Of a DNA stretch of 51,655 nt, positions 1 through 51,655 are shown piece after piece. Position 1 is the stretch's first letter. Every line of letters begins with the position of its first letter. The stretch is from a virus (taxonomy: Duplodnaviria; Caudoviricetes): positions 1-51,655 of the IMG/VR virus record IMGVR_UViG_3300030104_001604. One strand, written 5' to 3'. The notes beneath the pieces were generated by a model that was not told the origin of the DNA, made no database searches, and was given only the letters and a program-made list of their open reading frames with translations. The translations under genes were made by a program, and so were the position numbers.

Positions 1-100
1 TTCAAGCAGCACAAAGTAAAATTAAATTAAGTGCTAAACAACAATTTTTTCCAAATAAAGGAGTAGACGAACTTGAAACTAATGACCAAAAATACCTTGA
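1..100. repeat. Terminal direct repeat, left copy (circular-assembly overlap)
   Basis: Identical to 51556-51655 except base 99 (g vs a); lies inside a coding frame. Confidence 0.95.
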
Positions 101-1682
101 CGCTGTAGAAGATAGGCAAATAGAAAAAATAATTAGAGCAGCTTATCAATCTGAATTATCTCGTGTTGTTGAGTTTCAAGCTGATCAACAAGTTGGCAAC
201 GATGGAGCAATTATGAATTATGGTTTAGAAAAACCACAGATTCAAAAAACAATGGAAGATCTTGTTTTAGCTACAAGTGTACACATCGGTAATGAAAGAC
301 TAGAAATTGCTGAAAAAGATAAACAAGTAATTATTATTAATCCTAGAATTGGTTGGGACACAACAGAAGTATCAGACATAATTACAGGAAATATATTAGA
401 ACCATTACCAAGTTCAAATTTTTTAAATGCTAAAAAAATAACATTTAATGATTTTAGAACAGAAATGGATGAAACAAGAAATGAAGTAGCTGCTCAAACT
501 ACACCTTCTTTAGAAACAGAAGTACAAAATACTATAGAAGATCCCGAACCACTTGAAGGTGAACGTATTCAAATCTCAAATATAACTGCACAAGACTTAC
601 GAGATTTTGCTAATGAAAATAGCAAAACAGATGTTTTAGACGTTATTGCAAAAAGTCCAACAGATGTAGTACAAAAAATAGTTTCTACTCCTAATGCAAG
701 TCTTTATAGTAATAAAGGAGATACTACTGGAGCTTTTACAAGTAAAGGTCGTACTAAAATGGAAATTAGTAATGATGGAGATGTTTGGAATTTTAAATTT
801 CAAGGAGGTGTAGTTTCATTAGCAGCCAATCCAGATTTAGTTCCTAACTTTGAGGATATTCCTGAAGGAAATATTAAAGATGACATACGTGTTGTAGCTT
901 CGGAATATAATAGATTACAAACAAAATATGCAGATGATCCTAGTGTGTTAACTAAATCTATTTCTGGAGTAAGAACACAGGGTATAGGAAGAACATTAGA
1001 TGTTGGTTCAGAAAATCAAGAACTGTTTAATGATCAAAAAACAATGAGAGGTATTATAGCTGCATTTGATTTTCCAGGGCCATTTGATAAAGCAAGACCT
1101 TTAGTTGAAGACTTTTTAGCAAGTGTACCTACAGGTGAAACTGTATCTTCTTTTGAAACAGAAGACAATAGAGATTCTATATTAGCAAAACCTAGTGTAG
1201 ATATGGATTCAATTGCATCTTTAATTAAATCTGAAGAAGGGCTACTTCCTACAGTATCAGCAGATTCTTTTTCTAAAGAAAACGGAAAATTTGTAAGAGA
1301 TGAGGTAACTGAAAACATGCCCCTTTCAGGAGGATATGGGCATTTATTAACAGCAGCAGAACGCAAAAAATATCCACCTGGTTCTGAAATTCCTCAAGAA
1401 CAAATAGATAAATGGTTTGAGGAAGATTTAAGAAAAGCTTATGAAGCTGCTGTAGCTCAAAACAAGCAGTTGTCTACTCCTTTAGACATTGGACGTTTAA
1501 CTGCTGTTAATTTTCAATTAGGTACAGATTGGTATAAAGATCATAAAGAAACTTGGAAGGCTATGGTAGCTGGAGACTATGCTCTTGCAACAGAAGAAAT
1601 TAAAGAAAGATCTAAATGGTATACACAAACACCAGCAAGAGCTGAATCCTTAATTAATTCTTTTCCCACTGTTAAAAGTTAG
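3..1682 (+). CDS. C-terminal part of a 937-aa internal virion protein with a C-terminal T4-lysozyme-like (GH24) domain; starts at 50424 across the junction
   Basis: Frame open from base 3 and in phase with the 50424 ORF; motifs IKSEEG, GGYGHLL, NFQLG, SKWYTQTPARA. Confidence 0.8.
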   Translation, partial: QAAQSKIKLSAKQQFFPNKGVDELETNDQKYLDAVEDRQIEKIIRAAYQSELSRVVEFQADQQVGNDGAIMNYGLEKPQIQKTMEDLVLATSVHIGNERLEIAEKDKQVIIINPRIGWDTTEVSDIITGNILEPLPSSNFLNAKKITFNDFRTEMDETRNEVAAQTTPSLETEVQNTIEDPEPLEGERIQISNITAQDLRDFANENSKTDVLDVIAKSPTDVVQKIVSTPNASLYSNKGDTTGAFTSKGRTKMEISNDGDVWNFKFQGGVVSLAANPDLVPNFEDIPEGNIKDDIRVVASEYNRLQTKYADDPSVLTKSISGVRTQGIGRTLDVGSENQELFNDQKTMRGIIAAFDFPGPFDKARPLVEDFLASVPTGETVSSFETEDNRDSILAKPSVDMDSIASLIKSEEGLLPTVSADSFSKENGKFVRDEVTENMPLSGGYGHLLTAAERKKYPPGSEIPQEQIDKWFEEDLRKAYEAAVAQNKQLSTPLDIGRLTAVNFQLGTDWYKDHKETWKAMVAGDYALATEEIKERSKWYTQTPARAESLINSFPTVKS

Positions 1683-1691
1683 GATTGCATA

Positions 1692-4600
1692 ATGGCTGAA
1701 GAAGAATACATTACAATAAAAAGAAGAACTCAACCTAAAGCACCAGAAGCAAGCACATTAGAAAAGCTTCAATATGGTTTTGATACGTCTTCTTGGATGT
1801 TAGGTGACATTGGAAGAGTTGCAGAATCTTATTTAACTGGTCAATCTACAAAAGAATTAGATGATCAACGTGTTGCTAAACTTAATAAAAAATATAAAAA
1901 TTTATCTGCTAAAGATAAAACATCTACGGCTGCATCAGTGGGTGAAATTCTAGGTGAAGTACTAGATCCTGTATTTTATGTACCTTATTTTGGACAGGTA
2001 GGGGCACTTCGTAAAGGTGCAACATTAGGGCAAAAAGCTTTAGCTAAAACTAAATCAGGAACAGCTCTTGGTAGTTTGGTAGCTGCTGATTCAGCAGTAG
2101 ATTCTATTGCAAGAGGAGAAGAAATTAATGCAGGAGGAGTAGGCGTAGCCTTTGCAACTGGTTTTGTTCCTGGAGCTATTTTTAGTCCTAGTGCTAAAGT
2201 TACTAATATTAGACCTTCATCAATTAATATATCTGAACAACAAAAACCTCTAACTAAATGGTTAAATCCTGCATTATCTGAAGCAGATGAAAAAACTGTT
2301 CAAACAGTTTTACAACAAACAGAAAAAGAAAATGTTAAGTTTGTTGCTGCTTTAAGAGATGTGCCTGATATTGGTAGGCAAGCAGGAGAAGCTACAAAAA
2401 CTATAGATGTTTTAGTTAAAGCAAAAAGAAAAGCTAAAAAAATAGCTAAACGAAAAGGAGAAAAATTAAAAATAAATGATCCTGCTTTATTAAAATATGT
2501 GCCTTCAGAATTAGTAGAAGCAGAAGTTAAAGCACAACAATTTTTAAAGACTTTACCTTCTTTATATAAAAAGTATAGTGAAGATTTAGCAGATGGTTCT
2601 TTTAATACTTTAGAAAATTTATCTAAAAACAATACATTTAACTCTAATGTTTTTGCTAGAGCAATTACGAGGCCGTTAATGGGAGGAGTTGCTGGTTATG
2701 GACTAGGTGTAACAAATAACTTTTTTTCTGAAGAAGATCATTTAAGTCCTTGGGGATGGGCATTAGCAGGATTAACAATGGGACAGCTCTCTAAAAAAAT
2801 TATTAAATCTAATTTATCTTTAAATGTTAAAGAAGAAGGTTTAAAAGGAGTAGAAGATTTAGCTCGTAGAAGTTTATGGGCACAAACTAATATGTTTTTT
2901 GCTGGCTCACATGCTGCAAAATTAAATGTGTATGGTGATGATGTTGCAGCTTTTGGTAAGAATATGTTTAGACAGATGGGGTATGGTGTAGAAGGAGCAA
3001 CTACACAATCCTTAGAAGAAACAATATCACGAGTAACACAACAACTAAACAAACAATTAAACGATGCTTCTATACAATTTAATTTGTCTGGTGTAAAAAA
3101 TAGAGAAGCTAGAGAAGCAGCATTTGATTTAGCTAATGGGTTTACTAATGAAGCAAAACTAGCTAGTCGTTTTTCAGCAGAAGAAATAACTAATATAAAA
3201 GGCTATAGTGATTTTTCTAGAACTTTTACTGATGCGTTTGCTGCTGAAGTAAAAAATGTAGGTATAGATTTTAAAGAATTAAAAGATTATGGATTACCTC
3301 AATTACATAATGTAGAAAAAATTATTAGTAATAAAAACGAAGCACTAATAGCTTATACAAAAGCATTTGAAGCTCAATCTCCTGAAAGTGTAGATCATGC
3401 TAAAATGGCAGAAAAATTTATTAATAATTTAATTACAATGGGAGGATCTCGTAAAATTATTAGAAGTGCTTTTAAAAAACAAGGCGATTATGACGATCCT
3501 AATAAAGTCTTGCGACCTATGACAGATCACTTTGAAAAGAAAAGAAAAATTGTTTCGTTTGAAGCTAGAAATGAAATAAAAGATTTTTTAATTCGTGACA
3601 CAGACCAAGTTTTAAAAACTTTTTTAGATAAAAGTGTTGATAAAGTTGAATTTGCTAGACGTTACGGCCCAAATGGAGAAGGCATACAGCAATTAAGAAA
3701 TAAAATTGTTGATGATACTAGTCAAGCAAAACAAATTGCTGCTACAGAAAAACAAAGAACAATATTAAACAATCGTCAAAACGCACAAATAAAAGCTATA
3801 AATGAATCTGTTGATTTATTGTTTGGTCTTCACAATGCTGATACTGCTTTAGCTAAAAGTACAGTAGCTAATAATACTTTTAGTGTGTTAACTACAATGG
3901 CTAATTTAACTTACTTACCTAAAGCAACTGTAGCAGCCATAGGCGATGTTATTCAACCTTTTCAAAATAGTGGTGTATACAACACCATGAAAGGTTATGG
4001 AAAAGCAATGGATAGCGAAAGAGATTTTTCAAAACTGTCAGGCTTTGCAGCTAAAGATGTTCTTGGACAAGAGTTGCGACAGTTTTATACAGGTTCTACA
4101 CCTTCGGGTGTGCCTGGCAGTTTGCTTCAATTAACAACACGTAAAGTAAATGAAAAATTTTTTAGAACAATAGGTTTGGCTTCTTTAACACAACATGCAG
4201 GAAGGTTTGCTTATAACGCAGGAATAGAAGATGGTTTTAAAGTTGCAAAACAAATGGCTAAAGGCCAGCAAAGCACTAGTTTAAAAGCACAAGCAAGACA
4301 GCTTGGCATTACAGATGAAATGGCTGACACATTAAATAAATTTAAAACAGTAGATGAAGCTTTTGCTGATGATTTAGGTCAAGAATTTTTAGATCGAATA
4401 GGTAATAAAGCATCTAGCCGTGATCGTATTATTCCAGAAATAGGAAACAGACGAGCTTTTACACAATCTAAAGATCCATTTATTAGATCACTAGGACAGT
4501 TCTTGTCTTGGGCACAAGCAAAAACTACACAAACTAATGCTTTAGTATCTCGTATAGAAGATGGGGATGTAGCATTAGCTACTCGTATGTTAGGAACATT

Positions 4601-6116
4601 AATTCTTTATGATGGCGTTTTAACTTTCAGAGATTTTCTTAATGATCCATTAGGTGAGCGTTTAGAAGAACAAGGTTACTCAGATTTTGCTGATAAGATT
4701 ACTAGTTTTGATCAAATTATAGGTAGAGGTTCTATTTTTTCAGGAAACTTTGCACCTTGGCAAGTTGATAAAGTTGCTAGAGTTTTATCTGGTGCAAGAT
4801 ATGGAGATTCTTTAGAGTCTATTAGTCCTACTGCTGCATGGGCTGCTTCTTTAGTAGAAGGAATTCCAGCAGTAACTAAAAATATTGAAGCTAGAGATTA
4901 TGAAGGTGCAACATATCAAGCTGTAAGACGATTACCTTTAGGTCGAGAAGCATTAGCTATACAAGGTATTACAACTAATAGACCTTTGAAAGATCAACCT
5001 AATCGTAAACCTATGGGTGCTCAACCAGGAAGTTTATTTTTAAATAAAGGTGGGATAATAAGTAATGCAATTCGTAAGAAGAAAGATAAAGGTGGTATTG
5101 CTTTAGTTCCTAATGCACCTGTCGAACCTGATCAAAGAATAGATAAGATGACAGGCGTACCTTATGATGAACAAGCAGGTGAAGCCTATACAGATGTTGA
5201 AGATCGTCAAGGACTAATAGCAGCAGCACTTGGTAAAAAATTACAACGACACACTTTTGTAGCTGGAGGTCTAAGTAAATTATTAAAAGTGTTAGCTAAA
5301 AAAGTAGCTGATGTTCCAGAAGAAAGTGTGCCTATTAGACCTGTACCTCCAAAACAATTAGACGTAGAAAATACACCTAAGTTTGATCCTAACATTACTG
5401 CTAGGTTAGAAGCACAAGGAGTTGATATTGCTAAGAGTTTGGAAGAAGGTGGACAGTATGTAGATCCTAGAACTGCTGAAGTTTTAACTAATAGGGTGAT
5501 TACGGATTCAGTAATTGATGGTGTAACTTCAAATAATAATAAACCAATAATGAAAGGACGTTTAAGAAGTTTTTCTACCGATGCAAAATTTACTAAACAA
5601 ATTGAAGAGGCAGCACAACAGAAAAAAAATAATAAAGATATTACAACTTTAAAAACTAATTTATTAAATCCTGAAAAGTATAAAGTACTTAGTAGTAAAG
5701 TTGAAGGTTTAAAAAATCATTTACAAGGTAAGCGTTCTATTGTAACTGTTGAAGGAAAAAGTGGTAAGCAATATAAAAAAGATAGAGGAGTTGTAACTAA
5801 TCATGCTTATGGTTTAACTGTAAAAGCAAAGGGAGATGGTTTTTTACAAAGAGTATTAGCAAAAGATAAAAAAAGTCGTTACAAAACTGCTGAAGGAGAA
5901 GGATATGCTCAACCTTCTTTAAGACCACACTATATTGGAGATTATAAAACAGGCAAACAAATAGGAACTATTACAACAGGGGGTGGTAAAACTTTAAAAA
6001 AACATCCTTTATATGACACCATTTACATAGACGCAGAAGATTTAAGAGAATATGTAGGTAAAGCAGAAGGTGGTTTAACTGATGCAGGTCAAGTAGTAAA
6101 TATAGAATTAAGTTAA
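1692..6116 (+). CDS. Large internal virion/ejection protein (1474 aa) with hydrophobic Gly-rich segments and a GG-motif-delimited C-terminal region
   Basis: Size and position after the other internal virion genes; G-rich TM-like stretches near aa 110-165 and 330-365. Confidence 0.6.
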   Translation: MAEEEYITIKRRTQPKAPEASTLEKLQYGFDTSSWMLGDIGRVAESYLTGQSTKELDDQRVAKLNKKYKNLSAKDKTSTAASVGEILGEVLDPVFYVPYFGQVGALRKGATLGQKALAKTKSGTALGSLVAADSAVDSIARGEEINAGGVGVAFATGFVPGAIFSPSAKVTNIRPSSINISEQQKPLTKWLNPALSEADEKTVQTVLQQTEKENVKFVAALRDVPDIGRQAGEATKTIDVLVKAKRKAKKIAKRKGEKLKINDPALLKYVPSELVEAEVKAQQFLKTLPSLYKKYSEDLADGSFNTLENLSKNNTFNSNVFARAITRPLMGGVAGYGLGVTNNFFSEEDHLSPWGWALAGLTMGQLSKKIIKSNLSLNVKEEGLKGVEDLARRSLWAQTNMFFAGSHAAKLNVYGDDVAAFGKNMFRQMGYGVEGATTQSLEETISRVTQQLNKQLNDASIQFNLSGVKNREAREAAFDLANGFTNEAKLASRFSAEEITNIKGYSDFSRTFTDAFAAEVKNVGIDFKELKDYGLPQLHNVEKIISNKNEALIAYTKAFEAQSPESVDHAKMAEKFINNLITMGGSRKIIRSAFKKQGDYDDPNKVLRPMTDHFEKKRKIVSFEARNEIKDFLIRDTDQVLKTFLDKSVDKVEFARRYGPNGEGIQQLRNKIVDDTSQAKQIAATEKQRTILNNRQNAQIKAINESVDLLFGLHNADTALAKSTVANNTFSVLTTMANLTYLPKATVAAIGDVIQPFQNSGVYNTMKGYGKAMDSERDFSKLSGFAAKDVLGQELRQFYTGSTPSGVPGSLLQLTTRKVNEKFFRTIGLASLTQHAGRFAYNAGIEDGFKVAKQMAKGQQSTSLKAQARQLGITDEMADTLNKFKTVDEAFADDLGQEFLDRIGNKASSRDRIIPEIGNRRAFTQSKDPFIRSLGQFLSWAQAKTTQTNALVSRIEDGDVALATRMLGTLILYDGVLTFRDFLNDPLGERLEEQGYSDFADKITSFDQIIGRGSIFSGNFAPWQVDKVARVLSGARYGDSLESISPTAAWAASLVEGIPAVTKNIEARDYEGATYQAVRRLPLGREALAIQGITTNRPLKDQPNRKPMGAQPGSLFLNKGGIISNAIRKKKDKGGIALVPNAPVEPDQRIDKMTGVPYDEQAGEAYTDVEDRQGLIAAALGKKLQRHTFVAGGLSKLLKVLAKKVADVPEESVPIRPVPPKQLDVENTPKFDPNITARLEAQGVDIAKSLEEGGQYVDPRTAEVLTNRVITDSVIDGVTSNNNKPIMKGRLRSFSTDAKFTKQIEEAAQQKKNNKDITTLKTNLLNPEKYKVLSSKVEGLKNHLQGKRSIVTVEGKSGKQYKKDRGVVTNHAYGLTVKAKGDGFLQRVLAKDKKSRYKTAEGEGYAQPSLRPHYIGDYKTGKQIGTITTGGGKTLKKHPLYDTIYIDAEDLREYVGKAEGGLTDAGQVVNIELS

Positions 6117-6128
6117 GGACTAAGAAGA

Positions 6129-6503
6129 ATGTATAAGTATTTTACAAAAGATGAACTTGCATGTTCACATTGCGGTAATCTTGTTATTGATGATGAATTT
6201 ATAAAGAAGATAGAAGCTTTACGAGAAGCAGTAGGGTTTCCATTCGTAGTCTCAAGTGCATACAGGTGTGAACAACACCCCATAGAAAAGCGTAAATCAA
6301 CTCCTGGGGCACACATAACTGGAAAGGCTATGGATATACATGTCACTGGAGAAAACGCTCTGAGGCTCTTAGAAGAGGCTCTGAAGGCTGGCTTTACAGG
6401 GATAGGTATCAATCAAAAAGGACAAGTGAACTCTAGGTTTATACATCTAGATATTATAGACAATTCATCAACAAGACCAAGGCCCTGGATATGGAGTTAT
6501 TAA
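6129..6503 (+). CDS. Endolysin, peptidase M15A family
   Basis: YF..DEL.CSHCG, SAYRC, H..GKAMDI and FIHLD Zn-peptidase motifs. Confidence 0.85.
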   Translation: MYKYFTKDELACSHCGNLVIDDEFIKKIEALREAVGFPFVVSSAYRCEQHPIEKRKSTPGAHITGKAMDIHVTGENALRLLEEALKAGFTGIGINQKGQVNSRFIHLDIIDNSSTRPRPWIWSY

Positions 6504-6619
6504 AGAAGAAGTTAGGAAGAGGTGGACAGTACCCAATAATCTGGACAATTTATCATACAATACTTGCAGTTGAGTTAGCTATTGTTATTTTGTTGTTAGG
6601 TTTATTGGTAGTTAAATGA
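6491..6619 (+). CDS. Small membrane protein (42 aa), not in ORF track
   Basis: MELLKKKLGRGGQYPIIW...LLLGLLVVK; ATGA overlap with next gene. Confidence 0.55.
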   Translation: MELLKKKLGRGGQYPIIWTIYHTILAVELAIVILLLGLLVVK

Positions 6620-6801
6620 GACTTATGGCTTTCCTTCTAATAGTAATTGTAGAAGGAGAAGAAATTAATACTAGAGGTATGCACTTTAGAGATGTCAATA
6701 GATGTCGTTACTTTGCAGACCGATTAGAAGATAGAGAATCTAAAGTAACTGGATACTGTAAGCCTGTACTAGTTGCACAGACTACTACCTTTAGGGATTA
6801 A
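6616..6801 (+). CDS. Hypothetical protein (61 aa, Cys pair)
   Basis: ORF translationally coupled to neighbours. Confidence 0.6.
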   Translation: MRLMAFLLIVIVEGEEINTRGMHFRDVNRCRYFADRLEDRESKVTGYCKPVLVAQTTTFRD

Positions 6802-6802
6802 T

Positions 6803-7192
6803 ATGGCTTATAGCGATAAAGTAATGGATCATTACAACAATCCTAGAAACGTAGGACGTTTAGATAAGACTGACAAACAAGTTGGTACAGGAATGGTAGG
6901 TGCACCTGCCTGTGGAGATGTTATGCAACTTCAGATTAAAGTAGATGCAGAAGGTGTTATAGAGGATGCAAAGTTTAAGACCTATGGTTGTGGTTCTGCT
7001 ATAGCGTCTAGTTCTTTACTGACTGAATGGGTTAAAGGAAAAAAGTTAATAGAAGCAGAAGGTATTAAAAATGTAGATATAGCAGAAGAACTATCTTTAC
7101 CGCCTGTAAAGATTCATTGTTCTGTTTTAGCAGAGGATGCTATAAAAGCTGCTATAAAAGACTATAAGGAAAAAGGTTATGAATATATTTAG
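6803..7192 (+). CDS. iscU: Fe-S cluster scaffold IscU (auxiliary metabolic gene)
   Basis: MAYSDKVMDHYNNPRNVG, APACGD, GCGSAIAS, LPPVK (HscA-binding) and IHCS all intact; start placed at ATG 6803. Confidence 0.95.
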   Translation: MAYSDKVMDHYNNPRNVGRLDKTDKQVGTGMVGAPACGDVMQLQIKVDAEGVIEDAKFKTYGCGSAIASSSLLTEWVKGKKLIEAEGIKNVDIAEELSLPPVKIHCSVLAEDAIKAAIKDYKEKGYEYI

Positions 7193-7556
7193 TGCAATTG
7201 TAGGGCCAGTAGCTAATCTTGCTGGCACATGGATGAACAATAAACATGAACAGACACAAGCTAAACACAAAGCTAAGATGGCTGTAATAGAACATGATGC
7301 TGATTGGGAATCCAAGATGGCAGATGCTTCTGGATCGAGCTGGAAAGACGAATTTTGGACTCTTGTATTAGCCCTGCCCATCTTTATGGTAGGCTATGCA
7401 GTTGCCTTTAATGATCCTTCTGTATTAGACAGAGTTCATGCATCGTTTGATGCTTTGTCTAACCTCCCTGAGTGGTATTCCTACCTCCTTTTTATTGCGG
7501 TCAGTGCGTCATTTGGTATTAGAGGTGCTGACAAACTTATGAAGATGCGAAAATGA
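7179..7556 (+). CDS. Putative holin (3TM GTA-holin-like)
   Basis: Amphipathic N-terminus, SWKDEFW, two TM helices, SFGIRG and basic C-terminus. Confidence 0.65.
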   Translation: MNIFSAIVGPVANLAGTWMNNKHEQTQAKHKAKMAVIEHDADWESKMADASGSSWKDEFWTLVLALPIFMVGYAVAFNDPSVLDRVHASFDALSNLPEWYSYLLFIAVSASFGIRGADKLMKMRK

Positions 7557-7753
7557 GTCCAGAAGAGTTTGACAAGTGGCGTATAGTTCCACGACTATTA
7601 GTATTGATGATGGCTCTTGCTTGTTGGGATGTGATTCATTGGTTCACCACTTTGGAACAGCCAACGATTGAACAGGCCGGGCTGGTTTCGGTGTGCACCG
7701 GAGCTATGACTGCCGTTTTCGGTTTATTTTTAGGTAAGGGGAAACAGGAATGA
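7553..7753 (+). CDS. Two-TM membrane protein, holin-like
   Basis: DKWRIVPR followed by two hydrophobic helices; ATGA overlaps. Confidence 0.55.
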   Translation: MSPEEFDKWRIVPRLLVLMMALACWDVIHWFTTLEQPTIEQAGLVSVCTGAMTAVFGLFLGKGKQE

Positions 7754-7938
7754 CAGCAAAGAAAAAGAAAAAATCTAGGGTTAATGAAGCTGGTAATTAT
7801 ACTAAACCTACAATGCGTAAAAGGCTGTTCAATAAAATAAAGGCTGGCTCTAAAGGTGGTAAGCCAGGTCAGTGGTCAGCACGTAAAGCACAGATGTTAG
7901 CACAGCAATATAAAAAAGCTGGAGGAGGCTACAAATGA
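7750..7938 (+). CDS. Basic protein, N-terminal half of a DUF5872-like protein
   Basis: NYTKP..R...KAGSKGGKPGQWSARKAQMLA..YK.AGGGY. Confidence 0.6.
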   Translation: MTAKKKKKSRVNEAGNYTKPTMRKRLFNKIKAGSKGGKPGQWSARKAQMLAQQYKKAGGGYK

Positions 7939-8084
7939 AAGTAAAAGCACCTAAAGGTTATCATTGGATGAAACAAAAAGATGGATCATACAAAGTTATG
8001 AAACATACAGGTAAGTTTGTAGCACATAAAGGTGCAAGCCTTTCAGCAAACTTTGCAGTTCAAAAGGTTCATAAGAAGAAATGA
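7935..8084 (+). CDS. Small basic protein (49 aa), not in ORF track
   Basis: MKVKAPKGYHWMK...VHKKK; ATGA overlaps at both ends. Confidence 0.75.
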   Translation: MKVKAPKGYHWMKQKDGSYKVMKHTGKFVAHKGASLSANFAVQKVHKKK

Positions 8085-8329
8085 CTCTTAAAAAATCACA
8101 GAAGTCTTTAAAGGCTTGGACAAAACAAAAGTGGCGTACTAAGTCTGGTAAGAAATCTTCCAAGACAGGAGAAAGATACTTGCCAGAGAAAGCTATAAAG
8201 TCTTTATCTTCTAAAGAATACGCAGCAACTACACGTAAGAAAAGAGAAGATACAAAGAAAGGCAAACAACATTCTAAACAACCTAAACAGATTGCTAAAA
8301 AAACTAGGCGATATAGGAAAACAAAATGA
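8081..8329 (+). CDS. Basic protein, C-terminal half of a DUF5872-like protein
   Basis: SQKSLK.WTKQKW, RYLPEKA..SLS..E..ATT.KKR...KKGKQ. Confidence 0.6.
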   Translation: MTLKKSQKSLKAWTKQKWRTKSGKKSSKTGERYLPEKAIKSLSSKEYAATTRKKREDTKKGKQHSKQPKQIAKKTRRYRKTK

Positions 8330-8640
8330 TGCGTGATGATTACAAAAAAGGTGGTAAAACAAAAGACTCTCGTTTAAAACGAGCAGGAGTGTCTGGCTAT
8401 AACAAACCAAAGCGTACACCTAACCATCCTAAAAAGTCTCATGTGGTTGTAGCTAAAGAAGGTAGTAAAGTTAAAACAATTCGATTTGGTGAGCAAGGAG
8501 CTAAGACAGCAGGTAAACCTAAGTCTGGTGAATCAGCACGAATGAAAGCCAAACGTAAAAGTTTTAAAGCTAGGCATGGTAGGAACATTAGTAAAGGTAA
8601 AATGTCAGCAGCTTATTGGGCTAATAAAGTTAAATGGTAG
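8326..8640 (+). CDS. Basic hypothetical phage protein with an N-terminal RDDYKKGG motif
   Basis: K/R-rich; IRFGEQG, SFKARH, SAAYWA..VKW. Confidence 0.65.
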   Translation: MMRDDYKKGGKTKDSRLKRAGVSGYNKPKRTPNHPKKSHVVVAKEGSKVKTIRFGEQGAKTAGKPKSGESARMKAKRKSFKARHGRNISKGKMSAAYWANKVKW

Positions 8641-8999
8641 AACCATACACATATAATTGTACGTTAGTTCGTGTAGTGGACGGAGATACAATCGTATGTA
8701 ATATTGATTTAGGGTTTGATGTTGTACTCTCTGAACAGTTTATTAGACTAGCTGGCATTGATGCACCTGAGAGCCGTTGCCGTAGACCTATAGAAAAGAA
8801 GTTAGGACTACTAGCAAAAGAAAGATTAGAAGAGATTTTAAAAGGCACGTTTAAACTTAAAAGTTTAGGCAAAGGAAAATTTGGAAGAATATTAGGGATA
8901 CCATACGTTGATAATGTAGACGTATGTTCAACTCTAATAAATGAAGGACACGCAGTAGAATATGAAGGCGGTAAAAAAACAAAAGTCTGGGGAGAGTGA
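8634..8999 (+). CDS. Thermonuclease (SNase) family protein
   Basis: RVVDGDTI, IRLAGIDAPES, GKFGRILG, LINEGHA. Confidence 0.9.
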   Translation: MVEPYTYNCTLVRVVDGDTIVCNIDLGFDVVLSEQFIRLAGIDAPESRCRRPIEKKLGLLAKERLEEILKGTFKLKSLGKGKFGRILGIPYVDNVDVCSTLINEGHAVEYEGGKKTKVWGE

Positions 9000-9300
9000 C
9001 ACTAAGTATACTGCTGAAGAGATTGCAAACTCTAAAAGAATTTACAAGTCTGCAACTCCTAAGTATACAATTGATTGGTACATAAAATGGGTATCTTCTA
9101 TATTATTATTAGTTGCCATGTGTATTCGATCTGCTCAGTTTAATGCAGCACTAGACCTTGGACTTTCTTTTATAGGAATGCTTGGTTGGTTATGGGTAGG
9201 TATTCTTTGGAAAGACAGAGCTATTATAATTGTTAATGGTGCTGCTTCTGTAATTCTACTAACAGGTATTTTGAGATACCTAAAACATTTTACATACTAG
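8962..9300 (+). CDS. Three-TM membrane protein (DUF6552-like, tentative)
   Basis: DWYIKW...GW.WVG..W.DRA.I..N hydrophobic pattern. Confidence 0.55.
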   Translation: MKAVKKQKSGESDTKYTAEEIANSKRIYKSATPKYTIDWYIKWVSSILLLVAMCIRSAQFNAALDLGLSFIGMLGWLWVGILWKDRAIIIVNGAASVILLTGILRYLKHFTY

Positions 9301-9312
9301 AGGACAAGACAA

Positions 9313-10101
9313 ATGATTAAAAAATTATTTACAGCATTATGCTTTGTAGTCTTAACAGGCTGTCAAACTGCTGGGATGGAGTACTATCAAGCTGTAGAGA
9401 ATGTAGCGATTGCTCAAGCACAAGCACAACAAGCTAAGTCAGAAGCTCTGGCACAAATAGCTGCATCAGGTGATAACAGTGCAGCAGGGTCAGCAGTTAT
9501 GGCTTTAGCCCTCATGCAAGCACCTCATACACAGGTTATACCACAACAATCGGTAGCTCTTGAGTGGACGAAGGCCGTCCTCCCGGTTGCCGGAAGCCTT
9601 GGAAGCATGTGGATCAGCTCAGATGCTCAGAAGAGTACAGCTAGGTATGCTATGCAATCTAACTTAGCCAGGATTCAACAAGACGGTCAAAAAACTACAG
9701 CTCTTTATAACATGTTAGGTAATAACAGCGACAACATGTTGAACTTAGGATTAGGATCTTATGATGCTATCAATGTAGCAGGTCAACAGTCTGTTGATTT
9801 AGGACTTGGACTAGGACTAGCAAGTATAAATAGTGTGTCAGGTAGTACAGATAATTCTGCTGTACTAGATGCTTTAGGCAACCTACAGTTTCCTAATTAT
9901 ACTAGTAATTTTCAAGGTATTCTTGATGCAATTGGTAACATTTCAATTCCTAACTATGATTCTCAATTAGATGCGATACTAACACAAATAAATAATTCTA
10001 ATACTGTTTGGGTTGCTGGAGTTAATTGTGTAAATAATACATCTTCTGGTGTAATTGGAGTAGGGGGTATCAATACATCTTTACCAGTGTGTCCAAACTG
10101 A
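9313..10101 (+). CDS. Lipoprotein with low-complexity repeats
   Basis: Signal peptide with lipobox LTGC; SD gagga. Confidence 0.7.
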   Translation: MIKKLFTALCFVVLTGCQTAGMEYYQAVENVAIAQAQAQQAKSEALAQIAASGDNSAAGSAVMALALMQAPHTQVIPQQSVALEWTKAVLPVAGSLGSMWISSDAQKSTARYAMQSNLARIQQDGQKTTALYNMLGNNSDNMLNLGLGSYDAINVAGQQSVDLGLGLGLASINSVSGSTDNSAVLDALGNLQFPNYTSNFQGILDAIGNISIPNYDSQLDAILTQINNSNTVWVAGVNCVNNTSSGVIGVGGINTSLPVCPN

Positions 10102-10183
10102 GTGGGTTCATATTTTGTATCTGTTACAAATCCAAAGAAACGCTTAAAAGAATTTAAGCGAAAGAAAAAAAGGAGCAAATAGT

Positions 10184-10657
10184 GTGGAGCCGATTGCATT
10201 ATTATCAATGGCTACGACTGCCTTTAAAGGTGTCCAGACTCTTGTGCAACGTGGACGAGAGATTGAAGATGTCGCTCAACATCTAGGTAGATGGTATGGT
10301 TATGTAGCTGATATCAATGAGGCTCAAAGAGAATCTGAAAAGCCTCCTATATTTAGAAAACTATTAGACAAAGGATCAGTAGAACAAGAAGCTCTGAATG
10401 CAATCATCGTAAAGAAAAAAATTGAACAGCAAGAAAGAGAGATACGAGATCTAATCGTTGTTGTATACGGAATTGAAACGTATCGTGAAATGATACAGAT
10501 GCGTAAAGATATAAGATCTAAACGAGAAAGATTAGTTTATAAACAAAAAAGGCGCAGACGTTCAATACTAGATGGTATTGTTATAGTGATTGGACTAACT
10601 ACATGCGTTGGAATTGTTTATGGTTTCTATGAGCTGTTAATGAACTATGCTAAGTAG
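10184..10657 (+). CDS. Coiled-coil protein with a C-terminal TM anchor; last gene of the plus arm
   Basis: GTG start, SD aggag; stop overlaps the convergent ORF. Confidence 0.7.
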   Translation: MEPIALLSMATTAFKGVQTLVQRGREIEDVAQHLGRWYGYVADINEAQRESEKPPIFRKLLDKGSVEQEALNAIIVKKKIEQQEREIRDLIVVVYGIETYREMIQMRKDIRSKRERLVYKQKRRRRSILDGIVIVIGLTTCVGIVYGFYELLMNYAK

Positions 10658-10880
10658 GTTGCACAAAAGAACTTAATTCATTTTCAAAGTATTCGTGCAG
10701 TCCTCCTAATTTTATTTCTGCTTCAGTCAATAGTTTTTTAATTAAAAGTAATTCATTATCTTTAAAGACTTTGTTAGCTTCGTGAGAAGGAACAATACTG
10801 AACTCTGTCATTACTGTTCCTTTTGAGTTAACAAAAATTTTAAAGGACGCTAGATTACCTTCTGTCTTGCTTTGTTTCAT
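10650..10880 (-). CDS. Hypothetical protein (start revised to MKQSK)
   Basis: SD agga upstream of ATG 10880; upstream stretch is occupied by another ORF. Confidence 0.55.
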   Translation of the reverse strand: MKQSKTEGNLASFKIFVNSKGTVMTEFSIVPSHEANKVFKDNELLLIKKLLTEAEIKLGGLHEYFENELSSFVQPT

Positions 10881-10983
10881 TCTTTTTTTTATCCTTGTGG
10901 TGATTGTTATGTTTGAAAGTATCTTTCTTTTTCTTATTAAATTTTTTACGCCTTTCATCTTTGCGATTGTAATAATCTGTCAT
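10855..10983 (-). CDS. Small basic protein (42 aa), not in ORF track
   Basis: MTDYYNRKDERRKKFNKKKK...; SD aaggt. Confidence 0.5.
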   Translation of the reverse strand: MTDYYNRKDERRKKFNKKKKDTFKHNNHHKDKKKNETKQDRR

Positions 10984-11001
10984 AGCTATTACCTTACCTT
11001 C

Positions 11002-11469
11002 TTACTTGTAAAAAATATGTTTCTCTATTTGTACGGTTTGTGTTTGCGCTACAGCCCAATACGGACTAACATAATTCGCATGGTAATATAACGCCCCATT
11101 AGTTATATCTCTGGATGGAGTATGTCTTACTAGTCCTTCAGCTAATGTCCAAGCTAGTATCCAGGCTTTTGAATCTGCTACATGTTCTGGTTCACCATCA
11201 CAGTAAAAACTAAACTGACATTTATATTTTATAAGTTGTCCTTTTTCATCTCGCCACGCTTGTTGTGTTACTCCACATAATGTACTAGGAAACTGTGGAC
11301 TTTTAACTCTGTTAAGAGCTACCAAACCTACTGCATATTGTCCTTCTACTGGTTCTGATCGAGCTTCAAAGTAAATTGTTTGGGCAAGACAATTAATTTC
11401 TGTTTGTTCCGTGTCTGCAAAAGATATACCTGAACATATAAATAATAAAACAATAAATAATTTTGTCAT
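11002..11469 (-). CDS. Cell wall hydrolase, SleB/Hydrolase_2 family, with signal peptide
   Basis: CLA..IYFEARSE, V.LNRV....FP...CGV, CQFSFYCDG, YHA.YV.P.W, HIFY. Confidence 0.9.
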   Translation of the reverse strand: MTKLFIVLLFICSGISFADTEQTEINCLAQTIYFEARSEPVEGQYAVGLVALNRVKSPQFPSTLCGVTQQAWRDEKGQLIKYKCQFSFYCDGEPEHVADSKAWILAWTLAEGLVRHTPSRDITNGALYYHANYVSPYWAVAQTQTVQIEKHIFYK

Positions 11470-11840
11470 GTTGTATCCTCAATATCGGAAATCATTCTAG
11501 TGAGATACCATTGAGCTTTTTTTAAATCTTGTAAGCCGTCTTTGTATTCCCACCTATGGAGATATTTATAGACGTTGCCTACTAAATAATATTTAAAACC
11601 TTCAGACAATTGTTGTTCGATATAGTCTATTGCTTCTACACCTCCTTTATTGTAATGAGGAGGATGGTTTACAGCATCTTCTTTTGGAAACATTTGTTTA
11701 TCTAAAAAACTATCATTAGGATGATACAAACTACCAGTAAGGGTTTTTGATTTTTGTTCAGTCATTAAACAGTCCTCTTTTTTATCTGGCCCACGAAACA
11801 AACGATCCCAATCTTCTGGTGTTGCTTTATTAATACTCAT
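11466..11840 (-). CDS. DUF3310 protein (T7 gp1.7-like nucleotide kinase)
   Basis: VNHPPHY, EAIDYI, GN..KY..RW..K....DL.KA.WYL; start probably MSINK. Confidence 0.85.
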   Translation of the reverse strand: MSINKATPEDWDRLFRGPDKKEDCLMTEQKSKTLTGSLYHPNDSFLDKQMFPKEDAVNHPPHYNKGGVEAIDYIEQQLSEGFKYYLVGNVYKYLHRWEYKDGLQDLKKAQWYLTRMISDIEDTT

Positions 11841-11922
11841 ATAGTAGGTAACACAATAGATGTTAACCACAAGCTTAAACCAATCAAAGCTATACCTAGT
11901 GCAAGTTTATTATGAAATTTCA

Positions 11923-12411
11923 TTACTCTATTTCCTTTAAGTTATTTTGAGATACTTCTTTAAATTCTTTACTGTTGCGATAGCGTTTGTCTATCCATGT
12001 GTCTGGTAATGTTTCTTCAGAAAACCATCTAAATCCATGTGACTCTGCCCATTCTGCATGACTTCGTTTAGTACCATCTTTTCTACGTTTAGCCTGTGGC
12101 ATAGCTGCAGAGGGGTTAGCAAATAAGAATACAAGTTCTGTATCATCTGGTAGAACTTTGTTTATCCAAATGTATTTGCTGTATTCTGCATAGTCCCAAA
12201 ATCTTCCTTTAGCTTCTAATAAAACAGTATGTCCATCAACTTCTAACACAAAGTCAGGATGATAAACATGTTCTACAATGTAAGGTACTGTGCCTTCGTG
12301 ATGTGTCCAGGCTTTAAGTAACCCCATATGTAATTCATATTCCCAATTAGAATCATAACCTTCTACATTTACTTTTTCTATTGGTCTTTTTTTCCTTGGC
12401 AATCTTTTCAA
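11923..12411 (-). CDS. Endonuclease I-like (T7 gp3) resolvase
   Basis: YDSNWE, YHPDF, EAKGRF, WAE.HGF. Confidence 0.8.
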   Translation of the reverse strand: MKRLPRKKRPIEKVNVEGYDSNWEYELHMGLLKAWTHHEGTVPYIVEHVYHPDFVLEVDGHTVLLEAKGRFWDYAEYSKYIWINKVLPDDTELVFLFANPSAAMPQAKRRKDGTKRSHAEWAESHGFRWFSEETLPDTWIDKRYRNSKEFKEVSQNNLKEIE

Positions 12412-12608
12412 TGTTTTGTTCCTTGTCGAGCTTCAAGCTCATTAACTAAAAGATTATGTAAATGTATAAGAATATCATCATCAACAGCATTAAGATCTCC
12501 CTCGTTATTATACAAATCTTTACCTAAAATAATAAGAAAAATACTTAAAGGTAAATTTTCATCTTGGCTATCTAACTGTAATAACATGTGGTTTAATATC
12601 TTCTTCAT
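12408..12608 (-). CDS. Hypothetical protein
   Basis: ORF coupled within the operon. Confidence 0.55.
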   Translation of the reverse strand: MKKILNHMLLQLDSQDENLPLSIFLIILGKDLYNNEGDLNAVDDDILIHLHNLLVNELEARQGTKH

Positions 12609-12861
12609 AAGTATAGGTATCTATTGGACGATTAGGTTGCAAGGCAGTTAAATGTTTTAGTTTTTTTACTGTCCATTTAAAAGAGAAAGCACTTAAAAAT
12701 GTAGTGCGTCCATGTGTAATGTGCGTTTGTTTTGGAAGCAACGATAACAACTTATCATCTGTTAACTCTTCTTTATCTTCTTCATTGAGCAATGTTAGTA
12801 ACCACTCTTTAAGAATAACTAAAGCTTGCTTCCTAATTTTTTTTATTTTCTTTCTGTTCAT
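12568..12861 (-). CDS. Hypothetical protein
   Basis: ORF coupled within the operon. Confidence 0.6.
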   Translation of the reverse strand: MNRKKIKKIRKQALVILKEWLLTLLNEEDKEELTDDKLLSLLPKQTHITHGRTTFLSAFSFKWTVKKLKHLTALQPNRPIDTYTYEEDIKPHVITVR

Positions 12862-13718
12862 GGAGAAATCTCTAGTACATTGGGTGTAGCTGCAACACGA
12901 GTTAAGTATGTCGGCCCTTTAGCGTATTGAAATACACGTAGTCCTTGTCCATTGTTTGCATCTTTAAAACAATCAAACTTGTAAGCACAATAGGTACAGT
13001 TCCTGTGGAGTTTCATATTTCCTTTCTTTCCTTCAGGTACTGGTTGGTAGCAAAGAGGGGGTTTATCTTCTGAGTCAAGAGCTTTTTGCAAGTTACTAAT
13101 TTTAGCAGGTATGTTAACTTTGTCAAGTTCATCTGGTTGGTATAAACATAACTGTCCTGTTTCTTTATTGATAACCAAGAAACCTCCTTCTGTTGTGCCT
13201 TCAGCTTCTTCATAGCCTGACAGTTGAGCAATGTACCCAAAGGTATCATCATCTCGTAGTGTACCTTCACTGAACTTCTTGTAAGCATAGTTTGATGCAG
13301 TCTTAATATCTACAATCTCACCATCAATCTTACAGTCTATGTGTCCTTGAACACCTGATACTTCTACTTGCTTTTGCTCATCAGTTACTACATGCCCTGA
13401 TAACTTAGCAAACAAGATTAGTATTTCTTCTAACATATGTCCATAAAGAAACTTTATCATAGTGCTTTCAAGCATCTTATTATTGGCAGAAGTATTGCGT
13501 CTATCAAACCACAAGAACCTAGCTGGTCTACCTATATTCGACATTCGTAAATTAAACTGACTATTACGTTCTCCCGGTCTAGCCCATTGTCTCAATGCAT
13601 TTTTAATGGACTCTCCGAACTCCTCAATCTGTTCATCAGTAATTGCTATGGCTTCTCCCTTGGTTAAAGGATTCAAAGCTGCATAGATGTCTTTAACTAA
13701 TGTGCTAAGATTTTTCAT
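12858..13718 (-). CDS. PD-(D/E)XK (Cas4/RecB-like) exonuclease
   Basis: MSNIG, GHID..IDG..VDIKT, Y..QL..Y, C-terminal CxxC-x5-C. Confidence 0.8.
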   Translation of the reverse strand: MKNLSTLVKDIYAALNPLTKGEAIAITDEQIEEFGESIKNALRQWARPGERNSQFNLRMSNIGRPARFLWFDRRNTSANNKMLESTMIKFLYGHMLEEILILFAKLSGHVVTDEQKQVEVSGVQGHIDCKIDGEIVDIKTASNYAYKKFSEGTLRDDDTFGYIAQLSGYEEAEGTTEGGFLVINKETGQLCLYQPDELDKVNIPAKISNLQKALDSEDKPPLCYQPVPEGKKGNMKLHRNCTYCAYKFDCFKDANNGQGLRVFQYAKGPTYLTRVAATPNVLEISP

Positions 13719-14172
13719 TATGTTCCCTCAAGTATTGTATAGCTCTTTCTAATCTTTCTATACTATCATTAAAGTTACCTAAAGCTCTATTACATTTTTG
13801 ACAGAGCCAACCTCTAAAGGTGTTGTTTATATGGTCATGGTCAAGTACCCACGTTCCATATTGTTTTCCATTGTGTTTAATACCTTCTGCTTCATCTTTA
13901 TCCATCAGACATATAGGGCAACGATGATCTTCTTTTGCAGGTTCTGTTATAAGACGTAATTCGTTTCTAATTTTTCCAAGTTCATTTGAACATGGTTTAC
14001 ATTCTGTTCTTCGATATCCTCCTGCTCTTTCATGAGGAGAAAACATATCAATAGGTAGCTCTTGTAGACACTTAATACACTTGCGGTATTCTACATCTGG
14101 TATGCGTTGTTCTTTAAGCTCTTCAAATAATTCAGATTGCTTAGTGGGTTTCTGACCAGTTGTTTCCGACAT
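13705..14172 (-). CDS. Endonuclease VII-family (HNH-like) nuclease with an N-terminal Zn finger
   Basis: CIKC/CKPC, CPIC, LDHDH...RGWLC..CN..LG...D. Confidence 0.85.
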   Translation of the reverse strand: MSETTGQKPTKQSELFEELKEQRIPDVEYRKCIKCLQELPIDMFSPHERAGGYRRTECKPCSNELGKIRNELRLITEPAKEDHRCPICLMDKDEAEGIKHNGKQYGTWVLDHDHINNTFRGWLCQKCNRALGNFNDSIERLERAIQYLREHNEKS

Positions 14173-15895
14173 TGAACTCTCCTGTTAACGGACATTTAAG
14201 TTGTAATGTTTCACCAGCCTCTTCAATAGCCTGGACACCTAGTCTACCTACTTCATTTGCAATATCTTCTTGCACTTCAAGTTGCCATTCGTCATGTATG
14301 TTACCAACAAAGTGAGCATCAAGTCCTTGCTCTTGTATCTTTGCATTGAATAACACAAGAGCTTCTTTCATTACAATAGAGCCAGCCGATTGCAACAAAG
14401 AATTTAAAGCAGCATGTTCACTACGAATAGTAACCTTTCTACCATCTAATCCTTTGATGAAACCTTTTCTAGCCGCTCCTTGGACTCTGTTTCTAAGATG
14501 TTCAAATGATGGGAGATTAGTAAAGATAGATTCTCTAATTCTTTTACCATCTTTCTGGCTTCCTCCAACCACTTGACCAAGTTTTGAATCTCCAGCTCCG
14601 TAGATGATGGCATAAATGATACTTTTTGCCGTATTTCTTGATTCAAGTCTCGCAGCTTTTTGATTAACGGTGTGTATGTCTCCATTGAGAATTTCATTTG
14701 TAAACCCCTCATCATTCATATAGTGTGCAAGCATACGTAGTTCTAATCCACTAGCATCAATGCCCACTAATTTATATCCTTCTGGAACAATCCAACAAGC
14801 TCTACACTCTGTGCCGTATTGAGACTTTGAGCTAGGAACTTGAGCTAAGTTAGGATCTCTATGTGTCATCCGTCCAGTAATTGTACCGTTAGGATTTACA
14901 AAGCCGTGTACTCGATTGTCCTCTTTAAGATTCTTAAACCAGGAATTAATCTGAGCTATACGTTTCTGTAACATCAGATACTCTGCAATCATCTGAGCCT
15001 GTGGAATATCTTTTATCTTACTAAGTATTCCTTCATCCACAATTGGTTGACCAGTAGGTGTAAACTTCTCAGGAGTCCATCCATGCTCTTGTAGGTACTC
15101 GCCTATTTGTTTACGACTGCCTAGATTGAATTCTTTTTCATTGGTACGTACAACTATTTTCTCACCAGCTTCTAACTGCTGATACTCTTCAGTAGTTAAA
15201 CGTACTTTCTTTTCTGGACTGACACAACCCATTTTAGATAACGCACCTGTCTTAGTTCTGAAAGGATATATCTTAATGATTTCAATTTTAGATTGAAAAT
15301 CTTCTTGTACATCACTTTCAACTTGAGCTAATCTTTCCTGCAACATTGATAAAAGTTTTGAAGCTGCTTCCACATCAAACATAAACCCACGCTCTCGTTG
15401 ACTGTGTAAAATCTTAGCCACCTCTGTCTCTAAAGCAATAGACTTTTTACTGAAGCCTTTCGCTTCTTGTCTCAAGGCATGAAAGACTTTAGCATTCAGC
15501 AAAACGTCTTGCTCACAATAGTCTAGCATCTCTGCACTATACTTACTAAACTCTTCAAAGTCTCCCTTGGGTGTGTTTAATCTATAACCCCAACTCTCAA
15601 GCCCATGATTCCCTTCACGTACCGGGTTGAACAGACGAGACAAAACAAGTGTATCTAACACAGTCTTGTCAGATAGATCAACACCTGTAAGTTTCTTGAT
15701 AACAGGTATGTCATATCCAATGATGTTATGACCTATCAATCTGTCATAAGACTTCAACAACTTCCAAGCATCATCAAGCTGTCCAGGCCCATAAACATAT
15801 TGTTGCTTAGTATCAACATCGACTGCTGCCATACACCATATCTTTGTAGCATCAATGTCATTGGCTTCAATGTCAAAGACTAAAGATTTTTTCAT
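14141..15895 (-). CDS. DNA polymerase, family A (T7 gp5-like) with 3'-5' exonuclease
   Basis: FDIE, GHNIIGYD, TGR, DASGLELR, R..AK...Y...YG, HDE. Confidence 0.95.
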   Translation of the reverse strand: MKKSLVFDIEANDIDATKIWCMAAVDVDTKQQYVYGPGQLDDAWKLLKSYDRLIGHNIIGYDIPVIKKLTGVDLSDKTVLDTLVLSRLFNPVREGNHGLESWGYRLNTPKGDFEEFSKYSAEMLDYCEQDVLLNAKVFHALRQEAKGFSKKSIALETEVAKILHSQRERGFMFDVEAASKLLSMLQERLAQVESDVQEDFQSKIEIIKIYPFRTKTGALSKMGCVSPEKKVRLTTEEYQQLEAGEKIVVRTNEKEFNLGSRKQIGEYLQEHGWTPEKFTPTGQPIVDEGILSKIKDIPQAQMIAEYLMLQKRIAQINSWFKNLKEDNRVHGFVNPNGTITGRMTHRDPNLAQVPSSKSQYGTECRACWIVPEGYKLVGIDASGLELRMLAHYMNDEGFTNEILNGDIHTVNQKAARLESRNTAKSIIYAIIYGAGDSKLGQVVGGSQKDGKRIRESIFTNLPSFEHLRNRVQGAARKGFIKGLDGRKVTIRSEHAALNSLLQSAGSIVMKEALVLFNAKIQEQGLDAHFVGNIHDEWQLEVQEDIANEVGRLGVQAIEEAGETLQLKCPLTGEFNVGNNWSETH

Positions 15896-17538
15896 ATGTC
15901 TTCTCCTAATAATTCATCTGCTACATCAAGCTCAACTTCAGATAATCTACCAGTGGTTTTGTCGTAAAGCAAACTAGTAGCCAAGCCTACATCACCTGAG
16001 TACCGACACTTTAGGACACGTATCTTACTGGTATTCGCCTCAATAGGACAGTCAGCTTGTTGGTTTCTCTCTATTGAAACAACCGTATCACTAACTTGTG
16101 CTATGCTCTGAGAACCTCGCAAGTGAGATAGACTTGTCTCTATACCATTCTCGTGTCCTCGATTGCCATCTACTCTGCGTAAATGTGATACAAGAATTAG
16201 ACCAGCATGTGTTTCTTCTACAATTTCTCGTAGTCTGCCCATAATGAAATCAATACCTTGTCGTTCATCACCATCTAAAACAGACAACACAAGCATGTGT
16301 AGGTGATCAAGAACAATCCATTTACAACCACAACCCACAATCATAAAGCGTAACTTACTAAACAGCTCATCAATATTATGTAGTCCTAGATGCGAATGAA
16401 TCCATACTCTGTCTTTGTTCTTACCCATGAACACTTTATCATACATGACATTGAGTTCGTCCTTGGAGTACATCTCACGTTCTTGCTCGATATGTAGCCT
16501 AGTGTTAGCCTCGATAGACAATATGCCATCTACTGTTCTGTGCCAATCTTCTTCTAGGGCAATCACACCTACATTGTCTTCAGTCTGAGTGATTAACCAA
16601 TGACTTAGTTCCCTTGTGACACTCGACTTACCAAGTCCTGTACCACCTGTGAAGGTAATCAGTTCTCCTTGTCTCAAGCCATAGATCTTATTGTTTAACC
16701 CCTCCCAAGGGAAAGGCAAGGATTCTTTGCGAGGTCTATCGTGATAATCTTCACGCTTATCCGACAAATTGTATACACCAGAAGGTGTGTAAGTCTTAGC
16801 TGCCCACCAAGCAGTAGTGTATAGCGTATGTTTGTTAGCCTGGAGTACATCGTTAGCATCTTTGAACTCATCAGGCAGTAACATTAATTTAGCTTTACCG
16901 GGACTCAACAGCCTTGCAACCTTCTTAGCTGCTTCCCTTCCTTGCTTGTCGCTATCGAAGTTTATGATTACGTTTTCAAAAGATTCTAGAAATTCCAAGT
17001 TCTGTTGTACATCTCTGACTGCACCTGATGCACCACTACGAATAGAAACGCAAGGCCACTTAGATCCAGTAAGTTCATAAGCAGCCATAGCATCACATTC
17101 ACCCTCAGTGAGCGTAATGTACTTGCCCTTAGATTTAAACAACTGTTGACCGAACAACCCTACATCTGTTGCTCGACCCTCCCAAGCAAAGTTCTTATCT
17201 CGCTTTCGGATCTTGTAGCCTACTAAATCATTCTCAATGTAGTAAGGATAACGATGACTATTTATATAGCCTTTGTCATTCTTGGTGACACGTACATTAT
17301 ATTGCTTTGCAGTCTCCAAAGAAATATTCCTATCCTTTAAAGCTGCAAACTCTCCTTCTGAAACATCCATGATGTGATTCTTCTGAGTCACAATAGTCTC
17401 CACATTATCTGAGTGGAACTTAGGAAAGAATGTAGAGCAACTAAAACATTTAGCACTCCCATCCTGGTTGATTGAAACAGCATCAGAGCTGTTACATTTG
17501 GGGCAAGGCTTGCGATGTGTTACGAAATGTGTATCCAT
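15892..17538 (-). CDS. Primase-helicase (T7 gp4-like)
   Basis: CPKC/CFSC Zn finger, EGECD and FDSD TOPRIM motifs, GGTGLGKS Walker A, LDH, LRGS. Confidence 0.95.
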   Translation of the reverse strand: MDTHFVTHRKPCPKCNSSDAVSINQDGSAKCFSCSTFFPKFHSDNVETIVTQKNHIMDVSEGEFAALKDRNISLETAKQYNVRVTKNDKGYINSHRYPYYIENDLVGYKIRKRDKNFAWEGRATDVGLFGQQLFKSKGKYITLTEGECDAMAAYELTGSKWPCVSIRSGASGAVRDVQQNLEFLESFENVIINFDSDKQGREAAKKVARLLSPGKAKLMLLPDEFKDANDVLQANKHTLYTTAWWAAKTYTPSGVYNLSDKREDYHDRPRKESLPFPWEGLNNKIYGLRQGELITFTGGTGLGKSSVTRELSHWLITQTEDNVGVIALEEDWHRTVDGILSIEANTRLHIEQEREMYSKDELNVMYDKVFMGKNKDRVWIHSHLGLHNIDELFSKLRFMIVGCGCKWIVLDHLHMLVLSVLDGDERQGIDFIMGRLREIVEETHAGLILVSHLRRVDGNRGHENGIETSLSHLRGSQSIAQVSDTVVSIERNQQADCPIEANTSKIRVLKCRYSGDVGLATSLLYDKTTGRLSEVELDVADELLGEDI

Positions 17539-17621
17539 GATTCACCTGTTTAAATAGGGTTGAACATCAATAAACAATTCCAAGACATGTAAACATATCT
17601 CGAAAGAGATTAAAGCATATA

Positions 17622-17646
17622 GAAAAACAAGGGGCTTATCGCCCCT
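17622..17646 (-). terminator. Rho-independent terminator after the SSB cluster
   Basis: Minus strand AGGGGC-GATAA-GCCCCT followed by TGTTTTTC. Confidence 0.65.
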
Positions 17647-17857
17647 CATCATCCTTCTGCTTATCCATGTTGGATAGTATTTGTTTAGAGAGATAGATTG
17701 AAGCAGCCTTCTTTATAGCTACATCAGATTCAAGCTGCTCAATTTCATTGGTGACTTTCATTATAAGCTTATAGCATTTTTGTGAATAGTCATCAAGCTC
17801 ACTAAACTTATACGAAGTATCGCCATGAGTAAAGGTTGGTTCTTCTTGCTCACTCAT
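17636..17857 (-). CDS. Hypothetical coiled-coil protein
   Basis: ORF coupled to the SSB gene. Confidence 0.6.
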   Translation of the reverse strand: MSEQEEPTFTHGDTSYKFSELDDYSQKCYKLIMKVTNEIEQLESDVAIKKAASIYLSKQILSNMDKQKDDEGR

Positions 17858-18291
17858 AGCTCATCCGTAGGATCAGAAGCTCCAACAAAGCCAAGCTCTT
17901 CTCCATCTAGAGCAGCTTCACCATACTCAACTAACTCTAACACTTGCACACATTGAAGATCAAGCCCTTTGAAAGTACCATACGAATTGGTAGTTTCCCA
18001 AGGACGATACTGTACTCGAACCCTTGACCCATTACCTACTTGAGCATCCAAAGGTTGCAAGTCCTGATCAATTAATTTTGGAGCTGGATTAGTACCACCA
18101 CCTTTCTTAGCGACCTTTCGCTTGATCACTAACGCTTGGCCTTCATCCATCTCCTTAACTGAATAGCCATCGGACTTGAACTTCTCAGCTACATCATCTG
18201 GTACAATCAGATTAGTAGAGTACACAGGTTCAAACTTCTTGTTAGGAGTGGTGATACTACTCCAATACGCAGTACCTTCTATTACTGCCAT
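17854..18291 (-). CDS. Single-stranded DNA-binding protein (T7 gp2.5/DUF2815-like)
   Basis: VGNGS.V.V, L..VQV..LVEY, acidic C-terminal tail. Confidence 0.8.
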   Translation of the reverse strand: MAVIEGTAYWSSITTPNKKFEPVYSTNLIVPDDVAEKFKSDGYSVKEMDEGQALVIKRKVAKKGGGTNPAPKLIDQDLQPLDAQVGNGSRVRVQYRPWETTNSYGTFKGLDLQCVQVLELVEYGEAALDGEELGFVGASDPTDEL

Positions 18292-18303
18292 AGTCTTTCT
18301 CCT

Positions 18304-18537
18304 CTATTGAACCTCGCCTGATGCGAGGGCTTCTACGAATTTAGGAATTGTTTCAAATACAGCAGTCTCAAATTCTTCTTGAGACAAAGATGAAACATCC
18401 CCACCTTTTAATTTAGTATAACAGAATGTCTGGAACAATTGCAACATGCTATGTTTACCCGGGGGATTGACACCCATACACATAACCCATGCCCTGACCC
18501 AAGCATCCTCGATCTTGATTGCTAGTTCATTATCCAT
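18304..18537 (-). CDS. Hypothetical protein
   Basis: ORF with SD gaggtgg. Confidence 0.6.
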   Translation of the reverse strand: MDNELAIKIEDAWVRAWVMCMGVNPPGKHSMLQLFQTFCYTKLKGGDVSSLSQEEFETAVFETIPKFVEALASGEVQ

Positions 18538-18688
18538 ATACCACCTCTATGTTATATTGAGCAGACCATCGTTGCTCTGTTTCATATTGGTAGGCATAAC
18601 CTTTAAGGTAGTCCTCAGACATACCAGACTTGCAAGGATTACCCTCCATACAATCTTCAACACCCTGTCTAAACTCTTCAGATTTCAC
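18530..18688 (-). CDS. Small protein (52 aa, GTG start), not in ORF track
   Basis: SD aggag; MKSEEFRQGVEDCMEGNPCKSGMSEDYLKGY...; fills the gap exactly. Confidence 0.55.
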   Translation of the reverse strand: MKSEEFRQGVEDCMEGNPCKSGMSEDYLKGYAYQYETEQRWSAQYNIEVVYG

Positions 18689-20549
18689 AACTATCTCCTG
18701 TACATGCTAATGTTTGTGTGCCTTCTGTGTTGTCTTGATCTTCTACAATATCCCAATTAAATTCTTTAGGGAAGTCTGCTATAAGCTTTTCGTATTTCTC
18801 TTTAGTTATTGGTTGATACGGAGCTTGCTCATATACATGACCATCATAAGGCAAGAAGCTTATGCCTGATATAGAATCAAACTTATTATAAACCCATTGA
18901 CCTATCTCTAGGAACTCATCGTCCCTATAGTAGCATGTCATACTAGGTTTGTGTTCACACCAATGATCTTGGTAGACTTCCCACAACAACAACTGATCAT
19001 AGCCCCTTACATCGGAGGCTGTATACACGCCCTCTGGTGAGCGTTTAGGGAAAGAAAATACTAGGGTACTAGGTGAGCGTAGATCGTCCTCACAAGGCAC
19101 TCCTGCGTCTTTTAGGACAGTACAGAGGGGATCACGCTTGTCGGCTCGTACTGTACGAATGTAGTACTGAGAATAACGAGGATGAATACCACTGGCTGAA
19201 TCAACAAGCTGCGATACCGTCCCACTAGGTTTGACGCAAGTGATTGCCGCAGACTGCTTGATGCGTAACCTCTTAGCCCATTCCTTATTCGTCTTGATAG
19301 CTTCATTCTTTAACTCCTCTAAGAGTTCTGGTAGTCTTGGATTCTCTAAAGTCATAGCAGGATTATCCATGATGCCTGTCAAACTGACACCAAGTAATGC
19401 TTCTTCTTCTGTATTCTTCTGCCATGCCCCACGTAGATATCTGAAGTCTGTCAGCGTAGCTTGAAGTGTGCCTAGTATTGTAGCCAGGCGTACCTTCCAC
19501 TTGAGTTCTTCTATCGTATCTTCTGAGCGAACAACCACTTCACTTAGGTTACAAAACTGATTTGAAGTAAGCACGATCTCACTGCAGGGATTGCAACCGA
19601 ACTCTTGATCGGCATCTCTTCTTCCACTCTTAGCTGCCTGGCGTTGACTAGCTACTCTGGAAAAGATCCCTCGTTCACCTGCTTTTGATTCATAGAGACT
19701 ACTCCACTCATTAAGGAAGGCTTCAAAGTCTGGCTTCTCTGTGTAGCAAGCAGAGTTATTTGCCAAGGCTCGATGGGGTGTATGATCCCACCAGTTACCA
19801 TGCTTGGCTCGTTTCAGTCTGTCATCTGTGAGGTTACTAAGCGAGATGAGGGCTGATCTGCGAACTCCTCCAACCACGACAATCTCTGCGATTTTACACG
19901 CCAGATCGTGACATTCAATGGAGTTAAGCTTTCGACCAGACGCACCCTTAAAAATTCCGACCGTAAAGTTGAAGAGTTCGACAAGAGGTTCAGGGCCACT
20001 TGCCCTACCTCCAAAAGTTTTGAGGGGTGAACCTGAAGGTCTAACTCTACTAACATCCCATCGGGGTATCTGGCCCGAATAAAGCAGCGATACCAACTCT
20101 CTAAATGATTTCGCCCATCCAATTTTACTATCTGCGACATGAATAACGGTTTCTGTTTCATGCATATCCTCTTCTACTGCTGGTAATTTGGTGATGTACT
20201 GCCGTTCAACACTGTATCCAACACCAGTACCACACAATAAGATATACATCATCTCATCAAAAGATCTTGGACTATCTATAGCTAGGTATGCACAGTTAAA
20301 TCCTGCAACATTGTCCCGGTCTAATGCACCTGCTCCACCTGCTGTCATTAAAGCTCTCATGCTAGGCATAACATCCAAGTTATGTATAGCTTCATAGAGT
20401 TCTTCAGCTTCCTTGGATTTCAAATGCCCTTTGTCTTTAAAGAACTGCACGTATCTCCGAACAGTCTCTTCCCACGTTTCTCGTCTGCCTTCTTCTGGTA
20501 GGTAACGAGCATACCTACTCTTGTGTATGTAACTTTGATATGCATCCAT
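18678..20549 (-). CDS. nrdJ: Class II (adenosylcobalamin-dependent) ribonucleotide reductase
   Basis: FNC, GTGVG, NPCSE, FCNL, TCVKPSGT, C-terminal CTGDSC; no beta-subunit gene in the genome. Confidence 0.9.
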   Translation of the reverse strand: MDAYQSYIHKSRYARYLPEEGRRETWEETVRRYVQFFKDKGHLKSKEAEELYEAIHNLDVMPSMRALMTAGGAGALDRDNVAGFNCAYLAIDSPRSFDEMMYILLCGTGVGYSVERQYITKLPAVEEDMHETETVIHVADSKIGWAKSFRELVSLLYSGQIPRWDVSRVRPSGSPLKTFGGRASGPEPLVELFNFTVGIFKGASGRKLNSIECHDLACKIAEIVVVGGVRRSALISLSNLTDDRLKRAKHGNWWDHTPHRALANNSACYTEKPDFEAFLNEWSSLYESKAGERGIFSRVASQRQAAKSGRRDADQEFGCNPCSEIVLTSNQFCNLSEVVVRSEDTIEELKWKVRLATILGTLQATLTDFRYLRGAWQKNTEEEALLGVSLTGIMDNPAMTLENPRLPELLEELKNEAIKTNKEWAKRLRIKQSAAITCVKPSGTVSQLVDSASGIHPRYSQYYIRTVRADKRDPLCTVLKDAGVPCEDDLRSPSTLVFSFPKRSPEGVYTASDVRGYDQLLLWEVYQDHWCEHKPSMTCYYRDDEFLEIGQWVYNKFDSISGISFLPYDGHVYEQAPYQPITKEKYEKLIADFPKEFNWDIVEDQDNTEGTQTLACTGDSCEI

Positions 20550-20587
20550 GAATAAAACATCCCCTCAAATTAAATAACTATGATAGA

Positions 20588-20651
20588 CTATAAAGTCTTT
20601 AAAGAAATAATAATAAATACTTTTAACTTCTCTTCTTTAAAGACTGTATAG
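20588..20651. repeat. 19-bp inverted repeat (1 mismatch) around a 26-bp AT-rich spacer
   Basis: CTATAAAGTCTTTAAAGAA (20588-20606) / TTCTTTAAAGACTGTATAG (20633-20651). Confidence 0.85.
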
Positions 20652-20654
20652 GTA

Positions 20655-20683
20655 AGTATACAGCAAAAACGAACAGTAGTAAA
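20655..20683 (-). promoter_or_regulatory. Sigma70-type promoter for the replication operon
   Basis: TTTACT-17 bp-TATACT; 11 bp around the -10 identical to the promoter at 27340-27350. Confidence 0.6.
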
Positions 20684-20698
20684 TAGTTAATATTACCG

Positions 20699-20899
20699 TT
20701 AGTCTTCTAAGTCTAGAATAGCGAACCCTGCATCTTTAAGCTTTTCTAAACAAGTACTTAACATCCAAAGCTCACCTTGTTTCGACATATACCCAGGTGG
20801 ATAGAAGCCAAACAACTCTTTGTGTTCGAGTAAATAAACAAAAAGAAATTGTAATTCCTTCTCTTCCTGTTTGCCAAAGATGTTTATTACATTACTCAT
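20699..20899 (-). CDS. Hypothetical early protein
   Basis: ORF with SD. Confidence 0.55.
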   Translation of the reverse strand: MSNVINIFGKQEEKELQFLFVYLLEHKELFGFYPPGYMSKQGELWMLSTCLEKLKDAGFAILDLED

Positions 20900-21116
20900 G
20901 TTGTACCCCTTTGTAAATTTTTCTTTGAACTCCTAAACTATAAAGCATGTGATAGTCTTTATAGTCTAGGGTTACTTTTCCACATGAAACACATCTCTCA
21001 AGTGTAATTAAGTTCTTAGCTTCATCCGTCAAAGGACTTTTAAGATGCTTGTCATACTCAGATGTGGGTATCTTGTGGTAGTTATGGTTACAGACCATCT
21101 CCAACCCACTCATCAT
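20892..21116 (-). CDS. Hypothetical protein with C/H...CxxC (start uncertain)
   Basis: CNH and CVSC; start probably at MMSG or MVC rather than 21194. Confidence 0.5.
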   Translation of the reverse strand: MMSGLEMVCNHNYHKIPTSEYDKHLKSPLTDEAKNLITLERCVSCGKVTLDYKDYHMLYSLGVQRKIYKGVQHE

Positions 21117-21411
21117 GCTCACCTTTAAAGGTTCTAAGGCGTGATTTGTATTTAGGATTATGTTTATCTTTGGCACAGACCATATCATAATCATCAGATA
21201 CTATTCTTAATAAATCACCAAGGTTTAATCCTAGACTTGTTAATTCTTCTATTGAAAATGAAATTTCATAATTACTATCTTCCATAGAATTAACATACTC
21301 ATATAACGAGTTAACTAAATCTAAAACTTTATACTCGTGCCTTAAAGTTTTAAGGTTGTCAACACCTACGGCTGCTCGAATCTCTGAGCCATTTAAAATT
21401 GATTTACTCAT
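21088..21411 (-). CDS. Hypothetical early protein
   Basis: SD aggag. Confidence 0.6.
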   Translation of the reverse strand: MSKSILNGSEIRAAVGVDNLKTLRHEYKVLDLVNSLYEYVNSMEDSNYEISFSIEELTSLGLNLGDLLRIVSDDYDMVCAKDKHNPKYKSRLRTFKGEHDEWVGDGL

Positions 21412-21574
21412 CGTAATTACTCCTTACGTACTTGTGTTTGAAGAAGCTGCTTAGTCTAGTAGACCAAGCAAGCTTCTCATTATAGATAAGATCTTCAAGG
21501 ACTTCGTATACTTCTTCCTTGCAAATCTTATCTGCCTCTTTGTCGATCTTAACTTCGATGTAAACAGAAGTCAC
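21404..21574 (-). CDS. Small protein (56 aa, GTG start), not in ORF track
   Basis: SD aggag; fills the intergenic gap. Confidence 0.5.
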   Translation of the reverse strand: MTSVYIEVKIDKEADKICKEEVYEVLEDLIYNEKLAWSTRLSSFFKHKYVRSNYDE

Positions 21575-21578
21575 TTAC

Positions 21579-22007
21579 TTATCTCCTGTGAAAATAAAGT
21601 CTAAGATACTTGCTCTTGTTAATTGGCTGTCCATCCTGGAAATTCTTCCAGCTCTCTCCTTCATCTAGCTTGGAGTGATCAAGGTACTGTCCTCTTACAC
21701 GCATGTAGCAATCAGGATGTATCCATTTCTTTAGCTTATCAACTAAACAATTACCCCACTTATTATTAGGGATGTGGCTAAACAAATACCTGTGCTTCCT
21801 TTCTTTATGCATAAAATCAAATGAGAACTTTGCAAAAGGTATGAAGTTACCTTGAGGCACAGTCCACTCTGTGAATTTTACATCGTCCAGGTACTGTCTT
21901 AGCTTGTCGTTTTTAGCATAGGCAAAGCTTCCATCCTTTGCCTCTACTTTAGTTACACACATGAAGTCTCTCAACAAAGCTAAATCATATTGCATTCCTT
22001 TAGACAT
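21579..22007 (-). CDS. Hypothetical early protein
   Basis: SD aggag; Y.RVRGQ motif. Confidence 0.65.
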   Translation of the reverse strand: MSKGMQYDLALLRDFMCVTKVEAKDGSFAYAKNDKLRQYLDDVKFTEWTVPQGNFIPFAKFSFDFMHKERKHRYLFSHIPNNKWGNCLVDKLKKWIHPDCYMRVRGQYLDHSKLDEGESWKNFQDGQPINKSKYLRLYFHRR

Positions 22008-22016
22008 ATAGTTCTC

Positions 22017-22178
22017 CTAGTCAATATCTTCTTGTTTAATATTACGTTCTTCATGCAAACGAGCCATAGCCGCACAGATTTTATCCCATTCCTCATCATC
22101 CTGTGAGATACAATCTTCACGATATCCATATAACGCATTCCATATTACTTGGAAGTCTTCTTTTAAGTCTACTAACAT
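22017..22178 (-). CDS. Small acidic protein (53 aa), not in ORF track
   Basis: TAATG overlap with the DUF932 gene; MLVDLKEDF...WDKICAAMA. Confidence 0.6.
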   Translation of the reverse strand: MLVDLKEDFQVIWNALYGYREDCISQDDEEWDKICAAMARLHEERNIKQEDID

Positions 22179-23140
22179 TATGCAGCCCTCTTTAATAGTT
22201 TGTTGACAGTGTTACGCACGATGTTCTCACGCTTACGCCTGATGAACATGATGTTTTCTTCTGAAGATGCCCTAGCTGCCGGGCCATGAGTACTCCAATC
22301 AGTAAAGGTATTGTATACAGCCCACTGAGTTCTTCCTAGCTCTGCACTGTACTGCTCCCACTTTTCCCACAGATAATTGAGATCTTTATTCTGCTTACCA
22401 TTCTTCCATCTTTCTTTTAGCAGAAGTTGTGGGGCTTTGTGGAACTCGCACTTCATATGATGCTGTGACTCAACCATACGATCTTCATAGTACCCACGTT
22501 TTCCAGTAGCATCTGCAAAGGCCATGAATGCATCAAACTCTGATACTACTGCCTTCATCATATCCTTCCAGACCTCTGGTTCTTTGGTTGCTACCTCTAA
22601 TGCCTTTACAAGAAGCCTTGCACCAAAATCTATGTCAAGACTCTTGGTATGCTTGTGTCTGTATGACATTACGGTGTTGTCCAGAGAAATCTGTCCATTC
22701 AAACAAGCAATTCTCTTACGCCCTACCTCTTGCATGAAAGACCAAGTACCATCCCAGGAATCCAATAACACTAAGCTAGGCTCAACGACAGAGCCGTCCG
22801 TCCCTATAAAGGAATGAGCTGGTAACGTATGAGTATAAATCATACGCTTTCTATCTGGCGAGACATTAATGTCTTCACCTCCTCCAAAGGTATCTACACC
22901 AGCTCTGTGAATTATACCCCGACCTACATCAACCACACGCCTTGGTTGATTGAAAGTAAACCCACTACCGTGAGTAGCGATCTTCTGTCCTGTCTCTTGT
23001 ACAAACAGGGTCACGCTATCAATGTCCATTTTGAAATCACCATTGGCCTCGTACCACACAGGTGATCTACCTATAGTAAAGTTAGCTTTACCATAGTCCG
23101 GGTTTGCTTGCCCACCAAAAATGTTAGATACATTATCCAT
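22178..23140 (-). CDS. DUF932-family early protein
   Basis: DSWDG, R.AC.NG, HKHT, W.VYN..TDW.TH. Confidence 0.75.
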   Translation of the reverse strand: MDNVSNIFGGQANPDYGKANFTIGRSPVWYEANGDFKMDIDSVTLFVQETGQKIATHGSGFTFNQPRRVVDVGRGIIHRAGVDTFGGGEDINVSPDRKRMIYTHTLPAHSFIGTDGSVVEPSLVLLDSWDGTWSFMQEVGRKRIACLNGQISLDNTVMSYRHKHTKSLDIDFGARLLVKALEVATKEPEVWKDMMKAVVSEFDAFMAFADATGKRGYYEDRMVESQHHMKCEFHKAPQLLLKERWKNGKQNKDLNYLWEKWEQYSAELGRTQWAVYNTFTDWSTHGPAARASSEENIMFIRRKRENIVRNTVNKLLKRAA

Positions 23141-23310
23141 TACTTATCTCCTAAAAGATTTAAAAATTCCGCAGCCTTGACATCATTATGCTGTCCCAAC
23201 TGCACCTTATCAAAGACGGTGCTTAACGGATCACCTTCTTTAAGTTCTTTAAGTTCTTTAATAGTTTTTGCTGTATTAAAAAACAACTCATTCATAACAG
23301 CTTTATCCAT
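23140..23310 (-). CDS. Small protein (56 aa), not in ORF track
   Basis: SD ggaggt; TAATG overlap; 9-bp tandem encoding KELKELKE. Confidence 0.6.
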   Translation of the reverse strand: MDKAVMNELFFNTAKTIKELKELKEGDPLSTVFDKVQLGQHNDVKAAEFLNLLGDK

Positions 23311-23325
23311 TGTTACCTCCAGTTA

Positions 23326-24015
23326 TTATGCAGCCTGTCGAACTATTAAGTTCTGGTCTGCTTCCTCTACACCTGGCACTACCTTATACTTCAGTCCTAC
23401 AATGACAGGGCCAGCCTCTACATTGAGAAGATCATCTCGATCTCCATCAATAACTTCCCTACCTAAGAATGTCTTAGGAAAGGGCTTATCTTTAAACACT
23501 GCTGACATAGGTACATCAGTCTTCAATGCTTCCTCAACTTGCTTTTGAAATTTTTTCTTCGGACTATAACTGAACATCAGCTTGTAGTTATCTGGAGTTC
23601 TCGTAAGCCTGTATGCTGCTTTAGTATAGTCATAGAAAAATATATCTGGAAACTCTTGTGGAATTCCGTGACGCTCCCACGGCACATCACTAAGTGTATT
23701 TAGTCTAGCGATAGGTTCAACACCAGTACGCTTACACAATTTATTAAAGTTGAATAGCTCTCTGCGTAGCTGCTCAAGGAATCCTTGCGTATCGTTGTGA
23801 TAGTACATGGTCTTATCCATCCTACCTTGTACTACATTACCCATCGCACCACGCCCAGCACCTACTAAGCACATCTCCTTACACCCTGCAATGTTTCTAG
23901 CTGGACATAGTATGTCATCTGGATACATAGACAGACTACCTATGCGTTTTTTGGGTTTGTCCTTCATAGACTTCTTGATCTTGGTGTTACCACCTGCGGT
24001 ATCTAATAGCTTCAT
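23326..24015 (-). CDS. Gp88-like protein with a Cx7Cx3C motif (possibly radical-SAM-like)
   Basis: N.K..K, CP-x6-CKEMCL..AGRG, RLN.LSD, FYDYTK, FSYS, IDGD..D, VGLK. Confidence 0.65.
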   Translation of the reverse strand: MKLLDTAGGNTKIKKSMKDKPKKRIGSLSMYPDDILCPARNIAGCKEMCLVGAGRGAMGNVVQGRMDKTMYYHNDTQGFLEQLRRELFNFNKLCKRTGVEPIARLNTLSDVPWERHGIPQEFPDIFFYDYTKAAYRLTRTPDNYKLMFSYSPKKKFQKQVEEALKTDVPMSAVFKDKPFPKTFLGREVIDGDRDDLLNVEAGPVIVGLKYKVVPGVEEADQNLIVRQAA

Positions 24016-24033
24016 GGTTACTCTCCTTCATAG

Positions 24034-24693
24034 TTATGTGGGGGGATCAAAATCTGCTGGTGAGATATCTTCATCCCTCTCATCCTTAATCTGCTGTCCG
24101 AACTGCTTCGCTATAGCTAGAGCAATCCCATCGTATGTCCTGGATCTTATCTTCCACCTGTTCTCACTAGGCGGTAGCCAATGTAGTCTTTGCTGCTCTT
24201 TCTTTGGTAGCTTGTCAAATTTATGCTTGACGTTGTTAGATTCTTTGAGTGGTTCAAGCTCATGTAACCATAGCCCTGTTTTCTTGCTCTCAGGGTGTCC
24301 ATGTTGCCACGGCTGTATGTACTGTGGTTTAACATCAATAGTAGACTGAGTTGACAATACCCCGACAGGGTTCTCCATACATACATAGCTTGATTGTTCT
24401 GTAGCTACGTTCCACAGTTCAGTAGTCCAAGCAATAGCCTCTAATCTTAAATGATTTTTAGCCATGCCTTCACCATACCAAGCGTTACCACTGACAGCTA
24501 GAGCCGTACAGGTAGGATGCAATTGTACATACTCCCACGTTTCACTCTTTAGCATTTCCATCACATCACATCTGTAATGGTTAGGTGCATTGTCCTCTGA
24601 AGCTAAGAGATCACATGACACTACATCAAAGCCTTGTGCCTCCCACGCCCTTCTACTTATACCACTGGTTTCGCAACCGATTAGCACACTCAT
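24034..24693 (-). CDS. Small phage-type DNA cytosine-C5 methyltransferase
   Basis: VLIGCETSG (motif I variant), SCDL, HPTC (motif IV variant), ENP, QPWQHGH...K.T.LW, RSRTY.GIA.A.A.Q. Confidence 0.75.
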   Translation of the reverse strand: MSVLIGCETSGISRRAWEAQGFDVVSCDLLASEDNAPNHYRCDVMEMLKSETWEYVQLHPTCTALAVSGNAWYGEGMAKNHLRLEAIAWTTELWNVATEQSSYVCMENPVGVLSTQSTIDVKPQYIQPWQHGHPESKKTGLWLHELEPLKESNNVKHKFDKLPKKEQQRLHWLPPSENRWKIRSRTYDGIALAIAKQFGQQIKDERDEDISPADFDPPT

Positions 24694-24798
24694 AATAGTC
24701 CTCTCCATATTTAGACTTACGTTTATATTTAGGCTTGCTACGAAACTCCTTCGTATACCTACGCTTCATAACAAAATTATTAGCCTTCCTAGTCATTC

Positions 24799-24993
24799 CT
24801 ACCAAAGCCTCCCATTATAAAAAATTAGTTCTCCATCATAAGACTTGACCTTCTTCTCCTGGAATTCTTTGGAGTCCTTCCAAGCCTCACTGGTATCCTC
24901 CTCTTTTTTTGAAGGAGCAAACCTCCCTTTCCTTTCAGTGTAGGCATCTTCATTGTCATGCCTGTTCTGACTTCTACAGTTCATCTCTTTCAT
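24799..24993 (-). CDS. Hypothetical early protein
   Basis: SD aggag. Confidence 0.5.
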   Translation of the reverse strand: MKEMNCRSQNRHDNEDAYTERKGRFAPSKKEEDTSEAWKDSKEFQEKKVKSYDGELIFYNGRLW

Positions 24994-25003
24994 ACTTAGT
25001 CTC

Positions 25004-25093
25004 CTACGTTAGCGAACTCAACATCACCAGGCCTATACCGATCCCGGCTAGGATAGCGATGCTGCGAAACATTAACTTCTCTACTTTACTCAT
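25004..25093 (-). CDS. 29-aa single-TM peptide, not in ORF track
   Basis: SD aggag; MSKVEKLMFRSIAILAGIGIGLVMLSSLT. Confidence 0.5.
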   Translation of the reverse strand: MSKVEKLMFRSIAILAGIGIGLVMLSSLT

Positions 25094-25146
25094 AATACTT
25101 TCTCCTATGATTAAGTCCTCTCATCATAAAAGGACTTAACGATAAG

Positions 25147-25176
25147 AAAAAAAACAAAGGGCTATGAAGCCCTTTG
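25147..25176 (-). terminator. Rho-independent terminator
   Basis: CAAAGGGCT-TCAT-AGCCCTTTG followed by T8 on the minus strand. Confidence 0.8.
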
Positions 25177-25320
25177 AAGTCTTGCAATTTTCTCAATACG
25201 CCTACGCCTGGCTTCCTTCACCGTCCGAAAATGTTTATCCATTCGGTTGGTTTCTTTTCTAGCCGTAGCCTTGTTAGCTTTGTGAGTGCTAGGTTGCTTG
25301 CAGTTGTTGTCCTTTCGCAT
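25162..25320 (-). CDS. Basic 52-aa early protein, not in ORF track
   Basis: SD gagga; MRKDNNCKQP...RLQRAS; stop lies inside the terminator hairpin. Confidence 0.55.
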   Translation of the reverse strand: MRKDNNCKQPSTHKANKATARKETNRMDKHFRTVKEARRRRIEKIARLQRAS

Positions 25321-25362
25321 TGTAAAGTCCTCTCGTTGTTGTCCTCTCAGGATAAAAGAAAC

Positions 25363-25409
25363 AAAAAAAAATAAAAAAAAAATAGCCTACCGAATTTCGA
25401 TAGGCTATT
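25363..25409 (-). terminator. Rho-independent terminator after the 287-aa early gene
   Basis: AATAGCCTA...TAGGCTATT stem followed by a long T tract on the minus strand. Confidence 0.8.
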
Positions 25410-25424
25410 GAGTGGTTAAGCTTG

Positions 25425-26288
25425 TTAGGCTTTAGCGTTTGTGTGTAGCTCTAAAGCCTTAACAATATCCAAGGGTGCGTACTTATTACCCTTCTTCACC
25501 ATACCATGCGGCAATTGAGATAACATATTTTCTTGGTCAGTCAGTGAGAACTCACTCAAGCATAAAATAAGAGATTTAAGAGAGGGGCAGATCATATGGT
25601 TATCTTCACCATAAAAGCTTACATTCTCAATTTGATCATCCGTCAAGCCTTCACTCTTTAAAGCTTCTTTTTCCTCTTTTATGTCTTGTTCTTGTTTGAA
25701 CTTTTCGGCAGTTCGTACCGATTGCTCTTTAACTGATACAAGCTTATTAAGTAACGCCACTAAACTTTTAGTTTGATAGGGTTTATCGTTAGCTAGCTCT
25801 AGCTTGTAAATCTTATCCTTCTTACAAGTAGTAGCCTTCTTAACAATACCATCGAACTCTTCAAACAATCCCATTGTGGCAAGCTTGCTAAACCGGCTGC
25901 ATGTTTCTTTAAAACTCTTAATAGTTCGATAAAGCGTTGGTTCTTCAAATTGCAGATCGTCTAGCTTGTTATCTGCACTCGCATTGATCCAACTATTTTG
26001 CTTTTGTTGAACTATCGCATTGTAAACATTTTGCCAGTTTTTAGCGTCAGCATTACCCCTACGAGATGGCGTTGCTACCTTGTTATCTTCACTAGATAAA
26101 AACAAATCGTATATTTTGCTAGCTGAATTATTAAAAGAACTGTCGGTTTTTTCTAGTTCGGTGATTGCTTCAAATGTAGCTTGAAAAGCAATCTTACCGA
26201 CTGCCGCAATATCCGATGGCAAGTTATAACCATTAGCTTTTTTAACTTCCTTAACTGCAAACGTACTACCATGTTTAGATGTAGGCAT
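25425..26288 (-). CDS. Hypothetical first early protein (287 aa)
   Basis: SD ggag; own terminator; no family recognised. Confidence 0.7.
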   Translation of the reverse strand: MPTSKHGSTFAVKEVKKANGYNLPSDIAAVGKIAFQATFEAITELEKTDSSFNNSASKIYDLFLSSEDNKVATPSRRGNADAKNWQNVYNAIVQQKQNSWINASADNKLDDLQFEEPTLYRTIKSFKETCSRFSKLATMGLFEEFDGIVKKATTCKKDKIYKLELANDKPYQTKSLVALLNKLVSVKEQSVRTAEKFKQEQDIKEEKEALKSEGLTDDQIENVSFYGEDNHMICPSLKSLILCLSEFSLTDQENMLSQLPHGMVKKGNKYAPLDIVKALELHTNAKA

Positions 26289-26321
26289 TTTTCAATACTC
26301 CAATTTTGATTAATCAATATT

Positions 26322-26371
26322 GGCAACATCCTATCTAGTAAGCTGCAAAGCCTACTAAGTAGGACATTGCC
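26322..26371 (-). other. 23-bp RNA hairpin in the early leader (possible RNase III site)
   Basis: On the minus strand 22 of 23 positions pair, four of them as G-U. Confidence 0.65.
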
Positions 26372-26657
26372 GCTAGTGCTACTACTTAATTTAGTAATAG
26401 CTACTCCCTATATACACTAGTCGGAAGTGATAATCACGCTATATCGGTAAAATGTGAATATTCACATATTTAATATATTACGTGCAATATAGAGCTATAC
26501 GTGCTAGCGAATTCTTCAACTCAAAATAAAGTGATACATGTATTTAATAACAATGTATCAGTTTGATTATTGGATAGTTTTATAGACTATGAAGTAACAA
26601 ACTAAAAAGCTTTAAAGCCTACACAGCTTCGTAAACTAGTGACGCTAAACTCAATAG

Positions 26658-26764
26658 ACTGCAAAGCCTACCAAGTTCTAAAAGAGAACTTACTAGATAG
26701 CTTGTTAGTTCTAAAATAGAACTCACTTTGTAGGCTTTGCAGTTTGTCAGTTCTATTTTGGAAC
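26658..26764. repeat. Nested inverted-repeat element
   Basis: 14-bp outer IR (26658-26671/26730-26743) enclosing two AGTTCT..AGAACT hairpins; a third inverted copy at 26749-26764. Confidence 0.8.
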
Positions 26765-26864
26765 GTGTCTTTTTAGTCTGCAAAGTTTTTTTAGCTTGAT
26801 GGGCGGCAGGAGGCCGGGCCACCCCCCCTCTATGACAACTAAATCTCATACATTTTTACAGACT

Positions 26865-27290
26865 TCAAAGGTTAACCAGTTTTGAGTCGGAACTACCAAG
26901 CCAATAAAGTCTATAAAGATCTTCTTCTTTTTCGTAGGCTTCTTGTTCCCAAGGCAGAGTTAGATAGGAACATTCAGAATAGTCCTTACCTTTCCACATA
27001 TGTTTATAAGGTGAGAGTTCACCCTTTAGGTATTGTTTAGCATGAATGAGTTCATGTGCTAAATTGTGCATCATTTGATCTAGTGTCAAGTCTTTTCGTG
27101 CCAGAGTTATCTCTATAGATTGTTTATCACCCCAACAAGCCCCATAGAGATCTTCAAATTCATTTACTATAGTTATTTCTATATGAACTAAACGTCTAAT
27201 ACGAGGTAAGAATGAATATAAAATATCATTTATATATTTTTCTATTCTTTTCTTTTGGGCTATACGCCCTACAAAGTCTATATAGAACAT
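26865..27290 (-). CDS. HEXXH zinc metallopeptidase-like protein
   Basis: LAHELIHAKQY and PWEQEAY. Confidence 0.75.
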   Translation of the reverse strand: MFYIDFVGRIAQKKRIEKYINDILYSFLPRIRRLVHIEITIVNEFEDLYGACWGDKQSIEITLARKDLTLDQMMHNLAHELIHAKQYLKGELSPYKHMWKGKDYSECSYLTLPWEQEAYEKEEDLYRLYWLGSSDSKLVNL

Positions 27291-27341
27291 ACAAGTCTTT
27301 TCCTAGATATATATATATGCAGCCCCGGTAGGGCTTAGTTA

Positions 27342-27370
27342 AGTATACAGGTCAGTTCAGCTTTTGTCAA
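27342..27370 (-). promoter_or_regulatory. Leftward sigma70 promoter
   Basis: TTGACA-17 bp-TATACT on the minus strand. Confidence 0.85.
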
Positions 27371-27380
27371 GTAAAAAAAC

Positions 27381-27409
27381 TTGACAGAGTGTTAATCAGA
27401 CCCTATACT
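27381..27409 (+). promoter_or_regulatory. Rightward sigma70 promoter
   Basis: TTGACA (27381-27386)-17 bp-TATACT (27404-27409). Confidence 0.85.
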
Positions 27410-27416
27410 GTAACAT

Positions 27417-27809
27417 ATGCGAGAACTAACCACAAAACAACAGACTTTTCTTGATCATCTAGTATCTGTACAAGGCGATGTAAAAGAAGCAGCACGACTA
27501 GCAGGGTATGCAAATAATGTATACCCCTCAGTAGTTAGAAGCCTAAAGAATGAAATCATAGACCTAGCTTCTAACATATTAGCACAGAGTGCCCCACAAG
27601 CCGCCCTAAAGCTCGTAGAGGCTATGAACTCAGAAACCCCTATCCCTCAAGCTAATATACGCCTACAAGCCGCACAGACGATTCTAGACCGTACAGGGCT
27701 TGGTAAAACAGACAGACTAGACATTAACCATAAAGTAGAAGGGGGTCTATTCATACTACCAGCAAAAGAAGAAGTTATTATTGAAGGTGCATATGAAGAG
27801 AAGAACTAG
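27417..27809 (+). CDS. terS: Terminase small subunit
   Basis: LT.KQ..FL, AA..AGY HTH, AA..ILDR.G, ILP.K; upstream of terL. Confidence 0.75.
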   Translation: MRELTTKQQTFLDHLVSVQGDVKEAARLAGYANNVYPSVVRSLKNEIIDLASNILAQSAPQAALKLVEAMNSETPIPQANIRLQAAQTILDRTGLGKTDRLDINHKVEGGLFILPAKEEVIIEGAYEEKN

Positions 27810-28017
27810 TACCATTCCTTTTGGCTATAGTCTATCAGAAGATAAAGTAACCTTAGAAGCTGTACCAGAACAACTAGAAGCATTAAATGAGATAAAAGAA
27901 CTTGTACATGAGAAATCTTTAAGTCTTAGGGATGGAGCAACATGGCTACACTATAAGACAGGTAGAAAGTTAAGCCACGTAGGTTTAAAAAAAATAATAG
28001 ACAAAGCCTATGAATGA
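27793..28017 (+). CDS. Small HTH protein (recombinase DNA-binding-domain-like)
   Basis: IPFGY, SLR..A.WL..KTGR.LSH.GL. Confidence 0.55.
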   Translation: MKRRTSTIPFGYSLSEDKVTLEAVPEQLEALNEIKELVHEKSLSLRDGATWLHYKTGRKLSHVGLKKIIDKAYE

Positions 28018-29689
28018 TTGGGAAGAAAACCCCGATGCTTATCAGCGAGATGAGGCTGGAGAATTTATTCTCAAAAAAGATGGAACTCCACGTAAAGTTT
28101 CCGGTAGACCGAAAGGTTCAAAAGGTAGAGGCTATAACTATCATTCCGAAACGAAAGCCAAACTCCAAGCCAGGAGATCTGTACGTAACAAACAAAAGAA
28201 ACTGTCCCAAGTCCGTTCTCAACTTGAAGGCTTAAAGGAATCTACCAAAAAGTCCAAAGAGGCTTTAGAAAAGATTGAAAACCCTAACAAGTCTAAAGTA
28301 ATAGATGAAGGAGATATAGAACAACTTACTCCTAATCTTCAAAAGGCACTCAAAGAACAAGATATAATATTCAAATCCAACGAAGGCCCACAGGCAGAGT
28401 TTCTTGCAGCAGGAGAACTTGACGTACTTTATGGTGGTGCAGCAGGAGGTGGCAAGTCCTTTGCCATGATTGTAGATCCTTTACGCTACTGCCATCGTTC
28501 AGCACACAGAGCGTTAATCCTCAGAAGATCCATGCCAGAACTCAGAGAGCTTATAGATAAATCCAGAGAACTTTATCCTAAAGCTTTTCCGGGCTGTAAG
28601 TTCCGTGAGGTTGAAAAGCTATGGAACTTTCCATCAGGAGCTAAAGTAGAGTTTGGATTCTTGGAGCGTGATGCAGACGTATACCGCTATCAAGGTCAAG
28701 CCTTTAGCTGGATAGGGTTTGACGAGATTACACACCTACCCACAGAGTTTTCTTGGAACTATCTAGCTTCACGACTAAGAACAACTGATTCAGAAATTAT
28801 TCCTTATCTACGTTGTACTGCTAACCCAGGAGGTGTAGGGGCACATTGGGTTAAGAAACGCTATGTTACTCCTCACCCACCTAATGAGTCTTTCAAAGGT
28901 GATGATGGTTTAACAAGAAAGTTTATACCAGCTAGACTAGAAGATAATCCATACTTATCGACTGATGGCAGATACGAACAAATGCTACAGTCTTTGCCTC
29001 CTGTACAACGTAAACAACTCTTGGAAGGTAATTGGGATATTACAGAAGGAGCAGCTTTCGCAGAGTTTGATCCAGACGTACATATTATTACTCCCTTTGA
29101 AGTACCTATACATTGGCAACGTCTAAAAGGAATTGACTATGGATATGCTTCTGAAAGTGCTTGTATATGGGCTACAATAGATGCTAACGATGAAACTTTA
29201 ATAATTTATCGAGAATTATACCGTAAGGGGTTGACAGGAGCTGATTTAGGGACTATACTTACTAACATGGAATTGGAAGATCCTGTATCGGTTTCTGGAG
29301 TATTAGATACAGCAGCTTGGGCTAGAACAGGTACAACAGGCCCAACCGTAGGAGAATCTTTAGTTCGATCAGGACATAAACTACGACCTGCTGATAAAAA
29401 TAGAATACAGGGAAAAATCCAAATTCACGAATACTTGAAAGTGCAACAAAACGGAAGGCCACGATTACAAATCTTTAATACATGCCCTAACCTGATACGT
29501 GAGCTTCAAAGTATTCCTTTAAGTAAAAACAATCCAGAAGACGTAGACACTCATGCGCCTGATCATGCGTATGATGCTTTGCGTTATCTGATCATGTCTA
29601 GACCTAGAATTTCAGATACATATGCACAATTAAGAAATCTACGTTTAGAACAAGCCTACCAACCTTCCGATAGTGAGTTTGGTTATTAA
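28010..29689 (+). CDS. terL: Terminase large subunit with a basic N-terminal extension
   Basis: YGGAAGGGKS, FDE, ANPGG, GIDYG, DHAYDALRY. Confidence 0.92.
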   Translation: MNDWEENPDAYQRDEAGEFILKKDGTPRKVSGRPKGSKGRGYNYHSETKAKLQARRSVRNKQKKLSQVRSQLEGLKESTKKSKEALEKIENPNKSKVIDEGDIEQLTPNLQKALKEQDIIFKSNEGPQAEFLAAGELDVLYGGAAGGGKSFAMIVDPLRYCHRSAHRALILRRSMPELRELIDKSRELYPKAFPGCKFREVEKLWNFPSGAKVEFGFLERDADVYRYQGQAFSWIGFDEITHLPTEFSWNYLASRLRTTDSEIIPYLRCTANPGGVGAHWVKKRYVTPHPPNESFKGDDGLTRKFIPARLEDNPYLSTDGRYEQMLQSLPPVQRKQLLEGNWDITEGAAFAEFDPDVHIITPFEVPIHWQRLKGIDYGYASESACIWATIDANDETLIIYRELYRKGLTGADLGTILTNMELEDPVSVSGVLDTAAWARTGTTGPTVGESLVRSGHKLRPADKNRIQGKIQIHEYLKVQQNGRPRLQIFNTCPNLIRELQSIPLSKNNPEDVDTHAPDHAYDALRYLIMSRPRISDTYAQLRNLRLEQAYQPSDSEFGY

Positions 29690-29713
29690 AAATTTTTATG
29701 TAGGAGAATACAT

Positions 29714-30301
29714 ATGGCAAATCCAGTAGTAAGTATTAGAGATTCAGGTAGAAGCACAGCAAGCATACATGATGTACGTGCTTTATCCGACAACAACTGT
29801 CATTCATGGACATCAGCAACAACAGGCACAATAGCAGTAACAGCAAATGAAACGTATGATGTAACATTTACACAACCTGCTGATACAATTATTCGTAACT
29901 TAATTGCAATACCTGCTGGTAACATTGTTACTGCTGGAGCATCAGGTGATGATGTAGATTTTGATTTAGGTACTTCCGCAGGTGGTGGTCAAATAATTGA
30001 TGAAGAAGCTATTCTTGATGATGGTGGTTCAGCCGTAACATGGACAGCTAATGCACCGTTATATCTTATTCAAGATTCACATGGTCATGGAGCTAATGCT
30101 TTTGTAAGCACTAGTGTTACTGCTGGTGTAGTTGGTGGCCCTGCAACTTCAGAGGCTATTGTAATTGCAGGAACTTTGTATACAGCTTCAGCAAGGACTT
30201 TACATGCACGATTAAAGCCTTTAGCAAATAACTTAACTACAGCAGCTACAACAGTTACATACTTAGTAGAGTTCCTACATCTTGGTGTATTGCCTGATTA
30301 A
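29714..30301 (+). CDS. Probable virion structural protein (beta-rich, decoration-like)
   Basis: T/A/G/V-rich, strong SD aggag; function inferred. Confidence 0.45.
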   Translation: MANPVVSIRDSGRSTASIHDVRALSDNNCHSWTSATTGTIAVTANETYDVTFTQPADTIIRNLIAIPAGNIVTAGASGDDVDFDLGTSAGGGQIIDEEAILDDGGSAVTWTANAPLYLIQDSHGHGANAFVSTSVTAGVVGGPATSEAIVIAGTLYTASARTLHARLKPLANNLTTAATTVTYLVEFLHLGVLPD

Positions 30302-30441
30302 TGGTGGGGTACTTAGTTGCCTTCTATGAATCTTTACGGCCTAAAGGTAAAGTCTTTAGGCCATTCAATACCTTTGGAATAATTATTATTAGTCTAGCTG
30401 TTACGTTTTCACTAGTCTATTCAATCATAGGACTTATATGA
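30301..30441 (+). CDS. Small TM protein (46 aa), not in ORF track
   Basis: TAATG and ATGA overlaps; contains a 9-bp hairpin at 30338-30362. Confidence 0.45.
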   Translation: MVGYLVAFYESLRPKGKVFRPFNTFGIIIISLAVTFSLVYSIIGLI

Positions 30442-30581
30442 AAAAAATTATAGCTTGGTGTATTAAACAATATGCTAACTTAGTAGAAAAACTTGGCATG
30501 GGTGTAGATAGTATTGCTTATGGATTAACAAATCATGCTTTTCGTATGTCTAAAAAAGCCAAGGCGTTAGCTGATGCCTGA
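30438..30581 (+). CDS. Small protein (47 aa), not in ORF track
   Basis: SD agga; overlaps the portal start. Confidence 0.45.
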   Translation: MKKIIAWCIKQYANLVEKLGMGVDSIAYGLTNHAFRMSKKAKALADA

Positions 30582-32757
30582 AGATACGTTTTTAGAAAAC
30601 ACAGCCGATTCTGTTTTTTATGAAGATGTTGAAGGTGAGCATGGTAAAGAACTTAATCTTACATCTCAAATCAAATCTAACATAGTAGGTTTAATAGAAG
30701 ATCGTTATAATACTGCGGTAGATGTTAGAGAAAATGATGAAGGACGATGGATTACTTCTTACCATAATTATCGTGGCTTGTATCCTAAAAACGTAAGATT
30801 TAGAGAATCTGAAAAATCTAGAGTATTTATCAAGGTTACTAAAACTAAAGTACTGGCTGCTTTCGGACAGCTAGTTGATGTTATTTTTGGCACAGGTAAG
30901 TTTCCTATAGGTATAACTCATACTAAAATGCCTGAAGGTGTACAGGAATATGCTCATCTTGACAGAGATAATCCTACTCCTAGTATTGAGTCTACGCCCT
31001 CTCAAGAAAGTGAAGAACAAAAACAAACACCTTTTGATGTAGGTTATGAAGGAGATGGTCGAACACTAGCTCCTGGTGCAACTATGAACAACATAACCTT
31101 TATTGAACAAGAAGGAGAAAAAGCTAATAAACTAGCTCCCGGCCCTTCACCAATACCTGATGTACCAGAAATAAAACCTGCTGAAGTAAAATCTAGACGT
31201 ATGGAAAAGCTAATCCATGATCAAATTGAAGAATCAAATGGGTCTAGTGAAATACGAAATGCTTTGTTTGAAGCTGCATTATTTGGTACAGGTATTGTCA
31301 AAGGCCCATTTAACTTTAATAAAACATTAAATCGTTGGACTCGTGATGAAGATGGTGAACGTACTTACGATCCTTTAGAAGTCAGAGTACCTCGAATAGA
31401 GTTTGTCTCTATATGGGATTTTTTTCCAGATCCGTCAGCTACTACTGTTGACGAATGTGAATACATTGTACATCGTCATAAATTAAACCGTTCTCAATTC
31501 AGAGCTTTAAAGCGTATGCCTTATTTTGATGAAGAGGCAATTCGTGATTGTTTAATGATGGGGCCAAATTACGAAGAAAAGGATTACGAAACAGAACTAA
31601 GAGATGATGCACATACAAGTGAACAAGGTTTAGGTCAGTTTGAGGTATTAGAGTATTGGGGTATCATGGATGCAGAGTATGCTCGTGAAGTTGATATGGA
31701 CTTACCTGATGATGTAGACGAGCTATCTGAAGTGCAGATTAATGCATGGATTTGTAATGGTAAGTTATTACGTGCTGTTATTAATCCGTTCACACCCCAT
31801 CGTATTCCATACCATGCGTTTTCTTACGAGCGTAATCCCTATAGTTTTTTTGGGATTGGTGTGGCAGAGAATATGGACGATTCACAGAAAATTATGAATG
31901 GTCATGCACGAATGGCAATTGATAATTTAGCCCTCTCAGGCTCACTGGTCTTTGATGTGGATGAATCTGCTCTTGTAGGGGGACAGTCTATGGAAATATA
32001 TCCTGGTAAGATATTTCGTAGACAAGCTGGAATGCCCGGAACGGCAATCAATGGCCTCAAGTTTCCTAATACCTCTAATGAAAACATGATGATGTTTGAC
32101 AGGTTTAGACAGCTTGCAGACGAGCAGACAGGTATACCTAGTTATTCACATGGACAAACAGGTGTACAAAGCATGACACGAACAGCTTCAGGGATGTCAA
32201 TGCTACTAGGTGCAGCAAGTCTTAACATTAAAACTGTTGTAAAAAACTTAGATGATTTTCTTTTAAAGCCTTTAGGAGAAGCATACTTTCAATGGAACAT
32301 GCAGTTTCTTGAACAAGACTTAGGTGTAGAAGGAGATTTAGAAGTAAAAGCTACAGGCACAAACAGCTTAATGCAAAAAGAAGTGCGAAGCCAACGGCTG
32401 ACTATGTTCTTACAGACTGTACAGAATCCTGCCATTGCTCCGTTTGTTAAAGTGAACAAGCTAATTAGTGAACTTGCTTATAGTCTTGATTTAGATCCTG
32501 ATGAGATCTTAAATGATCCAGAAGAAGCAGCACTAATGGCTCAGATAATAGGAATGCAAAATGCTGGACAACCAACAGGCCAAGAAGCTGCTCCCCCTAG
32601 TCAACAACCCGGAGCTATGGGAAGCCCTGAAGGAGTACCTCCTACACCTCAAGAACTTGGAGCTACAGGCACTGGTGGGGGCAACATCGGAACAGGAAAT
32701 ATTCCGCAGCCAGGGGAAGGTGAATTTGCTGGTACGCCTAGAGCAGTTGAGGGATAG
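30574..32757 (+). CDS. Portal protein (P22/podovirus-type)
   Basis: SRVF.K.TK.KV, FGTG.VKGP, FFPDP, FFG.G..E, TASG.SM; position after terL. Confidence 0.85.
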   Translation: MPEDTFLENTADSVFYEDVEGEHGKELNLTSQIKSNIVGLIEDRYNTAVDVRENDEGRWITSYHNYRGLYPKNVRFRESEKSRVFIKVTKTKVLAAFGQLVDVIFGTGKFPIGITHTKMPEGVQEYAHLDRDNPTPSIESTPSQESEEQKQTPFDVGYEGDGRTLAPGATMNNITFIEQEGEKANKLAPGPSPIPDVPEIKPAEVKSRRMEKLIHDQIEESNGSSEIRNALFEAALFGTGIVKGPFNFNKTLNRWTRDEDGERTYDPLEVRVPRIEFVSIWDFFPDPSATTVDECEYIVHRHKLNRSQFRALKRMPYFDEEAIRDCLMMGPNYEEKDYETELRDDAHTSEQGLGQFEVLEYWGIMDAEYAREVDMDLPDDVDELSEVQINAWICNGKLLRAVINPFTPHRIPYHAFSYERNPYSFFGIGVAENMDDSQKIMNGHARMAIDNLALSGSLVFDVDESALVGGQSMEIYPGKIFRRQAGMPGTAINGLKFPNTSNENMMMFDRFRQLADEQTGIPSYSHGQTGVQSMTRTASGMSMLLGAASLNIKTVVKNLDDFLLKPLGEAYFQWNMQFLEQDLGVEGDLEVKATGTNSLMQKEVRSQRLTMFLQTVQNPAIAPFVKVNKLISELAYSLDLDPDEILNDPEEAALMAQIIGMQNAGQPTGQEAAPPSQQPGAMGSPEGVPPTPQELGATGTGGGNIGTGNIPQPGEGEFAGTPRAVEG

Positions 32758-32779
32758 CGTCAACGCTAATAAAAATTAA
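32561..32779 (+). CDS. Small helical protein overprinted on the portal C-terminus
   Basis: LVNN...W......L ... R.QG....L..L..L pattern typical of the small post-portal gene; SD agga. Confidence 0.65.
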   Translation: MLDNQQAKKLLPLVNNPELWEALKEYLLHLKNLELQALVGATSEQEIFRSQGKVNLLVRLEQLRDSVNANKN

Positions 32780-32791
32780 TAGGAATTTTTT

Positions 32792-34738
32792 ATGCATGAG
32801 TCAAAAAAATCTAAAAAAGAAAAAAGTTTAATGGTAGCCATACCTGAGTCTAGCCCTTCTGTTGAAGTAAATATTTATAATGATGGTGAAAAACGTGAAG
32901 GTAAAGCTGATGGTGGTTATTCTATGATGAATCCCCCCAGAGAAAAAGCTGTTTTTGGAAAATTAGCGCAAGCAGGGCTTCAATATGCAGGTGAAACAGT
33001 AGCCCCTAAAGCAATGAAAAAACTTTCAAAAACTCGTGTACCTAAAGAAATAACAGAAGAAATGGATGAGCTTTCTTATACATTAGATGAGCAAAAAGAT
33101 TTGTTAGATAAATATCCTGAAACTAAAGAAAGGTTTATTAATAAAATCGCAACTTTAGAAAATACAGCACGTAACATTGGTAGAGGAGGAGGTGGCCCTT
33201 CTGATACTGTTAAAAATAAATCATTAAAAATAATGCAAAGTCTTTTGCTTCCTAAAACTGGTAATCAAGATTTAGTTGAAAAAGGTATAAAAGCACAACG
33301 TACTACGTTTGATGAAAAATTTGATACAGGTACAGATACATTTTTAGCTGGTTTAGGTTTAGGCGTATTATATAATTACTTTGATGATAGTGAAGTAAAA
33401 GAATTAAAAAATTTACAAAGTAAAGAAACTGATATGTTGTTAAATACAATTGCTGAATTACAAAATGAAGTTTGGTTAAGTCAAAATACAAAACCACCTA
33501 CAAAAAAACAAGCAAGTTCTTTTGAAAAAGCTTTTAGTACTGCATGGAAAGCTAATGAAAAAACTTTTATGTTTGAAGGCAAAGAATATACTACTCAACT
33601 TGCAAGAACACAAAAATTTGAAGGTGGCCCTAAAAGTACTTTTGAAGGTCAAGGCAGTCCAGCTACTCCAGAAGCTTTAAAACAACGTGATGCTCGTGAA
33701 GCTGCTGTAGTAAAAGAAATACAACGTACAGGTGAAGATGATGAAGTTGTGTTATCTAAAGAAACATTAGGTAAATTAGCTGATATTGAAGAAGGAAAAA
33801 TGCTTATAGCCGAAGGTACAAAATTAAAAGATGAAGCAAGAAATAACGAAGCAAGGGCTTATGCAGAAAATGTTAGAAAACAAGGACAAATGATTTTAGA
33901 AGGAATTTTAAATTATACAAGAGATCAAAACTCATTAGGTGGGATGATTGATGATATTCAAAGTCAAGCAGCATCAGCAGCTACATCAAACTCAAAAAAA
34001 CCAAATATTATTACTGCTGCTCCTGATTTAAAAACTGTAGCAGCTTTAGATTATGCTACTACAACTGAAGGACAAATAGAATTAGATAAACAAGCTTTAG
34101 ATCCAAATAGGCAAATGGCACAAGAAGGCGGCATGCCTATGCCTCCTGAATTAATGCAACAGCCTATGCCTACAGAAGAACCTCCTGTCGATACTTATCC
34201 TAATATACCTCCAGAAGAAATGGCAGAAGTAGAAGCTTCACAACTTCCAGATGATGAAATGGAAGATGGTTATTTAGATTTCATAGTAAGTGAATCTTTA
34301 TCAGGACAAGAACAACAATATTTAATGGAGAGCCTAGAAGCTGATCCACAACTAAGCAGTATTATTGATAAATTAGTATTAACTGCTTCAGAATTTACTG
34401 GTCAAGGGGAAGTAGACGGCCCTGGAACTGGTGTCTCAGATTCGATACCTGCAAGGTTATCGGACGGTGAATTTGTTTTCACCAGAAAAGCAACTGACCA
34501 ATTAGGTGCTGACAATCTGCAAACAATGATGGATGACGCAGAACGTGCATATGATGGTGGGTTGCAAAAATATGCACTTGGTGGTGCTGTAGATGATACC
34601 GTATTGGGTGGTGCTGTAAAAGACACTACTCCGTTAATGGATGAAAAAGTTGACATGTACGGTACAAATAGACAGCAAGATGAAATGCGTAAGCAAATGA
34701 TGTACGCAAATCGTATGCCAAGTATTATAGGAACGTAA
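32792..34738 (+). CDS. 648-aa head-region protein with repeated GG motifs and a GPGTG.SDSIPA.LSDGEFV domain (candidate maturation factor/protease)
   Basis: Motif at 34418-34495; located between portal and scaffold. Confidence 0.55.
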   Translation: MHESKKSKKEKSLMVAIPESSPSVEVNIYNDGEKREGKADGGYSMMNPPREKAVFGKLAQAGLQYAGETVAPKAMKKLSKTRVPKEITEEMDELSYTLDEQKDLLDKYPETKERFINKIATLENTARNIGRGGGGPSDTVKNKSLKIMQSLLLPKTGNQDLVEKGIKAQRTTFDEKFDTGTDTFLAGLGLGVLYNYFDDSEVKELKNLQSKETDMLLNTIAELQNEVWLSQNTKPPTKKQASSFEKAFSTAWKANEKTFMFEGKEYTTQLARTQKFEGGPKSTFEGQGSPATPEALKQRDAREAAVVKEIQRTGEDDEVVLSKETLGKLADIEEGKMLIAEGTKLKDEARNNEARAYAENVRKQGQMILEGILNYTRDQNSLGGMIDDIQSQAASAATSNSKKPNIITAAPDLKTVAALDYATTTEGQIELDKQALDPNRQMAQEGGMPMPPELMQQPMPTEEPPVDTYPNIPPEEMAEVEASQLPDDEMEDGYLDFIVSESLSGQEQQYLMESLEADPQLSSIIDKLVLTASEFTGQGEVDGPGTGVSDSIPARLSDGEFVFTRKATDQLGADNLQTMMDDAERAYDGGLQKYALGGAVDDTVLGGAVKDTTPLMDEKVDMYGTNRQQDEMRKQMMYANRMPSIIGT

Positions 34739-35002
34739 TAAGGCTACCTGATTTATCAGCCCCTTATTAAAATATAACCCCAAGGCTACCTTGTAGTATA
34801 AGCCCCTTAATTTTTAAGGCTACCTTACAACGACAAGCCCCAACGGAGTAATGATGATGGAAGCAGAAAACATAGTAGAAGAACCGCAAGCAAATCCGTA
34901 TAACGCTAAAAAAGATTGGGCAACCCCCATTCAAAGTAATACAGAGGATGCTAATGGACTTTTTTTTGAACACTCTCAGGCCACCTCAGACGAAGCCCCT
35001 GA
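34736..35002 (+). promoter_or_regulatory. Array of four related RNA hairpins around the scaffold start
   Basis: AGG-CYAC-CT..AG-CC-CC at 34740, 34782, 34816 and 34976. Confidence 0.7.
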
Positions 35003-35690
35003 AGAAACAGAAAAACCAAAACAAAAAAGAGCCAACTATAAAAAAAGATACGATGATTTAAAACGTCATCACGATAGTAAAATTGCTGAGTTTAAACAAC
35101 GTGAGCAAGAGCTGTTGGCTACAAATCAGCCAACTTATCAAGCTCCAAGATCTCCAGAAGAACTTGAGGAGTTTAAACAGCAGTATCCAGATTTGTATGA
35201 TACTGTTGAAACAATTGCACATTCTAGAAGTTCAGAGCAAGTAGAAGCACTTCAGAATCAAGTATCGGCTTTGCAAAAACGTGAGCAAGAAATTGTACAA
35301 CGTGAAGCTATATCAGAATTGCAAAAACGACATCCTGACTTTGAAGAACTACGTAGCTCAGAAGAGTTTCACGAGTGGGCAAAACTTCAACCAGAAGATA
35401 TACAAGATTGGATATATGCAAATCCAGATAATGCTGGATTAGCTAGTAGAGCTATTGATCTTTATAAAATGGAAAACGGTCTTCAAATTAATGTTCCGTC
35501 TAAATCATCTAAGCGTCCAGCTAAACAAGCATCTGCAGCAGATATGGTGTCCACTAAAACGACAACTGTTGATGCAGCACAACCTGCTAAAATTTGGACG
35601 CAGAGGGAAATCGCCTCAATGTCTATGGCTGAATATGATAAATATGAACAAGAAATTGATCAGGCTATTCAGGAAGGCAGAGTGCGATAA
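34851..35690 (+). CDS. Capsid scaffolding protein
   Basis: YKKRYDDLK coiled coil, HPDF, C-terminal I..MS..EY......I..A..EGR; directly before the capsid gene. Confidence 0.8.
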   Translation: MMMEAENIVEEPQANPYNAKKDWATPIQSNTEDANGLFFEHSQATSDEAPEETEKPKQKRANYKKRYDDLKRHHDSKIAEFKQREQELLATNQPTYQAPRSPEELEEFKQQYPDLYDTVETIAHSRSSEQVEALQNQVSALQKREQEIVQREAISELQKRHPDFEELRSSEEFHEWAKLQPEDIQDWIYANPDNAGLASRAIDLYKMENGLQINVPSKSSKRPAKQASAADMVSTKTTTVDAAQPAKIWTQREIASMSMAEYDKYEQEIDQAIQEGRVR

Positions 35691-35721
35691 TTTGTCTTTT
35701 TATTTTAGAGGAGTCTAAACA

Positions 35722-36711
35722 ATGGCTTATAACCAATCAGATCAATATTTTGAACCAAGTACGGATACGAATGCCAACTTTGCGAATTCAGTATCTACTC
35801 AGGCTAATTCATACTTCCTACCTGCTATTTATAGCAAAAAGGTGCTTAACTTTTTTAGGAAAGCATCGGTAGCTGAAGCTATTACCAATACAGACTATGC
35901 TGGAGAGATCACGGCTTACGGAGATTCCGTCAAGGTAATCAAAGAGCCTGAAATCACAGTATACCAGTATGAAAGAGGAGCAGATGTAACGGCAACTAAA
36001 CTAACAGATGCAGAAGTTAATTTGGTTGTTGACACAGCAAACGCTTTTAAGTTCATCGTAGATGACATTGAAACTAAGATGTCACACGTAAACTTTAAAG
36101 AAGTAGCGTCTTCTTCAGCAGCTTACGCATTGCGTGACGCTTATGATGAAGGTGTTATTGCTACTATGTTTGCAGGTGTATCAGCATCTAGCCCTAATCA
36201 TATTCTTGGTTCTGATAACGCAACTGACCTAGCGGCTGGTACTTTTGATGGTACTGGTAACTTAGATATCGGTTTTGCTTCTGGCGAACACGACCCTATT
36301 GACGTGTTGTCACATATGGCACGTTTGTTGGATGAGCAGAATGTACCTGAAGAGGGACGATGGTTCTTAGCTAATCCTGAGTTTTATGAGCAGCTAGTAC
36401 AAAGTTCTTCTAAGCTACTTTCGGTAGACTATAACGCTGGTCAAGGTTCTATTCGTAACGGTTTAGTATCGTCTGGAAAGCTACGTGGTTTCGACATGTA
36501 CAAGACTAACAATATTGCATCTACCTCCAATGCGGCTGGTAAGTGTATTGCTGGTCACATGTCTTCAACCTGTACAGCACAGACTATTACTAGTACTGAA
36601 GTAATTCGTGACCCTGATAGCTTTGGTGACATCGTGCGTGGTTTGCACGTTTATGGAGCTAAAGTAATGCGTGGCGAAGCTTTGGTATCTGCCTTCTACG
36701 GTATAGACTAA
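35722..36711 (+). CDS. Major capsid protein
   Basis: FLP.IYSKK...FFRK, ITNTDY.GEI, GD.V, FGDIVRGL.VYG.KV; highly biased codons. Confidence 0.9.
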   Translation: MAYNQSDQYFEPSTDTNANFANSVSTQANSYFLPAIYSKKVLNFFRKASVAEAITNTDYAGEITAYGDSVKVIKEPEITVYQYERGADVTATKLTDAEVNLVVDTANAFKFIVDDIETKMSHVNFKEVASSSAAYALRDAYDEGVIATMFAGVSASSPNHILGSDNATDLAAGTFDGTGNLDIGFASGEHDPIDVLSHMARLLDEQNVPEEGRWFLANPEFYEQLVQSSSKLLSVDYNAGQGSIRNGLVSSGKLRGFDMYKTNNIASTSNAAGKCIAGHMSSTCTAQTITSTEVIRDPDSFGDIVRGLHVYGAKVMRGEALVSAFYGID

Positions 36712-36724
36712 GCTATTTAGCTAT

Positions 36725-36751
36725 GGGGGTCATATAGACCCCCTTTACTTT
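36725..36751 (+). terminator. Terminator after the capsid gene
   Basis: GGGGGTC-ATATA-GACCCCC-TTTACTTT. Confidence 0.8.
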
Positions 36752-36764
36752 AAAGGATAAAAAG

Positions 36765-36926
36765 ATGCCTGGAAATCAAATTGGAAGCGATGATAATCCA
36801 ATGATGTTTAGAAAAACACTAGTGAGTAAAGAATCTCGTTTTCGTAAAGGCTTTGATAAAAATAGATATCAAGCTAATTATGATCGTATATTTAAAAAAG
36901 GAGGTAATCGTGCCAGACAAAAATAA
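36765..36926 (+). CDS. Small protein (53 aa), not in ORF track
   Basis: SD agga; ...Y.ANYDRIF motif. Confidence 0.6.
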   Translation: MPGNQIGSDDNPMMFRKTLVSKESRFRKGFDKNRYQANYDRIFKKGGNRARQK

Positions 36927-37068
36927 AAAGAGAGATATGTATATGGGTGGAGGATACTCTCGATCTATGATGAATAAAGGTGGTTATGCTTCTATTAAAG
37001 ATATGGCTTTAGCTTGTGAGAAAAAAGCAGGTGGTGTAAATACTAAAAGTAAACCTACTGAATCCTAA
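36910..37068 (+). CDS. 52-aa protein with two R-x5-GG motifs (GTG start)
   Basis: SD aggaggt; RDMYMGGG and RSMMNKGG. Confidence 0.65.
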   Translation: MPDKNKKRDMYMGGGYSRSMMNKGGYASIKDMALACEKKAGGVNTKSKPTES

Positions 37069-37835
37069 TGGCAACGTATCTTAATTTAACAAATGAACTA
37101 CTAAGAGAATTTAACGAGGTTGTATTAACTTCTTCTGATTTTAGTTCTGCCATAGGTATTCAACAACATGCTAAAGATGCAATCAATAGAGCATACTTAG
37201 ATATTGTTAATGAAGAACCATCTTGGCCTTTTTTAGCTACGGCTGAAAGTGGTGCAACTGATCCAATGTACGGTAATGTATATATTGAAACTACTGCTAA
37301 TACACGTTGGTATGAATTAAAACCAGCAAGTTCTAGCATAACAACTGATTATGGTTATGTAGATTGGTCTAATTTTCTTGTAACTACAGTAGGTGTATCA
37401 GGCGAATCTGCACCTTTTACAGCAGCTAATTTAAGATTTATTACAACAGAAGAATGGAAAGACTATTACAGACTTTCTGAAAATAAAGATGATGCTGGTG
37501 ATGCTAATGGTGGAGAACCAAAAAGAGTTATAAGAAGTCCTGATGCACGTAAGTTTGGATTAAGTCCTATACCAGATAAAGTGTACCGCATTTGGTTTTA
37601 TGCGTATGATTTACCTACAGAGCTTGATGCTCATGGAGATACTATTGTATTTCCTGATGTTTATAAACCTGTATTACTAGCAAGAGCTAGGTATTTTCTA
37701 TGTCAATTTAAAGAAAATATGCAAGCGGCTGCTTTTGCTTTAGAGGATTATAAAAAAGGTATTAAGTATATGCGTTCTGCTTTAATGACTCCAACACCTT
37801 ACTATATGAAAGATGATAGAGTAGGTTTTGCTTAA
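37068..37835 (+). CDS. Head-tail adaptor / tail tubular protein A
   Basis: YL.L.N..L...NE, WPF, P.PDK.Y; position. Confidence 0.7.
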   Translation: MATYLNLTNELLREFNEVVLTSSDFSSAIGIQQHAKDAINRAYLDIVNEEPSWPFLATAESGATDPMYGNVYIETTANTRWYELKPASSSITTDYGYVDWSNFLVTTVGVSGESAPFTAANLRFITTEEWKDYYRLSENKDDAGDANGGEPKRVIRSPDARKFGLSPIPDKVYRIWFYAYDLPTELDAHGDTIVFPDVYKPVLLARARYFLCQFKENMQAAAFALEDYKKGIKYMRSALMTPTPYYMKDDRVGFA

Positions 37836-39431
37836 ATGTCACAGGCATTTGGATTTAGCTGTAAAGGTGGTCTAAATACAAACTTAAATCAATTTGAGTT
37901 GTTGACTACGCCTGGAGCAGCTACAGAGTTACAAAACTTTGAAGTTGATTCTGATGGTGGTTATAGACGTATTAATGGTTATGCTGCTTTTGGTGATGCT
38001 AGACCAAATACCACTAATCGTATTTTAGGTATTGCAGTATATGGCGATGGTCTTATTGTATGTTCTGGAACAAATATTTATTTTACAGTAGATGGTGATA
38101 CATACTTACAAATAAATAGAAGCAGTGTGTCAGGAAGTGGAGATAATTATTCTACATTTACTGGTCGCTCAACATTAACAAGAACAAATCAAGGACAATG
38201 CTCTATTTCTCTTTTTGAAGGTTCTACAACATATGGTGAAATATTCATATGTGATGGAGCAAACAAACCTTTTTATTTTAAAATGACAGGTTCAGGAGCA
38301 TTAAGTGGTCGAACATACTTTGCTGCTGAAGTAGCAGTAGATACAGATAAAACTCCATCTGTAGGTGTAATACATGATAAACATTTTGTTGTAGGTGGTG
38401 CAAGTGCAGCTTCTAATACAGTTTATTATAGCGGTACTTTAGATCCAGATGATTTTACATCGACAGGATCAGGAAGTATACAGCTTGAAGATCAAATTGT
38501 AGGGTTAAAAAGTTTTCGTAATGATTTATATATTTTTTGTACTAATAGTATTTTTAAATTATCAAACATAAACAATAGTAGTACAATTGTTGTTGTACCT
38601 GTAGCAAAAAATGTAGGCTGTTTAAGTCATTTTAGTATTCAAGAAATAGGAGGTGATCTAGTCTTTTTAGCACCAGATGGTATTCGTAGTGTTGCAGGTA
38701 CAGCACGAATTGGTGACGTTGAATTAGGATCTGTAAGTAGACAGATACAATCTGTAATATCTGATATAGCTAGTAGTGCTAATTCATTTATTATTACTAG
38801 TTGTATTTTAAGAACTAAAGCACAGTATCGTTTATTTTATTGTACAACTGCTGCATCAACTGCAACTTCTAAAGGTGTAATAGGAACTTTAACTAAAAAC
38901 GGTTTTGAATGGTCAGAAACATTAGGTATTCAAGCACCAGCATTAACATCTGGTTTTAATTCAGATGGAATAGAAAAAATATTTCATGGTGATAATTTAG
39001 GGTATATTTATACACATGACTCAGGAAATTCTTTTTTTTCTGATGGCACAGCCCTTGATATAGAATCAAAATATCAAACACCTAATTTTGATTTTGGAGA
39101 TGCTGGAACAAGAAAAACATTAAAGTATGCTAAAATATCTATTACACCTGAAGGCTCTGTAGAACCTTCTTTTAGAATTAGATATGACTATGAAGATAAT
39201 AATATTCCTCAACCAACAGAAACAAATATAACAAATATTTTACTTCCTTCTTTATTTGGAACAGGAGTTTTTGGAACTTCACAGTTTGGTGGATCAACTG
39301 ATCCTATGGTACGAAAAACAATAACAGGCAGTGGTCATGCAGCTAATTTTAGAATTAGAAGCAATGATCAAAAATCAGCATACGCTATAAATGGAATGTA
39401 CATCGACTATGTACCTTCTGGTAGGAGATAA
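37836..39431 (+). CDS. Tail nozzle / tubular protein B (P22 gp10-like)
   Basis: GGLN, GGYRRING, beta-propeller character, GC....I....D..FL..DG. Confidence 0.75.
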   Translation: MSQAFGFSCKGGLNTNLNQFELLTTPGAATELQNFEVDSDGGYRRINGYAAFGDARPNTTNRILGIAVYGDGLIVCSGTNIYFTVDGDTYLQINRSSVSGSGDNYSTFTGRSTLTRTNQGQCSISLFEGSTTYGEIFICDGANKPFYFKMTGSGALSGRTYFAAEVAVDTDKTPSVGVIHDKHFVVGGASAASNTVYYSGTLDPDDFTSTGSGSIQLEDQIVGLKSFRNDLYIFCTNSIFKLSNINNSSTIVVVPVAKNVGCLSHFSIQEIGGDLVFLAPDGIRSVAGTARIGDVELGSVSRQIQSVISDIASSANSFIITSCILRTKAQYRLFYCTTAASTATSKGVIGTLTKNGFEWSETLGIQAPALTSGFNSDGIEKIFHGDNLGYIYTHDSGNSFFSDGTALDIESKYQTPNFDFGDAGTRKTLKYAKISITPEGSVEPSFRIRYDYEDNNIPQPTETNITNILLPSLFGTGVFGTSQFGGSTDPMVRKTITGSGHAANFRIRSNDQKSAYAINGMYIDYVPSGRR

Positions 39432-39433
39432 CA

Positions 39434-42046
39434 ATGGCAGGAACTAGTTATACACGACAGAGTACCATGTCGGATGGAGACACAATAACAGCAGCATTAT
39501 TTAATAATGAATTTAATCAGTTGTTATCTGCATTTTCTTATGCGTCATCTGGTACAACAGGACACCAACATGATGGTGGAGCAGGTGAAGGCGGTAACAT
39601 AGAAGTAATTGGTGATGCTGATTTTCTTAATAAGATAGTTGTTGATGGAACTAACAACCGTTGGGGATTTTTTGTAGAAGTTTCTAGTGCTGCCGTAGAA
39701 CAAATACGAGTACAAGATGGAGCTATAGTTCCTGTAACTGATAATGATATTGATTTAGGAACTAGCTCTTTAGAATTTAAAGATGGTTACTTTGATGGCA
39801 CAGTATACGCAGACGCAATAAACTTTAATGGTACAGCGATTAGTGCAACTGCTGCTGAATTAAATATAATGGATGGTGTTACATCTACAGCAGCAGAACT
39901 AAACATCCTGGATGGTGTAACATCTACGGCTGCTGAATTAAATATTGTAGATGGTGGTACATCTGCTACATCTACAACACTTGCAGATGCAGATCGTGTA
40001 GTAGTAAATGATAACGGTACAATGGTGCAGGTAGCACTAACAGACTTTGAAACTTACTTTGAAAGTGCATTAGATACACTAAGTAATGTAACGACTGTAG
40101 GTGCATTAGGATCAGGATCAGTTAGTTCTGGTTTTGGTAACATAGATATTGGTTCATCTAACTTAACAGCTACTGGAACTATATCATTAGGAGCTACATC
40201 CTTTAATGATCAGAATATTACAAATGTAGGATCAATACAATTAGATAGCATTGCAGGTGATGGAGATACAAATACATCATTAACCTTTAGCGGTTCTGAT
40301 GTAATTACAATAGCTACTGGTGGCACAACAGCCCTTACAATTGATGCCTCACAAAACGTAACCGTTGCAGGTGACTTAACAGTTACAGGCGATGACATTA
40401 CAATGGGAACTAATACAGCAGGTAATTTATTAGTTGCAGACGGTACAAACTTTAATTCGATTGCGGTTGGTAGCCTATCAGAAATATCTACGGTAGCTAA
40501 CGATGATGTTTTTCTTGCGGTTGATACATCAGGTGGTGGACTTAAAAAGATTGCTAGAAGCGCAATTGTTTCAGGACTAGCTTCATCTGGTGCAATATCT
40601 AATGTAGCAGATGATTCTACACCACAATTAGGTGGTGATCTTGATATGAATGGTCAAGACATTGTTACAACATCTAATGCTGATCTTGAACTAGCACCTA
40701 ATGGAACTGGACACGTAACAGTAAAAGGTAACACTAATGCTGGTTCTATACAGTTTAATTGTGAAAACAATAGTCACGGTCAAATAGTTAAAGCTCAACC
40801 ACATTCAGCATCAGTAACAAATACAATGTTGCTTCCAGCAGGAAGTAGTTCTACTTTAGTATCTTTGGTATCTACTGACACATTAACAAATAAAACTTTA
40901 ACATCCCCTAAGATTAATGAAGATGTAGCAGTTACTTCAACGGCTACTGAACTAAATGTTTTAGACGGCATTACGGCTGTAGTTGGAGAACTAAATGCAC
41001 TTGATCTAGGTTCAACAGCAGTTGGAACTGCAATTGCTTCTAAAGCAGTAATACTAGATTCAAATAAAGATTACACAGGTTTAAGAAATTTAACGATTAC
41101 TGGCGAACTAGACGCAGCTACATTAGATATAAGTGGTGATGTAGATATTGATGGAACATTAGAAGCTGATGCTATTACAATTGATGGTGCAACATTAGCA
41201 GAAACTATATCTGATACTGTTGGTGCAATGGTAAGCTCTAATACTGAAACAGGTATAACTGTTACGTATCAAGATGCTGATAATACTTTAGACTTTGCAC
41301 TTGGAGCAGCACAAACAACAATTACTTCTTTGTTAGCAACTGACATAAAGATTGGTGAAGATGATCAAACAAAGATTGACTTTGAAACTGCTGACACTAT
41401 TAATTTCTATGCTGGCAATGAGAAACAATTAATATTGACTGATGGAGCTTTGACACCTGGAAGTAATGCTATTGTTGATTTAGGTACAGACGCTTTAGAA
41501 TTTAAAGACGCATACTTTGATGGAACTGTAGAAGCCGATGCTATTTCTATAGGTGGTACAGCAATAAGTTCTACAGCAGCAGAGCTTAATATTCTTGATG
41601 GTGTAACGGCTACTACGGCTGAACTAAACTATTTAGACATTACAACTTTGGGAACTACAGAAGCTTCTAAAGCTGTTACAGCAGACGCTAATGGTGTTGT
41701 TAAATTTGACAATGGTATACAAGAAGAAAGCACAGCCGTTAGTTCTAGCTCTAATGCAGCTACAATTAACTTACGTGATGGTACAGTCTTTACACATACA
41801 CTAAGCGAAAATGTTACGTATACATTTAGCAATCCAGCAGCAAGTGGATATGCTAGTACTTTTGCTTTAAAGGTTACACAGGACTCTTCAGCAAGAACTA
41901 TTACATGGCCTAATAGTGTTGATTGGGCTGGAGGAACAGCACCTACAATCAGCACAGGTAGTGGAGATGTAGATATGTTTGTGTTTCATACAGTTGATGG
42001 TGGCACAATATACTATGGCTTTACAGCAGGGCAGGATTTAACGTAA
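39434..42046 (+). CDS. Tail fibre protein
   Basis: N-terminal YTRQS..GH.HDG attachment region; TAAELN.LDG repeats; LTNKTL; ITWP.SV.W.GG.AP tip. Confidence 0.8.
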   Translation: MAGTSYTRQSTMSDGDTITAALFNNEFNQLLSAFSYASSGTTGHQHDGGAGEGGNIEVIGDADFLNKIVVDGTNNRWGFFVEVSSAAVEQIRVQDGAIVPVTDNDIDLGTSSLEFKDGYFDGTVYADAINFNGTAISATAAELNIMDGVTSTAAELNILDGVTSTAAELNIVDGGTSATSTTLADADRVVVNDNGTMVQVALTDFETYFESALDTLSNVTTVGALGSGSVSSGFGNIDIGSSNLTATGTISLGATSFNDQNITNVGSIQLDSIAGDGDTNTSLTFSGSDVITIATGGTTALTIDASQNVTVAGDLTVTGDDITMGTNTAGNLLVADGTNFNSIAVGSLSEISTVANDDVFLAVDTSGGGLKKIARSAIVSGLASSGAISNVADDSTPQLGGDLDMNGQDIVTTSNADLELAPNGTGHVTVKGNTNAGSIQFNCENNSHGQIVKAQPHSASVTNTMLLPAGSSSTLVSLVSTDTLTNKTLTSPKINEDVAVTSTATELNVLDGITAVVGELNALDLGSTAVGTAIASKAVILDSNKDYTGLRNLTITGELDAATLDISGDVDIDGTLEADAITIDGATLAETISDTVGAMVSSNTETGITVTYQDADNTLDFALGAAQTTITSLLATDIKIGEDDQTKIDFETADTINFYAGNEKQLILTDGALTPGSNAIVDLGTDALEFKDAYFDGTVEADAISIGGTAISSTAAELNILDGVTATTAELNYLDITTLGTTEASKAVTADANGVVKFDNGIQEESTAVSSSSNAATINLRDGTVFTHTLSENVTYTFSNPAASGYASTFALKVTQDSSARTITWPNSVDWAGGTAPTISTGSGDVDMFVFHTVDGGTIYYGFTAGQDLT
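39845..39960 (+). repeat. Three tandem 39-bp (13-aa) fibre repeats
   Basis: T.TAAELNI.DG(V/G) x3. Confidence 0.8.
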
Positions 42047-45000
42047 TGAGTTTTGGAGCTACAAAGTTATTATCTGCATCAGGCAGTAAAGATGCTTATG
42101 AAATAGATCAGTCTTTGGTTTTGAATAAAGCAGACGGAGCTTATTTAGAACGAACTCCTTCTTCTGCAAGCAGCCGTAGAACATGGACATTTAGTGCGTG
42201 GATAAAAAAATCTACTTCATCAGATAGTGCATACGTTATATTTTCAGCACACGACAACTCAAATGAAAATGATGCTGGTTATGGTTGGATTGGTTTTTAC
42301 GGTGCTAAGTTGTATTTTGGAGGAGGGTCTACAAACTGGCGTATAACCAACCGAAAATTTCGTGATGTGGGGGCTTGGATGCACTTGGTTGTTGCTGTTG
42401 ACACAACGGACGGAACGGCTGGAGATAGAGTTAAAATATATATAAATGGTGTAGAAGAAACAGCTTTTCAAACAACTAATAATCCAGATCAAAATGAAGA
42501 CTTGGCTATTAACAGCACTGTAGAGCATCAAATAGGAGCGATAAATTATTCTAATCGCAATTATTTTGATGGTTACATGGCTGAAGTCAATTTTATTGAT
42601 GGCTCACAATTAACACCAAGTTCTTTTGGAAAAACCGATTCTGAAACAAACGCTTGGATTCCAAAAAAATATGGTGGAGCTTATGGAACTAATGGTTTTT
42701 ATTTGCCATTTGCTAAGAACGCAAGATATTGTGTTTACTTTGATGGATCTACTAGCACAGGAATAGAAATAGCTGACAATGCTGATTTTGATGTAGGCTC
42801 TGGTAATTTTACGATAGAAGCTTGGATTTATGTTGATGAAGATGCTGGAAATACTCGTTATATATCAGGACAATCAAGTTCATCAGGTGCTAATTCATCA
42901 GGAGCAGTACAATTTCAAATAGCGTCAAATAATAAATTAACATCATATATATTTGATGCCTCAGATACAGATAATTATTTAACACTAGAACCAAGTTCAG
43001 CAACTATTTCAGATAATAAATGGCATCATGTAGCAATTGTTAGAAATGGAACAGCATTTAATTTATATCAAGATGGAACATCTATAGCAAATGTTACTTC
43101 ATCAATAACAGTAAATAATTCTACTGCTAAATTTGCAGTTGGTTGTTTAGGTGAATATACAGCAGGGCATTTTAAAGGTTGGATTTCAAATTATAGATTT
43201 GTAAAAGGAACTGCGGTATACACTAGCAACTTTACTCCTGCAACATCTCCATTAACGGCAATTACAAATACAAAGTTATTATGCTGTCAAGACTCAACTG
43301 TAACGACAGATAATAGTGGAACTAGCAAAACACTTACTGTAACTGCTGCAAATACATACAGTCAGCAAATGTCTCCTTTTACCTATGATTGGTATCAGGA
43401 TCAGTCTGGTCAAGATAATCATTATCAAGCAGATAATGTTACAATAAATGATGTCATGCTTGATACGCCTACTAATAATTTTTGTACTTGGAATTCTTTA
43501 GATAACGGCAGTACAGTATTGAGCCAAGGGAATTTAAAGTTTGTAAACTCTAGTGGAAATTCAGATACAGGTAATACATTTGCTATCCCACATACAGGTA
43601 AATGGTATTTTGAACATAGATTGACTGTGGTTGACGCTTATTATGCAGGTTTTCTTTCAAGAGGCTATACAGCGACGGCTGGATCATATAGTGGTTTTAC
43701 AGCATATCAAATTGCATATGACGGACGATGGTATAATGGAAGTGATTTTGAGAGTTATGCAAGTTCATTCAGTAATGGAGATATTTTAGGATGGGCTATT
43801 GATTGTGATAATGGAAAAGTATATGTCAGCGTAAATGGAACATTTGCTAACAGCGGCAATCCTGTAAATGGTACAAATCCAGCCGATACTTTTACTGCAA
43901 CTGCTGATTGGAAATTTATAACTTACGGTAACTCAGGTTCACAATTTGATGCAAACTTTGGGCAGAATGGAACATTCAATGGATTGGTAACGGCTCAAGG
44001 CAATGCAGATGGAGGAGGAATAGGAAATTTCTACTATTCACCACCGTCCGGGTTCAAAGCGTTTTGCTCCAAAAACCTCCCAGATCCTGCAGTTAAAAAA
44101 TCTACAGATCATTTTAATACTGTGCTTTGGTCAGGAAATGAGACAGAAGATCGTGCTATTACTGGTGTTGGCTTCGCTCCAGATTGGGTCTGGCTCAAAA
44201 GTAGAAGTAATACTTATTATCATCAACTGCACGATTCTGTTAGAGGCACATCTGGTGGTGTTTTATATTCAAATACTCATGATGCAGAATCTTCAACGTA
44301 TAGTTTAGCAAGTTTTGACAGCGATGGTTTTACTGTTATGAAAGATGCTAATAATGATGCTCAAAATGATAATGGTCAAAATTATGTAGCTTGGAACTGG
44401 AAGGCAAACGGTTCTGGAGGTGCAAACACAGATGGAGCAACAAACAGTGTAGTGTCTGCTAATACAACATCAGGATTTTCTATTGTGACTTATAGTGGTA
44501 CTGGTTCAGCTACAACTATTGGTCATGGTTTAGGGGTTGTTCCAGCTTGGATAGTTGTAAAAAATAGAACAAATAATGCTGGAAATACAGATGCTTGGGC
44601 AAATTACCATCATGCTAATACCGGTGAACCAGCAACAGATGCCCTTTATTGGGACACAACTTATGGAACAACCGATGATGCTGGTACATGGAACGATACT
44701 GCACCAACAAGTTCTGTGTTTACAGTAAATAATTGGGGAGGCGTAAATGCTTCAGGTGACACTTATGTAGCTTATGTGTTTGCAGAAGTTGAAGGCTTTA
44801 GTAAATTTGGCGTGTATGAAGCCAATAATTCAACAAATGGGCCGTTTATACATACCGGATTTACCCCATCTTGGATAATTTTTAAATATATTGATGGAAA
44901 CGGTGAATGGTGGTGGATGCTTGACTCCACAAGAGACCCCATTAACCCAACCACTGAAGTTCTTTATATAAATGCTACTTCTGCTGAAAGCAGTATAGGT

Positions 45001-45132
45001 GGTAGTGGTGCAATAGATATTCTTTCAAACGGTTTTAAAATCAGAGCAACAAATGGCGGCATTAATACAGCTAACACTTATGTCTATATGGCTTTTGCCG
45101 AATTCCCATTTAAATACGCAAATGCGAGGTAA
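42046..45132 (+). CDS. Receptor-binding/fibre protein with LamG (ConA-like) and SPRY-like domains
   Basis: WT.S.W.K, W.H.V, FTIEAW, WHHVA.VR, GKWYFE, ANFGQ, PD.VW.K.R, YMAFAE.PFK. Confidence 0.75.
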   Translation: MSFGATKLLSASGSKDAYEIDQSLVLNKADGAYLERTPSSASSRRTWTFSAWIKKSTSSDSAYVIFSAHDNSNENDAGYGWIGFYGAKLYFGGGSTNWRITNRKFRDVGAWMHLVVAVDTTDGTAGDRVKIYINGVEETAFQTTNNPDQNEDLAINSTVEHQIGAINYSNRNYFDGYMAEVNFIDGSQLTPSSFGKTDSETNAWIPKKYGGAYGTNGFYLPFAKNARYCVYFDGSTSTGIEIADNADFDVGSGNFTIEAWIYVDEDAGNTRYISGQSSSSGANSSGAVQFQIASNNKLTSYIFDASDTDNYLTLEPSSATISDNKWHHVAIVRNGTAFNLYQDGTSIANVTSSITVNNSTAKFAVGCLGEYTAGHFKGWISNYRFVKGTAVYTSNFTPATSPLTAITNTKLLCCQDSTVTTDNSGTSKTLTVTAANTYSQQMSPFTYDWYQDQSGQDNHYQADNVTINDVMLDTPTNNFCTWNSLDNGSTVLSQGNLKFVNSSGNSDTGNTFAIPHTGKWYFEHRLTVVDAYYAGFLSRGYTATAGSYSGFTAYQIAYDGRWYNGSDFESYASSFSNGDILGWAIDCDNGKVYVSVNGTFANSGNPVNGTNPADTFTATADWKFITYGNSGSQFDANFGQNGTFNGLVTAQGNADGGGIGNFYYSPPSGFKAFCSKNLPDPAVKKSTDHFNTVLWSGNETEDRAITGVGFAPDWVWLKSRSNTYYHQLHDSVRGTSGGVLYSNTHDAESSTYSLASFDSDGFTVMKDANNDAQNDNGQNYVAWNWKANGSGGANTDGATNSVVSANTTSGFSIVTYSGTGSATTIGHGLGVVPAWIVVKNRTNNAGNTDAWANYHHANTGEPATDALYWDTTYGTTDDAGTWNDTAPTSSVFTVNNWGGVNASGDTYVAYVFAEVEGFSKFGVYEANNSTNGPFIHTGFTPSWIIFKYIDGNGEWWWMLDSTRDPINPTTEVLYINATSAESSIGGSGAIDILSNGFKIRATNGGINTANTYVYMAFAEFPFKYANAR

Positions 45133-45135
45133 CAA

Positions 45136-45711
45136 ATGTATGCAATAGTAAAAGACGGTTCAATAACCGCAACAGGAAACATAAAACAATTATTTCCAAA
45201 TACCTCGTTTGCAGGAGGCGTAGCCAATTCTGAGTTCAAAACATCTGAAGGTGTTATGGATATTGTGCAGGGTGAACGTAAAGACCAAAAGTATTATTTT
45301 GTTACACAAGGCAATGTTGAATTAGTAGACGGTGTTCCAACACAACAGTATACAAATACTGCAAAACGTCTAGCAGATGAAGACGCTAAAGATGCTGATG
45401 GTAATCAAATTTATGTGCAGGTTTATGATGCAGATACAAAAAAAATGGTGGATTCAAGTGAAAAGCTTGTTAACCAAGGTTTAAAAACACCTATGACTGC
45501 TGAAGTCAAAGACACAGCAAACAAGTTATTAGCTAAAACAGATTGGATGGTCATTAGAAAATACGAGCGTGATGTAGCGATACCGTCTGCAACAGCAACA
45601 TACAGAGCAGCAGTTATAACAGAATGTGCAAGACTTGAAACAGCAATAGCTGATGCAGCTAATGTAGACGCATTAGCAACCGTAATGGCTGGACAGGCTT
45701 GGCCTAACTAA
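45136..45711 (+). CDS. Tail fibre assembly chaperone-like protein
   Basis: LL..TDW, YR..V, terminal WP. Confidence 0.6.
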   Translation: MYAIVKDGSITATGNIKQLFPNTSFAGGVANSEFKTSEGVMDIVQGERKDQKYYFVTQGNVELVDGVPTQQYTNTAKRLADEDAKDADGNQIYVQVYDADTKKMVDSSEKLVNQGLKTPMTAEVKDTANKLLAKTDWMVIRKYERDVAIPSATATYRAAVITECARLETAIADAANVDALATVMAGQAWPN

Positions 45712-45986
45712 TGGATACTACAAGATTGGATAGAATCGAAGAAAAAATTGATAAGCTTAATGAAGCTGCTTTAGCTGTTGTAAGAATTGAAGAAAGATTA
45801 ATTGCATCAACTAAAAGAGTAGAAAGATTAGAGTATAGAGCTGATGAGCAAGAAGATGATTTAAGTTTATTAGAAAGACAAGTTGCTAACAACACTAATG
45901 CTTTAAAGACTTCAGAAAGGTTTATGTGGATTTTAATAACTGTTTGTGCTACGGCATTAATATATACATTTCAAGGTAATTCATAA
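45711..45986 (+). CDS. Coiled-coil protein with a C-terminal TM helix (XhlA/holin-like)
   Basis: RL.RIE.KID.L heptads, terminal TM. Confidence 0.55.
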   Translation: MDTTRLDRIEEKIDKLNEAALAVVRIEERLIASTKRVERLEYRADEQEDDLSLLERQVANNTNALKTSERFMWILITVCATALIYTFQGNS

Positions 45987-48499
45987 TGGCTAAAAAAAGA
46001 AAAAACCGTAATAATAAATCAGTTAAAAAGTCTTTAGCACGTAAACGTGCTGCTGTTGGTGGCATAAGTGTTGGGGGTATTGGCAACTATCAAAATATTA
46101 CAAGTACTCCTGAACAACTAGCTAAACAACAAGAAAGACTAGCAGAGTTACAAAAACAAATAGCTGCTGAAACAGAGGGACAAAAGCGTTTTTACCAAGG
46201 TGGGGGTGATCCTGGTGACAACCCTAACCGACCTCCTCCTTCTAATGGACAAACAGCTACTCCTCAACAACAAGCAAACCGTAGAGATGAATTACAAACG
46301 TATCGTGCTGATGTATCTAACTTAGGAACTTTAGAAGGACAAGATAGATTCTATGCTCAAAATGTTTCTAGACTAACAGAAATGTCTAAAGGTACGTTTG
46401 GGCCAAAAGCACAAATGACGGCAGCACAATTAAATATTCCAGAAGGTACAGAAACTACAGATATTCAAAAACTTGAAGGGGACTATGAAGCTAGTTTAGC
46501 AAGGGATGCTATAGGAAATCCTATTAATCCTAATGTTGGAAAATACTTTCAAGGCACAGTTACTGGAACTCCTCAAGGTTTAAGAGATCCAGCAAGTTTA
46601 AATGTTTCACGTATGCCCGGTGCTGTTGGCACTGATCCTACAACTATTCCAACAGCAGACTTTGCTACACAAGCTGCACCTACTAGACTTGCTGATCCTG
46701 AAGAAATTCGTACAACACAAGATACAGTAGCTGCCGAAAGAGATGCAGCACAAGAAGAAGCTGCAAGAGCAGAAGCTAAAGCTTTAAGAAGTGATGCACA
46801 AGTACAAGATGTTACGTTTAGAAGTACTGCTGCTGTATCGCCTACTGTTGAAGCTGAAGCAGCTACACGAGCTGAAATAACAGGCACTAAAGCAGATGAT
46901 AGAGCTGCAGCACAAATTGTAGATACGTTTGGTTTTGGTTCTACAAGAAAACAAATAATAGATTCTTTAAAGGCTTCAACAACTAATCCAGCAGCTACTA
47001 GTTTAGCACAAAATTCTAATCTATCTCAACAAGCTGCTTCAACAATAGTAACTAATCCAGGAGCTTTAGATGTAACACAACCAGCTTTGGTAGCAGCAGT
47101 AGCTGAATTACCTGAAGAAGCGTTAGTGTCTGCACAAATGGACAAGCTCTTAGAAGACTTAGAAGACAATGAAGTTCCTACGTGGGCTAGACCAGCAGTA
47201 GATGCTGTTAATTCTATGATGGTTCAAAGAGGCTTACAAGCTTCTACAGTAGGTAGAGATGCTTTGTTTAACTCGATTATTCAAAGTGCGTTTCCTATTG
47301 CACAGGCAAATGCACAGGCTTTACAAACACGAGCAACACAAAATCTTTCTAATCAACAACAAGCCTTAATACAAGAGAATCAGATTGCTGCTGACTTTTT
47401 ATCCAAGAACGCTGCATTTCAACAACAGATGGAACTAGCTAATCTTAACAATGATCAGCAAATGCGTTTAGCTAATTTGTCTGCTAGAAATCAAACAGCT
47501 TCAGAACAAATGACTGCTGATCAACAAACAGAACTAGCTAACTTAAACGCAAGACTACAGACTAACTTACTACAAGGTAAGATAGCGCAACAGTTAGGTG
47601 TGGCTCAGTTAAGTGTAGATCAACAACGAGCTATACAGAATGCTAGTATGACAGCTAATATGGATCTGACTCAATTTAATGCTGAACAACAAGTTGAATT
47701 AACAAACAGTAAATTTATGCAGTCTATGACAATGGCAGACTTTAATGCTGAACAACAAACAGTTATGCAAGAAGCTACAGCACTAGCAAGTCTTGATATG
47801 GCTGCTGTAGATCAACGAACTAAAATAGCTGCACAACAAGCCCAATCTTTTTTACAGCTAGATATGGCTAATATTAGTAATGAACAACAGGCACAAATAC
47901 TTAAATCACAACAACAACAACAACAAAGATTAAGTAATCAATCATTTGAAAATGCTAGACAACAATTCAATGCTACGTCAGAAAATCAATTGAATCAGTT
48001 TTTTACAGGACTTCAAAGTCAAATGAGTATGCAAAATGCACAGCAACATAATGCTATGCGTCAGTTTAACAGCAACCAAGGATTAAAAGCTGATCAAATT
48101 AACAGAGCTAATCTTCTTCAAATGGAACAATTTAATGCTCAAATAGAATTTCAATCTGATCAATGGAATGCAGCTAACGCCCAAGCTGTTGAACAATCAA
48201 ATGTAGAGTGGCGTAGAAAAGCCAATACAATTGATACAGCAGCCGAAAACCAAACTAATCAAATTAATACTCAAAATGCATTTAATCTACAGAGTTCTGC
48301 TTTATCACAAGTATGGCAACAGTTAAGAGACTCTGCAACTTTTGCAGTTCAAATGTCTACTAATGATAGAGACAGAGCATCACGAATGATTGAAAATGCT
48401 TTAGCAAATACATCGTTAATGAATGATGATCACGATCCTAGTGATGTTGCTAGTAGTTTATATAGTTTAATTAATAAAATTAATGGCACAAAATTATAG
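45986..48499 (+). CDS. Q/A/N-rich internal virion protein
   Basis: P.WA..A...V...M..RGL; long Q/N coiled repeats; N-terminal GG motifs. Confidence 0.6.
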   Translation: MAKKRKNRNNKSVKKSLARKRAAVGGISVGGIGNYQNITSTPEQLAKQQERLAELQKQIAAETEGQKRFYQGGGDPGDNPNRPPPSNGQTATPQQQANRRDELQTYRADVSNLGTLEGQDRFYAQNVSRLTEMSKGTFGPKAQMTAAQLNIPEGTETTDIQKLEGDYEASLARDAIGNPINPNVGKYFQGTVTGTPQGLRDPASLNVSRMPGAVGTDPTTIPTADFATQAAPTRLADPEEIRTTQDTVAAERDAAQEEAARAEAKALRSDAQVQDVTFRSTAAVSPTVEAEAATRAEITGTKADDRAAAQIVDTFGFGSTRKQIIDSLKASTTNPAATSLAQNSNLSQQAASTIVTNPGALDVTQPALVAAVAELPEEALVSAQMDKLLEDLEDNEVPTWARPAVDAVNSMMVQRGLQASTVGRDALFNSIIQSAFPIAQANAQALQTRATQNLSNQQQALIQENQIAADFLSKNAAFQQQMELANLNNDQQMRLANLSARNQTASEQMTADQQTELANLNARLQTNLLQGKIAQQLGVAQLSVDQQRAIQNASMTANMDLTQFNAEQQVELTNSKFMQSMTMADFNAEQQTVMQEATALASLDMAAVDQRTKIAAQQAQSFLQLDMANISNEQQAQILKSQQQQQQRLSNQSFENARQQFNATSENQLNQFFTGLQSQMSMQNAQQHNAMRQFNSNQGLKADQINRANLLQMEQFNAQIEFQSDQWNAANAQAVEQSNVEWRRKANTIDTAAENQTNQINTQNAFNLQSSALSQVWQQLRDSATFAVQMSTNDRDRASRMIENALANTSLMNDDHDPSDVASSLYSLINKINGTKL

Positions 48500-48508
48500 G
48501 AGTACATA

Positions 48509-49843
48509 ATGGGAATTCTTAGTAAAATTTTTAAGCCTATAAAAAAGGTATTTAAAAAAATAGGTAAAGGAATTAAAAGTGCCTTTAAAAAGTTTGGTAA
48601 GTTTATGAATAAGCTAGGCCCATTAGGTACTATAGCTATGGGTATGCTTTTACCCGGAATAGGAACTATGCTTGGAGGAGCTTGGTCAGGCATGGCTGGT
48701 ACATTAGTTGGATCAAGTAATGCTTTTTTATCAGGTGTAGGAAATTTCATGACTAAAGCAGCTTCTTTTGGTTCAGCAGTATCTGGAACAGTTTCTAATG
48801 TTACTGGAGCAGTAACAGATGTATTAAAAGAAACTTTTAGAAGTGTAGGTAAAAATTTAGGACTAGGAAATATAGGCCCAAAAGGAATGAAAAATTTTTT
48901 TAATGCAACCGATGGGTCTTTAATGGGAAACAAAGGATTATTTAAAAACGTCCATGATAGTTTTGGAAAACGCTGGAAAGACATGTCTTCTAGATGGAGT
49001 AATTTTGCAGATCATATGAGAACCTCTACTGCTCAGTATCAAGGTCAATTAGCTAGTGGAACATATAAACCATATGAAGGATATGATCAGTCTAAAAGTA
49101 TGCTTGCAGATAAACAATTAAAAGAAACTAAAGCCATATGGACACCTGAACTACGTGCTAAATTGGATACACAAAGAGAAGGGTTTTTATCGGGTGTGGA
49201 TATTGAATCTGCTGAAGGTAAAGCACTTTCAGATACTTGGCAAGCGTATGAAGATAGAATGATTGGATTAAGTCCTACAGAGCAAAAATTTGCAAGTGCA
49301 AGAGAAAGTTTTTTATCAGGTTTAGATCCAAATTCAGATATAGGTCGAGCTGCTGCTAAACAATTTGATGCACTTCAAGTTTCTAAACCAGGTTTTTTTG
49401 ATTTACCAAAAGCTGAAGTTACTACAAATATTAATACAGGTGTAAATGTTTCTCCTGATGGTGTAGCAGGTGCTAGTGCAACAAAAACTGTTACTCCTAA
49501 AGCTACAGCATTTGAAAAGTTTAAATCTTCAGCATTAAATTTAGATGCTAGTAAGCTTGGAGAACGCTTTCAAAGTTCAGCAATATCTACTGGTGTAAGT
49601 TATTTAACTGCTGAAGAGATGGCAGAACAAGGTGGTTATTATCAGCCTAGCTTGTACTATTCTCAACCAATAGAGCCAGCTAATAATATTACAACTTTTT
49701 TAGAGTCTACTGCACCTATACCTTTAAATACAGAAGTATATGATTGGGGAACTGCTGTTGCAGGAGGAGGCATATATGGTACTCAAAATAGAGGCTTTAA
49801 AGATTTTGCTCCTGGCCCAACTGCAGCCGTACCTAAATTTTAA
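48509..49843 (+). CDS. Internal virion (ejection-like) protein
   Basis: Basic amphipathic N-terminal repeats followed by a Gly-rich hydrophobic segment. Confidence 0.55.
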   Translation: MGILSKIFKPIKKVFKKIGKGIKSAFKKFGKFMNKLGPLGTIAMGMLLPGIGTMLGGAWSGMAGTLVGSSNAFLSGVGNFMTKAASFGSAVSGTVSNVTGAVTDVLKETFRSVGKNLGLGNIGPKGMKNFFNATDGSLMGNKGLFKNVHDSFGKRWKDMSSRWSNFADHMRTSTAQYQGQLASGTYKPYEGYDQSKSMLADKQLKETKAIWTPELRAKLDTQREGFLSGVDIESAEGKALSDTWQAYEDRMIGLSPTEQKFASARESFLSGLDPNSDIGRAAAKQFDALQVSKPGFFDLPKAEVTTNINTGVNVSPDGVAGASATKTVTPKATAFEKFKSSALNLDASKLGERFQSSAISTGVSYLTAEEMAEQGGYYQPSLYYSQPIEPANNITTFLESTAPIPLNTEVYDWGTAVAGGGIYGTQNRGFKDFAPGPTAAVPKF

Positions 49844-49860
49844 AATTATAGGAATATTAT

Positions 49861-50424
49861 ATGTCTCAAGAAGATTTACAATTATACGAACAAAACAGGT
49901 TTTCTTTTGAAAGACCTATGCCTGGACAATCATTAACAAATGATCCTAACCAGCCTTGGCCTTGGGAAAAAGCACCTGAGTTTACTAATCTTGATGATGC
50001 TATAGAATACTTTTTTGCGTTAATTGTAGATGAAGACAATCATCCTGAACTGTTAAAACTTTTAATGCGAGGATTTCCTGTAATGGATTTAACTGAAGTG
50101 TTGCTTTATAACGCTTTTGTTGAAGGAAAAATTAATCCAGACCTATTGTTGTTGTTAGCAGAGCCAATTGCTTATATGTTGATATATATAACAGACATGG
50201 CAATGATTGATCCAGTTATTTTAAGACCAGATGAAGACGATACACTTACTAATGAAGAAAGGTATGGAAAAAAAGATGAGTTTGATTTACAACAAACTTT
50301 AAAAGATTCTGGAATTAAATCTTTTGATAAAGATCCTACTGAAGTATTACCAGCTAATATTATTAATAAATTAGATCAAAAAGTTCCTAGTTTATTAGAA
50401 GCACCACAACAGGAGAATGCGTAA
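49861..50424 (+). CDS. Conserved-looking acidic virion-module protein
   Basis: RP.PGQSLT, PWE.AP, NPDL..L..EP. Confidence 0.6.
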   Translation: MSQEDLQLYEQNRFSFERPMPGQSLTNDPNQPWPWEKAPEFTNLDDAIEYFFALIVDEDNHPELLKLLMRGFPVMDLTEVLLYNAFVEGKINPDLLLLLAEPIAYMLIYITDMAMIDPVILRPDEDDTLTNEERYGKKDEFDLQQTLKDSGIKSFDKDPTEVLPANIINKLDQKVPSLLEAPQQENA

Positions 50425-51655
50425 TGGCAGAAGATGGACTCACTAGTTTATTAGGAATGGCGCAAAGTGGAGCTAGACGTAGACGTAAACAAGAACGTAG
50501 AGATGCTCGTAAAGATATACTACTTGCTTATGGCTTACAAGCAGTTGCAGATCCTTTAGTAAAAGGTGTTACAGGTTTAATAAATGCACCGTATAGAGAA
50601 TCTATTAATAGGTTTATAAATGATCCTAAAAGTGCAACTACACGTTCTTTAGTTAAATCATTTGCTGATGTGCCACAAAATTATGCAGCTTTACGAGATC
50701 AAGCAAAAAGTCAAAACATGACAATAGAAGAACTAATAAAGACTAATGCTCGAACATCGCTTAATGATGTATTGGTTCAACAAAATCCTGATTTAGCAGA
50801 TGAAAAAATGCGTAATAGGTTTATTGCTGCTCATCCTAGTTTTATACAAGGTTTTGATGAATTAACTAAAAAAGCAGCTAAAGATGCTTCTAGCCAAGAT
50901 GCAATAGCTCGTGGTATGAACTTTGACGATCCTGAAAAAGCTGCTACTGAAATTGGAGTTACGTGGGATACATACTCACATAAACCTAAAAATTTTATAG
51001 AGTCATTAACTAAACCAATAGGACGTTTTATTACAGGCAAAAGTAAAGAAGAAAGTAGAGCAGAAGCTTTAAATACTGGTTTGTTAGCTCATGGACTTTC
51101 TAGCAGTAATCGTTCTTTATGGGTTAAAGCAGACGCAGGAGATAAAGCTGCAGAAGCAGAAATTAGAGAAATATTTGATCAATTAAACGAAGATTCTAAA
51201 GGTGTAGAAGACCATGAAATATTAGAATACATAAATGATTGGGCAATAAATAATCCAAAGGTTTCTAAAGAATGGGAATATTCAAGAGCAAATGCAAAAG
51301 CTCAACTATCTCATGCTGCTGGATTAAATGCGTTTAATGTTAGAATGCTAGAGAGAGATGAAACTAAATCTAAGGAATGGAATAACAATTGGTTTCGACT
51401 TATAGATAATGCAGCTAGTGAACTTACAAACGGAGATAAAACAAAACTTAATCCTTCTTTAATAAATAAATATTTTAAAGATCAATATACAATGTTTGAG
51501 CTTACTCCTGAAAAAATTAAAAATTTTTCAAGTTTATTAAAAGCGTCACCTGTTTTTCAAGCAGCACAAAGTAAAATTAAATTAAGTGCTAAACAACAAT
51601 TTTTTCCAAATAAAGGAGTAGACGAACTTGAAACTAATGACCAAAAATACCTTAA
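50424..51655 (+). CDS. N-terminal part of the 937-aa internal virion lysozyme protein (continues into 3..1682), not in ORF track
   Basis: SD aggag, TAATG overlap, no stop to the window end (MAEDGLTSLLGMAQSG...). Confidence 0.85.
   Translation, partial: MAEDGLTSLLGMAQSGARRRRKQERRDARKDILLAYGLQAVADPLVKGVTGLINAPYRESINRFINDPKSATTRSLVKSFADVPQNYAALRDQAKSQNMTIEELIKTNARTSLNDVLVQQNPDLADEKMRNRFIAAHPSFIQGFDELTKKAAKDASSQDAIARGMNFDDPEKAATEIGVTWDTYSHKPKNFIESLTKPIGRFITGKSKEESRAEALNTGLLAHGLSSSNRSLWVKADAGDKAAEAEIREIFDQLNEDSKGVEDHEILEYINDWAINNPKVSKEWEYSRANAKAQLSHAAGLNAFNVRMLERDETKSKEWNNNWFRLIDNAASELTNGDKTKLNPSLINKYFKDQYTMFELTPEKIKNFSSLLKASPVFQAAQSKIKLSAKQQFFPNKGVDELETNDQKYL
51556..51655. repeat. Terminal direct repeat, right copy
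   Basis: Matches 1-100 at 99 of 100 positions. Confidence 0.95.

What the first reader, a model, noticed from the sequence alone, without database searches (positions are those of the whole stretch)
32792..34738. Distributed R-x5-GG motif plus a lambda-gpH-like domain: candidate virion processing or cargo-sorting system
Seen: this protein is divided into blocks by REGKADGG (~32894), REKAVFGK, RTQKFEGG (~33605), RDQNSLGG (~33920), RQMAQEGG (~34109) and the variants AERAYDGG and LQKYALGG. The same spacing recurs in other late proteins: RKKKDKGG and RHTFVAGG (variants SLFLNKGG, YVGKAEGG) in the last ~370 aa of 1692..6116; RDMYMGGG and RSMMNKGG in the 52-aa 36910 protein; RDDYKKGG at the N-terminus of 8326; RKRAAVGG and QKRFYQGG at the N-terminus of 45986. 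The protein also has GPGTGVSDSIPARLSDGEFVFTRKATDQLGADNL (from 34418). From memory, this aligns with the [FY]ATGG-flanked C-terminal segment of lambda tape-measure gpH (GEFVFTKEATSRIGVGNL), a region processed during assembly. Here it sits in a short-tailed phage, in the portal-scaffold slot usually held by the prohead protease. Inference: the domain cleaves or binds GG tags in cis and trans, releasing or loading capsid cargo. Caveat: the pattern is low-information and also matches once each in RNR (RALMTAGG), SSB (RKVAKKGG) and TerL (RCTANPGG), so the case rests on clustering.
Basis: partly seen in the sequence, partly recalled or inferred. Interest (0 to 1): 0.88.

Follow-up and report, generated by a model that had tools for sequence, protein, structure and literature searches.

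The report
Tape-measure-like head protein with GG motif
A marine short-tailed phage encodes, next to its portal gene, a long helical protein that carries a piece otherwise typical of tail tape-measure proteins and shares a short "R-x5-GG" signal with the phage's other internal proteins, which points to a common, still unknown packaging or trimming step.

Summary
ORF 32792..34738 (648 aa) lies between the portal and scaffold genes of an HTVC103P/HMO-2011-type marine podophage. R-x5-GG occurs 5 times against 0.13 expected (0 of 20,000 shuffles reach it). In 116 representative homologues the variable N-terminal parts hold 159 sites against 9.4 expected, and only at this spacing. The motif recurs in unrelated proteins: small basic proteins between capsid and adaptor genes (31 of 56 loci), the N-terminus of the 837-aa internal protein (30 of 39 distinct N-termini; 5 of 5 complete relatives) and the C-terminal part of the 1474-aa protein (5 of 5).

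The lambda gpH likeness is real. The module matches tape-measure proteins in 759 phage records and falls in the unresolved part of the cleaved fragment gpHC. Seven of seven sampled tape measures have [FY]AxGG just upstream of it.

I found no protease fold, no catalytic residues conserved across the superfamily, and no evidence that the module binds GG tags.

Best reading: a tape-measure-like internal (ejection) protein, with the GG motif as a shared recognition or trimming signal of packaged proteins. Cleavages mapped beside GG in T5 pb2 and P22 gp7 are suggestive precedents. Nothing here shows cleavage or virion location.

The parts
32792..34738 (+). Gene X: 648-aa portal-adjacent protein. 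It has a hypervariable helical N-terminal part and a conserved C-terminal region of about 200 aa.
   Evidence: ORF. 83 homologues, and 570 of 595 IMG/VR candidate stretches confirmed. Alignment A1. AF2.
32894..32917 (+). Motif site 1, REGKADGG (residues 35-42), in a segment predicted disordered.
   Evidence: The same site is present in close homologues.
33170..33193 (+). Motif site 2, RNIGRGGG (residues 127-134), at the end of a helix.
33605..33628 (+). Motif site 3, RTQKFEGG (residues 272-279), in a disordered linker.
33920..33943 (+). Motif site 4, RDQNSLGG (residues 377-384).
34109..34132 (+). Motif site 5, RQMAQEGG (residues 440-447). This is the boundary site that opens the conserved C-terminal region (R...QEGG-M.MPPE). 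G446 and G447 are at least 90% conserved.
   Evidence: In 65 of the 92 representatives that carry a motif, the last site ends 3-27 residues before the DTY anchor.
34154..34381 (+). Conserved acidic helical region (PVDTYPNIPPEEMAEVEASQLPD..., residues about 455-530), specific to the family.
   Evidence: pLDDT is up to 94 for residues about 495-535.
34382..34600 (+). Tape-measure-like module (residues about 531-603): GPGTGVSDSIPARLSDGEFVFT strand followed by the helix KATDQLGADNLQTMMDDAERAY.
   Evidence: PHROG tape-measure families, E down to 7.5e-9. PDB sequences of Douge, 8rk3 and lambda tape measures. 759 phage records. HMM versus shuffles.
34535..34615 (+). Downstream GG sites AERAYDGG, LQKYALGG and DDTVLGG, which match the second [FY]AxGG of tape-measure cassettes.
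36853..37068 (+). Small basic ORF (71 aa, or 52 aa from 36910) between the capsid and adaptor genes, with RDMYMGGG (nt 36931-36954) and RSMMNKGG (nt 36961-36984).
   Evidence: 2 observed against 0.026 expected. Analogous motif-rich small ORFs occur in 31 of 56 related loci.
45986..48499 (+). 837-aa internal virion protein candidate. It has a basic N-terminal leader ending in RKRAAVGG (nt 46040-46063) and QKRFYQGG (nt 46181-46204).
   Evidence: The N-terminal motif is present in 5 of 5 complete relatives and in 30 of 39 distinct N-termini.
1692..6116 (+). 1474-aa virion protein with RKKKDKGG (nt 5073-5096) and RHTFVAGG (nt 5247-5270) in its C-terminal part.
   Evidence: Homologues in 5 of 5 complete relatives carry 1-4 sites in their C-terminal half, 4 of 5 in the form R..[FL]..GG.
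8326..8640 (+). 104-aa protein (phrog_7595) with RDDYKKGG at residues 3-10 (nt 8332-8355).
   Evidence: Only 1 of the 4 relatives that have a homologue shows the same site (REEYKKGG).
30574..32757 (+). Portal protein (SU10 type), the upstream neighbour.
   Evidence: PF23899, E = 1.5e-26. 60% identity to the HTVC115P portal.
34851..35690 (+). 279-aa protein in the scaffold position (phrog_13678), the downstream neighbour.
   Evidence: The order portal, X, this gene, capsid is kept in HTVC103P, HTVC115P, HMO-2011 and CRP-345.

Best explanation
**What it is.** Gene X encodes a tape-measure-like internal protein of a short-tailed phage. It is a long, mostly helical, length-variable protein. I infer that it is packaged in the head near the portal and leaves with or ahead of the DNA, like the ejection or cargo proteins of P22, T7 and crAss001.

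**The C-terminal module.** Its conserved C-terminal region carries the same GG-flanked module that lies near the C-terminus of tape-measure proteins. In lambda this module is part of the cleaved fragment gpHC.

**The motif.** R-x2-[K/Y/F]-x2-G-G is a short linear signal. This phage group places it in flexible linkers of X, at the N-terminus or C-terminal part of two other large internal proteins, and in small basic proteins encoded beside the capsid gene.

**Most likely mechanism (inferred).** One common factor recognises these sites during head assembly. This could be a conserved head component that recruits the proteins, or a host peptidase that trims them next to the GG. Host-dependent cuts of this kind are mapped in P22 gp7 (host OpdA) and T5 pb2.

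**My odds**
| Claim | Probability |
|---|---|
| The motif is functional | 0.85 |
| X is a virion-internal or ejected protein | 0.7 |
| The sites are cleaved | 0.3 |
| The sites act as docking or recruitment signals without cleavage | 0.35 |
| The module itself is the protease or receptor | 0.07 or less |

**Shown:** the motif statistics, the homology and the synteny.
**Inferred:** virion location, recognition and cleavage.
For: **Motif enrichment and specificity**
- 5 observed against 0.13 expected in X.
- 107 against 7.0 in the 80 IMG/VR homologues.
- 159 against 9.4 in the variable parts of 116 representatives. Other R-to-GG spacings give 8-24 there. 92 of 116 carry at least one site.

**Unrelated carriers**
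- Small ORFs without a match to any window protein: 55 against 7.0. They are mostly basic proteins of 40-100 aa after the capsid gene.
- In the small ORFs, spacing 5 gives 53 matches against 3-19 for other spacings.
- Such an ORF lies between capsid and adaptor genes in 31 of 56 loci, and in 27 of the 29 loci where that gap is at least 430 nt.
- The N-terminus of the 837-aa protein carries the motif in 5 of 5 complete relatives and in 30 of 39 distinct N-termini. BLAST alignments to those relatives start only at query residues 201-453.
- The 1474-aa protein's homologues carry it in 5 of 5 relatives.
- Codons of the motif vary, so it is not a DNA repeat.

**Module homology**
- PHROG tape-measure families; the PDB sequences of the Douge, 8rk3 and lambda tape measures; 759 phage records, nearly all annotated as tape measure.
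- The module HMM scores 16-21 bits on lambda gpH, HMO-2011 gp49 and CRP-345 gp62. The best of 1000 shuffles scores 6.7.
- 7 of 7 sampled tape measures have [FY/R]AxGG 3-8 residues upstream of the module.

**Architecture**
- Helices and disordered linkers, with the module strand disordered in the monomer.

**Synteny**
- The order portal, X, scaffold, capsid holds in four cultured relatives. The module sits at the N-terminus in HMO-2011 and CRP-345.

**Precedents from papers (passages read)**
- Lambda gpH is cut in the Gly-rich region into gpH* and gpHC; the site and the enzyme are unknown (PMC12617516).
- T5 pb2 is cut after R1127 (PMC10038345). In the sequence this reads PR|AEGGMMYP, and it is the best match to the motif matrix in the whole of pb2.
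- The P22 gp7 leader is removed by host OpdA, giving a mature N-terminus KGGKG (PMC8402733).
- crAss001 cargo protein C1 has one domain on the portal wing and another segment in the tail (PMC10172136).
Against: - There is no direct evidence that X or any motif carrier is in the virion. No proteomic data for this phage group were seen, and the HMO-2011 paper is not held.
- No cleavage has been observed here.
- The T5 and P22 sites have a different spacing from the motif: R at -3 in T5, and the cut one residue before KGG in P22. The T5 match rests mostly on the GG itself. Without the GG columns it is not the top score, and pb2 has only 5 GG sites.
- The module HMM does not detect T5 pb2 or crAss001 gp45 above noise. 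hhalign against crAss C1 gives Prob 0.3%, and PF25725 does not match X.
- About half of the related loci lack the small GG protein.
- 24 of 116 X representatives have no exact R.{5}GG.
- HMO-2011 itself has only looser forms of the motif (MAKGG, RKMQTGG).
- Part of the recurrence in the 837-aa and 1474-aa families may be inherited rather than independently maintained. The basic leader MSKKR.NRN.KKVLKAL is recognisably conserved.
Confidence: 0.5

Rival explanations
1. One reading: the C-terminal module is itself a peptidase or receptor that cuts or binds the GG sites in cis and in trans, and so sorts capsid cargo.
For: - Module and GG sites co-occur in one protein, and in tape measures the GG site sits 3-8 residues upstream of the module in 7 of 7 sampled.
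- Lambda gpH is cut close upstream of the module by an unknown enzyme (PMC12617516, passages read).
- In T5 the region after the cut carries a 'metallopeptidase motif' with reported muralytic activity (PMC10038345, passage read).
- Within the X family S549, D550, S557 and E560 are invariant.
Against: - No protease family matches.
- The module is a strand of about 25 residues plus a helix, predicted disordered. There is no structural match.
- SDS is not kept in lambda or in HMO-2011/CRP-345.
- T5 pb2 is not detectably homologous to the module.
- HMO-2011 has the module but no exact motif in its internal proteins.
Confidence: 0.07
2. The motif has no partner. It is a structural punctuation mark, a helix-capping or hinge element with R, an aromatic or Lys, and GG on one face. 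It lets long helical proteins fold back on themselves when packed and straighten when they pass through the portal and tail channel.
For: - Sites fall at helix ends and in low-confidence linkers.
- The carriers are long helical or unstructured proteins. Tape measures, which also travel through a narrow channel, have the related [FY]AxGG.
- The i, i+3, i+6/7 spacing fits one face of a helix or of a polyproline-II stretch. This is my inference.
Against: - A hinge would not need a fixed Arg six residues upstream, yet 159 of 417 GG dipeptides have one.
- It would not be expected to be kept at the extreme N-terminus of the 837-aa protein behind a basic leader.
- It does not explain small proteins made of little else.
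Confidence: 0.2
3. The motif-bearing small basic proteins and leaders bind packaged DNA (charge neutralisation or condensation, like RGG or YGG low-complexity motifs). X only shares the motif by descent or by composition.
For: The small proteins and the 837-aa leader are strongly basic and rich in K, R, M, G and Y.
Against: In X the motif is embedded in acidic context (E at -5 in 28% and at -1 in 47% of sites, followed by PPE). The enrichment exceeds what composition predicts in every group.
Confidence: 0.1

Closest known systems
C-terminal cassette of tail tape-measure proteins (lambda gpH residues about 730-785, within fragment gpHC; mycobacteriophage Douge gp16; the tape measure of PDB 8rk3)
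   Same: The module G-x-G-x-x-[SD]-D-x-I-P-A-x-L-S-x-G-E-F-V plus helix is homologous. It is flanked by [FY]AxGG-type sites. The host protein is long, helical and variable in length. In virion structures the module is unresolved; only lambda 818-849 and Douge 1658-1699 are seen (PMC10721106, PMC12617516, PMC13033339, passages read).
   Different: This gene sits between portal and scaffold in a podophage genome with SU10-type portal and adaptor genes. I found no tail-tube or chaperone genes. The protein cannot measure a long tail. The flanking motif has Arg at -6, whereas tape measures have a basic residue at -4.
Ejection (E) proteins of P22, in particular gp7 with its host-cleaved leader
   Same: A podophage internal protein made with an N-terminal leader that is removed next to a GG pair (SYPE|KGGKGG) by a host peptidase (PMC8402733, passages read). 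According to that paper's model, the scaffold recruits E proteins into procapsids.
   Different: There is no sequence homology. The spacing of the cut relative to GG differs. In P22 the leader is dispensable (60% burst). P22 shows one site in gp7, not a motif shared by several proteins.
crAss001 cargo protein C1 (gp45, PF25725 crAss_CARG1)
   Same: An internal protein with one compact domain on the portal wing and an N-terminal part threaded into the tail (PMC10172136, passages read). It is dotted with [FY]xxGG sites: IFDTGG, FSAYGG, KAFGG, NAFGG, MFAYGG. Its core PNLVEQGEVVY resembles IPARLSDGEFVF by eye. The ESM Atlas ranks this family 2nd and 3rd (score 0.79).
   Different: Homology is not demonstrated: there is no Pfam match, hhalign gives Prob 0.3% and E = 0.2, and the HMM score is below shuffles. 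The gene position also differs (after the tail genes).
T5 tape measure pb2 and its cleaved C-terminal fragment
   Same: Cleavage mapped after R1127 (PMC10038345), which lies two residues before the GG in PR|AEGGMMYP. This resembles the family's boundary site [K]-Q-E-G-G-S-M-M-V-P-P. The C-terminal fragment stays in the particle.
   Different: There is no detectable homology of the fragment to the module. The Arg spacing differs. This is a single site.
T4 and phiKZ capsid-targeting sequences with prohead-protease processing
   Same: A short shared signal on several internal proteins that are packaged and later ejected. This comparison is from recall; no paper was read for it.
   Different: Those systems depend on a phage prohead protease and on cuts at L/I-x-E or S/A/G-x-E sites. 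No prohead protease gene was found here.

Membership tests
Tape-measure protein (as a protein class) | Homology to conserved tape-measure segments | tested here: met
   PHROG tape-measure families 25241, 3547, 6090, 17300 and 5448, E from 7.5e-9 to 3.5e-6, over residues about 521-619 only. PDB tape-measure sequences. 759 phage records.
Tape-measure protein (as a protein class) | Encoded in a long-tail module (after the tail tube and the G/GT chaperones) and sets tail length | tested here: not met
   The gene lies between portal and scaffold. The neighbours are SU10-type portal and adaptor genes and a nozzle-like protein. The cultured relatives are short-tailed (PMC8528129 and bioRxiv 10.1101/2019.12.14.876532, passages read).
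Tape-measure protein (as a protein class) | C-terminal proteolytic processing during assembly (shown for lambda and T5 only) | not testable with these tools
   Needs virion mass spectrometry.
Prohead (capsid maturation) protease | Recognisable protease fold or family and catalytic residues | tested here: not met
   No Pfam family at E up to 0.1 for the whole protein or up to 1 for residues 501-648. AF2 gives a helical and disordered model. Foldseek against PDB gives no match with E up to 0.001.
crAss_CARG1 (PF25725), portal-wing-binding domain of crassvirus cargo protein 1 | Match to the family model | tested here: not met
   PF25725 matches crAss001 gp45 at 2.3e-66 but matches none of X, HMO-2011 gp49, CRP-345 gp62 or HTVC115P gp72 at E up to 1. 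hhalign gives Prob 0.3%.
crAss_CARG1 (PF25725), portal-wing-binding domain of crassvirus cargo protein 1 | Binds the portal wing inside the capsid | not testable with these tools
   Needs a virion structure or a binding assay.
MuF / SPP1 gp7-type portal-adjacent minor head protein | Match to the Phage_Mu_F family | tested here: not met
   No such Pfam hit. Only the position next to the portal gene is shared.
Double-glycine leader peptides (bacteriocin type) | Leader of the form LS..EL..I.GG and a C39 peptidase or ABC exporter | tested here: not met
   The leaders here are basic (MSKKR.NRN.KKVLKALK.KR...GG). No C39 peptidase domain was found in any window ORF scanned. The consensus leader form is recalled.

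The most novel reading that the evidence does not exclude
Tailed phages share an undescribed basic-aromatic-x-x-GG signal that marks the proteins which must travel through the portal and tail channel: tape measures in long-tailed phages, and internal or ejection proteins in short-tailed ones. The signal would be the recognition site for the long-sought processing step that turns lambda gpH into gpH* and gpHC and T5 pb2 into pb2* and pb2C, carried out by a conserved host peptidase or by the GG-flanked module itself. In the HTVC103P/HMO-2011 group the same signal would have spread to a whole set of head-internal proteins, giving a protease-gene-free cargo-sorting or maturation system.
Probability: 0.15. 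Interest if true: 0.85.

Novelty: new variant of a known kind. Interest (0 to 1): 0.62.

Why it matters
HTVC103P- and HMO-2011-type phages are among the most abundant virus groups in ocean viromes (bioRxiv 10.1101/2019.12.14.876532, abstract and passages read). Their portal-adjacent gene has only been annotated as hypothetical.

This analysis gives that gene a testable identity: a tape-measure-like internal protein. It also defines a short, statistically solid motif that links it to at least three other protein families of the same virions.

The motif and module tie a podophage protein to the one part of lambda gpH whose structure, cleavage site and protease are still unknown. PMC12617516 states that both the site and the enzyme are unknown. 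The motif therefore offers concrete candidate sites to test in lambda: KFHFATGG at 730-737 and RGYATGG at 776-782.

If the sites prove to be recognition or trimming signals, they would explain how phages without a prohead protease mark proteins for packaging and ejection.

Tried and rejected
**Leads that gave nothing**
- **Portal binding of the conserved C-terminal region.** Complex prediction with portal alignment A2 and X residues 455-648 returned 'no answer' (score 0.00, controls not run). This is evidence neither for nor against binding.
- **Homology to crAss001 cargo protein C1.** The ESM Atlas gave a weak lead (0.79). PF25725 does not match. hhalign of the module against 12 crass C1 sequences finds the register I saw by eye but with Prob 0.3% and E = 0.2. 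The HMM score is below shuffles. I reject it as a demonstrated relationship and keep it as a lead.
- **A protein search spent on C1 diversity.** The 120 proteins listed were all 98-100% identical to the query, so they were useless for a profile.
- **Homology of T5 pb2C to the module** (KATPNDQL versus KATDQL, by eye). Not above noise.
- **A phage-encoded protease.** No protease domain was found in the late or early ORFs scanned. The exception is a 141-aa HExxH, SprT-like protein at 26865..27290 (E = 0.0041, below the Pfam cut-off). It has no homologue in 0 of 5 complete relatives or in HTVC115P, so it cannot be the shared factor.
- **Adenovirus-protease-type consensus (M/L/I)xGG-x.** This consensus is recalled. 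The P4 position here is mostly A, Q, N or Y, so I reject it.
- **Ubiquitin-like LRGG and bacteriocin double-glycine leaders.** The spacing and context do not fit (recalled consensus).
- **A DNA-level repeat or recombination site.** Rejected, because the codons vary.
- **Fold searches.** Foldseek against PDB on the C-terminal model gave no match. I did not run the other libraries, because the module is disordered in the model.
- **Literature.** Searching for the motif strings GEFV, GEFVF, FATGG, YATGG, SDSIPA and 'ATGG motif' gave only unrelated papers among the 15 listed of 637. A search on ejection-protein leaders and Gly-Gly gave P22 only. I therefore found no description of the motif, within these searches and without access to supplementary files. 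The HMO-2011 genome paper, which may hold virion proteomics, is not held.

**Rows dropped before counts**
- One search used the 116 of 147 representatives that have a DTY.N anchor.
- One search excluded 6 loci truncated at the 5' end and 13 duplicate N-termini out of 58.
- One search used the 56 distinct loci that hold both the capsid and the adaptor gene.
- Alignment A3 left out the last three listed representatives (P0221-P0223) to fit the 150-sequence limit.


Full report
**1. What is there**

The window is a whole phage genome. It is 51,655 bases with a 100-nt terminal repeat (99 of 100 identical), so the unit length is 51,555 bases.

The late genes on the + strand run in this order:
- TerS, then TerL (28010..29689)
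- a 195-aa protein
- an SU10-type portal (30574..32757)
- the 648-aa protein X (32792..34738)
- a 279-aa protein in the scaffold position (phrog_13678)
- the major capsid protein (35722..36711)
- two small ORFs
- an SU10-type adaptor (37068..37835)
- a nozzle-like protein
- fibres
- large proteins without family assignment (837, 444, 187, 937 and 1474 aa)
- an M15 endolysin

The closest cultured relatives are the pelagiphages HTVC103P, HTVC104P and HTVC115P (portal 60% identical), followed by HMO-2011 and the roseophages CRP-345 and CRP-603 (about 50%). These are short-tailed phages and among the most abundant in ocean viromes (bioRxiv 10.1101/2019.12.14.876532 and PMC8528129, passages read).

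**2. The observation**

- In X the pattern R.{5}GG occurs 5 times against 0.13 expected from composition. None of 20,000 shuffles reaches 5.
- In the window as a whole the spacing is specific. Late proteins have 12 R.{5}GG, against 0-6 for every other spacing from 1 to 12.
- Outside X and the 71-aa ORF 36853..37068 (2 sites against 0.026 expected), the other hits in this single genome are not significant. The other late proteins hold 5 against about 2.5, and the early proteins 3 against 1.0.

**3. Related genomes decide it**

*The X family.* X has 83 homologues in the word-indexed protein search. 570 of 595 IMG/VR candidate stretches are confirmed relatives, of which 80 were kept. The exhaustive representative search finds 3752 clusters at E up to 1e-3, 911 at 1e-10 and 157 at 1e-30.

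Alignment A1 shows a hypervariable N-terminal part. It is not alignable between subgroups and varies by hundreds of residues. It is followed by a conserved region of about 200 residues that starts at R...QEGG-M.MPPE.

*Motif counts in X.*
- In the 80 IMG/VR loci the X homologues hold 107 R.{5}GG against 7.0 expected.
- Portal (2 against 13.3), scaffold (0 against 0.7), capsid (2 against 5.0), adaptor (0 against 1.8) and nozzle (5 against 9.4) do not show enrichment.
- TerL has one conserved site, RCTANPGG, in 32 of 37. That is ordinary positional conservation.
- In the variable parts of 116 representatives (clusters at 50% identity or less; 31 of 147 lacked the anchor and were left out) there are 159 sites against 9.4 expected. 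Other spacings give 8-24. 92 of 116 proteins carry at least one site. 159 of 417 GG dipeptides have Arg at -6, and 217 have Arg or Lys.
- The consensus is R-[E/D]-x-[K/Y/F]-[Q/A/N]-E-G-G-S-[M/L]-[M/L]-[V/M]-P-P-E.

*Unrelated carriers.*
- ORFs in these loci with no BLAST match to the window hold 55 sites against 7.0 expected.
- The 39 such ORFs that carry a site are mostly basic, Met/Gly/Lys/Tyr-rich proteins of 40-100 aa right after the capsid gene. Examples are RSMYMGGG, RMMYGHGG, RREYSKGG and RSKKAMGG. In four loci there is also a 130-180-aa protein between TerL and portal that begins with RTKYSNGG.
- In the small ORFs, spacing 5 gives 53 matches against 3-19 elsewhere.
- A motif-bearing ORF lies between capsid and adaptor genes in 31 of 56 distinct loci, and in 27 of the 29 loci where that gap is at least 430 nt.
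- In the AT-rich pelagiphage HTVC115P the same kind of protein uses Lys: gp73 has KKKMMGGG and KKKMMHGG.

*Large internal proteins.*
- The homologue of the 837-aa protein carries the motif at residues 10-35 in 5 of 5 complete relatives, although BLAST alignments start only at query residues 201-453.
- It carries the motif in 30 of 39 distinct complete N-termini from 58 loci, behind a basic leader.
- The homologues of the 1474-aa protein carry 1-4 sites in their C-terminal half in 5 of 5 relatives.
- The 104-aa protein's N-terminal site recurs in only 1 of the 4 relatives that have a homologue.
- The motif's codons vary, so it is a protein feature and not a DNA repeat.

**4. The tape-measure module**

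*Homology.*
- Residues about 521-619 match five PHROG tape-measure families (E from 7.5e-9 to 3.5e-6).
- They also match the tape-measure sequences of three solved virions: Douge gp16 (two copies, E = 2.3e-7), 8rk3 and lambda.
Pairwise E is 2e-6.
- A 79-residue query finds 759 phage records, almost all annotated as tape measure: Mycobacterium 224, Gordonia 147, Pseudomonas 134, Vibrio 75.

*Same module in the HMO-2011 branch.* An HMM of the module from the X family scores 20.6, 16.1 and 16.9 bits on HMO-2011 gp49, CRP-345 gp62 and lambda gpH. The best of 1000 shuffles scores 6.7. In HMO-2011 and CRP-345 the protein in the same slot carries the module at its N-terminus.

*GG flanks in tape measures.* In 7 of 7 sampled tape measures an [FY/R]AxGG site lies 3-8 residues upstream of G-P-G-x-x-x-[SD]-D-x-I-P-A-x-L-S-x-G-E. 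In 4 of 7 a second [FYH]AxGG lies 35-60 residues downstream. The GG site and the module form one cassette, of which X has a local variant.

*Structure is unknown.* No solved virion resolves this cassette. Lambda shows only residues 818-849 and Douge only 1658-1699 (PMC10721106, PMC12617516, PMC13033339, passages read).

*Lambda processing.* According to PMC12617516, gpH is cut in the Gly-rich region into gpH* (about 1-710) and gpHC. The site and the enzyme are unknown, and the N-terminal part of gpHC, which holds the cassette, is disordered.

**5. Structure and enzyme searches**

- AlphaFold2 of full-length X (43 sequences) gives mean pLDDT 57: helices and disordered linkers, with the motif sites at helix ends or in linkers.
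- The C-terminal region with 148 sequences gives pLDDT 65. There is a confident helical hairpin (residues about 495-535), a disordered module strand and a following helix.
- Foldseek against PDB finds nothing.
- No protease family matches X.
- Within the X family S549, D550, S557 and E560 are invariant. Across the superfamily only G-E is general.
- No protease was found among the ORFs scanned. The one exception is a small HExxH (SprT-like, sub-threshold) protein at 26865..27290, which is absent from 5 of 5 complete relatives and from HTVC115P.

The claim that the module cuts or binds GG tags therefore has no support. I cannot exclude it.

**6. How it most likely works**

*Shown:*
- the motif is a real, spacing-specific, protein-level signal;
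- it is shared by unrelated proteins encoded in the head and internal-protein regions;
- X carries a tape-measure cassette;
- the portal-X-scaffold order is conserved.

*Inferred:* X and the other carriers are packaged in the head and ejected, and one common factor recognises the motif.

*Two versions are about equally likely.*
- Docking or recruitment into the procapsid. PMC8402733's model has the P22 scaffold recruiting the E proteins. crAss001 C1 sits on the portal wing with its N-terminal part in the tail (PMC10172136).
- Trimming next to the GG by a host peptidase.

*Precedents for trimming.*
- The P22 gp7 leader is removed by host OpdA at SYPE|KGGKGG (PMC8402733).
- T5 pb2 is cut after R1127, which reads PR|AEGGMMYP (PMC10038345).
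- That T5 site is the best match to the motif matrix in the 1219-residue protein, but this is mainly because of the GG itself. pb2 has five GG sites, and without the GG columns the site is not top. I treat these as suggestive only.

**7. Comparison and novelty**

X works like an ejection or cargo protein and contains a tape-measure cassette. It is not a tape measure in the functional sense (no long tail), not a prohead protease, not a MuF/gp7-type protein and not a demonstrable member of crAss_CARG1.

I found no description of the motif or of the cassette in the literature searches I could run.

The kind of thing is known: a shared signal on packaged proteins, and a processed tape-measure end. 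This form, its spread over several protein families in an abundant marine phage group, and its link to the unresolved gpH cleavage region appear to be new.

**8. Verdict**

- Observation: confirmed.
- Interpretation: partly supported.
- Interest: 0.62.
- Novelty: new variant of a known kind.

Noticed in passing
window 1..100 and 51556..51655; ORFs 50424..51653 and 3..1682: The window ends in a 100-nt direct repeat of its start (99 of 100 identical), so the unit genome is 51,555 bp. Read across the junction, the two open-ended ORFs form one 937-aa protein whose C-terminal part has a lysozyme motif (phrog_2083 'internal virion lysozyme motif'; PF00959, E = 0.0012). It has no [RK].{5}GG site.
   Followed up: partly
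window 26865..27290 (-): The first gene of the leftward operon encodes a 141-aa protein with an HELIH (HExxH) motif, a sub-threshold SprT-like match (E = 0.0041) and matches to phrog_16532 and phrog_10499, both of unknown function. It is a possible small metallopeptidase. No homologue was found in 5 complete relatives or in HTVC115P.
   Followed up: partly
window 36765..36926 (+): A 53-aa ORF directly after the capsid gene is conserved in 25 of the related loci by BLAST. It overlaps the start of the GG-rich 71-aa ORF in another frame. It contains RIFKKGG (spacing 4). Function unknown.
   Followed up: no
window 28010..29689 (+), residue 268: The TerL site RCTANPGG is positionally conserved in 32 of 37 related TerL proteins, in all 5 complete relatives and in HTVC115P (HMO-2011 has RATTNPGG). 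It is an ordinary conserved site that happens to fit the pattern, not part of the motif system.
   Followed up: yes
L086:16988-19516 (crAss001 gp45, cargo protein C1): The crassvirus cargo protein is dotted with [FY]xxGG sites. In 12 crass-like phages its portal-bound domain ends in [FY]AxGG-type sites (FAYGG, YAHGG, FATGG ...). Together with a core PNLVEEGEV[IV][FY], this looks like the tape-measure cassette, but no statistical test supports homology.
   Followed up: partly
L018, L029, L035, L082 (between TerL and portal): Four related loci carry a 130-184-aa Ser/Asn/Gly/Lys-rich protein between TerL and portal. It starts with M..(K)RTKYSNGG. The window has an unrelated 195-aa protein (29714..30301) in that position.
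   Followed up: no
window 6773..7192 (+): A complete NifU/IscU-type Fe-S scaffold gene (PF01592, E = 7e-54) sits among late and lysis genes, as another first-stage note also says.
   Followed up: no
L085 (HTVC115P) gp46, locus 23511..23960: HTVC115P annotates a 'toxin-activating lysine-acyltransferase' among its internal-protein genes, next to the homologues of the large virion proteins. This may point to acylation of an ejected protein.
   Followed up: no
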